Assembly: GCA_043228905.1 (NCBI GenBank)
Contig: JBHGNT010000006.1
Location: forward strand, 5,704,001 to 5,768,000
Length of the DNA: 64,000 nt
Reading direction: 5' to 3'
Source of the DNA: Azolla caroliniana
Lineage: Eukaryota > Plantae > Polypodiophyta
Positions 1-64,000 of the stretch are shown piece by piece (the first letter of the stretch is position 1; each line of letters opens with the position of its first letter). The translations under genes and the position numbers were made by a program. The notes below the pieces were generated by a model that worked only from the letters and a program-made list of their open reading frames with translations, had not been told where the DNA came from and did not search any database.

Positions 1-387
1 GCGGCTTAGCAGTAGACAACAGTTGTATCCTATGCGACCTAGGTCCGGCTCGAAGTCGGTGTTGAACCTCGTTGTCTTGTAAATACATATACATTTGGTT
101 GTGCATATTCGTGTCTCTTTTGGTGTGCGTGTGTGTGTCTTAGTGTTTCTTTCTTGCTTATGTACATGAGGGTGCGAGTAGGGTCGGTGATGTGTGCGTG
201 TGTGCGAGAGTCAATGTTGCGTGCCTGCTCTCTCTCTCTCTCTCTCTCTCCCTTCGGTGGCTTCCGGTGTGCTTCTGGGATGCCCCAGAAATGGTGAAGC
301 ACGACTTCCTACGCTCCGTCACTCCCTAGTCCAAGACCCCTGTGATCCCGCCCTTCTACACGCACGCGCGAAACCTCGCGACATCTT

Positions 388-405
388 TGGTGAACCCGAC
401 GTGAA
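388..405 (+). promoter_or_regulatory. Primer-binding site complementary to the 3' end of plant cytosolic tRNA-Trp (also at 5021-5039 degenerate, 24123-24140, 45904-45921)
   Basis: TGGTGAACCCGACGTGAA is the reverse complement of TTCACGTCGGGTTCACCA, the tRNA-Trp(CCA) 3' end as I recall it. It lies 3-4 nt after an LTR CA end in four elements. Confidence 0.85.
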
Positions 406-420
406 AGGCGGCAAGGGAGG

Positions 421-1130
421 ATGGAGTCGGAAGACAACGACCTCGTGGAGATGGTGGCCGAAGTGGTGTTGGAGTCGGCACGAGTGGTGATGAGGCGAGA
501 AGTAGCGCAATAAGCGGTTGAGCGAGCGGTCGAAAGAGTCGGCCGTTTCAACGGGGACAAAGTCCCATCTTACTTGGAAGCCTACAACGCGGAAATGGAG
601 GAGCGAGACGTGGACGAAGCGTGGGCTATCGCGGTCCGTATGCATGTGGAAGTGAAGGAGCTCCGACAAGCTCATAGTTTGTGGGAGGCCTTTGAAGAGG
701 CGCTCCTGCAGGCATATGGAGGACGGCGGAAGAGCCGGGGACGACTTGACTTCGACCAGTGGGTCGCATCGGCAAAGACCCACCGGGGCGCGACGAAGGC
801 ATTCCGAAAGTTCGAGCGACGGCTTGCTCGGCTCCTGGAGCGGGAACAAGGTTTGGTGGGGGCGGAAAAAGTCATGTTGTTCATCAGGTTGATCGACCAA
901 GCGGAACGGGAGGCCATCGGGATGGAGCTCGAAGACGATGACGAAGCGAATGGGCTTACGACGGACTAGTCGAAGGTCGGAAGGGTGTGCCAACGGCTAG
1001 ACGATGAGCGAGCCGAGAAGGTTAAGAGGAAGGTGCGCGACGACGTGCCATCATAGCGGGAAGAGGCCGAATGACAAAGAGAGTCGACAAGGGTCGGCGT
1101 TGGGGCCAAGATTGCGGATTCCGGAGACTC
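421..1130 (+). pseudogene. Degenerate retrotransposon gag of element A
   Basis: MESEDNDL...VGRFNGDKVP...EAYNAEM...KVMLFIRLIDQAERE with in-frame stops. Colinear with the gag of M (45937-) and similar to the gags of B and G. Confidence 0.75.
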
Positions 1131-1814
1131 CGGTGGTCGAGCCCGTGTGCCGACATGAGACCGGAGAGTAGGAAGGCGCCGATGAGGAGTCCTGGCATGA
1201 TGTCAATGAAGAGGGATGGGAAACGGCCTGTGAGGAGGCCAAGGACGGAGGCGGCACGAAAAGATCGGCATTCCGATTTGAATGGAGCGTGATCCGGATG
1301 TGGATGACTCAACCGAAACCGGCCCAAGGCGCGAAAGACCAGGGACGGGCTATAGAGCCCGATCGATAGGGCTCGGTTCGGTACAATAGTGCCGACGTGG
1401 AAGAGGGTGCAAAACAGATCACCCTCTTTACATGAGGAGACAAGTTGGCTAGGCGAGGCCGCAAATCGGGAAGCTAGCGATCGAGGTTGCGGAGAGAGAC
1501 CGGTAGGTTTCGGACACCGCTGCCCGAAACTCCGGACATTGGAGAATCAAGTGCAGGTGACACTTGATCGATCGAAGTTTAGATGCTTCTCACCGAACGT
1601 GCTTGGGGAGCGATACCCCGAACGAGCGTCTGCAAATCATTATGGGACGGAAACACCACATCTTATCCGGAGACTCAAGCAACCGACAACGAGCGCCGAT
1701 GTGAGACCTGGAGAGATGGGAGATGGAGGCAGGTACGCGAGAAGGAGAGCAACGATGAGTTCGGGAGAAGTACAAAGGATGAAGAGGAGAACGAAGACTG
1801 GTCCTACGGAGATC

Positions 1815-3330
1815 GTCACACCGATATGGCAGTTGGCCTGAGTGCCGGCATGAGTCCTATAGGAGAGATCGGTGGGGACAGGAGAACGGGACCCGACAAT
1901 CTAGAGAATGACGAACGAGAACCGAGCGGAGCGGACTTCCGGATAACTATTCCGGGAGGGAGGAAGAGGAGGCCTATGAAGAGGCTGGGAACACTGTATA
2001 TCAGTACCATGGGAGAGGGTGTGGAGCGAGCCATCCTCTCGGCTTGCGAAAGAAGGAAGACCCAGGATAAGGGTTAGAGATACGACGAGCCCGAGGAGGA
2101 TCCTTCACACCGGTTCTAGAGACTCCGACGGTCGGCCCGAGAGCTGACGGTCGGCCTAGAGTGATGATCGGTGGCGGCGAGGGGACGAAGGCAAAGAACT
2201 GCGGATGGGCAGTTTGCGAAGATCCTCACACCGATCCGGCTGTCGGCCCGAGTGCCGGCGTGAGTCCTATAGGAAAGGACGGTGGCTGCAGGTGAACGCG
2301 ACCAGCCGAAGAGGCCGATGCGGAGGACGGGTAAGACAAGGGGCGGTGGCGCAACCTTACACACACCGGCCCTAGAGGCTCCGGCGGTTGGCCCGAGTGC
2401 CGACGTGAGACTTAGAGCGACAGGCAGTGGCGGCGGCAAGGCGGGCAAACCGAGGTCCCACGAAGATCCTCACACCGATCCGGCTGTCGGCCCGAGTGCC
2501 GGTGTGAGTCCTATAGGAGAGGACGGTGGCAGCAGGTGAACGTTATCAGATGACAGGAAGCGACAAACGGCAAGGAGGTATGAGGCCGGTGAGGCGGCTA
2601 CGGACCATCTCAAATCTTCCGGCAAGGTCAGTGGGCATAAGGAAGTCCGGTCCTACGGGATCCCCACACTGAACCAGAGACTCTGGCAGTTCGGCCAAGA
2701 TGGCAACATGAGACCGAGAGAGAAGGTTGGTGGCGGCGGGAAACGGGACCTGGCAACACGAAGGCGGGACCCGGCCACGCGGAAGACATGAGGAGAGTCG
2801 CGAAGGACTTCGACAGAAGACACCCGAATTTCGGCAGGCAGAGAAATGGAGTCCGGTCCTATGGGACCCTCACACCGATCCGGAGACTTCGGCAGCCGGC
2901 TAACAGGAGTCGGCTTGAGACCTAGGGATAAGGACGGTGGCAACAGGGAATGGTACCCGGAGACACGATATAGCGGATCGGGAGTCGGTAAGACGGGGGC
3001 AGACGAAGTGCGAAACCCTTACCGACCGGTTACGGTTTCGGAAGGAGCCGATAGGGGCAAACACAGGGAGGTGTGTCGGGCCGGAAAGGCACACCTAGGA
3101 CGGAACAAGCGTCTCGCAAGTGGCCATCGTGGGCCGGATTGAAGCGTGACTACGGGACGGTGTTCGGCATGGGCGGTGCCGAACAAAGGAAGCGGAACGC
3201 AACACACGGATGTGTCGAAGCAGAAAGGTGAGCGCGAAGAATGGGTTGCATGGTTCGGGGGTCGCGTGTAGAAGACCGGAGAAGGATCCTACACACCGTT
3301 CCGAAGACCTTGGCGGTCCGAGCCGATGGG
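1815..3330 (+). repeat. Dispersed degenerate repeat array in the interior of element A (about 9 copies)
   Basis: Core CCTCACACCGATCCGGCTGTCGGCCCGAGTGCCGGCGTGAGTCCTATAGGA(G/A)AGGACGGTGGC is near-identical at ~2224 and ~2468. Degenerate copies at ~1815, 2102, 2360, 2660, 2868, 3015 and 3285. Confidence 0.75.
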
Positions 3331-4552
3331 GCGACGTAAGACCAAGGAAAAGGAAGGTGGTGGTGAGGGGACGAAGGTAATGGGAAACAACGCGAGACGA
3401 CAATCAGGACCACGCGAATGGTCGACGGAGGCCAGGCAGGCCACTACGGGCGTTCCTCAAGCGGAGGACATCGGGCATACGGCGGAGAGCGTAGCGTGGA
3501 TGCGGCCGAACAAGGGGCCAGCGGAAGTACGCGTACTATGGAGATCGCGGCGAAGGACCCATCGACGGGTCGAACTGAAGCCGACGATTCAAACCTGCAG
3601 TGACCCGGGATGCGGATTACGTTTGACCAATTTCTCATCGGCCGAAATCTCTCACCCTTCACCGGATTTGGTACGTACCGGTGGACGTGCGGTTTGGTGG
3701 GGGCGGGTATTGTGAAGAATTTCGGCCAGAGGCAGAAATCGGGAAATATTGGCTACATCGGCGGGGTGCAGCATGTGCGCTCACCCTTGTACATTTAGTG
3801 TGAATAACGAGGGCGCCTTTATGGCGTCGAAGAGTAGTCAAGTCGGGATAGAGAATCCCATGTAAGTCGGGATTTATCCCACATTGTAGCGCATCTCCCT
3901 CCTTGTTCTATAAAAGGAAGGGAGCTTCTCTTGTGAGAGGGTTGCCCATTTTGTATTAGCAGGGTATACCGTTAGACGAAGAGACGTTCTCTCTTCCTCT
4001 TTCTCTCTTTCTTTCCTTTCTTTCTCTTCTCTGGTTTTAGGGTCTCTTCTTGCTCTCCTCTGCTTCTCCTTCGTCCTTTTGTGCGTCGAGCCTTGGCATC
4101 TAGCGTTTCGGTTTTCTGCCCTGTACTCTGTGCAAGACCCCGCTCGCCGCGACAAGCCCGAGAGCTCCCCGACCGGCGGCTTGGCAGTAGACAACAGTTG
4201 TATCTTATGCGACCTAGGTCCGGCTCGAAGTCGATGTTGAACCTCGTTGTCTTGTAAATACATATACATTTGGTTGTGCATATTCATGTCTCTGTTGGTG
4301 TGCGTGTGTGTCTTAGTGTTTCTTTCTTGCTTATGTACATGAGGGTGCGAGTAGGGTCGGTGCTGTGTGCGTGTGTGCGAGAGTCAATGTTGCGTGCCTG
4401 CTCTCTCTCTCTCTCCCTCCCTTGGGTTTCTCACGGTGTGCTTCTGGGATGCCCCGGAAATGGTGAAGCACGACTTCCTACGCTTCGTCACTCCCTAGTC
4501 CAAGACCCCCGTGGTCCCGCCCTTCTACACGCACGCGCTAAACCTCGCGACA

Positions 4553-5841
4553 TCGTCATCGTCTATGTGTGCATGGATGGAGCTCGAAGCTATTTTGCTG
4601 GCCGTGTCCGGTTGTCATATTCTGAGTTCTCTGTTAATTTATAGTTTGTTGCGTCTTTTCTTGTGTTTGGGCATTCTTGCGTTGTTTCTATTCTTCTTAT
4701 GTTTGTCGTTTCCTTAGCCGTGTTCCTATCTTCGTTCTAATCCTGTTATGTGTGCGTACCCGTGTGTGTGAGCCTGTGAGTTCGTCGTTGCTATCTGGCT
4801 TCCGATTTAGAGCAGTATTTGTGTCTGAGCCCGAGAGTTCTCCATTCGGCATCCGGGAATTGATTCGGATTGGGATGTGTGTCAGAAAACCGATCCGGCC
4901 GAGTTATCCAGAAACAGATGTGGATACCCTTCCCTCCAACATTGGCTCTTTGGAACGAGTTATCCAACCCGGTGGTCCTGCCTCGTTCCGACACATTAAC
5001 GCGGAAATCCACGACATCTTTCGTCAACCCGACGTGAATAGGGGCGGCCAAGGAATTCAAAAATGAGGAGAAGTGAATTGGTTGAAGCAATGGCGGTGGC
5101 TATGCACCGCTTGGTTAACGCTTATGAGAGCACTAGTGGCCTCAATAGGGTCATGAAAATAGTAGTCGGCGCGACAGGACGATTCAATGGGAAGGATGTC
5201 ACGAAGTACTTGGAGGCCTTCAAGGCTGAGATGTTGATGAGAGATGTCCTGGAAGATAGATGGTTATCCGTGTTTCCCCAAGTAGTTACACTGAGCATCC
5301 ACGCAGAGGTGCTCGAGATACAGGCCGACCGCCGAAGTTGGCTGGAGTTTGAGGAGCGGCTCCTCGAAAGATACGGTTTCGATGACTTGCTCCGGCTATT
5401 GAAGAGGGAGCTGATGGAGTGGGTCAAGAGACCTGGAAAGGGCAGGAACACATCGACGCTCCTCCAAGAGTTTGAAAGACGATTCACGCGACTCTCGATG
5501 TTGGACCAGATCGTGCTCAACACGAGCAAAGTCCTATTGTTTATCAAGTCGGTCGATCCACTTGATTGAGAAAAGGTAGGTCTACTATTGGAGACGGATG
5601 AAGGGCTCACAACCGATTGATCTGTGGTGAAAAGGGTTTGTAGCTGTTTCAACAAACGACGAGAATGGAACGACTCGGGGTCGTCGACGACCAACCTGGG
5701 TGCCGAGAAGAAGCTGGAGGAACTGATTCCAACATGAACAGAAGAGACAAGACGATGGCTCGAGTCGGGTCGGCTTCGGCCAACGTGGTTGCTGGACCGG
5801 CATGGGGCGCAACCCTAGAGGAGCTGACAAAGATGGTGCGT
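4553..5841 (+). mobile_element. Element B fragment (Trp-PBS Gypsy): 3' part of 5' LTR (ends 5016), degenerate PBS, and gag 5063-5841 interrupted by an insertion at 5842
   Basis: LTR end CCACGACA at 5016, TCGTCAACCCGACGTGAAT at 5021-5039. ORF MRRSELVEAM...GRFNGKDVTKYL is homologous to the G gag. Confidence 0.75.
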
Positions 5842-7167
5842 TGTCGTGATGTGGCGTGCTCGAGTGTGGGAAAAACCGGCGAAAGGGGGGGGGGGGGTCA
5901 AAATGTGCATATGCAATGTGTGTGCACACAAAAGCAATTAATTGTGCACATGCAAATGAAAAGGGAAAAGAAAGGGTGGAAAGGAGGTATAGAAACTCGT
6001 GTAAAAAGTAAGAGAGAGGACAGAAATAAAGTAGAGAGGAGATAGGCTATGAATTTCTAGATATATAGAATTATATATTATATAATAGAGAGTTAATAGC
6101 CTAGCCGATAGACATATTGACTATTAGCTAAAGGTGCACAGTTCAAATCCGGTCTTATAATGCAATGTGATTTAAGGAATTTTATTCCTTTTGCATTGAA
6201 GACGAATGTGGCGACCCCCTTCCTTTTTCTCCTATAAAAGGAGGTCGAGGGGGGCTCATTTGGGAGGAGGTTTTTGAGAGGAGGAGACTATTGCCATTTT
6301 TCTTTCGGAGCTCTTTATCTTCATCTTCACCATTTTTCTTCATATCATACCCCCTCATCCCCTCATCGCCATGTGCTCGTCTTCTTCGTGTTGCCACTCA
6401 AAGTGCTTGTTTATGGTGCTCGTGACCCCGAGCCTCATTGGTTCGGCATTGCGAGCCCATGTGCTCGCCGTTTGGGTGGTCGTGGTTCGTTGGGGTTGGC
6501 ATTTTTGTGGTGCTCGTGTGCTCGTCTTCTTCGTGTTTGTGTCGGTGTTCGGATTTGCTCTTGTCTCTAGGGGCATTTAGTATTTATGTTTTGTTGAGCT
6601 TGTGGTCAACTAGAAGTTGCCACATTGTAATCAAACCCTAATTTATAAAGGGCACTCTTGCATTGCAATCGAACTTACATATGTACTTCTTTAGCCAATG
6701 TCATCCGTGTTTTCTTTCTTTAATTCTCGTGTCCTTGTACATTCAACCATCTTGTGGCGCGGGAGCATTTCGGGCGTGCCCATGCAGCTCTCCCCCTCAT
6801 AAAGGCGTATGAGCATTTGTGCATGTGTTACGTGTCTTCCTTGTACGTTCAGTCGTCTTGTGACGAGGGAGCGTTTCAGGCGTGCCCATACACTCCTCCT
6901 CATAAAGGCGTACGAGCATTTGTGTGTGTGTTACGTGTCTTCCTTGTACGTTCGGCCGTCTTGTGATGAGGGAGCGTTTCGGGCATGCCCATGCACCTCT
7001 CCTCCTCATAAAGGCATATGAGCATTCGTGCGTGTGTTTTGTGTCTTCCTTGTACGTTCGACCGTCTTGTGACGAGGGAGCATTCGGGCTTGCCCATTCA
7101 CCTCTCCTCCTCATAAAGGCGTAGGAGCATTAGTGCATGTGTTTTGCCCCTAAGCTTCGGCGTGACA
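5842..7167 (+). mobile_element. ~1.3 kb LTR-like insertion (TGTC...GACA) with TATA box, tRNA-like module and internal tandem repeat
   Basis: Begins TGTCGTGATG abruptly inside the B gag and has CCTATAAAAG near 6232. It ends GGCGTGACA like other LTRs of this lineage. Flanks do not match (GCGT / CATG), so the right end is uncertain. Confidence 0.55.
6727..7142. repeat. Tandem repeat, ~105-bp unit, ~3.8 copies
   Basis: TCTTGTG...GGGAGC...CCTCATAAAGGC...TCTTCCTTGTACGTTC recurs at 6750, 6856, 6959 and 7065. Confidence 0.9.
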
Positions 7168-7462
7168 CATGGAGTCCGTGCACTACTCGGCGTCGACAAG
7201 AATCTGGGTAGGCGGAGAGAAGGGCATCGGCCCCAAAATAGACGCTGGATTCTGGCCACTAGTACTTGAGGGACTATTTGGAGTGAGGCTAAGGAAGGAG
7301 GAGGCGGACCACGCGAAGAGGCGGGTCCAAGATGGCACCAGATGGAACGATCCAGTGGAAGAGAAAACCGGCGTCGTAGAAGCCACGTGCTAGAACTACG
7401 AGGTTCTGGTTGAACACAAGCCGGCCAAAGGGGCCGGTCCCTCGAACCGGTATGAGACCTAG

Positions 7463-8047
7463 TGTCACGGAAATCTGTGCGTGTGTGTCGGATCAAGCGG
7501 AACCACTAGGGTCACGGACTGGGGAGAGATGGATACCGAAAGGCCTTTTTTGGGGGGCCGTTTACACCAGTTGTGGCAGCAACCAGGAGGATTCTAGACA
7601 CGACCTAGAAGCAATCGGTATGGACATATCCGGATGTGTTTCGGAAGTAACTAGGTTGAAGATAGGGAGAGCACACGCACGCACACCGGCTTTGGCACCC
7701 TCTTATGTACAAAAAAGGGAAAAGCAGAAATCACGCGGTCTAATCGAGACCCGATATATACAAGACGACGAGTCTCCAGACCGAAAAGAGGAGACATGTC
7801 GCGACATAGAACGATTTAGGACACACACATCACAAGCGCATCCGGACAGGATGAAAATCCAAAGACACAGACACAGACATATGCACACTGAAGTTTTCTC
7901 ATGTATATTTACAAGGGACACAAATAACAACGCCAACCTTGAGCTGGTTCGATTTAAAAGGGGCACATGTGTTGTCTACAGACAAGCTCCAGTTAAGGAG
8001 CAGTTCTGGGCTCGCCTATGCAAGTGGACGCCTTGTGCTGGAGACGG
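7463..8047 (-). mobile_element. Partial LTR (R/U5 half) of the Trp-PBS lineage, truncated by the LTR at 8048
   Basis: Starts TGTCACGG (minus-strand LTR 3' end). The reverse complement resembles the U5 of the A and B LTRs (GTAGACAAC...CTTGTAAATA). Confidence 0.6.
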
Positions 8048-8279
8048 TGTCACGGATATCCGCGGGTACATGTTAGATTCGGGGCGGGACCATCGAGGTC
8101 TTGGACCTAAGAGAGACGAAGCATAGAAGGTCGAGCTTCACCGTTTTCGACGACCGACCAAAGCGTTTCCGGATAGGTACCGGAAGCAACTGAATGAGAG
8201 AGGAAAAAGGACACACACGCAACATCGACTAGACACACACGCTCGCTATGTACAAAAACCGGAAAGAAAGAAATCTACT

Positions 8280-8338
<59 letters not shown>

Positions 8339-8836
8339 GAGCAAGATACAAGTTCGGCTTCGAGCTGGACTAAGGTAGATTAGGTTACAACGTCGATCTG
8401 CTGCCAAGTTGCCGATCGAGGAGTTCACGGGTTCGTCGCGTTGAGCGGGGTCTTGCACAGGAGACAGAGTGGAAGCGAAATCCCCTAGGACATACGAGCT
8501 CTCTACCAGACTAAACCCTTAACAGACACTAAGACTCAACCCACAGGACGAAGAAGAAGAAGACCTAAATGAAACCCTAAAGGAAGTAAGAAGAAGAGAA
8601 AAACTATCATACCTTAGATCTAACGGTATACCCCCCTAACTCAAAATGGGCAACCCCCTTATAAGAGCCCTTTCCTCTCCTTTTATAGTCCAAGGAGAGA
8701 AGGACATTACAATGTGGGATAAATTTCCCCTTGTTATTTTATACACATTTTTGAATGTACATGTGCAGACGGTGCACATTGCCGACTTTTCCTATTCCAC
8801 CATGTTTTCTCACTGTGGTCGGGAATCTTCACGACA
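8048..8836 (-). mobile_element. Complete solo/chimeric LTR of the Trp-PBS lineage, containing a (CA)n tract at 8283-8337
   Basis: TGTCACGG...CTTCACGACA termini, with homology to the A/F/M LTRs (GAGCGGGGTCTTGCACAGGAGA, AAAATGGGCAAC, CCTTTTATAG). Flanks do not match. Confidence 0.75.
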
Positions 8837-10491
8837 ACATCGATTTAATATACGAGCATTCTGGAAGTAGTCAAGATTTTTGTGATCACTGAATACGGTG
8901 ACTTGATGAGAAGATCCCTCTAGAAAATGCCTCCATTGCGTAAAAGAGTCCACTATTGCTAATAGCCCCTTATCATGATTTTCATAGTTGATTTCAGTGG
9001 TGTCAAACTTGCATGAGTGGAAAGCCACAAGATGTAGTTTTTCATCATCGCCTTGTTGTGATAGAATGCTACCCAAGGTGAAATCAGACGCGTCTACCTA
9101 GTCATGGGCTAGGATAGGAGTTGATGTAAATGCCTTCTTAAGACTCTTAAAAGCCATGTCCACTTCTTTAGACCAAAAAAACAATTGCCCCTTATTGGTA
9201 AGATGTGTGAGAGGTAGAATACGTTTTGAGTTATCCTGTATAAACTGGCGGTAGAAATTGGCAAAGCGTAAAAAGCATAACACATCTCGCAAGAACGTGG
9301 AGTCTACCACTCTACCACAGTTTTGACCTTAGCTAGATCCATAGAGATGCCTTCCGAGAAGATGACATAGCCCAGAAATTCCACTTGGTTTCACTCGAAA
9401 CTACATTTTTTCAGTTTTGCATAAAGACCATGTTCTCGAAACCGTTTTAGTACTAACAGTACATGAGAATCATGCTCTTCTTGGGTCTTCGAATAAAATA
9501 GTAGATCATCCAAATAGATGATCAAACAAACATCCAAGAGATCTCAGAATATATCAATTGCCATGTGTTGGAAGATTTTTGGCGCATTAGTGAGGCCGAA
9601 TGGCATGACCGCATACTCGAAGTGCCCATATCTGGTGCGAAATGCGGTCTTCCATTCATCTCCTGGTTGGATTTGTATGAGGTTATATGCTCCTCGTAAG
9701 TTGATCTTTGTGAAGAACCTTGTATCATTGATCCGTTCTAAAAGACTTGAGATAAGGGGGAGTGCATACCTATTCTTGATGGTGACCTTATTCAAGCCAC
9801 GATAATCTACAACGAGACGAAGTGATCCATCCTTTTTCTTGACAAAGAAAATGGGTGCACCGGCTGGAGATTTTGAATGTCGAATGAAACTGTTTGCCAG
9901 ATTCTCCTCTATATAGGCTCGAAGGATTTCTAACTTGGTTGGTGACAAGTTGTAGATCAATTCCCATGGTGGCTCTTTTCCCGGTTGTAAATCAATGGGG
10001 CAATCATACGGTTGGTGGCGAGGAAGCGTATTGGCTGGTACCTTATCGAACACATCGGCATAATGACAATAGTTCTGTGGAAGTTGAACTGCGGATTCCT
10101 CTTTAGTGGTGTTGGAAGGTTTTATTGATACCGTGAAAACGAACATTGCTTCCTTGCGTCCTTCCTCATGCAATTGATGTGGCGAAATGGTTGCAATCCT
10201 ATGAGTAGATCCTCGGGTTTGTCGATACCGGATTTCTCTTGTTCTCCAATCTATGTTGTTGAGAATCAAGCTCAACCTAGTCTAGTCTGTGAACACACCC
10301 TTGAGAATGTGCACTCAAAGGTCAAAAGTCACCACTCTTATCTACACATTAACTATGTGTCATAGAATCATATTCTATGACACATAACTAATGAGTTTTC
10401 ACATTCCCCATGACCCATGAGCTTTGGTAGTTAATGAAGAGAGAGAGTGACTATATAAAGCACTCTCCTCCTACTTTGTAATGTTGTCGAT

Positions 10492-10590
10492 TGTTAAGAA
10501 TTAGGTAAGTAATTAAGAGTAAATTAGTACCTAATTATGTGATTAAGTTAAGTGGAAGATTATGTGATATGTGTGTGTATGTGTGTGAGA

Positions 10591-10651
<61 letters not shown>

Positions 10652-10986
10652 AGAGAGAGAGAGAGATACACTTATGAACAACACAAGATGGGGGATGAGT
10701 AAGTATATTAAATTAGCTTCAACATCATCCAATACAAAAATACCTTGAATGAGGTATATATAGGTTTCATGTGCAAGGGTGCACATGTGCTAGGAGAATA
10801 TAGGTACAACGTGTAAGTCCTATATTAAATGAGCATGGAGTGGTGGATCTACAATGTATCCCACTCGAGTACAAAATCCTATTTAAGGCTTTATGGTCAA
10901 CACACTAACTAGATTCTATCTAGGTAACTACTAAGTTACATGTGTTGACTAACTAACTAAACTAAGTTGAGCTTGATCTCTCAACA
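10492..10986 (-). mobile_element. Solo LTR (495 bp, related to the C family) inserted antisense in the 5' LTR of C; contains a (GA)n tract
   Basis: TG...CA ends and perfect TSD TCGAT (10487-10491 / 10987-10991). Its reverse complement starts TGTTGAGAGATCAAGCTCAAC, like the C LTR. It is absent from the C 3' LTR. Confidence 0.9.
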
Positions 10987-11299
10987 TCGATTAATCTCCT
11001 TTGTAATATACATCTTCTTGAGTATTCTATTGTCTCTCAAAAATCTATCTTTTGTTTCTCTCCTCTAACTCTCTCTCTCTCACCCACACACATAATGCAC
11101 ATCTCTCACCTATTCCGCTACACAAGAATCATACCCGATTCTTTACATGGTATCAGAGTGGTTTGGTAGCTCCATCTAGGCCATCCGCATGTGTTGAGCT
11201 CTACACCGACGTTCAAGAAGAACCGGCTCATCGCTATCGTAGTGTGACTACATAGCTCGTATTCAAGAGAGAAGAAGGAAGAAATCTACATTGAACACC

Positions 11300-13804
11300 A
11301 TGAATACTCAAATGGGGAGTGCTCTCCCTAACAAGAAGTTGGACCGAAACAACTTCGCATCTTGGGAGTACAAGATGCACCAATACCTTGTCGGCCAAGG
11401 CTATATTGGGGTTACATCAAGGGAGCACAAGAAAATCGACCGACCCGGAAGACGCCGACTACTCAACATGGGAGCAAGCGACGAGTCGAGTAATGTATTG
11501 CTTGGCAACATGTGTTCACAACCACATACTCGGTTACATTCGAGAAGCCGAGACGCCGAAGGAAGCATGGGAAAATCTACGAAAGATTTTTGCCGCCAAC
11601 ACGACCACGAGGAAGCTTCAACTTCGCCAAGAGTTGAACAACATCCAACAACGGGACATGTCCATCTCAAGCTACACCTTGAGAATCAAGGAGCTTTGTG
11701 ATTCGCCCGGCTCAATAAGCATCAATGTGGATGATGATGAGATGGTGCAAATATGCCTCGACGACCTTGCACCACGGTTCGGTTCGATGAGAACCGTCGT
11801 CCTAGCAAGGGAGAATCCTCCCTCTTCCTTTGATCTTCAATCTATGTTATTAGTCGAAGAGAATCATGTTCGAACAAGGAGCAACGCCTCGAAAGGCCAC
11901 ATGCTCTACATGCATTCGAATGGAGGAAGAGGACGCAGCGGAGCAAGAGGCCGATTCGGCCAAGGACGAGGTGGCGGACGAGGTCCGACTTACGAAAACA
12001 ACTCCCAAATTCGGCAACAAGATGGAAGCCATTGATGAACCTTCGGAAGAAGGGGGAACTTCCATTCTGGTTCGAGTCGACAAAACTTGATCAAATGTGG
12101 TTATTGCGGAAAAATCAGCCACCATGAAGAAGAGTGCTGAAAGAAGAAGCGCGAGTCGGCTTCCACAAGCCGACAACTCACCAATTACGCCACCAACTCC
12201 GACTATGAAGATCATGGCGGAATATTTGTAATGAGACATAGAGCAAATCCTATGTCGGCCTCTACTTCGACTAATGCCTCCAATCCGGAAGATGTATGGT
12301 TCGTCGACTCCGGTGCTTCGAACCATATGACGTCCCATCAAGAATGGTTCAAAGACCTTCGAGAGCCGGATTGACCTGGTTATGTCGAGACCGGAGATGA
12401 CACCACTCATCCGATTCGGCATGTCGGCAATGTCCCATTCGGGAAAGAAGGTGAACAAACTTGCATAAAAAATGTCTTACATGTACCTACCATAACGAAG
12501 AATTTGGTCTCAATCGGCCAAATTGTGGAGCAAGGGATGCAAGTTCGATTCAACCAAGGAGGTTGCATCATCGAAAAAGAGGGCCGACTCATCGCTCACG
12601 GACGAAGAGAGGGCCGAATGTTTATCCTCAAAGCGAACGAGGTAAAATTGGTCATGTTTGCAAAGGGCCTCAAACACAACACCAACATAGAGCTATGGCA
12701 TAAAAGAATTGGCCATATCAATCTCAACAAACTCAAGGCGATGCAATCAAAAGGAGTCGTCATTGGGCTCCCGACCTTCAAAGAGAAAGAGATTGAAGGA
12801 GTATGTGAAACATGCCAATTCGGCAAGCAACATCGACACCCGTTCCCGAAGGAGAGGAACGTGAGCAAAGGCCTATTGACATAGTCCACTCGGATGTGTG
12901 GGGACCGGTACAGACGGCTACGTTCGGAGGATGTCGGTACTATGTTACCTTCATCGATGACTTCTCTAGATACACATGGATCTTTCCCATGAGGATGAAG
13001 AGCGAAGTGTTCACACACTTCCAAAAATTCAAAAGCGAAGTCGAAAAGACAACTGGGCGTCATGTACGATGTCTTCGGTTAGACGGAGGAAAGGAATACT
13101 TCTCCGATGCGTTCACGGCATACCTTTGACAAGAAGGAATTCAACGAGAATTCACTTGCCGACACACACCACAACAGAATGGTGTAGCCGAACGCAAGAA
13201 TCAGCACATCCTCGAAGTAGCAAGGGCCATGCTAAATGAGAAGCATATGCCCAAGTCATATCGGGCAGAACCTGCAAATACCGGTGTCTACCTCATGAAC
13301 TGGTGCACAAAATCCGGAGTGCACGAGGTCACCCTACACGAGAAATACTATGGAAAGAAGTCGGATATATCCCATGTAAGGATATTTGGCTCCATTGCAT
13401 ACATGCACATTCCTCGTGGGGTACTCTCAGGAGCAAAAGGGGTACAAGTGCTTCAACCGCTCTACTCAGAAGACTCGTGTAAGTTGGGATGTCGTCTTTG
13501 ACGAATCAACATCATGGTACAAACCTGAGCCGACTCCTCCCGAACCATCTACGAATGACCTCGACCACATAGAAGACGATGATCAACTAAGGTCAATACC
13601 CGAAGAGAGTTCGATCTCAACTAGATTGAGCAGACCACAAGAGCCTCTGAGCAACCAAGGCTCATCTCGGCCAAGTCCAAAGATGGACAAAGGGAAGGCC
13701 AAAATGCCGGAATATGAAGACGATCACTTCGATGGCAACGAATCAACTCATTCACTCGATAGTGAGTTTGATGGCTTTGATGTGCCTCTTATGAGGTCAC
13801 CCGG
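11300..13804 (+). pseudogene. Copia C gag-protease-integrase, frameshifted
   Basis: NFASWEYKM gag, WFVDSGASNHM protease, LWHKRIGH and VHSDVWGP...YYVTFIDDFSR integrase, spread over several frames. Confidence 0.9.
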
Positions 13805-15786
13805 TATTCGAGACATGAACTAATGTAAGCATTAGATAAGGATAGAATATAGATCTAGATAGAAAGGAGAGAGAGAAAGAAGGGTGTCGATCCACCCGAC
13901 CACCCCCGAGCGAAGGGATCGAGACGGACTCGAGCCTCGATCGGCATCCCATACCACCGTCGTGGCATCGAGTTGTACCTGGTGTTGGCGCGCTCGCTAC
14001 AAGAGTTGACCTACCACAAGACAGAGTCTCGACGTAGTCAACCAGATGATGAAATGAGGGTAGCTAGGCCTCTTATTTATAGCGATACGCAAGGCCCCCA
14101 GGCAAGTTCACACTTGGCCTAATGGGTTGTCTGAATCCCGAGGATTAAAAGTAATCCTCCCCTTCTTTACACTCTCGTTTAACCCTCACACTTATCCACA
14201 TGTATAGAATACTACGGTAAATTCTGACCACGGGATATTAGATGGTCATGCCCATAACATACTCCCCCTCTTTAAAACATTGCACTCTTGCAATGGAAAG
14301 TTAGGGAAGTTAGTTTTGAGAGTATTTTCGCATTCCCATGTGGCATCTTTTATTGATTTATCCATCCATTTTATTTTAAATTCTCAGATTTCTTTAGTAC
14401 GTAATTTTTTTGTTTTAACATCGAGAATTCTTTCTGGTACATGTGGTTTAGAAGATAAATCTTCAGAAGTAACCAGAGTTTCAGTTGTAACTGTATTGTT
14501 GCTAGAACCTAGAAGTTCTTTTAGACGACTCACATGAAAAACTGGATGAATTCCAACACCATCGAGAAGAGTGAGACGATAGACTGATGACCCAATGCGT
14601 TTGAGGACTGTAAAAGGTCCACAAAACCGTGGGGCTAACTTAGCGCACTTACCCGTTGTCGCGTTGCTATGCGCGTGCGTGGAGAAGGGCGGGACCACAG
14701 GGGTCTTGGACTAAGGAGTAGAGGAGAAGGAGGAGAGCGGAAAGGCAACGGACCCTCTTACACATGCACTGACACGGGAGCACATAGGAATCACAGTCCA
14801 ACAACACAGCAAAACGAGACGACCAGAAGTCCGAGTATATGAACACGTATGTATATCAATATAAGTATAAATATCGAGACGGTTACAACTAACAGGACGG
14901 CAAGGCGAACACCGAAGCCTGTTCACTCACGCAAACAGAAGAGCGAGATGGAGATTCTGCCGGAAGCACACGGGCGTTCCACAGGACAGAATCAGCCTCC
15001 CGAGAGCCTGCGCAAAGAAGGCTATGGAGAACGACAGAGAAGAAGAGCTCGGTCCCAGTCCGACAGCACTTCGTTCCCTCTAGCGTGCGATCCCTTTCTC
15101 TCCCCGTCTCCCTCTCTTTTATAGCTCAAGGAGGGAGGCCGTCTCACCCGTTTACATCACATTAACTCTCTGTCCTTTCGGACAGAGATACTCCTCGATT
15201 TCCCTTACAGAATATTGCTACCTAGGATTTAACTTTTGTGCCTACCCATCCACCGTACAGCAAGGGACGTGCCCACGTGAAAGGGCCGGTTCACACACAC
15301 TATACACAGTTTGCGCCTGAAGGGGTTTGACGCTATCAAATCTTTCGCCTCTCGGCCACAACCGAGACAACACGGATCAATGCAGCAGAAAATGGGAAAA
15401 AGACACAGAGAGACGAATACACAGGGTATAACGTGGAAAACCCTAAACGGGAAAAACCACGGGAGTGCACGACTCCAACTATCACTATACACTGGAATAT
15501 ACAATGGCGAGCTGCAAGGCGACGACCTTGAGCTCGCTGTCCTCGCCACAGGCGGCGGTATTAAACAGAGGCGTCGACCTCTTCGTTTCTATCTCTCTCT
15601 CTCGGCTGCTCTCACTTCTCATGAAAAATAAGCAACAACATTATAACTGTTTGCCCTAAGTCATATTTATACATATATGACTTTCGGGATATTTACAAAT
15701 ATAGCCTCAAGGGCTCTTAGCAAACATATTCACAAATATGTCCCTGCATCCGGATCTCTCTCCGGGTACATTCGTCATCCGGCTCC

Positions 15787-15980
15787 GTAGCCGGGGTCTT
15801 CATCATCCGGATCCGTATCCGGGTACTCTTCATCCGGCTTCATGCCGGGTACTCTTCATCATCCGGATCCGTATCCGGGTACTCTTCATCCAGCTTCATG
15901 CCGGGTACTCTTCATCATCCGGATCCGTATCCGGGTACTCTTCATCCGGCTTCATGCCGGGTACTCTTCATCATCCGGTT
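15787..15980. repeat. 56-bp tandem repeat in the U3 of H/J LTRs (also ~20635-20828, ~35490-35683, ~40348-40597)
   Basis: Unit CCGGGTACTCTTCATCATCCGGATCCGTATCCGGGTACTCTTCATCCGGCTTCATG; ~3 copies, but 4 in the J 3' LTR. Confidence 0.9.
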
Positions 15981-16060
15981 CCGTAACCGCAACCGGGCTT
16001 GCCGTCATTCATCTCCGGACATCCCATCCGGAGGGACCGTAATCCCAACAAACTCCCCCT

Positions 16061-19000
16061 TCACTTCGGCATGGGATGTCTCTCCAATCCGATCCTCTTC
16101 CGGCATGCTTCCAGCTTGTCGGGTGTGAGCACCTTGGTCAGCATATCCGACCCGTTCTCGTCAGTGTGGATCTTCGTCAGCACGAACTCCTCGTCTTCTA
16201 TCCTCTCCCGGATCCAGTGGTATCTACGCTGGATGTGTTTCGTCCGGGAATGGTAGGCCGCGTTCTTCGCAAGGTGGATGGCACTCTGACTGTCGCAGTA
16301 GAGTCGGTACTCCTCCTGTTGGATACCGAGCTCTCTAATGAAGTCCTTCATCCATATTATTTCCTTGCCGGCTTCAACAGCTGCCATGTACTCCGCCTCC
16401 GTGGTTGACAACGCAACCGTCTTCTGCAGCCTCGACTGCCACGAAACGGCTCCCCCTGCATAGGTCATCACATACCCTGATGTGGACCGGCTGGTATCTG
16501 CATCAGCCGACATATCCGAATCGGTGAAGCCGTCGAGTTGGGGCTTACCGGAGCCGAATCGGAGGCACACGTTTGCCGTGCCCTTCAGGTATCGGAGTAT
16601 CCACTTGACCGCGTTCCAATGCTCTTTGCCGGGATTGCTCATGTACCGGCTCACCACTCCGACTGCATATCCTATGTCCGGTCTCGTACACACCATGGCG
16701 TACATCAAGCTCCCGACGGCTGAGGCATACGACACTTTCATCATATCCTCCTTTTCAGCCTTTGTCTTGGGACTTTGCTTGCTGGACAGCTTGCAGTTTG
16801 CCGGGAGGGTCGATCCGACCGGTCTTGCTTCCGACATGTTGAACCGGTGAAGCACCTTCGTTACGTACTTCTCTTGTGACAGCCACAACTGCTTCTTCTT
16901 CCGGTCTCGGATGATGTGCATCCCTAGTATTTGCCTCGCCGGACCCAGGTCCTTCATTGAGAAGGTTCGGTGAAGTGCTTTCTTCAGCATCCGTATCTTG
17001 ACCTGGTCCCGTCCGACGATCAACATGTCGTCCACGTATAGGAGGAGTATTAGCGAGTCTCCTCCTTCAAACTTCTTCACAAACACGCAGTGATCGGACT
17101 GCGTTTTGTTGTACCCTTCGTCGGTCATGAAGGAGTCGAACTTCCGGTACCATTGCCGGGGAGCCTGCTTCAATCCGTAAAGGCTCTTCTTCAACCGGCA
17201 TACCAGGTGCTCCTTCCCTTTCTTCTCGAATCCTTCCGGTTGCTGCATGTAGATCTCTTCCTCGAGGTCACCGTGAAGGAATGCCGTCTTCACGTCCATC
17301 TGTTCTACCTCGAGGTCCATGCTTGCCGCTATGCTCAGCACCGTCCGGATGGAGGTCATCTTCACTACCGGGGCAAATATCTTGTCGAAGTCGACGCCCT
17401 TCTTCTGCTGGAACCCCTTCACCACGATCCTGGCTTTGTATCTCGGGGAGTTTCCGGCATCTCCCGGTTTCAGCTTGAACACCCACTTGTTTCGAAGTGC
17501 CCGCTTTCCTTTCGGCAACTCCACAAGTTCATATGTGTGGTTCTCATGCAGGGAATCCATCTCGTCCTGCATGGCACTTAACCACCTGCGGCTCTGGGTG
17601 TCGTGCTTTGCTTCTTCAAAGCTCTCCGGCTCCCCCTCGTCGGTTAGCAGCACGTGCTCTGGTTCCGGAAATCTCCGGGGGGCCCTTCTCTCTCTTAGAG
17701 GATATCTCCGTTCGGGAGCTTCGGTAACCGGTTCTTCCGATTCTTCTACATCCGAAATCATTTCGGGATCGGGGCCGGTTCCGGTATCATTTTCATCTTC
17801 TTCGGCCGGTTCTGTTTCTTCACCGTCTTCGGCCGGATCCTCGAGTGCTAACCGGTCCCTTGCCGGTCGGGACTGCTCCTCGTAGAGTTGATTCTCACCG
17901 GTCGACTTGGAGCTCTTCATCTTCTTCTCCGACTCCCAGTCGGCGAGTGTCTTGTCCTCCATGAAGATGATATCTCGACTCCTGAATATCTTTTTGTCGA
18001 CCGGGTCCCATACTCGGTAGCCGAACTCGTCGTCACCGTAACCGAGGAATATGCATGGCCGGGTCTTTGGATCTAACTTTCCTCTCCGGTCCTTTGCCAC
18101 ATGAACGTATGTGAGACACCCGAACACCTTCAGATGCCGGTAGGACACTTCCTTACCGGTCCACACTTTCTGCGGCGTGTCTCCGTCCAAAGGTACTGAG
18201 GGTGATCTATTTATCACATACGTCGCCGTCGACATTGCCTCAGCCCAGAATCCCTTGGGTAGTTTCGCATGCGCCAGCATACCCCGGACCCTCTCCATTA
18301 TGGTCCGGTTCATCCTCTCGGCCAGCCCGTTCAGTTCCGGCGTCTTCGGCACAGTAAACTCGAGTCGGATTCCCTTCGAGCGACAGTACTCCTGGAACTG
18401 CCCCCGGTATTCCCCTCCGTTATCCGCTCGTATCGCTTTCAGCTTCTTGCCGGATTCCCTTTCCACTCTCGCGTGGAGTTCTTTGAAGACGCCCAACACT
18501 TGGTCCTTTGTCTTCAACGGCGCCGTCCACAGCTTCCGGCTGTGGTCATCAATGAATGTCACGAAGTACTGGGCTCCGCCATGTGACTTCGTTTCTACTT
18601 GACACACGTCAGTGTGCACCAGCTCCAATGGTGCACTACGTCTCGTCGGTGGCCTTGAGTGGAAGGAGGTCCGGTTTTGCTTACCGGCTAGGCAGTCGGT
18701 GCACTTCTCCAGGTGCACATGCTTCACTGGAATAAGGTTGTCTTCTGCAAGCCTCTTCATCCCCTTCTCACTCATGTGGCACAGTCTCTTGTGCCACAGC
18801 TCACCGGCAGTGTCGGCTGCCACGTTCGGCTCCTCCGGACATAGCCGGGAATTCATCAGGTATAGTGTGTTGGCTTTCCGAGCCCGAGCCACTATCAGGC
18901 TCCCCTTGCTGAACTTCATTACGCCGTTCCGGATGCTACCCGTGTAGCCTTCATCATCTAGCCTCCCGGCCGAAATCAGGTTCAATCGGACCTCCGGAAC

Positions 19001-20134
19001 GTGTCGGACATCCTTCAGCAGCATTTTGCATCCGGTTGATGTCATCAGCCACACGTCTCCTATGCCGGCAATCCGGCACGTACCTTCATTTCCCATCCGG
19101 ACACAGCCATGCTCACCGGCTGTGTAGGATGAGAAGTATCTTCTCTCCGGGGTCAGGTGGAACGATGCTCCGGAATCGACCACCCAGGTCGTCTCATCGC
19201 CGGCAACGTTTAGTTCACCTTCTTCGGTGATGAGCATGATTTCTTCCTCACTTGCCGCGAGTGCCGTTGTTCCTTTCCGGTCCTGCCCTCGCCGATCCGA
19301 ACCTCTCCGGTCCGTGCCTCCCCGGTATGCACCGTTTCTATCCGGTGACTTCTTCGAATCGGTGTCGACGGCTCCGTTGTCTTTTCGGTAATGCCGACAA
19401 TTCTTTCGGAAGTGCCCCGGCTTCCCACAGTGGAAGCATGTGGGTCTTCCTCTTGACTGCGACCGGGTCCCCGACTTCTCCCGTCTTTGTGGACTCCGGT
19501 TCCATTGTCTTCCCCGTTCCGATTCGGTAAGCAGCGCCTTCGAGTCGGAGGCCGGTTCTTTATCTCTCCGACGCGCTTCTTCATTTAGAATACTTGTCTT
19601 TACCGTTTGTAGAGACAAGTTATCTTCGGTGCAGGAGGTGCTGAGAGTCACCACCAAGTTCTCCCAGCTTTCCGGCAATGTACACATCAAGATGATGGCT
19701 TGCATTGCATCCTCCAACGGGAACTTGATCGCCGCAAGCTGGTTCACGAATCCCATGAACGTGCTTACGTGTTCCACCATACTCTCGCCGTCCCGGTACT
19801 TGAGGTTCACTATCTTCCTCATCAGGGAGGTCCGGTTCAACGCATTCTTCCTCTCGTAGAGGCCCGACAGCTTCCGCCACATCTCGTATGCGTTGGTGTC
19901 GTTCGCCACATGCTGTAGAACGCTCACGTCGACGTATTGCCGAATGGTAGCAACGGCTTTCCGGTTCAGAAGCCTCCATTCCGACTCAAGTACCCCCTTC
20001 GGTATTTCCGACCTGTCAATCGGTTCGTACAGGTCCCGAACAATCAGAAGATCCTCCATCTTGATCTTCCAGTCGGCGTAGTTCTGCGCATTCAGCACCA
20101 TCATCCCCGGCTGCCCGCTGCTGCCGCCTTCCAT
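16061..20134 (-). CDS. Copia gag-pol polyprotein (1357 aa from the ATG after the PBS): gag, CCHC knuckle, protease, integrase, RT, RNase H
   Basis: CFHCGKPGHFRKNC, WVVDSGAS, LWHKRLCH/VHTDVC, LLYVDDML, TDSD...EAEY...CDSQSA; no stops. Confidence 0.95.
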   Translation of the reverse strand: MEGGSSGQPGMMVLNAQNYADWKIKMEDLLIVRDLYEPIDRSEIPKGVLESEWRLLNRKAVATIRQYVDVSVLQHVANDTNAYEMWRKLSGLYERKNALNRTSLMRKIVNLKYRDGESMVEHVSTFMGFVNQLAAIKFPLEDAMQAIILMCTLPESWENLVVTLSTSCTEDNLSLQTVKTSILNEEARRRDKEPASDSKALLTESERGRQWNRSPQRREKSGTRSQSRGRPTCFHCGKPGHFRKNCRHYRKDNGAVDTDSKKSPDRNGAYRGGTDRRGSDRRGQDRKGTTALAASEEEIMLITEEGELNVAGDETTWVVDSGASFHLTPERRYFSSYTAGEHGCVRMGNEGTCRIAGIGDVWLMTSTGCKMLLKDVRHVPEVRLNLISAGRLDDEGYTGSIRNGVMKFSKGSLIVARARKANTLYLMNSRLCPEEPNVAADTAGELWHKRLCHMSEKGMKRLAEDNLIPVKHVHLEKCTDCLAGKQNRTSFHSRPPTRRSAPLELVHTDVCQVETKSHGGAQYFVTFIDDHSRKLWTAPLKTKDQVLGVFKELHARVERESGKKLKAIRADNGGEYRGQFQEYCRSKGIRLEFTVPKTPELNGLAERMNRTIMERVRGMLAHAKLPKGFWAEAMSTATYVINRSPSVPLDGDTPQKVWTGKEVSYRHLKVFGCLTYVHVAKDRRGKLDPKTRPCIFLGYGDDEFGYRVWDPVDKKIFRSRDIIFMEDKTLADWESEKKMKSSKSTGENQLYEEQSRPARDRLALEDPAEDGEETEPAEEDENDTGTGPDPEMISDVEESEEPVTEAPERRYPLRERRAPRRFPEPEHVLLTDEGEPESFEEAKHDTQSRRWLSAMQDEMDSLHENHTYELVELPKGKRALRNKWVFKLKPGDAGNSPRYKARIVVKGFQQKKGVDFDKIFAPVVKMTSIRTVLSIAASMDLEVEQMDVKTAFLHGDLEEEIYMQQPEGFEKKGKEHLVCRLKKSLYGLKQAPRQWYRKFDSFMTDEGYNKTQSDHCVFVKKFEGGDSLILLLYVDDMLIVGRDQVKIRMLKKALHRTFSMKDLGPARQILGMHIIRDRKKKQLWLSQEKYVTKVLHRFNMSEARPVGSTLPANCKLSSKQSPKTKAEKEDMMKVSYASAVGSLMYAMVCTRPDIGYAVGVVSRYMSNPGKEHWNAVKWILRYLKGTANVCLRFGSGKPQLDGFTDSDMSADADTSRSTSGYVMTYAGGAVSWQSRLQKTVALSTTEAEYMAAVEAGKEIIWMKDFIRELGIQQEEYRLYCDSQSAIHLAKNAAYHSRTKHIQRRYHWIRERIEDEEFVLTKIHTDENGSDMLTKVLTPDKLEACRKRIGLERHPMPK

Positions 20135-20930
20135 TTTCTGCACTGCCGTCGCTCTGATACCAGTTTGAAGGGGTTTGACGCTATCAAATCTTTCGCCTCT
20201 CGGCCACAACCGAGACAACACGGATCAATGCAGCAGAAAATGGGAAAAAGACACAGAGAGACGAATACACAGGGTATAACGTGGAAAACCCTAAACGGGA
20301 AAAACCACGGGAGTGCACGACTCCAACTATCACTATACACTGGAATATACAATGGCGAGCTGCAAGGCGACGACCTTGAGCTCGCTGTCCTCGCCACAGG
20401 CGGCGGTATTACACAGAGGCGTCGACCTCTTCGTTTCTATCTCTCTCTCTCGGCTGCTCTCACTTCTCATGAAAAATAAGCAACAACATTATAACTGTTT
20501 GCCCTAAGTCATATTTATACATATATGACTTTCGGGATATTTACAAATATAGCCTCAAGGGCTCTTAGCAAACATATTCACAAATATGTCCCTGCATCCG
20601 GATCTCTCTCCGGGTACATTCGTCATCCGGCTCCGTAGCCGGGGTCTTCATCATCCGGATCCGTATCCGGGTACTCTTCAGCCGGCTTCATGCCAGGTAC
20701 TCTTCATCATCCGGATCCGTATCCGGGTACTCTTCATCCGGCTTCATGCCGGGTACTCTTCATCATCCGGATCCGTATCCGGGTACTCTTCATCCGGCTT
20801 CATGCCAGGTACTCTTCATCATCCGGTTCCGTAACCGCAACCGGGCTTGCCGTCATTCATCTCCGGACATCCCATCCGGAGGGACCGTAATCCCAACAGC
20901 GCCTGGGGACGGTTTTCTTCACGACACCGT

Positions 20931-23454
20931 AGACAATGTCTTAGAATTGTGAGGTACACGTAAAAATACATTTTGTCCAAGGTTGAATACACGAGGTTGC
21001 CTATGATGGTTGGCATAAAAACGCGCTCTATCTTGAGCTATTTTTATATTATCTCATGAAATATGCAACATATCTTGCATATCCCGAAGAAAGTTTTGCG
21101 TACTTCGCAACTCATCATGACGTATATTAACATCAATCGGGGCTCGTGGCTGAAAACCATACATCAACATAAAAGGACTATATCCCGTCGACGTATGCTT
21201 GGAGCTGTTATAAGCAAGCTCCAAAATTGGGAGATAACGTTCCCATTTTGTTGGTTTTGCACCAACATATGCTCGAAGCATATCCTCAATAATATGATTT
21301 ACTTGTTCTGTTTGTCCATCGAATTGAGGATGATACGTGGAGCTCATGCTTAACGTAGTTTCTAACTTCTTAAAGACTTGCGTCCAGAAGTCACTAGTAA
21401 ATTTTGGATCTCGATCACTCATGATATCCATCGATAACCCATAAAAATGAAATAACTCGTCAACGAATTGGTAAGCCAATTCAAGAGTTGTTACCGTGGT
21501 TTTAGTAGCAATAAATCTGGCCATTTTAGTTAGTCGATCAACCACAACCCATATGGCATCATGACCTTTTTGGGTGCGAGGAAGGCTAGCAATAAAATCC
21601 ATGGATATACTTTCCCACTTATTGTTGGGAATGTCCAAGGGATGTAAAAGTCATGCGGCTTTAAGTCGCTTGACTTTGTTAACCTGATATTGTTGACATT
21701 TAGTCACATAGTTATGTATGTCAGGACGCATCTTAGGCCAATAGAATTGAGTGGAGATGAGAACGAGTGTGCGATGTATTCTAGGGTGCCCTGCTGAGGG
21801 TGCATCATGGCATTAAAAAAGAATCCTCTTTTTGACCTCAGGAAAATCTGGAACACGAACCTTCCCATTATGATAGAGCAGACTGTTAGCAATGTGGAAG
21901 TATTCCTTCGAGGATGTAGTGGTGTCTGTTCCAAACTCAACTCTTGCCCAATATTTTGTGAAATAATTGTCATTAGGATACTCCCCTCGAAGGTGATCTT
22001 AAAGATATGATGTTATTTCAGTGAAGCTAAGCATGTTAACTTCACGGATGCGACTTAGTGCATTAGCGATAGTATTGATGGAACCTTTACGATATCGTAT
22101 GGAAAAATCAAATTCTTGGATGAGATCAGCCCATCGTGCCTTACGACCTTTCAGGTCTTGTTGGTAACAAAAATATTTCAAGGACTCGTGGTCCATAGTT
22201 ACCACAAAGCGATTTCCATAAAGATAATGGTGTCATGTTTTGAGCGCATGTATAACTGCAAATAATTCCTTTTCTTGAACGGTATACCGACATTGAGGAA
22301 AATCAAGTTTCTTACTCTTTAATGTTATTGGTTTACCATCTTGATATAAGACAACACCTATAGCATAATCACTTGCATTAGTTTCAACCTCAAAAGGTTT
22401 TGAAGGATCGGGTAAAAGAAGTGAAGGAGCCTTGCAAACTAGGTCCTTGAGTTCGTTAAAGGTGAGGTCTAGTGTAGCATTCCAGACAATAGGTTTTGTA
22501 GACTTACACGTTTGACCTTTTAGAAGATCAGTAAACGGCGTCGTCAATTGGGAGTAATTACAAAGGGATTTTCGCAAAAACCTGACAAAACCATGGAATG
22601 ATCGAACTTCTTGAATATTCCGAAGAGTGGGCCAAAGCTTGATTTTCTAAATACGAGAAGGATCAATTTCAACTACTCGTTCGGTTATGAGATGTCCAAG
22701 ATAAGTAATTGATTTCTTGAAGAACTCACATTTTGAGATCTTCGCATAAAACTGTTTGTCACGCAATGTTTGTAAAACAAAGCGGACATGTTTAGCATGT
22801 TCTTGTAATGTACGACTATAAACTAAAATATCATCCAAGAAAATAACGACAAATTTTCCAAGTTGTTCTTGGAAAATGTCATTCATTTCTTGTTGAAATG
22901 TAGCCAGAGCATTGGTCAAACCAAAAGGCATAACCAAAAACTCATAATGGCCATAGCGCGTACGAAATGTCGTTTTAGGAACACCATCCTCACTTATACG
23001 AATTTGATGGTAGCTATTACGGAGATCAAGTTTCGTAAAATACCGAGCTCCCTAGAGACGATCAATTAGATCGTTAGCCCGGGGCAATGGATACGAATTC
23101 TTGATCGTCACTTTATTCAAGCGTTGGTAATTAATACACATACGTCATGTGCCCTCTTTCTTTTTAACCAAGAGAACTGGTGCACCCCATGGAGATTTAC
23201 TATAATGTATATAACCCATTCGTAAATAGTCCTTGAGTTGCTTAGATACCTCATCCTCTTCGGATGGACTTAAGCGATGAGGTATACTTATTGGTGCAAC
23301 GCCAAGTACAATATCTATACGATGGTCTATATTATGTTTAGGAGGTAAACCATCTAGTAGTTCACTCGGAAAAACATCATGAAAATCATTTAAGATTTCA
23401 TCAAGTTGTTGTTCAAAATATGTTAATTGAACCGAGACATTATCGATATTGTAA
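20931..23454 (-). pseudogene. Element D pol (RT-RNase H-integrase), degenerate
   Basis: VMPFGLTNA...IFLDDILVYS, VETNASDYAIG, WESISMDF...VVVDRLTKMA, with multiple stops and frameshifts. Confidence 0.9.
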
Positions 23455-23478
23455 ACGTTGTCGCGTTGTTACGCGCGT

Positions 23479-26400
23479 TGTCGTGAAGAAAACCGTCCGC
23501 GAGTGGAATCGGTGCGCCGGAGCATAGGAACCGGCTCTTCATGCACGTACGCCTTACGTTGTACATAAGGGAGAATTAGGGACATAGAAGATCCTTGGTA
23601 GGTAGATTCGGTAGGTAGGAAGTTAATAGGAAACGGCTCCTTCCTTGCCTATAAAAGGAGGGAGACGAGGAGGGGGAAGGGGATCGCGAAGAGTCGAGGA
23701 CGAAGTGCTGTCGGGCTGTTGGTCGAAGGCTTCTCTCTCTTCCATACTCTCCATAGCTTCTTTCTGTGCAGGTTTCGTGAGGCTCGCGCTGCTCTGAGGA
23801 ATGCCCGAGTGCTTCCGGCAGCACCTCCAACCTACTCCTTCCTTTCTGCGCGTTTGCGAACAGGCATCGGCATTTGTTCGCCGGCCTGTTCGACTGTAAC
23901 AGACTTCGTGTTTTGTTGTTTGTCTCTGTTAATATATACTTACATACCGTTGTGCCTCTCTGTGTTGGCTTCCACGCTCGCGTCTTCGTGTCGAAGGGCC
24001 GTGTCCCTGTGGATCTACGCTCGCACGTAGTGGGTCTCTTCTCCTTTCTCTCTTGCTCTTCAGTACAGGACCCCCGAGGTCCCGCCTCATTCCACGCATC
24101 CACGAGGAATACCTCGACATCTTGGTGAACCCGACGTGAAGGAGGCGGCAGAAGAGCAGAAGATGAAAGGGTCGGATCTTGCGGAGGCCATGGCTTCGGC
24201 CGTGGATCGGATACTGAGCGCACGCGAGGGCTCCGGCGCCCTCGACAGAGCCATTGAGGCGGTCGTTGGTACGATCGGCCGGTTCAACGGAAAGGATGCC
24301 ACGAAGTATTTGGTGTCCTACGGGGCAGAACTGCTGATGCGGGACATTCCGGAAGAGAGGCGTCTTGCCGGGTTCCCTCGAGTGGCGATGCCGAGAATCC
24401 ATGCGGAGGTGCTCGAGGTGCGGGCGGAGAGCCGTACCTGGGAGGAGTTCGAAGGTCCACTCCTAGAAAAATACGGGTTAGACGACGCGCTCCGGCTTTC
24501 GAAATGGGACTTCATGGAGTGGGTGGAGTCCCCCGGCAAGGGAAGAAACGCGTCGACACTCCTCCGAGAGTACGAGGAACGCTTTGCGCGCCTTTCGGCG
24601 CTTGACCGAACCGTTCTGGATACGAGCCGGGTCCTACTGTTCGTCAAGTCAGTGGACGAGCGGGACCGGGATCAAGTCGGCTCCTTGCTGGAAACCAAAG
24701 ACGGGCTGACGATATTGATATTCACGGTACCGCATGTACCGTGGAATCTCAAGCCGATTCCGGTACCAAGAGCTCACATCCCGGAGTTGATGGAGCTACT
24801 GAGGCAGAAAGTCGATATGGGTATTCTCGAACCGTCGAGCGCGCCATACTCGAACCGATGGTTTACCGTACCAAAGAAAAACGGAGCATTGCGCTTCATT
24901 CAGGACTTGCAGCCGGTCAACAGAGTGACCATTCGGAACGCAGGAATCGGACCGACCATAGACGAGTTCGCGGAGGCCTTCGCCGGAAGGTCGATTTACT
25001 CGGTCGGTGATCTGTACTCGGGGTACGACCAGTTCCAGCTAGCCGTGGAGAGCAGAGACATTACGACGATGCGAACTCCCCTCGGCCTAGTGCGAATGTG
25101 TACCCTGCCACAAGGAGGGACCAACTCGGTGGCCCACATGGTGAATGAAATGAACAAGGTACTGAGGGATTGCATCCCGGACATCACCATGCCATTTCTG
25201 GACGACATCCCGATAAAGGGGTGCTCGGTGGAAGAGAAGGACGGGACAGTCAGGCCCGACGGATGCCGGCGATTCGTGGCAACACACATCGGCGACTGCG
25301 AGAAGGTGCTACAAAGGCTAGAGGATGCGAGGCTCACCTTCTCCGGGGAGAAATCGGCCTTCGGGCAATCAGAAATCCTGGTGGTCGGACACCTGTGTGG
25401 ACCGTATGGCCGGAAGCCGTCTCCGGCAAAGGTAGAAGCAATCTCCGCGATGAAGACCGACTGTAGCTCGGTTACGGAAGTTCGGAGGTTCCTGGGGGCA
25501 TGCGCATTCTACCACATATGGATCCCGCATTACGCCCACGTTGCGGAGCCGCTATACGGGTTGCTGAAGAAAGGGCGAAAATTCGAGTGGCGAGACTAGC
25601 ACACGGAGTCGGTCCGGAAGCTGAAGGAAGCTCTTGCGGCAGCACCGGCGCTCCGGAAGGCTGTCTACGAGAAGGGTACCCCGGTATACATAACGGTGGA
25701 TACGAGTCCGACCGGGATCGGATGGGTCGTCAACCAAGAAGACGGGGGCGGCATTCGGTTCCCGATCCGATTCGGCGCGAAGGTCCTCAGTGAGCGACAG
25801 CGAGGGTTCGCCCATGTTAAACGCGAACTCTGGGGTATCGTTTCGGCAGTAAAGGCCGACAAAGACTACCTGATCGGGACGGAAGTGATTATCGAGACGG
25901 ATTGCCTGCCAATTCTCGGCATGGTTTCCGGATGCGCGACACCGGACCTTGCGATGCTCAGGTGGATAGCGTACATTAAGTCCCTGGATCCGGAAATACA
26001 GCACATTTCCGGAAAGGACAACGCCATGGCCGACATGCTTTCGAGGGCGACGTTTGATGACGAGGGCGGCATGGTTTCGGAGGACGAAGAAGTCGGTGTG
26101 GACTTCTTCGAGGCGGCGTACGTGACTACCGATGGGAGGAGCACTCTGGCACTTAACGACTTCGACGAGAGCAAGTACGACGGCGAGTGGCTCCAGATCA
26201 GTGGATTTTTGAGGACAATGACGCCGGATGCGTCATGGACAAAGGACGAGGCCAACCGGATCTGGAAGAAAGCTTACTGATTCTTTCTCCGGGATGGATA
26301 CTTATGGAAGCACCCGAAGAAGAGGAACGGCGTCCCGCTCCGGGTGGTGGCGATGAAGGAAGATCAGGAGGAGTTATTGACGGCTTACCACGACAACCCT

Positions 26401-28245
26401 TGGGCTGGTCACCGTGGAACGTGGGCCACGTTCGAGAAGATAAAGGGGAAGTACTAGTGGCCGGGACTGTACCGGGATGTGCATCGGTTCGTAACAACTT
26501 GCGAGAGCTGTCAGATGCACTCCATTGTCCGACATCGGGACGGGCTTCACCCTACGTACCCTCCGACCATCCACTTCAAATGGATGGTAGATCTGGTGAC
26601 GATGCCGATGGGAGTAGGACAGATGCGGTATCTGGTCCTGGCTCGGGAAGATCTGACGAACCAGGTAGAAGGCCGGGCCCTTCAGAACAAAACGACCGCG
26701 GCCGTATGTCGGTTCCTGATTGAGGACGTGATATGCCGGTACGGGTGCGTCGGGAAGATTGTGGCTGATCGCGGGGAGTTGGACGCCGAAGAGGCCAAGG
26801 AGTTGTTCGACCGGTTAGGAGTCAAGCTCTCGCTTACCACTGCGTACAATCCGGAGGCGAATGGGAAGGTGGAGCACGGACACGGACCGATCGTCAAGGC
26901 GTTAGTTCGGGCATGCGGAGGACAAGTCGGGAACTGGCCGTGGCTGCTGCCTTACGCGTTGTGGGCGGACCGAACTACGCACAGTTCGGTAACCGGATTC
27001 ATGCCGGCAGAGCTCATGTTTGGGCAGAAGCCGGTCATGCCGATGGAACGTACGATATCCTCGTGGGCAACCGTGGACTGGAGAGACGAGATGAGCCGGG
27101 AGGAACTATTGGCGGCGCGTATACGGCAGCTCGAGCGAAGACCGGAGGACGTGGAGCAAGCTGTGGAAAAGCTTCGGGTGGCAAGGAAGAGGAACAAAGC
27201 CCGGTTCAACCGGACGCACCGGATCCGACTGAAGAAGATCGAGGAAGGCGACTGGGTGCTAGTCCACGACAGCAGCCTCAACAACCAGCACCGAGCGACA
27301 CGGAAGTTCACAAGAAGGTGGTTCGGGCCTTACGTGGTACAAAGCACCAACGACAACGGGACGTACCATCTGGCGGAACTCGACGGTACGAGAATGGCGA
27401 TACCGGTAGTTGGGAAGCGGATCAAAGCGTTCAAGAAGCGTCACGATGATGAGCCGGATCCGGATAACCTGGACCGGGACGACGAACGATCTGAAACCGA
27501 AGAAGAACCGATGGGCGGGGAATAAAGGCTGGACCGGTTTTCTCCGTCCCAACTCAATTTGGCGCATGCCGGTGGATGCACGGTTAGGTGGGGGCGGATG
27601 TCGTGAAGAAAACCGTCCGCGAGCGGAATCGGTACGCAGGAGCATAGGAACCGGCTCTTCATGCACGTACGCCTTACGTTGTACATAAGGGAGAATTAGG
27701 GACATAGAAGATCCTAGGTAGGTAGATTCGGTAGGTAGGAAGTTAATAGGAAACGGCTCCTTCCTTGCCTATAAAAGGAGGGAGACGAGGAGGGGGAAGG
27801 GGATCGCGGAGAGTCGAGGACGAAGTGCTGTCGGGCTGTCGGTCGAAGGCTTCTCTCTCTTCCATACTCTCCATAGCTTCTTTCTGTGCAGGTTTCGTGA
27901 GGCTCGCGCTGCTCTAAGGAATGCCTGAGTGCTTCCGGCAGCACCTCCAACCTACTCCTTCCTTTCTGCGCGTTTGCGAACAAGCATCGGCATTTGTTCG
28001 CCGGTCTGTTCGGCTGTAACAGACTTCGTGTTTTGTTGTTTTTCTCTGTTAATATATACTTACATACCGTTGTGCCTCTCTGTGTTGGCTTCCACGCTCG
28101 CGTCTTCGTGTCGAAGGGTCGTGTCCCTGTGGATCTACGCTCGCACGTAGTGGGTCTCTTCTCCTTTCTCTCTTGCTCTTCGGTACAGGACCCCCGAGGT
28201 CCCGCCTCATTCCACGCATCCGTGCGTGCGTGGAATACCTCGACA
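23479..28245 (+). mobile_element. Element G: Trp-PBS non-chromovirus Gypsy (Phygy/Selgy-like), internally deleted; LTRs 23479-24119 and 27599-28245
   Basis: Direct LTRs TGTCGTG...CCTCGACA, TSD GCGT (23475-78 / 28246-49), PBS 24123-24140, PPT AGGTGGGGGCGGA. Confidence 0.92.
24163..27525 (+). pseudogene. G gag(N-terminus)-RT-RH-INT single-frame polyprotein lacking protease, with 3 in-frame stops
   Basis: ORFs 24136, 25696 and 26479 share one frame; stops at 25597, 26278 and 26455. RT core PFLDDIPIKG, integrase H-H-C-C and GPY. Confidence 0.88.
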
Positions 28246-29008
28246 GCGTGCGTGGAGAAAGGCGGGACCACGGGGGTCTTGGACTATTGAGCGATGGAGC
28301 GTAGGAAGTCGTGCTTCACTGTTTCCGGGGCATCCCAGAAACACACCGGAAGCAACTGAAGGGAGAGAGAGAGATTAACACTAACTCACGCACACACACA
28401 CACGCACACACACACAGCCACACACTCGTACACACAGCTCAACTCGACTCGCGCCTTATGTACAAAAAACACAGGAGAGGGTAAGCACCCGACGCCAACA
28501 ACGACGCGAATATACACAGACAAACGTAAACGTATATGTATGTATATATATGAAGAATACATTCCCGGCTTCGAGCCGGACCAAGATAGCTTACAACAGT
28601 CGTCTGATGTCAAGCCGCCGTCGGGGAGCTCTCGGGCTCGTCGCGCCGAGCGGGGTCTTGCACAGGAGATGAGCTGCAACAAACCCTAAGCGAACACGAA
28701 GGAGAAGAAGAAAAAGAAGAAGAAGCTAACTCTAATCCTAACGGTATACCCTCTAATGCAAAATGGGCAACGCTTTCACAAAGGCTGTTCCCTTCCTTTT
28801 ATAGAACAAGGAAAGGGATGCTTTACAATGTGGGACAAATCCCGCCTTACATGGGATCGTCTGCCCTGACTTGACTACTCTTCGGCGCCATAAAGGCGCC
28901 CTTGATATTCACACTAAATGTACATGGGTGCGTACACACGCTGCACCCCGCCGATGTAGCCAATGTTTCCCGGTTTCCGCTTGTGGACGAAAATCTTCAC
29001 GACAACGT

Positions 29009-30014
29009 GAATGTCCGAATCAAGTACACAATAAAATAGAGTAGAACAAGACAACTCGGATATTGATGGACACGAGGAACAATCAAGAGGGATTGTTTTT
29101 TGACACATTGAATAAAATGAGTACAATCATTCAGTACAAAAGTTATTGAATGATGAACCCAATCAATAAATAAAGAAGAGTTTTTATTATAAAACCAGGG
29201 ATAACCCAATATTACATCGGTGGTACAAAGATTCATTACATGGAAGTCTACTTCCTCTATATAAGTATCAATAGAAATTCCTAATGAATGAATCGCCCCG
29301 TTGATGTATTGTACTCTTCCATCAGCCAAGTGCACCGTGTAGGTGTGATCAATTACGGTGGGTTGGATTCCCCATATCTTAACCAAACGAGCCATTAACA
29401 AAACAAGTTATTAACCAATTGTCCCCTTCTAGACCTGATTTTTGGATTTGGGTTCTAGCATGGTGAACATAGTCTTCTAGCGAGGAAAACTTCCTACTAG
29501 AGAGGTTCATTAAAGCTTGTGTTGCCTCGGTTCGAGAGGGAGGTTGCAGAAATTGGCCCTTGAAAACTGTGACAAAATCTGTCCAGGTATCGGGCAATTT
29601 CCCCAAAGTACGGAGCCCACGCCACCAGGCGGTGGCCTTACCCCCTAGTTCTCGACCGACATATGCAATCTTTGTACTATCTGGCGTGGGATAGAGCTCA
29701 AAATGAGACTCCCATCGGCCCAACCACGTGCAAATTGCTTCTTTGGTTCTTTCCTTTTTTTCTCTCGTAAATGGCTTAACGACAAATGATGGTTCACCTT
29801 GTCGCTCATCAGGTCTATTAGTCTCACGTTGTAAACTAATGACATGTGCCTCGAGAGCACTTTGAGATTGCCAAAGTTCGGTCATCTGTTGAGCGGTGAA
29901 ACTAAAGTATTGGGTTATTTGCGAAAAATACATCTCAGTGGACATTTGTCCAGGAGGATTTCCTTGAGTTCCTTCCGCTTGAGCGGATGACATCGGGTCG
30001 TTATTTTGAGCCAT
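29009..30014 (-). pseudogene. Element D gag and partial protease region
   Basis: WLGRWESHF...LGGKATAWW...TWTDFVTVFKGQF retrotrans-gag signature, followed by DVILGYPW. Confidence 0.8.
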
Positions 30015-32132
30015 TAAATGATTATTTCTAGAAAAGAAATAGGATAAGGTCAGAGAGATAGTCATAACATCATGTCGTGATGTAAACATATCATGGGTGA
30101 ACATTAATTCATATCATTATCTCACGTCAATACCCCTCTAGACGTATGAGATGACGTTCAAGATCAGGTTACTATGGTAACACAAAGGTGTTTTAAAAAC
30201 CATGGGGGTGACAAATGAATGTCTTTCCCTGATCTCTATATCGATTTTATATGGCAGCTCCCCAAGGCTCAACCATGTATGCTCACGTCATGAATAGTTT
30301 ATACACGAAAAAAATGTTAACAATAAACTATGTTTCGGTGCCCACATATGTGGTTTCGGCTCTTTAAGTCCTATTACGCGGACCCCAAAGTGCACTTAAA
30401 CCTCAAGTCTAAACATGTGTTATAGTCATATGTATCAACGATGTGGTATGGTCTTGGTCATATTTGAACTTGAGACCTCGAGAACAAATGCATTAAACAG
30501 TTGAGCCAACCAAGCAGGTTGCTATTCTTGAATGTTTAATGTTTCATGCGTATAAGAGATGTGTGAGGCATTTGCCCATTACATATGTTCTTTTAAAAGA
30601 AACATATATGTCAAGAGTCCTTATGTCCCCCTCAATTACTACAACTATGTTGGTACATTACCTACCCTCAAGTCTCGTAATTATGATGGCATACGCCAAA
30701 GTGCAACCTAATGGTCAAGCCAAATGAGCCCTCTTTTCGTAGTAGGCCCACGTGGCCCATCACATGGTCATGTCATTACGAATGCCTCTCGTAAGAATGA
30801 TCTCATGGTGGCATCGTATCCATGTAATGAGGGAGGGATGTTGGATATGTATGGCATAGGAGCGACCTCACATGAAGTGGGTCAAGCCCTACGTACTCAA
30901 CATCATTATGGCTATAGGCGTTTCTTTATGTAACGAAATATCGAAGTCACCAACGGGGATTTCAACAATAAAAAATTGTTGAAAAAAGGGATGGTGACAA
31001 CGCTATTCTCATAAATTCCTCGAAAAGGAAAACATACGATTTAAAATCACATAATAACTTATATACACATATGTATATTATCACATATATACGATCAACT
31101 ACGTATACATGTGACCACATATGCCTATATTAAAGAAATCCTTATATTTAATAGCCAAAAATGACGTAATCGAGGCATATACCTCTACGCACACTAGACA
31201 TCCAAAAATAAGGGTTAATCATAATACGCAGTTGAGGTATTGACCTCTTACGCATACGAGACCAAACACATATCATTTACAACGAATCGAGGTATTGACC
31301 TCATACGCAAATGTAGCATATGTTTGTGAATGTAATACGCAATTAAGGTATTAACCTCGTGTGCATACGACACTCATCACATATTCAATATACGTCAAAT
31401 GAGGTATTGACCTCATACACATATGTAAACGTTTTATACAACCAATGAATTACCACTACAACATCATTGAATTAATGAAAAAAATCTACATATTAACTAT
31501 ACACATGATTAGATGAGAGAGCAAAAAATAGACAAAAAAACAAGAAAGATTACCGAAGTTCCTTTGTTGATCCTTGTCTGCATGAAGGCCGACCGCACGT
31601 AGATCGATCGCCATCAATCAAAAACACAAAAGACAACAAAAGATACATTAGAAAATGAGCTTTGATACCAACTATTAGAGACATGAACTAATGTAAGCAT
31701 TAGATAAGGATAGAATATAGATCTAGATAGAAAGGAGAGAGAGAAAGAAGGGTGTTGATCCACCCGACCACCCCCATGCGAAGGGATCGAGACGGACTCG
31801 AGCCTCGATCGACGTCCCATACCACCGTCGTGGCGTCGAGTCGTACCTGGTGTTGGCGCGCTCGCGACAAGAGTTGACCTACCACAAGGCAGAGTCTCGA
31901 CGTAGTCAACCAAATGATGAAATGAGGGTAGCTAGGCCTCTTGTTTATAGCGATACGCAAGGCCCCCAGGCAAGTTCACACTTGGCCTAATGGGTTGTCT
32001 CAATCCCGAGGATTAAAAGTAATCCTCCCCTTCTTTACACTCTCGTTTAACCCTCACACTTATCCACGTGTATAGAATACTACGGTAAATTGTGACCACG
32101 GGATATTAGATGGTCATGCCCGTAACACCCAG

Positions 32133-33942
32133 AGTTGAGAAAGCACTCACATCGTCAAATAAGAAACTCTGTCACTCCACCTAAGAGAAGAATTCGGTTA
32201 GCCGATTCAGCTACAACGACTATATGGCATACCACCATGCCTTTATGATGAAGGTGGCAGCAGTTTGAGAACCGGAGAGCTTTGTCGAAGTCACTAAAGA
32301 TCCTCAATGGGTCGAAGCGATGAACGAGGAGATGCAAGCTCTCAGCAAGAATGAGACATGGGATCTCGTCCCTCACTCACCGTATAAGAAGGCAATCGGC
32401 TACAGATGGATATACAAAGTGAAGTATAATGTCGACGGTTCCGTCAACTGCTACAAAGCTCGACTCGTAGCAAAGGGCTACACACAAACACAGGGTGTCG
32501 ACTATGAAGAGACCTTTGCCCTGGTGGCAAAGATGACAACGGTGCGAACCGTGATAGCGCTTGCAGCAGCGAAAGGGTGGCACCTCCACCAGATGGATGT
32601 CAAGAACGTTTTTCTTCAAGGCGAATTAGAAGAGGAGGTGTACATGGTACAACCACCCGGCTTCGAATCCAACATTCATCCGAAAGCCATTTGCCGACTC
32701 AAGAAGCCTCTCTACGTCCTTAAGCAAGCACCACGTGCTTGGCACTCAAAGATAACACAATATCTTCATCGAATCGGCTTTCGAATGTCAAAATCCGACA
32801 ATTCTCTCTATGTAAGAAGTGATTCCAAAAGTCTGATCATCATCATCCTGTACATGGATGATCTGGTCATTGGAGGTGAGCATCTAGTCAACATCAACGA
32901 GGTCAAATCCCTCCTTTCCAACAAATTCGAGATGACGGGCATGAAAGAGCTCCATTACTTCCTTGGCATCGAAGTAATTTGGACTCCATCCGGGATTATG
33001 ATCTCCCAACGACACTACATTCTCAACTTTGTATACAAGTTCGGGATGACAGAGTGCAAGTCTGTGGCAACACATCTTGACCGAAACCTCAAACAAGATG
33101 CCAATTCTGGCACCATAGAGTGTGAGCTGACTCAGTATCGACAACTGATTGGTAGTCTTATCTACCTCACGATCACTTGACCAGACCTAAGCTATCCGGT
33201 CGGCCTTCTTAGCCAGTTCATGCAAACGCCACGAGATATCCATTTGGATTGTGCTAAGAGAGTGCTACGATACGTGAGCGGAACGATGGACTATGACATT
33301 CTCTACAAGTCGGCCACGCCAATTCAACTCGAGAGGTACACAGATGCCAACTGGGCAGGCTACAAAGCCGACCGACGATCAACCTCTGGTTTTGTCTTCT
33401 CCCTCGAAAGTGGAGTCATCTCCTGGAGTAGCAAGAAGCAACCAACCGTCGCTCTTTCGAGCACAGAGGCCGAATATAGGGGCGTGGCGGTGGCTGCATG
33501 TGAAGTCGTATGGCTCAAGAGGATATTAAAGGATTTGGGCGTTCCCATCAAAGATCCGATTCTCCTTTACTGCGACAACATGAGCAGTATTTATTTGGCT
33601 CGGAACCCGGTGTTCCACGCACGCACGAAGCATATAAAAGTGCACTATCACTTCATTCGAGACCGTGTTCAGGCTGGCGATGTCGACCTTCAACATATGT
33701 CTACGTCTTCAGACAACCAACATCTTCACCAAAGCCCTAGGAGCCGACAAGCTTCGGCAATTCCTGTCAGACCTTGGGTTGACGGTCCTTGACTTGCCAA
33801 GCTTGAGAGGGAGTACAAACGAAAACCGTTGGATACCGTCCGAACCAGATACGAGCCGGATGTATCGAATACCATCCGAACCGGATACGAGCCGAAGCAG
33901 ACATCAACCAAAGCAGCCGACCAAAATTGAGCTTGAGGGGCG
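32133..33942 (+). pseudogene. Copia C RT-RNase H and 3' UTR
   Basis: YKARLVAKG, HQMDVKN, LYMDDLV, YTDANWAG, EAEY, with a stop at 33178 and a terminal frameshift. Confidence 0.9.
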
Positions 33943-35419
33943 TGTTGAGAATCAAGCTCAACCTAGTCTAGTGTGTGGACACACCCTTGAGAATGTGCAC
34001 TCAATGGTCAAAAGTCACCACTCTTATCTACACATAACTAATGAGTTTTCACATTCCCCATGACCCATGAGCTTCGGTAGTTAATGAAGAGAGAGAGTGA
34101 CTATATAAAGCACTCTCCTCCTACTTTGTAATGTTGTCAATTAATCTCCTTTGTAATATACATCTTCTTGACTATTCTATTGTCTCTTAGAAATCTATCT
34201 TTTGTTTCTCTCCTCTAACTCTCTCTCTCTCACACACATAACGCACATCTCTCACCTATTCCGCTACACAAGAATCATACCCGATTCTTTACATCTGGGT
34301 TTTGTAATTCAAACCATGGTAATCCTAAAACAATGGGATGTTCTAGGATATTTATTATATTAAATGATACTACACACGCTAAATTATCTAGGACAATATT
34401 AACTGGCTCTGACTCTTCTATGATATTTCCGGAAGCAATGGGAAGACCATCAATGACTACTACGGAGGCTGGACAATGGAGTTTTCTTAGGGATATCTGC
34501 TGAGCTTGGGCAAATTTCCTATCCATGAAGCAAGAATTAGCTCCGAAATCTAAGAGTGCTAAGACATGTACTGGAGGGGTACTTTTAGTACTAACTGTTA
34601 CTTGAGCTAAGAACACATTGCTAACTTGCTTAGAGGGAATGGAACCACTAATGGGCTGCACAGATCTAGGGTTGTCCGACTAAACGGCTCGGACTATTTT
34701 GGCTAGACTTAGTCGTTTAATTCTTCTTCTAACTAACTAAGGACATCAACTTTGTTCAATAGATTTGGGTTATTAGTACTATTAGGATTATTAGATATTC
34801 CTACTGAAATAGACTAGAGTTTAGTACAATTAGAACTAGTGACTATTTGGTTTACCTGTCTTCTTGGCTTATGGGGACAATTCATTGCAAAATGCTCTGG
34901 TCCACCGCAATAGAGACATAGTCGATTTGCTTGACGTCGCTACTTTTCCTCTTCCAATAATGGTCTGCAACAACATGTGGTGTCGATTTCCATCAGAGTT
35001 GAAGTATTTGCTAGAGATGCATTATATGACTCCCTTGGAAAAGGTTTTGCTACAACTAAGGCGTAGGTGGGCTCTAATCTTGTCCTTGGCATCTGGAACT
35101 GACGTTCCAAACGTCGTTCGAAAAGACGGTTATCGCATCGCACCGCACGATTGATTGCTTCTGTCAATGACTTTGGCTCTTCGGGGAAAGTTAAGAGTAA
35201 ATCCTTGACATCATTACATAAGTCAAAACGAAATTGCTCCATTAATGCCTGATCATCCTAGGGAATATCAATGGTGAGAAGACGGAAATCCGCAGCATAA
35301 GCCGAGGCCGGCCGCTCACCTTGGCGCAATCTTCAGATTTTGTTGATTGTCGGCCTAACATTGTAGGTATCTCCAAAACGGGCTTTAAACTCACTAATAA
35401 ACTCTTCGAAATTATTTAA

Positions 35420-38400
35420 TGTTGGGATTACGGTCCCTCCGGATGGGATGTCCGGAGATGAATGACGGCAAGCCCGGTTGCGGTTACGGAACCGGATGAT
35501 GAAGAGTACCCGGCATGAAGCCGGATGAAGAGTACCCGGATGCGGATCCGGATGATGAAGAGTACCCGGCATGAAGCCGGATGAAGAGTACCCGGATGCG
35601 GATCCGGATGATGAAGAGTACCCGGCATGAAGCCGGATGAAGAGTACCCGGATACGGATCCGGATGATGAAGACCCCGGCTACGGAGCCGGATGACGAAT
35701 GTACCCGGAGAGAGATCCGGATGCAGGGACATATTTGTGAATATGTTTGCTAAGAGCCCTTGAGGCTATATTTGTAAATATTCCAAAAGTCATATATGTA
35801 TAAATATGACTTAGGGCAAACAGTTATAATGTTGTTGCTTATTTTTCATGAGAAGTGAGAGCAGCCGAGAGAGGGAGATAGAAACGAAGAGGTCGACGCC
35901 TCTGTGTAATACCGCCGCCTGTGGCGAGGACAGCGAGCTCAAGGTCGTCACCTTGCAGCTCGCCATTGTATATTCCAGTTTATAGTGATAGTTGGAGTCG
36001 TGCACTCCCGTGGTTTTTCCCGTTTAGGGTTTTCCACGTTATACCCTGTGTATTCGTCTCTCTGTGTCCTTTTTTTTTTTTTTTCCCATTTTCTGCTGCA
36101 TTGATCCGTGTTGTCTCGGTTGTGGCCGAGAGGCGAAAGATTTGATAGCGTCAAATCCCTTCAAACTGGTATCAGAGCACGGTAACACAGAAAATGGAAG
36201 GCGGCGGTAGTGGGCCTCCGGGCATGATGGTGTTGAACTCACAGAACTACGCCGACTGGAAGATAAAGATGGAAGACCTTCTCATCGTCCGAGACCTGTA
36301 CGAACCGATCGACAATGCCGAGATACCCAAGGGGGTAATAGAGTCGGAGTGGAAGCTCCTGAACCGGAAAGCCGTAGCGACGATCCGGCAATATGTCGAT
36401 GTAAGTGTCCTGCAACATGTGGCGAACGATACGAACGCCTATGAGATGTGGAAGAAGCTGTCGGGCCTCTATGAGAGGAAGAATGCGTTAAACCGGACCT
36501 CCCTGATGAGAAAGATAGTGAACCTCAAGTACCGGGACGGCGAGAGTATGGTGGAACACGTAAGCACGTTCATGGGATTCGTGAACCAGCTTGCGGCGAT
36601 CAAGTTCCCGTTGGAGGATGCAATGCAAGCCATCATCTTGATGTGCACATTGCCGGAAAGCTGGGAGAACTTGGTGGTGACTCTCAGCACCTCCTGCACC
36701 GAAGATAACTTGTCTCTACAAACGGTAAAGACAAGTATTCTAAATGAAGAAGCGCGTCGGAGAGATAAAGAACCGGCTTCCGACTCGAAGGCGCTGCTTA
36801 CCGAATCGGAACGAGGAAGACAATGGAACCGGAGTCCGCAAAGACGGGAGAAGTCGGGGACCCGGTCGCAGTCAAGAGGAAGACCCACATGCTTCCACTG
36901 TGGGAAGCCGGGGCACTTCCGAAAGAATTGTCGGCATTACCGAAAAGACAACGGAGCCGTCTACACCGATTCGAAGAAGTCACCGGATAGAAACGGTGCA
37001 TACCGGGGAGCCACGGACCGGAGAGGTTCGGATCGGCGAGGGCAGGACCGGAAAGGAACAACGGCACTCGCGGCAAGTGAGGAAGAAATCATGCTCATCA
37101 CCGAAGAAGGTGAACTAAACGTTGCCGGCGATGAGACGACCTGGGTGGTCGATTCCGGAGCATCGTTCCACCTGACCCCGGAGAGAAGATACTTCTCATC
37201 CTACACAGCCGGTGAGCATGGCTGTGTCCGGATGGGAAATGAAGGTACGTGCCGGATTGCTGGCATAGGAGACATGTGGCTGATGACATCAACCGGATGC
37301 AAAATGCTGCTGAAGGATGTCCGACACGTTCCGGAGGTTCGATTGAACCTGATTTCGGCCGGGAGGCTAGATGATGAAGGCTACACAGGTAGCATCCGGA
37401 ACGGCGTAATGAAGTTCAGCAAGGGGAGCCTGATAGTGGCTCGGGCCCGGAAAGCCAACACACTATACCTGATGAATTCCCGGCTATGTCCGGAGGAGCT
37501 GAACGTGGCAGCCGACACTGCCGGTGAGCTGTGGCACAAGAGACTGTGCCACATGAGTGAGAAGGGGATGAAGAGGCTTGCAGAAGACAACCTTATTCCA
37601 GTGAAGCATGTGCACCTGGAGAAGTGCACCGACTGCCTGGCCGGTAAGCAAAACCGGACCTCCTTCCACTCAAGGCCACCGATGAGACGTAGTGCACCAT
37701 TGGAGCTGGTGCACACTGACGTGTGTCAAGTAGAAACGAAGTCACATGGCGGAGCCCAGTACTTCGTGACATTCATTGATGACCACAGCCGGAAGCTGTG
37801 GACGGCGCCGTTGAAGACAAAGGACCAAGTGTTGGGCGTCTTCAAAGAACTCCACGCGAGAGTGGAAAGGGAATCCGGCAAGAAGCTGAAAGCGATACGA
37901 GCGGATAACGGAGGAGAATACCGAGGGCAATTTGAGGAGTATTGCCGTTCGAAGGGAATCCGACTCGAGTTTACTGTGCCGAAGACGCCGGAACTGAACG
38001 GGCTGGCCGAGAGGATGAACCGGACCATAATGGAGAGGGTCCGGAGTATGCTGGCGCATGCGAAACTACCCAAGGGATTCTGGGCTGAGGCAATGTCGAC
38101 GGCGACGTATGTGATAAATAGATCACCCTCAGTACCTTTGGACGGAGACACGCCGCAGAAAGTGTGGACCGGTAAGGAAGTGTCCTACCGGCATCTGAAG
38201 GTGTTCGGGTGTCTCACATACGTTCATGTGGCAAAGGACCGGAGAGGAAAGTTAGATCCAAAGACCCGGCCATGCATATTCCTCGGTTACGGTGACGACG
38301 AGTTCGGCTACCGAGTATGGGACCCGGTCGACAAGAAGATATTCAGGAGTCGAGATATCATCTTCATGGAGGACAAGACGCTCGCCGACTGGGAGTCGGA

Positions 38401-41079
38401 GAAGAAGATGAAGAGCTCCAAGTCGACCGGTGAGGATAAACTCTACGAGGAGCAGTCCCGACCGGCAAGGGACCGGTTAGCACTCGAGGATCCGGCCGAA
38501 GACGGTGAAGAAACAGAACCGGCCGAAGAAGATGAAAATGATACCGGAACCGGCCCCGATCCCGAAATGATTTCGGATGTAGAAGAATCGGAAGAACCGG
38601 TTACCGAAGCTCCGGAACGGAGATATCCTCTAAGAGAGAGAAGGGCCCCCCGGAGATTTCCGGAACCAGAGCACGTGCTGCTAACCGACGAGGGGGAGCC
38701 GGAGAGCTTTGAAGAAGCAAAGCACGACACCCAGAGCCGCAGGTGGTTGAGTGCCATGCAGGACGAGATGGATTCCCTGCATGAGAACCACACATATGAA
38801 CTTGTGGAGTTGCCGAAAGGAAAGCGGGCACTTCGAAACAAGTGGGTGTTCAAGCTGAAACCGGGAGATGCCGGAAACCCCCCGAGATACAAAGCCAGGA
38901 TCGTGGTGAAGGGGTTTCAGCAGAAGAAGGGCGTCGACTTCGACGAGATATTTGCCCCGGTAGTGAAGATGACCTCCATCCGGACGGTGCTGAGCATAGC
39001 GGCAAGCATGGACCTCGAGGTAGAACAGATGGACGTGAAGACGGCATTCCTTCACGGTGACCTCGAAGAAGAGATCTACATGCAGCAACCGGAAGGATTC
39101 GAGAAGAAAGGGAAGGAGCACCTGGTATGCCGGTTGAAGAAGAGCCTTTACGGTCTGAAGCAGGCTCCCCGGCAATGGTACCGGAAGTTCGACTCCTTCA
39201 TGACAGACGAAGGGTACCACAAAACGCAGTCCGATCACTGCGTGTTTGTGAAGAAGTTCGAAGGAGGAGACTTTCTAATACTCCTCCTGTACGTGGACGA
39301 CATGTTGATCGTCGGACGGGACCAGGTCAAGATACGGATGCTGAAGAAAGCACTTCACCGAACCTTCTCAATGAAGGACCTGGGTCCGGCGAGGCAAATA
39401 CTAGGGATGCACATCATCCGAGACCGGAAGAAGAAGCAGTTGTGGCTGTCACAAGAGAAGTACGTAACGAAGGTGCTTCAACGGTTCAACATGTCGGAAG
39501 CAAGACCGGTCGGATCGACCCTCCCGGCAAACTGCAAGCTGTCCAGCAAGCAAAGTCCCAAGACAAAGGCTGAAAAGGAGGATATGATGAAAGTGTCGTA
39601 TGCCTCAGCCGTCGGGAGCTTGATGTACGCCATGGTGTGTACGAGACCGGACATAGGATATGCAGTCGGAGTGGTGAGCCGGTACATGAGAAATCCCGGC
39701 AAAGAGCATTGGAACGCGGTCAAGTGGATACTCCGATACCTGAAGGGCACGACAAACGTGTGCCTCTGATTCGGCTCCGGTAAGCCCCAACTCGACGGCT
39801 TCACCGATTCGGATATGTCGGCTGATGCAGATACCAGCCGGTCCACATCAGGGTATGTGATGACCTGTGTAGGGGGAGCCGTTTCGTGGCAGTCGAGGCT
39901 GCAGAAGACGGTTGCGTTGTCAACCACGGAGGCGGAGTACATGGCAGCTGTTGAAGCCGGCAAGGAAATAATATGGATGAAGGACTTCATTAGAGAGCTC
40001 GGTATCCAACAGGAGGAGTACCGACTCTACTGTGACAGTCAGAGTGCCATCCACCTTGCGAAGAACGCGGCCTACCATTCCCGGACGAAACACATCCAGC
40101 GTAGATACCACTGGATCCGAGAGAGGATAGAAGACGAGGAGTTCGTGCTGACGAAGATCCACACTGACGAGAACGGGTCGGATATGCTGACCAAGGTGCT
40201 CACACCCGACAAGCTGGAAGCATGCCGGAAGAGGATCGGATTGGAGAGACATCCCATGCCGAAGTGAAGGGGGAGTTTGTTGGGATTACGGTCCCTCCGG
40301 ATGGGATGTCCGGAGATGAATGACGGCAAGCCCGGTTGCGGTTACGGAACCGGATGATGAAGAGTACCCGGCATGAAGCCGGATGAAGAGTACCCGGATG
40401 CGGATCCGGATGATGAAGAGTACCCGGCATGAAGCCGGATGAAGAGTACCCGGATGCGGATCCGGATGATGAAGAGTACCCGGCATGAAGCCGGATGAAG
40501 AGTACCCGGATGCGGATCCGGATGATGAAGAGTACCCGGCATGAAGCCGGATGAAGAGTACCCGGATACGGATCCGGATGATGAAGACCCCGGCTACGGA
40601 GCCGGATGACGAATGTACCCGGAGAGAGATCCGGATGCAGGGACATATTTGTGAATATGTTTGCTAAGAGCCCTTGAGGCTATATTTGTAAATATTCCGA
40701 AAGTCATATATGTATAAATATGACTTAGGGCAAACAGTTATAATGTTGTTGCTTATTTTTCATGAGAAGTGAGAGCAGCCGAGAGAGGGAGATAGAAACG
40801 AAGAGGTCGACGCCTCTGTGTAATACCGCCGCCTGTGGCGAGGACAGCGAGCTCAAGGTCGTCGCCTTGCAGCTCGCCATTGTATATTCCAGTGTATAGT
40901 GATAGTTGGAGTCGTGCACTCCCGTGGTTTTTCCCGTTTAGGGTTTTCCACGTTATACCCTGTGTATTCGTCTCTCTGTGTCCTTTTTTTTTTTTTTTTT
41001 CCCATTTTCTGCTGCATTGATCCGTGTTGTCTCGGTTGTGGCCGAGAGGCGAAAGATTTGATAGCGTCAAATCCCTTCA
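35420..41079 (+). mobile_element. Element J: full-length sister copy of Copia H; LTRs 35420-36163 (744 bp) and 40278-41079 (802 bp)
   Basis: Perfect TSD TTTAA, PBS-Met 36167-36178, PPT before 40278. Inserted in the K gag. Confidence 0.97.
36194..40267 (+). pseudogene. Copia J gag-pol with a single premature stop (CGA>TGA at 39767-39769) before RNase H
   Basis: 1191-aa ORF plus in-frame continuation; H has CGA (Arg) at the same codon. Confidence 0.93.
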
Positions 41080-41935
41080 TTTAACAAGGGAGAGCTTTTT
41101 TTTAAGAGGGGGGTGAACCATGCCAAAGCTGTGCCACTAAGTAGCGTGCCTACTAGTCCCACTCGTGATGCATCGATGGGATATCGAGAAGGATGCATTT
41201 GAATCACTAAGCGTACATGATTAAGAAACCTCTAAACTATGATCGGGTCCCATCAAATTTCATAGGAAGACCAATCTTGGGTTCTTTGTGAGCCCCTTGA
41301 GCGCTTGATCCTTGTTGTAGTGATACAATAGTCGCTTCAAGTTGTACACGTAACGTCAGCTCCCCGTGTTGTTGTTGTTTTTCTAGAGCTATTTGTTGAA
41401 GATCCCCCAACAGATGATGATTTTCTTGTTCTAGTGCTACAAATTTCTCTTTTAAGAACTGAAGCTCCGAGAAAACATATTGGTATTCCTTAGCGCTAAC
41501 AGTTGCCATTTTACTAGGGAGGATAAGAGGATTAGTATGAAGGGAAGGAGGGATAAGAGGATGCAAAATCAATTCAAACTGTCAAGAATAGTACTAAAAA
41601 CAAAGAGAGAATTAGTACTAGAGAACGGAAGTACTATGAGGATTAGTACTAAGAGGAAGGGATTGTGTAAGACTCACGAGAGAGAGAAAGAGAAAAAGGG
41701 GGGGGGAGGAGAGAGAGAGAGAGAGAGAGAGAGAGTGATGATAACATGTGATATATTATATGAAGAGTAAGTACAAGAATAACTATGCGGCTTAAGACAG
41801 GTGTTGAACCGATTTGGTTCTTGATAATGCCATGTGCCTCTTTTTATAGTGGCTTTAGGAATACTCTTGACATTTCTAGAATGTTCTAGAGAAATCTATA
41901 ATATATATGGATTTCCTTAGTAAAATAATGTATTA

Positions 41936-42007
41936 CAACTTATAGCTTAATGGTAAGGTTTTTGCCCATGTGCCACAAGGTCATGGGTTTAAATCCTTTT
42001 GAAGCCA
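41936..42007 (+). other. tRNA-like / Pol III type-2 promoter module inside LTR U3 (also 46600-46666, 51839-51905, 6090-6155)
   Basis: A-box TAGCTTAATGG at 41943 and B-box GGTTTAAATCC with its G53-equivalent at 41987, a tRNA-like 44-nt spacing. Not a foldable functional tRNA. Confidence 0.6.
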
Positions 42008-42081
42008 TACCATGCTATATCGTGCTATATCATAACATGCACATCGCGAAGTTTGACACGTGTATCATGCGCCACGTGACA

Positions 42082-42773
42082 CCAGCAACCATAGATATTT
42101 GACCATTAGCATGTCCCTCATCTTTGACTTCCAAACTAAGTAGTTTGAGCCGGTGAGTTTGAACATGCCTCTAGATGAATCTTCCATTTTCTTTGAAATT
42201 TCCAACTTCTCTTTGATACTAGTTTGTGAGGAATCGTTCTTGGCCACAACCGAGATCCAAACACACTATGGAAGAAACGAAATAGAAATGAAGATTGATA
42301 CACACAGGAATGGACGACATTGTATGTTTACGTGGAAAACCTCGAAAGGCAAAACCATGGGAGTTCTCAGACTCCGAATAGGATCACTATCTGAGAGAGG
42401 TATTACAATACGAGACTCGGAGGCAACGACCTCGAGCTCTGTCTTCGCCAACCGGCGGTTACAACAGAAAAGCTTTTTGTATCTCTCTCTCTCTCTACCT
42501 CTATCTATCTCTCTCTCTGTGTACAACAATAACTAACAACTTTCTCTATGAAACTATTATTGCCCTAGTTATATTTATACTTATATAACTTTAGGGATAT
42601 TTACAAATATGACCTCAACAATCACATCCGAACATATTTACTAATATGTCCCTACTTTTCGTTCACACCAGATCCATCTAAATACCTTCCGGATCCATTT
42701 GGTTCGATTTCTTCCTCTGGCTCATCCAATCTAGCTCATCCGGTTCCCATCTAGAGGGACCGGTTTCTCAACA
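42082..42773 (-). mobile_element. Element N remnant: old Copia 5' LTR (42225-42773), degenerate PBS-Met and gag N-terminus; distant relative of H/J
   Basis: MFKLTGSNYLVWKSKMRDML gag start. The LTR shares blocks with H/J (CGTGGAAAACC, GCCCTA...ATTTATAC...GATATTTACAAATAT, GAGGGACCG...CAACA). Confidence 0.75.
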
Positions 42774-43229
42774 AATTGCACTCGTAATCGGCCATTGTTG
42801 GATCATGAGTGTTGATGCAACATTGTAAGTAGAAAATCTTGATCAAAGTTATTTTGTGTTTTGGAAATAAAAGATGCACCAATACCTATAGGACAAGGGT
42901 ATTAGCATTGATTAAAGGGAACCTTGACACCTATTAAGTATACACCATACAACTCACATTCGATACTCCAACCTAAGGATACACTCAAGATTCCAAATAG
43001 AAGTAGAGTGTGAGAGAGAGAGGTTTTCGCTTTAACTTTAGCTTTAGGGAGAATGTTAGAATGAAGAGGGAATCTTCTAAAATGTTTATAGCTCCGAGGG
43101 CCAAGTGATTAGCAAAGGGGGTTTACCTTTATACATGAGAGGGTATAAATGTTCATAACTTTATATTTCATTACAATGTTTCTTGAACATTGAGAGTGCA
43201 TTACAATGCTTAAACTATTTGGATGTATA

Positions 43230-45014
43230 ATGGAATCAAATATAAGTGCCTGGGCTCAAAAAAATGGTAAGAGAGCTTATGGACAAGCTAGCTTTTGAAA
43301 ACACCATATCACCATTGATCACCTTGTCACCCTTCGACTATTGATGGAGGAAAGTCTCCTTTGAGGTAAAGGTTTGTATTGTTGCTTCATAGATTTCAAG
43401 AAAGCTTTTGATATGGTACCTCATGAGCATCTTTGGAGGCGAATGGAAGAGTTTGGGGTGTCAAGTGAATATATGCTTGCAATTTCCCCGATCTATGAGA
43501 AGGTTATACATTGTGTGCATATGAGCGATAGACTTTCAGATTTTTTGAATAACAATATTGGAGTTAAGCAATGATCCCCACTCTCATTGACTCTATTTCA
43601 TCTATGCATTATGAATTGGATGCAATGGTTGCCAAGTTTGTAACAAAAGAAGGCATTGAAGAAGTTGTCATTGGTAATGTAGTCCTTATGCTTTTGTTAT
43701 ATGCAGATGATGTCATGCTTTTTGCAAATACTTTAGGAGATGTACAAAAGCTTATGAAGGCATTGGAAATTTTTTGCAGGCATACTAAATTAAGTGTCAA
43801 CATCTCTAAAACAAAGTTTATGCTTATGAAGAGCCGGAAAAAAAGATAAATCATGCATTATGTAGAATAATGAGCCACGTGAATGTGTGGAAAGCTTCAA
43901 TTATCTATGATTTGAAGTTCCTTCAAATCATATTTGGAATGAATGTGCTACACGCCACTTAGAGGTGGGAAAGAGAGCATATTATGCATTTGAGAACACA
44001 TGCAATCATGGAGATATTAAGGGTTCGGTCCTCAAGAAATTATCTTTTCGACACTTTGGTGATACTGATGGTTCTTGTAAAGTTTGCGGAAGTTGACACA
44101 CATAGTTGGCTTAGCCAAACATATAAAACACAGTAATGGAAACACGGAGATAGAATTAGAAATAGAGATAAAGGTGAAGACAGTAATACAAAGATTAACA
44201 CCAAAACAGAAGACCATATTATCATTAGCAAAACAGTCATCACAATACACAATGCTCATAGAGTTTTTTTTATACAAGGCCTGAATCCCTCTCATAAAGG
44301 TAGGGGTTCACAATTCGGCTCATCCCATAAAAGTAGGGACTGACAATTCGGCTCATTCATGAGCACTCAATCCTAGCCAACCTAATGATTGACAATGACA
44401 CACTCTTGTCTTACTTGAGCTTGTCATCTCAACACTTCTCTATGGGGTGGAAGTATGGGGTGGTGGCACCCCTAAATCTACTTGGAAAGAGTTTAAAAAT
44501 GTCCAAAAACATTTTCTTACATAATTTTTACAAGTTAAGAAACAAACGCCACACACCCTCCTCCTTGAGACGGGGTCACTTCCCATGGAGATCATGGGCA
44601 TGGAAAGGGTTGTTGAATACATGCTTAAGGTTAAAAAAAGACCCTCACACCGGCTTCCTATAATTGTATGGGAAGCAAGCAAAAAGATCCAAAAGACACA
44701 TAAAATCAAAATATTGTGTTCCTCTCGAATGTAAGATATGGAAAAATGGTTTATGGGATGCAACACACTTGCTTCATGATGCATCCCTAGATTCATTTGT
44801 AAATGATGCCTTTTTGCAATGCTAATGATTCATGACATGGGACAAATGTGAAGGCTCATGTTTCACACAACTACAAAACCATATTCTTCATCAAACGGGA
44901 AAACCGTACAAACCCAATCCTTGCATGAATTTCCCTCACAACCAAATGTGCACTCGTGATTGCAACATTCATTAACAAAGTTCTTGGCATCGAGAGTCGG
45001 TTATTCACTTACAC
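43230..45014 (+). mobile_element. Degenerate LINE (RTE-like) RT and C-terminal fragment, interrupted by a solo LTR
   Basis: YCCFIDFKKAFDMVPH, GVKQ, LLYADDV, VLYGVEVWG; homologous to 54098-54881. Confidence 0.8.
44076..44434 (-). mobile_element. Solo LTR (359 bp; C-family-like 5' terminus) in the LINE
   Basis: TG...CA ends and TSD GTTCT/CTTCT. Removal restores the LINE frame VLYGVEV. The reverse complement starts TGTTGAGATGACAAGCTCAAG. Confidence 0.75.
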
Positions 45015-46240
45015 ATGTTGTCGTGAAGAATTTCGGCCAGAGGCGGAAACCGGGAAATATTGGCTACATCGGCGGGGTGCAGCATGTGCGCTCACCCTTG
45101 TACATTTAGTGTGAATAACGAAGGCGCCTTTATGGTGTCGAAGAGTAGTCAAGTCGGGACAGAGAATCCCATGTAAGTCAGGATTTATCCCACATTGTAA
45201 CGCATCTCCCTCCTTGTTCTATAAAAGGAAGGGAGCGCCTCTTGTGAAGGGGTTACCCATTTTTGAGTCATAAGGGTATACCATTTTGTGCTTCGTTTCT
45301 ATGGTTAGTGACATTCTTTCTTTTTCTCCTCTGCTCCTTCTCCTTCTCGAGAACTCAAGTGGCAGCTATGGCAGGAAAGCTATTAGGTTAACTCTTCTTC
45401 TTCTGTGCGTAGCCGGCTCGCGGCCGGGGTTGTATCTCTCCCTGTTGTAGGTTGCCTCTACTCGGCCTCCTATGCAAGACCCCGCTCGGCGCGACGAGCC
45501 CGAGAGCTCCCTGACGGCAGCTTGGCGGCAAACTGCCGTTGCGACCTAGCCTACCTCAGTCCGAGTCGGAGTAGGAGTTGTAACTCACTCTTGTAATCAT
45601 ATATATATATACACAGGGTTGTGCATATTCGTGTCTCTGTCGGTGTCAGATGCTTTCCCTTCCCTGTGTTTCCTGTACATAAGAGGTTTGTGTTGTGTCG
45701 GTGTTGCGCGCGTGTTCTCTCCCTCTCTTCCTCTCTCACGTTTGGTAGCCACTAGTACGCGTCCGGAATCACTCCGGTTTGCGCCACCACCAGTGCAGCC
45801 GGGACCGGAGAGAAGTCGGCTTCCTACGCTCCGTCACTCCCTAGTCCAAGACCCCCGTGGTCCCGTCCCTTCTATACGCACGCGCGTAACATCATAACAT
45901 CTTTGGTGAACCCGACGTGAAGGGCGGCAAGGGAGCATGGAGTCGGAAGATGATGACCTCGCGGAGATGGTGGCCGAAGTGGTGTTGGAGTCTGCACGAG
46001 TGGTGATGAGGCGAGAAGCAGCACAACAAGCGGTTGAGCGAGTGGTCGAAAGAGTCGGTCGTTTCAACGGGGACAAGGTCCCATTCTACTTGGAAGCCTA
46101 CAACGCGGAAATGGAAGTGTGTGGCGTAGACGAGGCGTTGAGGCTGGAGTTCTTCTGTCGGGTCGTAGCTGTCCGGATGCATGCGGAAGTAAAGGAGCTC
46201 CTTGCGGCTCATAGTTCGTGGGAGGCCTTCGAAGAGGCAC

Positions 46241-49200
46241 TGTTAGGAACAGTACTAAGATAGAGAAGGAATTAGTACTAAACGAAGGATTAGTACTATG
46301 AGAGGTGTAGAACTTCTTTGAGAGAAGGAAGAAGTGAGCGAGACGGAGAGAAAGAGAGAGATCGAGAGAGGGAGAGAGTGATGATAAGAAAGATATGTAT
46401 TATGTGAAGAGAATATACAATGGTGGCTAAAAGGCTTAAGATTGGCGTTGAACCAATTTGGTTCAACATAATGCCTAGTGTCCTCTTTTATAGTGTTTTC
46501 AGGAGTAATCCTGAAGCTTCTAGAATGTTCCAGAGAAATCTGGAATATACATTAATTTCCTATAATAAAATGTAAATGAAAATAATATCCTATGTATTAC
46601 AATAGATGATCTAATGGTCAAGAGTTCGACCCATATAACCTAAAGTCATGGGTTTGAGTCTTGCCATATCATGACACTATCCCCCCTTTAAAACGACGAG
46701 TGTCACGAGTCGTCTTGGATTGAGGACCCGGTTTGTGTGGATATTGACGATGGAAGTCTTCAAGAAGAGCACGAGCATTGGTCACATTCTTGATCGGTTC
46801 CCAAGTACGTTTGCTAGGACTATAGCCTAGCCAATCGACTAAATAGTAGAGCTTGTTGCGGACAATCTTGGAATCAAGGATGGCGGCAACCTCGTACTCC
46901 GGCCCATCTTCAAGCTCGATCGGGGGTGGAGGTTGTATAAGACGTCCTGGGATGGTGCTCTCGTGATAGGGTTCGAGGAGAGAACTATGAACCATCGGAT
47001 GTATCCGAAGTTGAGGAGGTAGATCGAGACGAAAAGCGACATCATTAATCTGTCCAATATACGGAAAGGACCTAATCGCCGATAATCCAACTTCTCACAT
47101 GGGCGAGTAGTCTTGATGTGTCGTCATAGCAGCCACACCCGATCTCCAATATTAAAACTGGATGGAAGTCGATGACGATCCGCGTAGACCTTGTGTGTTT
47201 GTTGAGCTTGTTGGAGATGAGTAGATAAATCCGCTTGTATCTTGCGTAACCGCTCCAAACGATCCTCCGCGCATGGATTTGTGGACACCTCTGGGGTTTC
47301 AAGTACACTCCACCGGGGGTGACATCCCGTATAAGCATAAAATGGCGTAACTTTAGTGGATGCGTGGATAGAGTTGTTATAGGCAAATTCAGCGAAGTGG
47401 AGAATATCTGCCCAGTCATCCTGATGATAGCTGAGAAAGCACCGCAGATACTGCTCCAACGTTTGATTTGTTCGTTCAGCTTGGCCGTCGGTTTGTGGGT
47501 GGTAGCTGGAGGAGAGGTTACAAGTGACCTTGAGCATGTTAAAAAGGTGCTTCCAGAATTTTGACACGAACTGGGGTCCACGGTCGCTGATGATACTATC
47601 GGGAAGTCCATGATGCCGACATACTTCACGCATGACAATTTCGGCAGTGTCTTCACTGGAGATCTCCTTAGTACATGGCAAGAAATGAGCCATCTTCGTA
47701 TATCGATCGACCACTGTTAGAATCGCATTGAACCCCTTAGAGACTCGAAGATCTGTGATGAAGTCTAGAGCAATGGATTGCCACGGCTTGCTTGGAATTG
47801 GTAATGGTTCTAATAAACCATATGGATGATGCCTTGGCATTTTCGCTCTGCAGCATGTATCACAAGTCCGAACAAAATCCTCGACAAATTGTCGCATACA
47901 GGGCCACCAGAATGATCGTTGTACTAAATGTAATGTTTTAGTACTACCAAAATGCCCAGTTGTATATGTGTCATGACAGTTTTGTACTACTCGAAGGTGG
48001 CAAGAACCATTAGGAACATACAAAAGTTCTTTAAAGAAGAGTAATCCATCATGGTATTTGAATTGCCGATAGTCCGTACCTGGTGGTTGCGACTGTGAAC
48101 ACGACACTCGAGAGGGATCAATTTGTGCTAGTATAGCTTGGGCGAACGCATCTGTCTTCAAGTCTTCACATATGGTAACGATAATGCGGGAATCCATGGG
48201 CATGTCAAAGATCTGTGTTGCTTGTAGTCGTGTCGGTCCCAAGATGACTTGTTTTTGGTTATCAAAAGTTGGCTCGCCGGGACGGGGTGCTAGATACGAA
48301 CGTTGTGATAATGCATCTGCCTTCCCTTGGTGCTTCCCCGGACGATATGTAATTTTGAAGTCGAAACGCGTGAGGAAGTGGGACCACTGAGCTTGATGTC
48401 GATTCAACACACAAGCATCCTGAAAGTAGGCAAGATTCTTGTGGTCACTAAATACGGTGACTGGATGAGAGGATCCCTCCAGAAAATGCCTCCATTGCAT
48501 AAAAGAATCCACTATTGCCAATAGCTCCTTATCATGAATTTTGTAGTTGATTTCGGCGGCGTCAAACTTGCGTGAGTGAAAAGCCACAGGATGTAGCTTC
48601 TCATCATTGCCCTGTTGTGACAGAATGCTCCCCAATGCAAAATCCGATGCATCAGCTTCGATAATGAATGGTTTTTCCGGATCGACATGAGCTAGAATTG
48701 GAGCCGATGTAAATGCCTTTTTAAGACTCTTGAAAGCCATGTCCGTTTCTTCAGACCAGATGAACGGTTGTCCCTTTCTGGTAAGTTGTGTGAGAGGTAG
48801 AATGATCTTTGAGTAATCTTGTATGAACTTCCAATAAAAATTGGCAAAGCCTAGGAAGCATTGCACATCCCGCACCGAACGCGGAGCGGAGTCTGCCATT
48901 CTACCACCGTTTTGACCTTAGCTGGGTCCATGGAGATGCCTTCTGACGAAATGATGTAGCCGAGAAATTCCACTTGGTTGCACCTGAAACTACATTTTTC
49001 CAGCTTTGCATACAAACCATGTTCTCGAAGTCGTTTTAGTACTAATAGTACATGAGAATCGTGTTCTTCTTGGGTCTTTGAATAAACCAGTAGATCATCC
49101 AAATAGATGATCAAACAATCATCCAATAGATCTCGGAATATATCATTAGCCATGTGTTGGAAGACTGTCAGCGCATTAGTGAGGCCGAACGGCATGACCG

Positions 49201-51915
49201 TATACTCGAAGTGCCCATATCTGGTGCGAAACGCGGTCTTCCATTCGTCTCCTGGTCGGATCCGTACGAGGTTATATGCTCCTTGTAAGTCGATCTTCGT
49301 GAAGAACCTAGCACCATTGATCCATTCTAAAAGACTTGAGATAAGGGGAAGAGCATACTTATTCCTAATTGTAACCTTATTCAAGCCACGGTAATCTACA
49401 ACAAGACAAAGCGATCCATCCTTTTTCTTAACGAAGAAAATGGGCGCGCCGGCTAGAGATTTTGAATGCCGAATGAAACCATTTTCCAAATTCTCCTCTA
49501 TATAGGCCCGAAGGACTTCCAGCTCGGTTGGTGACAAATTGTAGATCGGTCCCCATGGCGGCTCTTTTCCCGGTTGTAAATCGATGGGGCAATCATACGG
49601 TCGATGATGAGGAAGTGTGTTGGCTTGTACTTTATCGAACACATCAGCGTAATGACGATACTTCTCGGGAAGTTGAACGGTGGATTCTTCTTTAGTGGTG
49701 CTGGAGGGTTTACTGATATTGCAAAGAGGAACATTTCCTCCTTGCGCCCTTCTTTACGCAACTGACGTAGCGAAATGGTTGCCATCTTCTGAGTTGATCC
49801 TTGGGTTTGTCGACACCGGATTTCTCTTGTTCTCCAATCTATGTCTGGGTTATGTAACTCGAACCACGGTAATCCTAAAACTATAGGATGTTCTGGGATA
49901 CTAATAATATTAAATGATACTACACATGCTAAGTTATCTAGGACAATATTAATGGGCTCTGACTCTTCTATTATATTTTGGGAAGCAATGGGACATCCAT
50001 CAATGACTACTATAGAGGTTGGACACTGGAGTTTTCTTAGGGATATCTTATGAGCTTGAGCAAATTTCTTATCCATAAAGCAAGAGTTAGCTCCGGAATC
50101 TAGGAGTGCTAGGACATGTACTGGAGGGGTACTTTTAGTACTAACTATTACTTGGGCTACGAACACATCACTAACTTGCTTAGAGGGAATGGAACCGCTA
50201 ATGGGTTGCACAGATCTAGGGCTGTCCAACCAAACGGCTCCTATTTTGGCTGGACTTAGTCGTTTAACTCTTCTTCTACCTGACTAAGGACATCAAATCT
50301 GATCGCTAGATCTGGGCTATTAGTACTATTAGGACTATCAGATATCCCTACTGAAATAAGCTCGGGTTTAGTACAATTAGAACTAGCAACTATTTGGTTT
50401 ACCTGTCTTCTTGGCCTGTGGGGGCAATTTATTGCAATATGTCCTGGTCCACCGCAGTAAAGACATAGTCGATTTGTACGGTGTCGCTGCTTTTCTTCTT
50501 CGGATAATGACCCTCGACGACGTGTAGTGTCAATCTCCATCGGAGTCGGAGTATTCGCTGGAGGCGCATTATATGACTCCCTCGGAAAAGGTCTTGCTAC
50601 CACTGAAGTGTAGGTGGGCTCTGATCTTGCCCTCGGCATCTGTAGCTGTCATTCCGAACGTCGCTCAAAGAGGTGGTTGTCACATCTCACCGCGCGAGTG
50701 ATTGCTTCTGTTAAGGACTTTGGCTCTTCGGGGAAGGTCAAGATTAATCCTTGATGTTGTTGCATAAACCATAACGGAATTGCTCCATCAACGCTTGATC
50801 ATCCCAAGGGATATCGGCGGCGAGTAGGCGAAAATCTGCAGCGTATGCGGAGGCTGGACGATCACCTTGGCGTAATCACCGAATTTTGTTTATTGCGGTC
50901 CTGATGCTGTCAGTATCTCCGAAACATGCTTTAAACGCACCTAGAAACTCTTCAAAATTGTTGAGTAACAGAGATTCCTTTTCTAATAGTGGAGCGAACC
51001 ATGCCAATGCTGAACCACTTAACAAAGTGCCTACTAAACCCACTCGTGATGCATCGGTGGGATATCGGGAAGGATGCATTTGAATAACTAATCGTACCTG
51101 GTTAAGGAACCCTCTAAACTGCAATCGTGTTCCATCGAACTTCGTGGGAAGGCCAATCTTGGGTTCTTTATAAATCCCTTGTGTTCCGAGCCCTTGTTGT
51201 TGCATCGCTACGATGGTTGCTTCGAGTTGTTGCACGCGTAACGCAAGTTCCCCATGTTGTTGTTGCGTTTGCTGCTTTTCTAAGGAGATTTGCTGAAGAT
51301 CCCCCAGCAACCGTTGGTTTTCTTGTTCCAAAGCATGGAACTTCTCTTTCAAGCATTGAAATTCCGAGAAAACAGATTGATATTCTTCAGCGCTAACAGT
51401 GGCCATGGGATGAAAGAAAAGAGGAATAAGAGATTAGTAGGAAATGAGAGAGACAAAAGGTAGGAAATTTGGTTCAAACTGTCAGGAACAGTACTAAGAC
51501 AGAGAAGGAATTAGTACTAAACGAAGGATTAGTACTATGAGAGGTGTAGAACTTCTTTGAGAGAAGGAAGAAGTGAGCGAGAGGGAGAGAAAGAGAGAAA
51601 TCGAGAGAGGGAGAGAGTGATGATAAGAAAGATATGTATTATGTGAAGAGAATATACAATGGTGGCTAAAAGGCTTAAGACTAGCGTTGAACCAATTTGG
51701 TTCAACATAATGCCTAGTGCCCTCTTTTATAGTGTTTTCAGGAGTAATCCTAAAGCTTCTAGAATGTTCTAGAGAAATTTGGAATATACATTAATTTCCT
51801 ATAATAAAATGTAAATGAAAATAATATCCTACGTATTACAATAGATTATCTAATGGTCAAGAGCTCGACCCATATAACCTAAGGTCATGGGTTCAGGTCT
51901 TGCCATATCATGACA
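46241..51915 (-). mobile_element. Element L: full-length Tcn1-like chromovirus; LTRs 46241-46676 and 51480-51915 (436 bp)
   Basis: Perfect TSD GGCAC, PPT AAAGGGGGGATAG, no tRNA PBS. Order is gag-PR-RT-RH-INT-chromodomain. Confidence 0.95.
46669..51406 (-). pseudogene. L gag and pol with chromodomain, several frameshifts and stops
   Basis: CLYCGGPGHIAINC, LLDSGA, IYLDDLL, EADASDFALG, GHFG...CDTC, YEVAAILD...YLVDWLGY...TWEP. Confidence 0.92.
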
Positions 51916-54052
51916 GGCACTCCTGAAGGCATACGGAGGGCGGCCGAAAGGCTGGGGAAGGCGTGACTTCGACCAATGGATATCGTCGGCGAAGACCCAC
52001 CAAGGCGCAATGAAGGCGTTCCGAGAGTACAAGCGGCGGCTTGCTCGGCTCCCAGAGTGGGAACAAGGTTTGGTGGGGGCGGACAAAGTCCTATTGTTCG
52101 TCAGGTCAATCGATCGAGCGGAACGGGAGGCCATCGGGATTGAGCTCGAAGACGAGGACGGAGCGAATGGCCTCACCAAGGACTGGTCGAAGGTCGGAAG
52201 GGTGTGCCAACGGCTAGATGACGAGCGAGCCGAGAAGGCTAAGAGGAAGGCGCGCGACAGCGTGCCATCACAGCGGGAAGAGGCCGAACGGCAAAGAGAG
52301 TCGGCAAGGGTCGGCGTTGGGGCCAGGATTGCAGAGACGTACGCAGCTCTCGAGGTGATGCTCGAGGAAGAGGAAAGATCAAGGCCGCAAGCCGAGACCA
52401 AGGAGACGAACTTGCCCCACGCGATGGTGGAAGACCGGTACCACGGGAGAGGGTGTGGAACATAATGCCCTCTCGACTTGCGGAGAATTGCCGACCGAGG
52501 ACAAGGTCGGGAGCGGAGAAGAGCCCTCCACGCGGAATCCGGAGACTCCGGTGGTCGAGCCCGTGTGCCGACATGAGACCGGAGAGAAGGAAGGCGCCGA
52601 CGAGGAGTGGAATACAACGATGTGGACAAATATAAAGATAAAATAGGTTTGCTCCATCTAATTATGATGGGAAGAGTCTCAAAACTATGCAGAATACATC
52701 AATGTTTATTTATTAAACAAACACTAAATCTCTCATTCGAAATACATATGACCAGTATTTTGTCAATAGATTATAAATATTAAGACCAATATCACCTAAA
52801 ATTCTATATTCAGAAGCTTATAATCATGCAATAATAGAAGAAAATAGGTGCATGGATAAATTATAAAGCATTTGTAAAGTAATGAAATAAATGAAGTTGC
52901 ATTCATGCAAATGGTACTATTAGTTGAATGAAAGTCATCATAATAAGTATGACAATTAGATGTCTCAAAAAGAAGCGCGTTTAGTGTGTGGTTGAAACTA
53001 AGAATTGACACATGCCTCTTACTTTAATAATGAAATGTCACTTCTTCTAGTTACCCATATCTCTCCCTATGTCTTAATTTCTCTCTTTATAATTAACTTC
53101 AACTTAACGTCTATTTTATCTTATTGATTCTCGTACTCAAAGCCATACAATTAGATATTTGTACCCCAGGGCCCATTTCTATTTGTGAAAGTTATATTGA
53201 CAATTGAACATTGAGGAGCTAAGTAAACATACGAGGACATAAATAAGTTTAATTACTTCAATCATTATCATAGCATATATTGCAATTTATAAGTCGAGTA
53301 ATCTACCCCTTATTGCCATCAAACATCGATGTGATTTCAGCCTAAGGCGATACCAGCCATGCAAAAGTAAAAATAATTTTTTGTGTCTTGACCTTCATTG
53401 CTCGCATCTATTTGTGTTTTCCCACCCAAGTCATTTGAAACTTTCATCTAATAACATTTGACCATATCAACAATGCATTACCTAGTTCACAAATAGTTTT
53501 TATGAAGCTTAGAGACATCAAAAAGCACTTGGTGAGCTATTTTATTGACATGAATTTGAAATTTGTGTATCACCTTTTAAACATGTGTCCAATAGATGCT
53601 AAGTTACTTTATGATGACAACGCTTCTACAACATGTTTCTAGCACCAAGTTGCCATCATAAGATGCCCTTCCACCTTAATGTCCTTATAAATATAGTATT
53701 CATCAAAACACGTCCTTCTATGTCCCTTTACATCACAACATGACTCAAACATATTGAAACATGCAAATATAGTGCACAATCAACTCTTTCCATCACACTT
53801 CACCATATCTTATGACTTGAAATATTGTTAATATGACTTTTCTTACAACATACAAAGAGAAGGCAAAGAAGGCTAAACCCAAATATGTACTTATAGGGAG
53901 AGCTAGAATGAGTCAACTTTATAATCTTGGATATATGTGGGCCCTAATGATATTATATGGTAATATTCCCCGAATGAGCTAGAATATCTTTTAAATATTT
54001 CTCTAACGATAGACGGAACACTCAATTTTTAATGCTAAGACACATTTTTAAA

Positions 54053-54054
<2 letters not shown>

Positions 54055-54099
<45 letters not shown>

Positions 54100-54881
54100 G
54101 GGATCACTTCCCATTGAGATCATGGCCATAGAAAGGATTGTTGAATATGTGCTCAAGGTTCAAAAAAGTCCCTCACATCAACTTCCTATAATTGCATGGG
54201 AAGCAAGCAAAAAGATCCAAAAGGCACATAAAAAGCAAAATATTGTGTACCGCTTGAATGTAAGATATGGAAAAATGGTTTGGTTGATGGGATGCAACAC
54301 ACTTGCTTCATGATGCATGACTAGATTCGTTTGTAAATGAGGCCTTTTTGCAACACCAATGTATCATGACACGGGACAAATGTGGAGGATCACGCTTCAT
54401 ACATTATATTACACATGTTGTACCTAACTACAAAACCATATTCATGGAACGGGGAAACCGTACACATCGATATATGTCAGAGCCCATCTCATTATTTGCC
54501 ATTCAAACCATTGCTTCCATGCGACTTAGCTCACATGCATTGCGATGTGAGACGAGGCTTTGGGTCGCAAGTGATGAGAGTGGTCGACTATGCACACTTT
54601 GTCCAAACAAGTTCGAGAGTCTGAGTATCACACTTTGATACAATGCATTGGCTTTGATCATATTCAACCATGCTTTCCACACATCTTTAGCCAAGCCCAA
54701 TCCTTGCACAAATTTCTCTCACAACCACAACGTGCACTCTCAACTACAACATTCATTGGTAAAGTTCTTGAACATTGAGAATTGCTACTCACTTTCATAT
54801 GTATAATGTGAAATGTAATAATTTTGTTCTCATAGGTCATACTTGACCTCGGAAGACGATAATAGAATCTATCTATCTATC
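54055..54881 (+). mobile_element. 5'-truncated LINE 3' fragment (same family as 43230-45014), preceded by (CT)n 54055-54097 and ending in an (ATCT)n tail
   Basis: GSLPIEIMAIERIVEY matches 44575-; RLSSHALRCET...RLCTLCP zinc-finger remnant; tail at 54867-54881. Confidence 0.75.
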
Positions 54882-54999
54882 GTAAATAATGGCTTTGATT
54901 ATGAAAGAAAGAAAACACTATCGTCACTAACTTACGACAAAGTAGAGAACCCTTATCAAGAGCTAGATACTACTACAATTGCAAACTCAATGCCACCTT

Positions 55000-56150
55000 A
55001 CACACTAATTCAAATGGCGAATATGATGATATGTGACCTAGCAGAATTCCTCTCTTTTCATGGTTGAGATTTCGTGACTTCTCTAGCATTGTCAATTGCC
55101 ACAAAAGAAGTCCTTTTAACTTTACAACGTTTTTTCTCACCCCAACTTGTGATTCAAAAGTGAAGGCGTTCAACATATATCCAATTGAACTACAACCCCC
55201 AATACCTCAAGAACTTAAAAATAATTTGGAAATGAGGCATTGGTTCATTGTTCTCCATATGTGCAAAAACTCAACTGAAGGAAGATAGGCTTACTCTAGT
55301 TAGAGAGATCCACACTAAATCGATACACTTCCAAACAATCTTAGTAATCGAACATGAAAGAAATAGATGCTTACTATGTTCCAATTCTATCAAACAAAAG
55401 AAACATGTTCCTCAAGTAATGTTTTATTTTTTTAATGCATCCCCCAATGGTAAAGCTCCAACCATAACTCTCCAAAGGAATGAATACCTTAGCTCGTACC
55501 ATCAATTGAGAACACCAACTTGTCTTGATCACATGAAACCACCAAGTAACGCGCTTATGAAAACCCCATACCTTTATAACCCTTTATTCTATCCACTTAA
55601 TGTTTGTCAATCAACTTGTGATAAGCATCATTTGTTGTGAATCTGTGATCATAGTCAATCTCCTATTTCCAACAAATGTCCAATCAAGCTCTTGAGATCC
55701 CCCATCTAAATTAGGAATTTTCTCATACAAAGATAGTAATTCTTGCAACTTATCCCAAATAAAGGTATAACCTTTTGGAATACGAAATGTTGATCTTGTT
55801 GTTCGAAAGGCCATCAATCTTCCTTGTGACATCAACTTAGCATCCTTGATTGTTACCAAACCCAATCTAACCATCAAAGGTTAAGAATTCGTTTACCTTC
55901 CCACCTCAATAACCTTGATGTCACCAAAACCTTCATTTTGTAATGAATTGGCACATCCCCTTTCTTGTGGAGGATGCCATTCTACAAAACCCAACATACT
56001 TTGTCAAGATGCGAGCAAAATGATTAACTATCAGAGAACCTGCACATTCGACATTCCTTACAGAATTAATGATATTCCACCGATTAGCTTCAACCGTCTC
56101 ATGTTTCCGAGCTTAATTCCTATCATCTCTATAAAGTATGCAACCATATC
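55000..56150 (-). mobile_element. Old L1-clade LINE ORF2 C-terminal fragment
   Basis: Minus-strand translation around 55320-55412 gives GTCFFCLIELEHSKHLFLSCSITKIVWKCI, a zf-RVT-like CCHC motif. Boundaries are approximate. Confidence 0.55.
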
Positions 56151-56538
56151 TATCTAAGGTTGTACACCCTCAAAACATAAATCGAATGGAAATAAATTGA
56201 CGAGCCACTAGATGCTCTTGCTCGTATAAAATTCAATATGGATGTTTTTTTGGAAAAATAAAATAAAATATAATATGGATGCCCCACCAAGACAACCACG
56301 ACAAATGCACTTTTCCCCTTTTATTTTCTTTTTTATTTTGTAAACCAATTGTCTCATGGGCCAAATTTGGTCTTAGAAGATGTTAGTACATATATCTTTC
56401 TTTATCTCTCTCTCTCTCTCTCTTCCCGCCCCCTTTCATGACCGTTTCGTTTATAGCTCGCGTTTCCTTGCCTGCAGCGTTTCCCCCGTTTCCCCCGTTT
56501 CCTGAACTCCTGGCCCGTATCTCGCCCGTTCCTCCGCG

Positions 56539-56798
56539 ATGGCGTCCATCGACTCCCTCTCCGTAGAAGATCTTCTGCTCACCGGGATCCCCCAGTCCCT
56601 TGCCGCTCAGATCCACGAGAAAATCCAGGGAATCCTTGCTCAGACCTGCGATTCTCCTTCGCATACATGGAAATTGATCTGCTCAGAGATCCTTCTGCCT
56701 TCTCATCCATTCCTTCTCCACCATCTTCTCTACTACTCCAATTACAGAAGATGGGATAATAAAAGCCTCGGTCCTCCTCCTGCATGGATGCCATCTTT
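56539..56798 (+). CDS. AAE17: Acyl-activating enzyme 17/18-like (AMP-binding, acetate-CoA ligase-like family), exon 1
   Basis: MASIDSLSVEDLLLTGI...LLPSHPFLLHHLLYYSNY...GPPPAWMPS matches the AAE17/AAE18 N-terminus. GTAAGT donor (phase 2) and CT-rich 5' region. AAE17 versus AAE18 orthology is not resolved. Confidence 0.85.
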
Positions 56799-57782
56799 GT
56801 AAGTGTGCGTAAATATTCACATTTTTTGTAGTTGCAATTTCATTGATGTGGTCAATGCCGTGGGGTGAAATTATGGTGAATTTCGTAGCATACATTTCAA
56901 CATATATTGTGAATTCCTATAATGATACGGCACCTGTATCTTAAACTGTGTTCGATTGTATTTTTGCCATTGTTTGCAGTTTCTTTAGTTATTAAAAAAT
57001 GCCTATTTTATGTTTTGAATACGTTTTAGAATACTCTGAGGTATTCTATATTTTAGAACTGCCATTTAAAAATATTTCATGTATTCTAGATGTTCTAATT
57101 TTTGACATATTCTAAGTATTTACCGTTTCCAAAAAGCTAAAATTTTTGTTTATAAAAAGAAGCATTTAACATATTCTACCTGTATTCTATGTATCTAACA
57201 TATTTCACATATTTTATCTATAGTAAACGTATTCCAAATATTTAAAAAAATGATAGAATACTAGGCATACGTATTCTGCATGTATTGGATGCTAAGTATT
57301 CTACAACTATGACAACTTCCCCGTGAAATCTTTGTGAATGTTTCCATCTGTTTCTGAGTTCTGTCTTTGCTTACCATTAACTAGTTGAAGTTCCTCAAGA
57401 AAGTTCATGTGAATTTTGTTGCGATTTCATGTTTTTCATTGAGTAATAGGAAGTGCCTCGGTGAAATCCAATCACCCATTGGAAATTATAATACACGTTT
57501 TAATCTCCCGTCATTGTTTGAGTTTGTCTCTTGAATCACCTAAGATGTATGTTGTCGCACTGCAAATCTTTACTTAAAGTTTCTTGCTGAAATTTTACGT
57601 GCATTTGTTGCATGCATGGAAGCCTCTCCTGGGACTGTTTATTAAGGAATTTCAGTGACGGAAATGTATTTGAAACTTTGTATTATTGTATTGGAATGTT
57701 TGTGATCAGATTAAAGTTTTTAAGATGAGCACTTAATTGATGAGCATTTATGTGAATCTATGTGAACATCATAATCTCCTTA

Positions 57783-58120
57783 TTCCATTTCAGTCTTGTA
57801 AGCATAAGCACCTAAATCTTTATCCTAGTAAGTTTCTTGTTAGAATCTATATAAATTGGTTACACATGTGACAATAGTCTTCACTATTCTGTTTCTATTT
57901 CAGTCTTGTAAGCATAAGCACCTAAATCTTTATCTTTGTAAGTTTCTTGTTAGAATCTATATAAATTGGTAACATATGTAACAATACTCTTCACCATTCT
58001 GTTTCCATTTCAGTCTTGTAAGCATAAGCACCTAAATCTTTATCCTTATAAGTTTATTGTTAGAATCTATATAAATTGGTAACATATGTGACAATACTCT
58101 TCATTATTTTGTTTCATTTA
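57783..58120. repeat. 110-bp tandem repeat (3 copies) in intron 1
   Basis: CAGTCTTGTAAGCATAAGCACCTAAATCTTTATC at 57791, 57901 and 58011. Confidence 0.92.
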
Positions 58121-59514
58121 TGTTCTTTGTTTGCAATAAAATTAAAGTTTCTTGGTGTAAACTATGTGAATTTGTAGCATCTCTCCTCAGTCTCTTCCTT
58201 GTTGCATTTCAGTTCTTTGTTTGCGACGAAGTTAAGTTTCACGTTGACATCTATGTGATTTTTTAGTAGGATACATTGCAACTCTTGTCGATCTGTTCCA
58301 TTTGAATTGCAATGTCTGCAATGAAGTTAAAGTTTCTTGGTAAAATCTTCTCGACTTTGTTGTGTACATTGTTTTAATCTCTCTCCAATTCCTTCCTTGT
58401 TTACTGTAAAGAATCTTAAAAGTTTTGATACGAGGTTAAAGGATCTTAGAGGAGCTCTTATGTGTCAAAATCTATAACAAAACTTAAGTATGCTGTATAT
58501 CCATCTTCATGATGAGATAATCTCTTGTCAATCCCGTCTTTGCTTCCTTTCTCTCTTGTATACCCCCAAAATTTAATTTTATTGAATTCTTCCTTCTTTC
58601 ATTTCTATGTTTATAAGCACCTCAGCTTCATTTTTTTCTGCATTTCCATGCTTCCAATGAACTTATTAAAGCGATCTATAAGCATTTTGGAGACAATCCT
58701 CATGTTATACTTAAATGGAAGAAAAGGCTGTCAATCCAACTGGCTGAAACCCTGAATATAAGCATTATTGAGAAAGAGTTATAATACTTGAGAGAGCTGA
58801 AACTTTCAGTGCCATTGGCTGTTTTGGGGAAAGTAATAATAATATTAGACTAAATTTTTTAAAGGAAAGCTTTTCCAAAGTGTAGTTTATTCAGGTGGCC
58901 CCCAACCTATTTATTTCAGTGGCAGCTTTCTATTTCTCTGAACTATTTCTGCTGGATTACTCGAAATTGTATCTTTCATGAATCCTTGTTTGTGAATTTG
59001 AAAATATTTTTCTATTTGCTTATATTCAATTTTTTCAGCTGTCAATATTTGATTCTTCCTATGGAGATTCTTTTCAATTCAATAGTTTTGGGAGTGTACA
59101 GAGTAATTAGAATATGCATATATTTTTTGGGCTCCCTGCATAGAATTTGAAATCATTTTTCTATTTGCTTATATTAATGTAATTTTTAATTTATTGCTTC
59201 TTGAAAATTTACTTTTCTTTATTTGATATTCATCAAATTTCTCAGCTGTCAATATTTGATTCTTCCTATGGAGATTCTTTTCAATTGAATAGTTTTGGGT
59301 GTGTACAGAGTAATGAAAATATGCATATATTTTGGGCTCCCTGCATATGTAAGTTCAAACTCTTGGTTTGGTCTTATGAAGGTATATGCATGCGAGTATT
59401 ATCTGCATATGCGCAATGCAAGTGATTCCTGGCTAGCAGCATATTGTCATTTATGCCGACTTCTTGTATTTCTGGTTCATGACTAATTTCTCACATGAAC
59501 TTCTTTTTCTGAAG

Positions 59515-59644
59515 GGAGATAGCAAGGTTTACAAATGTAGGACAGCTTCTGGAAAGAATGGGGAAGGAGCTTCTTGGATCTTCATATAAAGATCCTATTT
59601 CCAGTTTCAATAACCTGCAGAAGTTCTCAGTTGAAAACTCAAAG
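59515..59644 (+). CDS. AAE17: AAE17/18-like exon 2
   Basis: AG acceptor, phase-consistent with exon 1: EIARFTNVGQLLERMGKELLGSSYKDPISSFNNLQKFSVENSK, GT donor. Confidence 0.85.
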
Positions 59645-59715
59645 GTATATGCTGTGTTCTTGTCTAGAATGCATACTTTAGATAAGATTCACTTCTCACA
59701 CATGGCATTGCACTA

Positions 59716-60409
59716 TTATATATCAGTTCAATTGTATGGTCATAATAGTTCATTTATGATATTTGATCTCTATTGGGAAGGTCATGACAGTTCGTTTATT
59801 ATATTTCGGCTCTATTGGGAAGGTCATAATATATTTTAGCTCTACTGTTAAGGTCATAATTACTCGATTATTATATATTTTAGCTTGATTGATAAGGTCA
59901 TAATAACTCATATATTCTATATTTCAGCTCTAATTGAAGTTCAGAATAGTTTATTCATTTCTATTTGGAAGGTCATAATAGTTTACTTACTATATTTCTG
60001 CTCTATTGGAAGGTCATAACAGCCTATTTAATATATATTAGCTCGATTAGAAGTTCAGGATAGTTTCATCTACATTTAGAAGGTTATAATAGTTCATTTA
60101 CTATATATCAGCTCTATTGGGTGGCCATTATAGCTTATTTGATATATTTCAGCTAGATTAGAAGGTCATGATAGTTTGTTTATTATATTTCAGCTCGATT
60201 GAAACGTCACACTAGTTAATTTATTATATTTCAGCTCTATTCGAAATTCGAACAGTTGATTTACTATCATAAACTCCATTGAAAGGTCATAGTGGATGAA
60301 CTCGACCTGAAAATTTCATGCAGAACTAATTACATCTATTATAATTAAACTCAGTTCGAAGGTCATAATAGTTTATTTGTTATATTTCAGCTCTATTGGA
60401 AGGTCATAA
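59716..60409 (+). repeat. ~41-bp minisatellite (~17 degenerate copies) spanning the intron 2/exon 3 junction
   Basis: Consensus TAGTTTATTTATTATATTTCAG|CTCTATTGGAAGGTCATAA; the last copy is the real acceptor plus exon start. Confidence 0.9.
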
Positions 60410-60647
60410 TGGATGAACTAGATGTTAAATTTCATACTGAACCTGAGTGCATTTTGGACACTGATAATCTTGAAGACTGTCCTGGAGGAAGATGGTTGCC
60501 AGGAGCATGCCTCAATGCTGCAGAAAGCTGTCTGCGATCACACAAAGGGCGAAGAGACGAAGACATTGCTCTTCTATGGAGGGATGAAGGAATGGATGAT
60601 GAACCATTAAAATCTCTTTCATTTGGGAAGCTCAGAGCAAAAGTGAG
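60391..60647 (+). CDS. AAE17: AAE17/18-like exon 3
   Basis: TTTCAG acceptor, LYWKVIMDELDVKFHTEPECIL...PGGRWLPGACLNAAESCL...WRDEG, GTAATT donor. Confidence 0.88.
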
Positions 60648-61035
60648 GTAATTTTATGGTTTTGTATTTCTGTCTGAATTAACCTGTGTTGTCTTTGGTA
60701 GTTTTAGTTTTTCCAATTTTGTGACATGGAATTAGAGGCTCTTTTTCCTGCCATATTTGTAGTTTCTCTTTCTATCTTGTAACTATTTTAGTGCTCTTTC
60801 TCAATTCAAGTAGTTGCTAGCTGCAGCTTTATCTCTCTTCCTTCCTTTCACTAAGATAGTGATAGATATTTTGTTTCTGAGAGGTATGTGAAATTATTGG
60901 CCTTAATCTATTTGTTAACCATGATTCACTGTTTGACAACAGATTTAATTCTAAAAATAATTAAAGCATCTGTTTTCTTAAAAGAAAAATACTAGAATGT
61001 GCTAATTTATCTCATTATGTTTTCATACCATGTAG

Positions 61036-61240
61036 CCAGGTAGCCACTGCATTGGATGTCCATGGTTTCTCGAAAGGAGATGCCATCGCTGTAAATATGC
61101 CTATGACTATCTGGGCAGTTATCATTTATCTTGGAATAGTACTTTCCGGGCGTGTTGTAGTGTCAATAGCTGACAGCTTTGCAGCTTCTGAGATTAAAAC
61201 CCGTCTCATTATTTCAAAGGCCAAGGGGATCTTCACTCAG
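61036..61240 (+). CDS. AAE17: AAE17/18-like exon 4
   Basis: QVATALD...[12 protein letters not shown]...[17 protein letters not shown]...IFTQ, with phase-consistent AG/GT. Confidence 0.88.
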
Positions 61241-63049
61241 GTATGTTTTCACATGAACTCATGGAGCACAAACTTTTAGGATATGTAAAAACAATTTGGT
61301 ATATGATACATGCCAGTTATTATTGATAGTTTTTTGTAGATTATATTGAGAAGAACTAGTACATATGTTATTAGATGCAGTAATTGAATTCTGCCCAAGT
61401 GAAGAAAGTTTATCTACAATAAGTGAAATAAGGGTTGGCACTAAGTTGACTGTGACTTAGAATATATGGAATGGCACTGGACTTCCTGGTTGATTAAGTT
61501 ATAAGATGTCGTTGAGGCTTTTCCAACTTCTAAATTCCCAAAGTGACTGATTGTCTCAAAATTACCCGACATGGTATGCATACACGTGAAAGTTCATTGA
61601 CCTCACCTCACTGCTATGAATTAACAAATTACTCTAATCAATGGTACAATTTCCGTAGGTTGCTTGAATGTTACCTATGCTTTGTGATTAGATTATACAA
61701 GCTCCAATATTATGAAGATTACATTATTTATTTATTTAATTGATACAGTGTTTGACTTTTTCTCACTTTTATTTACACAGTAATCCATTCTATTATCCTC
61801 CCCTACACATGCCGTATGATATCTACACTGAACAAAACGAAATGATCATATAAAAGTTATCAAGGTTATAGCTGAGAAACCAACATATGGAACTGTCACC
61901 ACTTCATAAATTATATTACCTTACTGGGAATCTTTGCTTATCGCTGATATGGTAAATCCTTACTTGAAAGGATACAGATGCATTTGATTGGAAAATTGAT
62001 CAAAGCTCACTATAAATCACCAAGAGAACTTCTTTTCTCAATCTATATGATAAGGATATTGTTTGTTGGATTCTTGCTTTGGATTCAGGTGAAGTGATCC
62101 TTGACTTCAAATTAGGAAAGTAATATTACATCAACAGGTGATAATGAAAAGTAATGTGAAATATATCAAAAGAATAAATAAATAAATAAAATGATCAAGG
62201 AAAATAAATATATCAAAAGATAAAATTACAACAATTCTGATTACATAGAAAATCACCAACTGCAGCTAAAGCAAAAATATTTAATGACTCTAATAAAAAA
62301 TTGCTGATTACAAAGAAACTAACCAAATTCAGCAAAAGTATTTTAATTCAAAATAAATAGATACAATAGCTCTAACCCAAGGTGTAGGCTTCTAATGTGA
62401 ATTTCTTTTGAACTTTTAAATATCCCAGAAAGCAGTTGCCTAATGCTATGTTCTTTAAAGGAAATATTTACTTTTACATGTACAGAGTTTTGCTGATATT
62501 TAAAATGCTATAAATGTTTCTCATCTCACAGAAAATATTACACTCAATGTTTATTAATTTTTTTGAGAAGGGAAAGTGAGTGTTTTATAATTTGCAAGAG
62601 TTCTTCTAGTCAAAACCAAAGTGCTTTAATTCATACCAGCTTTATATAATTATTCACTGTAGTATAAAACAATGTTTCTTTTTATTTCTTCATATAGATG
62701 CCTTTGGCCCTTGTAAGCCAATTGACCAAGTACAAATCTTATTTTCATATAAATAGATATTCTTCATTATCATGTTCTTCATTTGGACCCTGAAATAGAA
62801 AACAGGTAAAATCTGGGATGTGAAGAAACTTCTCTCCTGTTAAAGACTACAGAATGTCAGATCCAGCCATAGCACGTAAAATTGAATCCACTTCAATGAT
62901 CATTCTGTAGTCCCCCAAAACAGGGCTATTGTTTTTGTTCACTCGTGCAGAATCACATGCTTAATTTCTGTATAAAATGAAAACTAAATTTATTGACCTG
63001 GAGCTTGATGGCTTAAAAAACTGATGTTCTGAAACTATTAATTTTGCAG

Positions 63050-63090
63050 GATGTAATTGTGCGAGGCTCAAAAACACTTCCATTGTACAT
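63050..63090 (+). CDS. AAE17: AAE17/18-like exon 5 (41 bp)
   Basis: TGCAG acceptor, DVIVRGSKTLPLY, GTATGT donor. Confidence 0.8.
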
Positions 63091-63360
63091 GTATGTACAA
63101 AGAAAAGTCATCTTCGATCATTTTTGCCTTAAATATTACAAAATTTGAAGGATTGGCAAAGGTTTTATATTCTTGAGTGTTGGCAAAGTTAGGATGGCAG
63201 CACATTAGCATACTAAATTAAAATTTTATGCATTACAAACATGAATGCATGATAGGTTCCAGATTTGCAAATATCAAACATTTTATAATCAAACAATGCG
63301 ATGACAATGTCGTCAGGTTGTCAGAAATCTGCTTCTTACTATGTCATCTTATGCTTGCAG

Positions 63361-63489
63361 GAGATTGGTCGAATGTGAAGCACCTACAGCAATTGTTCTT
63401 CCAGTTGATGGAACAACATTGGCAGTGACTTTACGGGAAGGAGATATTTCTTGGAATGGTTTTTTGGCTAATGCTGAGAGCACAAGCAG
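63361..63489 (+). CDS. AAE17: AAE17/18-like exon 6; the gene continues beyond the window
   Basis: TGCAG acceptor, RLVECEAPTAIVLP...LREGDISWNGFL, GTAAAT donor. Confidence 0.82.
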
Positions 63490-64000
63490 GTAAATTTTGC
63501 TGCATGGAACTCAGAATTCACATTTTGAAGGAAATAAAGAAAGATATGTATTAAACAAATAAAAATGCCTATATTTTGTCACATTTAGTTCTCTTTGTTG
63601 CTTTTGAATATTCAATTGCTGAACTTGGTCTTGTTGAAAAGAAAATACCCTAGGAGAAGTATTAAAAGAACAGTAGTGAACACAATAGAAGAAAGAAGAC
63701 ATTGGGGGCCCTGTGGATTTTAATTTTAAAGACTTCTATTTTCCAATCATGATGGTGCAGATTGATTAAACTATGCACATTGTATCCCCAATATTTGAGT
63801 GTGAATCTAATACATTATGTGCATCTTAGAACTCTTTCCTTTATTAGCATTTGAACCCATAGGTTGTGATGCTCTCATAATGTGTATATAATGTCTTGTT
63901 GCTTTGATTGTAAGCTTGGCTACATGATAATTAGGTAGTCCTTACATCAACTGATTGTGATTGGAAGTCTTTTAAATGATAACACATAGACTTGAATCCT

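What the first reader, a model, noticed from the sequence alone, without database searches (positions are those of the whole stretch)
14653..29008. tRNA-Trp-primed Gypsy lineage inserts with 4-bp TSDs centred on CpG
Seen: all three insertions of this lineage with both flanks visible have 4-bp, not 5-bp, TSDs with CG in the middle. They are E CCGT (14653/20927), F ACGT (23455/29005) and G GCGT (23475/28246). Single visible flanks agree: TCGT (4553), GCGT (5838), ACGG (8044). Others are one-step CpG-deamination products: ACAT (8837), ATGT (45015), CCAG (42082). CTAG (7459) would need two steps and CATG (7168) does not fit. E and F landed in the AT-rich coding region of D. Copia and chromovirus insertions in the window have ordinary 5-bp TSDs (GCGCC, TTTAA, GGCAC, TCGAT, CCCGG). 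Inference: this chromodomain-less integrase selects N-CG-N sites, possibly methylated CpG. That would be a DNA-level route into TE-rich heterochromatin and would explain why family members keep nesting in each other's CG-rich LTRs.
Basis: partly seen in the sequence, partly recalled or inferred. Interest (0 to 1): 0.85.

Follow-up and report, generated by a model that had tools for sequence, protein, structure and literature searches.

The report
Known CpG-targeting Phygy-type retrotransposon lineage
These plant jumping genes do insert at four-base sites with CG in the middle, but the same habit, primer type and layout were published in 2019 for the moss Phygy lineage, so this is likely a further member of a known group, and whether it reads methylated CG is untested.

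Summary
E, F and G carry exact 4-bp duplications (CCGT, ACGT, GCGT) and no 5-bp ones. It also generalises: 14 of 18 LTR flanks in related public contigs have a central CG (0.65 expected), and the plurality flank before the LTR start ends in CGT in 4 of 4 sequencing runs. Two others trace to CG sites through uninterrupted homologues.

It is not new. Neumann et al. 2019 list Phygy as 4-bp TSD (100%), NCGN, tRNA-Trp primer (81%), 7.7-10 kb, no extra domain. Full-length relatives of G meet each feature I could test. Placement against Phygy reference sequences could not be run.

Most likely the integrase itself selects CG: a 4-bp stagger needs a sharp central kink, and CG dominates far beyond what flexibility alone gives, so a base contact is inferred. 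CpG is 4.6-fold denser in the repeat cluster than on the gene side, which would favour nesting without any methyl reading. Nothing here supports or excludes methyl-CpG recognition.

The parts
14653..14656 (.). E left TSD copy, CCGT
14657..20926 (-). E: solo LTR of the lineage (about 0.68 kb), split by a Copia element at 15318-20898 with 5-bp TSD GCGCC; lies in the integrase region of host D
20927..20930 (.). E right TSD copy, CCGT
23455..23458 (.). F left TSD copy, ACGT
   Evidence: empty site in other D copies
23459..29004 (-). F: solo LTR of the lineage (about 0.77 kb), split by G about 20 bp from its 3' end; lies between the protease and RT regions of D
23475..23478 (.). G left TSD copy, GCGT
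23479..24119 (+). G 5' LTR; 96.6% identical to the 3' LTR, 16 substitutions
24123..24139 (+). G primer-binding site; complement of the CCA-ended plant small RNA listed as miR894; assignment to tRNA-Trp is recalled
24120..27598 (+). G internal region: gag start joined near 24710 to RT-RNase H-integrase across a deletion of about 2.3 kb; in-frame stops in pol; no chromodomain or archaeal-type RNase H match; G-rich tract before the 3' LTR
27599..28245 (+). G 3' LTR
28246..28249 (.). G right TSD copy, GCGT
29005..29008 (.). F right TSD copy, ACGT
13805..32127 (-). Host D: Gypsy element of another clade; flanks CCCGG/CCCAG; CpG 0.023-0.034; chromodomain not tested
4553..4556 (.). Single true flank TCGT (3' LTR of element A)
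5838..5841 (.). Single true flank GCGT (LTR 5842, truncated near 7151)
7459..7462 (.). Single true flank CTAG; CCGG in homologue L008
8044..8047 (.). Single true flank ACGG (LTR 8048-8836)
8837..8840 (.). Single true flank ACAT; ATGT in the homologous copy at 48396
45015..45018 (.). Single true flank ATGT; homologue at 54799 also ATGT (ambiguous)

Best explanation
E, F and G are Gypsy retrotransposon insertions with 4-bp duplications centred on CG, likely members of the published Phygy lineage, whose integrase likely picks the CG step itself, with no sign here that methylation is needed. Shown: the duplications, the CG bias in independent flanks, the shared primer site, and the lack of a chromodomain or archaeal-type RNase H match. 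Inferred: the paired integrase cuts with a 4-bp stagger and kinks the target at its central step, as foamy virus integrase does, which favours pyrimidine-purine steps; a base contact, possibly from the conserved loop of the SH3-like C-terminal domain, would narrow this to CG. Because CpG is denser in repeats, above all in this lineage's own DNA, insertions would pile up there passively; old target CGs then decay by deamination.
For: 3 of 3 paired TSDs are 4 bp with central CG. 14 of 18 flanks in public contigs have central CG, 0.65 expected, P about 3e-18 on local background or 2e-11 at a flat 10%; 2 more are one deamination away. Plurality flanks end ACGT, GCGT, ACGT, ACGT over 8, 9, 12 and 15 contigs. 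Phygy is listed as 4 bp (100%) NCGN, tRNA-Trp 81%, 7656-9968 bp, no extra domain. Relatives L006 and L027 work out at about 7.7 and 8.8 kb (coordinates), and their pol has no CHD or aRH match. Retroviruses with 4-bp TSDs favour a central YR step and disfavour T first and A last; here T is first in 2 of 20 and A last in 0 of 20 intact CG sites (counted). Best solved relatives of G's integrase are Ty3 and foamy virus integrases. CpG density: 0.012 gene side, 0.02-0.045 other Gypsy, 0.06-0.10 this lineage.
Against: No Phygy reference sequence was reachable, so clade membership is untested. Phygy was defined as specific to Physcomitrium, and the named homologues here are from Riccia, Calypogeia and Adiantum, none from Physcomitrium among the 240 rows shown. 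2 of 18 contig flanks (TCCA, TTCT) and possibly 45015 do not fit. Several contigs are high-coverage collapses that may favour common flanks. 3 of 5 control TSDs also contain CG. The contact residue is a guess from conservation. Methylation independence is assumed, not shown.
Confidence: 0.7

Rival explanations
1. The integrase prefers 5-methyl-CpG, giving a DNA-mark route into silenced chromatin that replaces the chromodomain.
For: CG dominance (14 of 18) is far above the mean 63% rise in YR steps seen in retroviruses. Several target CGs show deamination, including F's empty site in other copies. All 9 window junctions are inside other elements.
Against: Deamination shows methylation at some time, not at insertion. 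The window is a repeat cluster, so targets in repeats are expected. No methyl-binding domain matches the integrase. CpG density alone gives a 4.6-fold bias.
Confidence: 0.15
2. A host factor tethers the integration complex to methylated or repeat chromatin, and NCGN is only the local fine choice.
For: Phygy-into-Tcn1 was the commonest class among 26 repeated nested pairs, most from Physcomitrium (PMC6911290 passage). Phygy-class domains are enriched at predicted centromeres of a liverwort (PMC12885004 passage).
Against: The integrase ends about 25 mostly acidic residues after the SH3-like domain, with no known tether. Passive CpG density and selection explain repeat enrichment.
Confidence: 0.1
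3. There is only a general preference for flexible pyrimidine-purine steps, and the CG excess comes from small numbers or ascertainment.
For: CA or TG centres occur in 2 of 9 window junctions and 2 of 18 contig flanks; 3 of 5 control TSDs contain CG.
Against: CA+TG is 2.6 times as common as CG in the background (0.13 vs 0.05) yet far rarer at the sites. The only TA centre is CCGG in its homologue. Phygy shows NCGN over 186 elements.
Confidence: 0.05

Closest known systems
Phygy, non-chromovirus Ty3/Gypsy clade (Neumann et al. 2019, PMC6317226; passages, section 9, supplements MOESM5 and MOESM6 read; MOESM1 and MOESM3 too large to read)
   Same: 4-bp TSD, NCGN preference, tRNA-Trp primer site, 7.7-8.8 kb full-length relatives, polyprotein filling the internal region, no chromodomain or aRH.
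   Different: Described from Physcomitrium only. Here the host is another land plant, likely a fern (unverified), with several LTR families. G is an internally deleted 4.8-kb copy.
TatI (same paper, supplement MOESM5)
   Same: 4-bp TSD and tRNA-Trp primer site.
   Different: TatI carries an aRH domain between protease and RT; none matched here. No NCGN preference is listed for it.
Selgy (same paper)
   Same: Non-chromovirus, 4-bp TSD, overlapping gag and pol frames.
   Different: tRNA-Ala primer, 4.4-6.7 kb, no NCGN listed.
Foamy virus and other 4-bp-TSD retroviral intasomes (PMC4422553; abstract, sections 6 and 13 read)
   Same: 4-bp stagger, central pyrimidine-purine step, T disfavoured first and A last; integrase homologous (E 3e-11).
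   Different: Their bias is weak and spread over YR steps; here it is concentrated on CG.
Drosophila errantiviruses, ZAM subgroup (PMC5408687; passages read)
   Same: Sequence-specific Gypsy-type integration at a CG-rich four-base target (CGCG).
   Different: CGCG has GC, not CG, at its centre; different clade and host.

Membership tests
Phygy | 4-bp TSD | tested here: met
   3 of 3 paired insertions; empty sites
Phygy | NCGN target preference | tested here: met
   6 of 9 window junctions intact CG; 14 of 18 contig flanks; 4 of 4 run pluralities
Phygy | tRNA-Trp primer-binding site | tested here: met
   Same site after 5' LTRs in window and loci; complement of CCA-ended miR894; its identity as the tRNA-Trp 3' end is recalled, and the search to confirm it found nothing
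Phygy | Length 7.7-10 kb, polyprotein spanning the internal part, no extra ORF | tested here: met
   L006 about 7.7 kb, L027 about 8.8 kb; gag-protease and pol frames fill the interior. G itself is deleted.
Phygy | No chromodomain, no aRH | tested here: met
   Pfam scan of 10 proteins or parts to E 0.1; alignment
Phygy | RT-RH-INT clade with the Physcomitrium reference elements | not testable with these tools
   Reference FASTA too large. The tree has no labelled Phygy row; it only separates the lineage from D and H.
Phygy | Host range as first described (Physcomitrium) | tested here: inconclusive
   No genome held; host-gene search empty; homologues in liverworts and a fern
TatI | aRH between protease and RT | tested here: not met
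   The 240 residues before RT match no Pfam family in L001 or L006
Selgy | tRNA-Ala primer site, 4.4-6.7 kb | tested here: not met
   Primer site and size differ
Chromovirus | Chromodomain after integrase | tested here: not met

The most novel reading that the evidence does not exclude
A Gypsy lineage spread across mosses, liverworts and ferns has an integrase that reads methylated CpG directly in its target site, a domain-free, DNA-level way of homing to silenced chromatin that I did not find described for any retrotransposon.
Probability: 0.15. Interest if true: 0.65.

Novelty: new member of a known kind. Interest (0 to 1): 0.2.

Why it matters
The target rule is in print, so the finding mainly widens it from one moss to another land plant, likely a fern, and to several families. 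In my library search NCGN with retrotransposon returned only the 2019 survey and one unrelated paper, so the mechanism seems unstudied. A near-exclusive CG choice is unusual among plant integrases and gives a clean system for asking whether a transposon can read DNA methylation. Annotators should allow 4-bp TSDs and CG decay when calling these elements.

Tried and rejected
No whole genome is held, so the genome-wide TSD census was not possible. A viral-contig scan for the LTR start found nothing. Rfam found nothing in the window. Cluster look-ups gave no organism names. The atlas search gave only generic integrase clusters. The host-gene protein search was empty. The Physcomitrium RLG2 transcript is cut at 400 letters in the supplement and could not be linked to Phygy. 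Earlier-finding searches by words and by sequence were empty. No natural empty site for E was found in the window or the 80 loci. Rejected: 5-bp TSDs with shifted termini (TG...CA ends are fixed by the primer-site and purine-tract junctions); CATG and CCAG as lineage flanks; TatI and Selgy. Rows dropped before the 14-of-18 count: junctions facing the primer site or purine tract; L075 (contig ends four bases on, TCTT, probably the primer side; counting it gives 14 of 19); L012:535 (repeat inside the LTR, TCGA); motif hits inside coding or unrelated sequence (e.g. L003:452, L033:1322, L068:1740). L055 and L074 have imperfect termini and were kept; without them the count is 12 of 16.

Full report
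Observation. E (14657-20926) and F (23459-29004) are minus-strand solo LTRs, E split by a Copia element and F by G. G (23479-28245) has two LTRs at 96.6% identity. Testing duplication lengths 2-10, each has only a 4-bp match: CCGT, ACGT, GCGT. Natural empty sites agree. Other copies of host D run from ACGT directly into F's right flank in run X11 and read ATGT there in X4, and the uninterrupted LTR ends of E and A have GCGT once at G's site. No empty site for E was found. Three CG centres have a chance of about 8e-5 on local CpG frequencies, but the pattern was noticed after the fact.

Single flanks. Two of the eight are not flanks of this lineage. LTR 5842 matches L027's LTR only to about 7151, some 270 bp short of the family's end, and the TGACA before CATG aligns to gag coding sequence. 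The LTR ending at 42081 is homologous to the LTR at 46241-46676, which belongs to the other Gypsy clade with a 5-bp TSD. Of the remaining six, three are intact CG. CTAG is CCGG in L008. ACAT is ATGT in the homologous copy, and both are one deamination from ACGT. ATGT at 45015 is ATGT in its homologue too and stays ambiguous. So 6 of 9 junctions are intact CG (P 5e-5 at the richest local CpG level). The 5-bp controls GCGCC, TTTAA, GGCAC and TCGAT are exact and CCCGG is imperfect; three of the five contain a CG, which weakens the contrast somewhat.

Independent test. No genome is held. I fetched the best 80 of 137 metagenome stretches encoding integrase relatives and located LTR termini by motif. 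Of 18 outer flanks, 14 have a central CG, 2 are one deamination away and 2 do not fit; 0.65 were expected, P about 3e-18, or 2e-11 at a flat 10%. Dropped rows are listed under Tried and rejected. Some contigs are collapsed repeats. Laying 4 of the 20 listed runs on the LTR start gave loose ends from 8, 9, 12 and 15 contigs, heterogeneous overall (agreement 0.46-0.49) but ending ACGT, GCGT, ACGT, ACGT. Only contigs that leave the reference exactly at the junction are counted, and the runs may share loci.

What it is. G has a primer site shared across the lineage. It is complementary to a CCA-ended small RNA, miR894 (PMC5846777 passages); that this is the tRNA-Trp end is recalled. G has lost about 2.3 kb including protease, and its pol has stops. 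Whole relatives are about 7.7 and 8.8 kb with overlapping gag-protease and pol frames and no chromodomain or aRH match. Named homologues are from Riccia, Calypogeia and Adiantum. An RT tree of 24 rows separates the lineage from D and H with full support, but has no labelled reference. Earlier scan notes call the host a likely fern; I could not verify this.

What is known. Neumann et al. 2019 state that Phygy elements have an insertion preference for NCGN and tabulate 186 elements: 4 bp (100%), tRNA-Trp 81%, 7656-9968 bp, no extra domain. TatI shares the 4-bp TSD and tRNA-Trp but has aRH; Selgy uses tRNA-Ala. Jedlicka et al. 2019 report GC-rich centres in 4-bp TSDs and Phygy nested in Tcn1 (passages). 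Five Phygy features are met here. The tree placement could not be run because the reference files were too large; those files also hold the per-element TSDs. I therefore call this likely Phygy or its close sister.

Mechanism. G's integrase is closest in solved structures to Ty3 and foamy virus integrases. Intasomes with a 4-bp stagger unstack the central step and favour pyrimidine-purine steps, by 63% on average, and disfavour T first and A last (PMC4422553). The same edges hold here (T first 2 of 20, A last 0 of 20). But CG takes most sites although CA+TG is 2.6 times commoner, so bending alone is not enough and a base contact is inferred. Foamy virus uses Ala188 and Arg329 for base contacts (PMC4005685, search listing only); conserved candidates exist here and are untested. 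CpG density rises from 0.012 on the gene side to 0.057 in the cluster and 0.06-0.10 in the lineage's own DNA, enough to bias insertions toward repeats with no methyl reading. Deaminated flanks show methylation at some time, not at insertion. I put methyl-CpG reading at 0.15 and host tethering at 0.10.

Verdict. The feature is real and well supported, and its target rule is already published. What is added is a wider host range, cleaned-up exceptions and numbers. A search for NCGN with retrotransposon found only the 2019 survey and one unrelated paper; broader searches listed no mechanistic study of it, within a library that lacks most subscription journals. Interest 0.2.

Noticed in passing
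window 8837-42081: Five-level nest: a Gypsy element (5' LTR 41578-42081) holds a Copia (10257-34293), which holds D, which holds F, which holds G.
   Followed up: partly
window and loci flanks: Read in element orientation, intact CG sites end in T in 15 of 20 but start with A in only 7 of 20, an asymmetry a symmetric intasome would not predict.
   Followed up: no
window 1-4552 and 45019-52608: Two copies of a lineage family with a gag start; copy A continues with about 2.5 kb of purine-rich, internally repeated sequence and its listed ORFs gave no Pfam match, so it may be non-autonomous.
   Followed up: partly
window 15318-20898 and 35420-41079: Two Copia copies 96.4% identical in opposite orientation, with 56-bp tandem repeats in their LTRs.
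   Followed up: no
window 8048-8836: Complete solo LTR with flanks in two different hosts, likely from recombination between neighbouring insertions that deleted the DNA between.
   Followed up: partly
L001:1105-1824, L006:3848-4567: About 240 residues of pol before RT, conserved in the lineage, match no Pfam family; gag carries DUF4100.
   Followed up: partly
window 26458-27522: The integrase core has ADRGEL where foamy virus has SDQGAA, putting Glu at the position aligned to the target-contacting Ala188; the SH3-like loop keeps QH in 12 of 15 aligned relatives.
   Followed up: partly
window 56539-56778: First exon of a host gene resembling a plant acyl-activating enzyme (recalled; the search was empty), in a CpG-poor region.
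   Followed up: partly
window 24123-24139: The primer site is the complement of the abundant plant small RNA miR894, which PMC5846777 maps to Gypsy repeats; it could silence this lineage.
   Followed up: no
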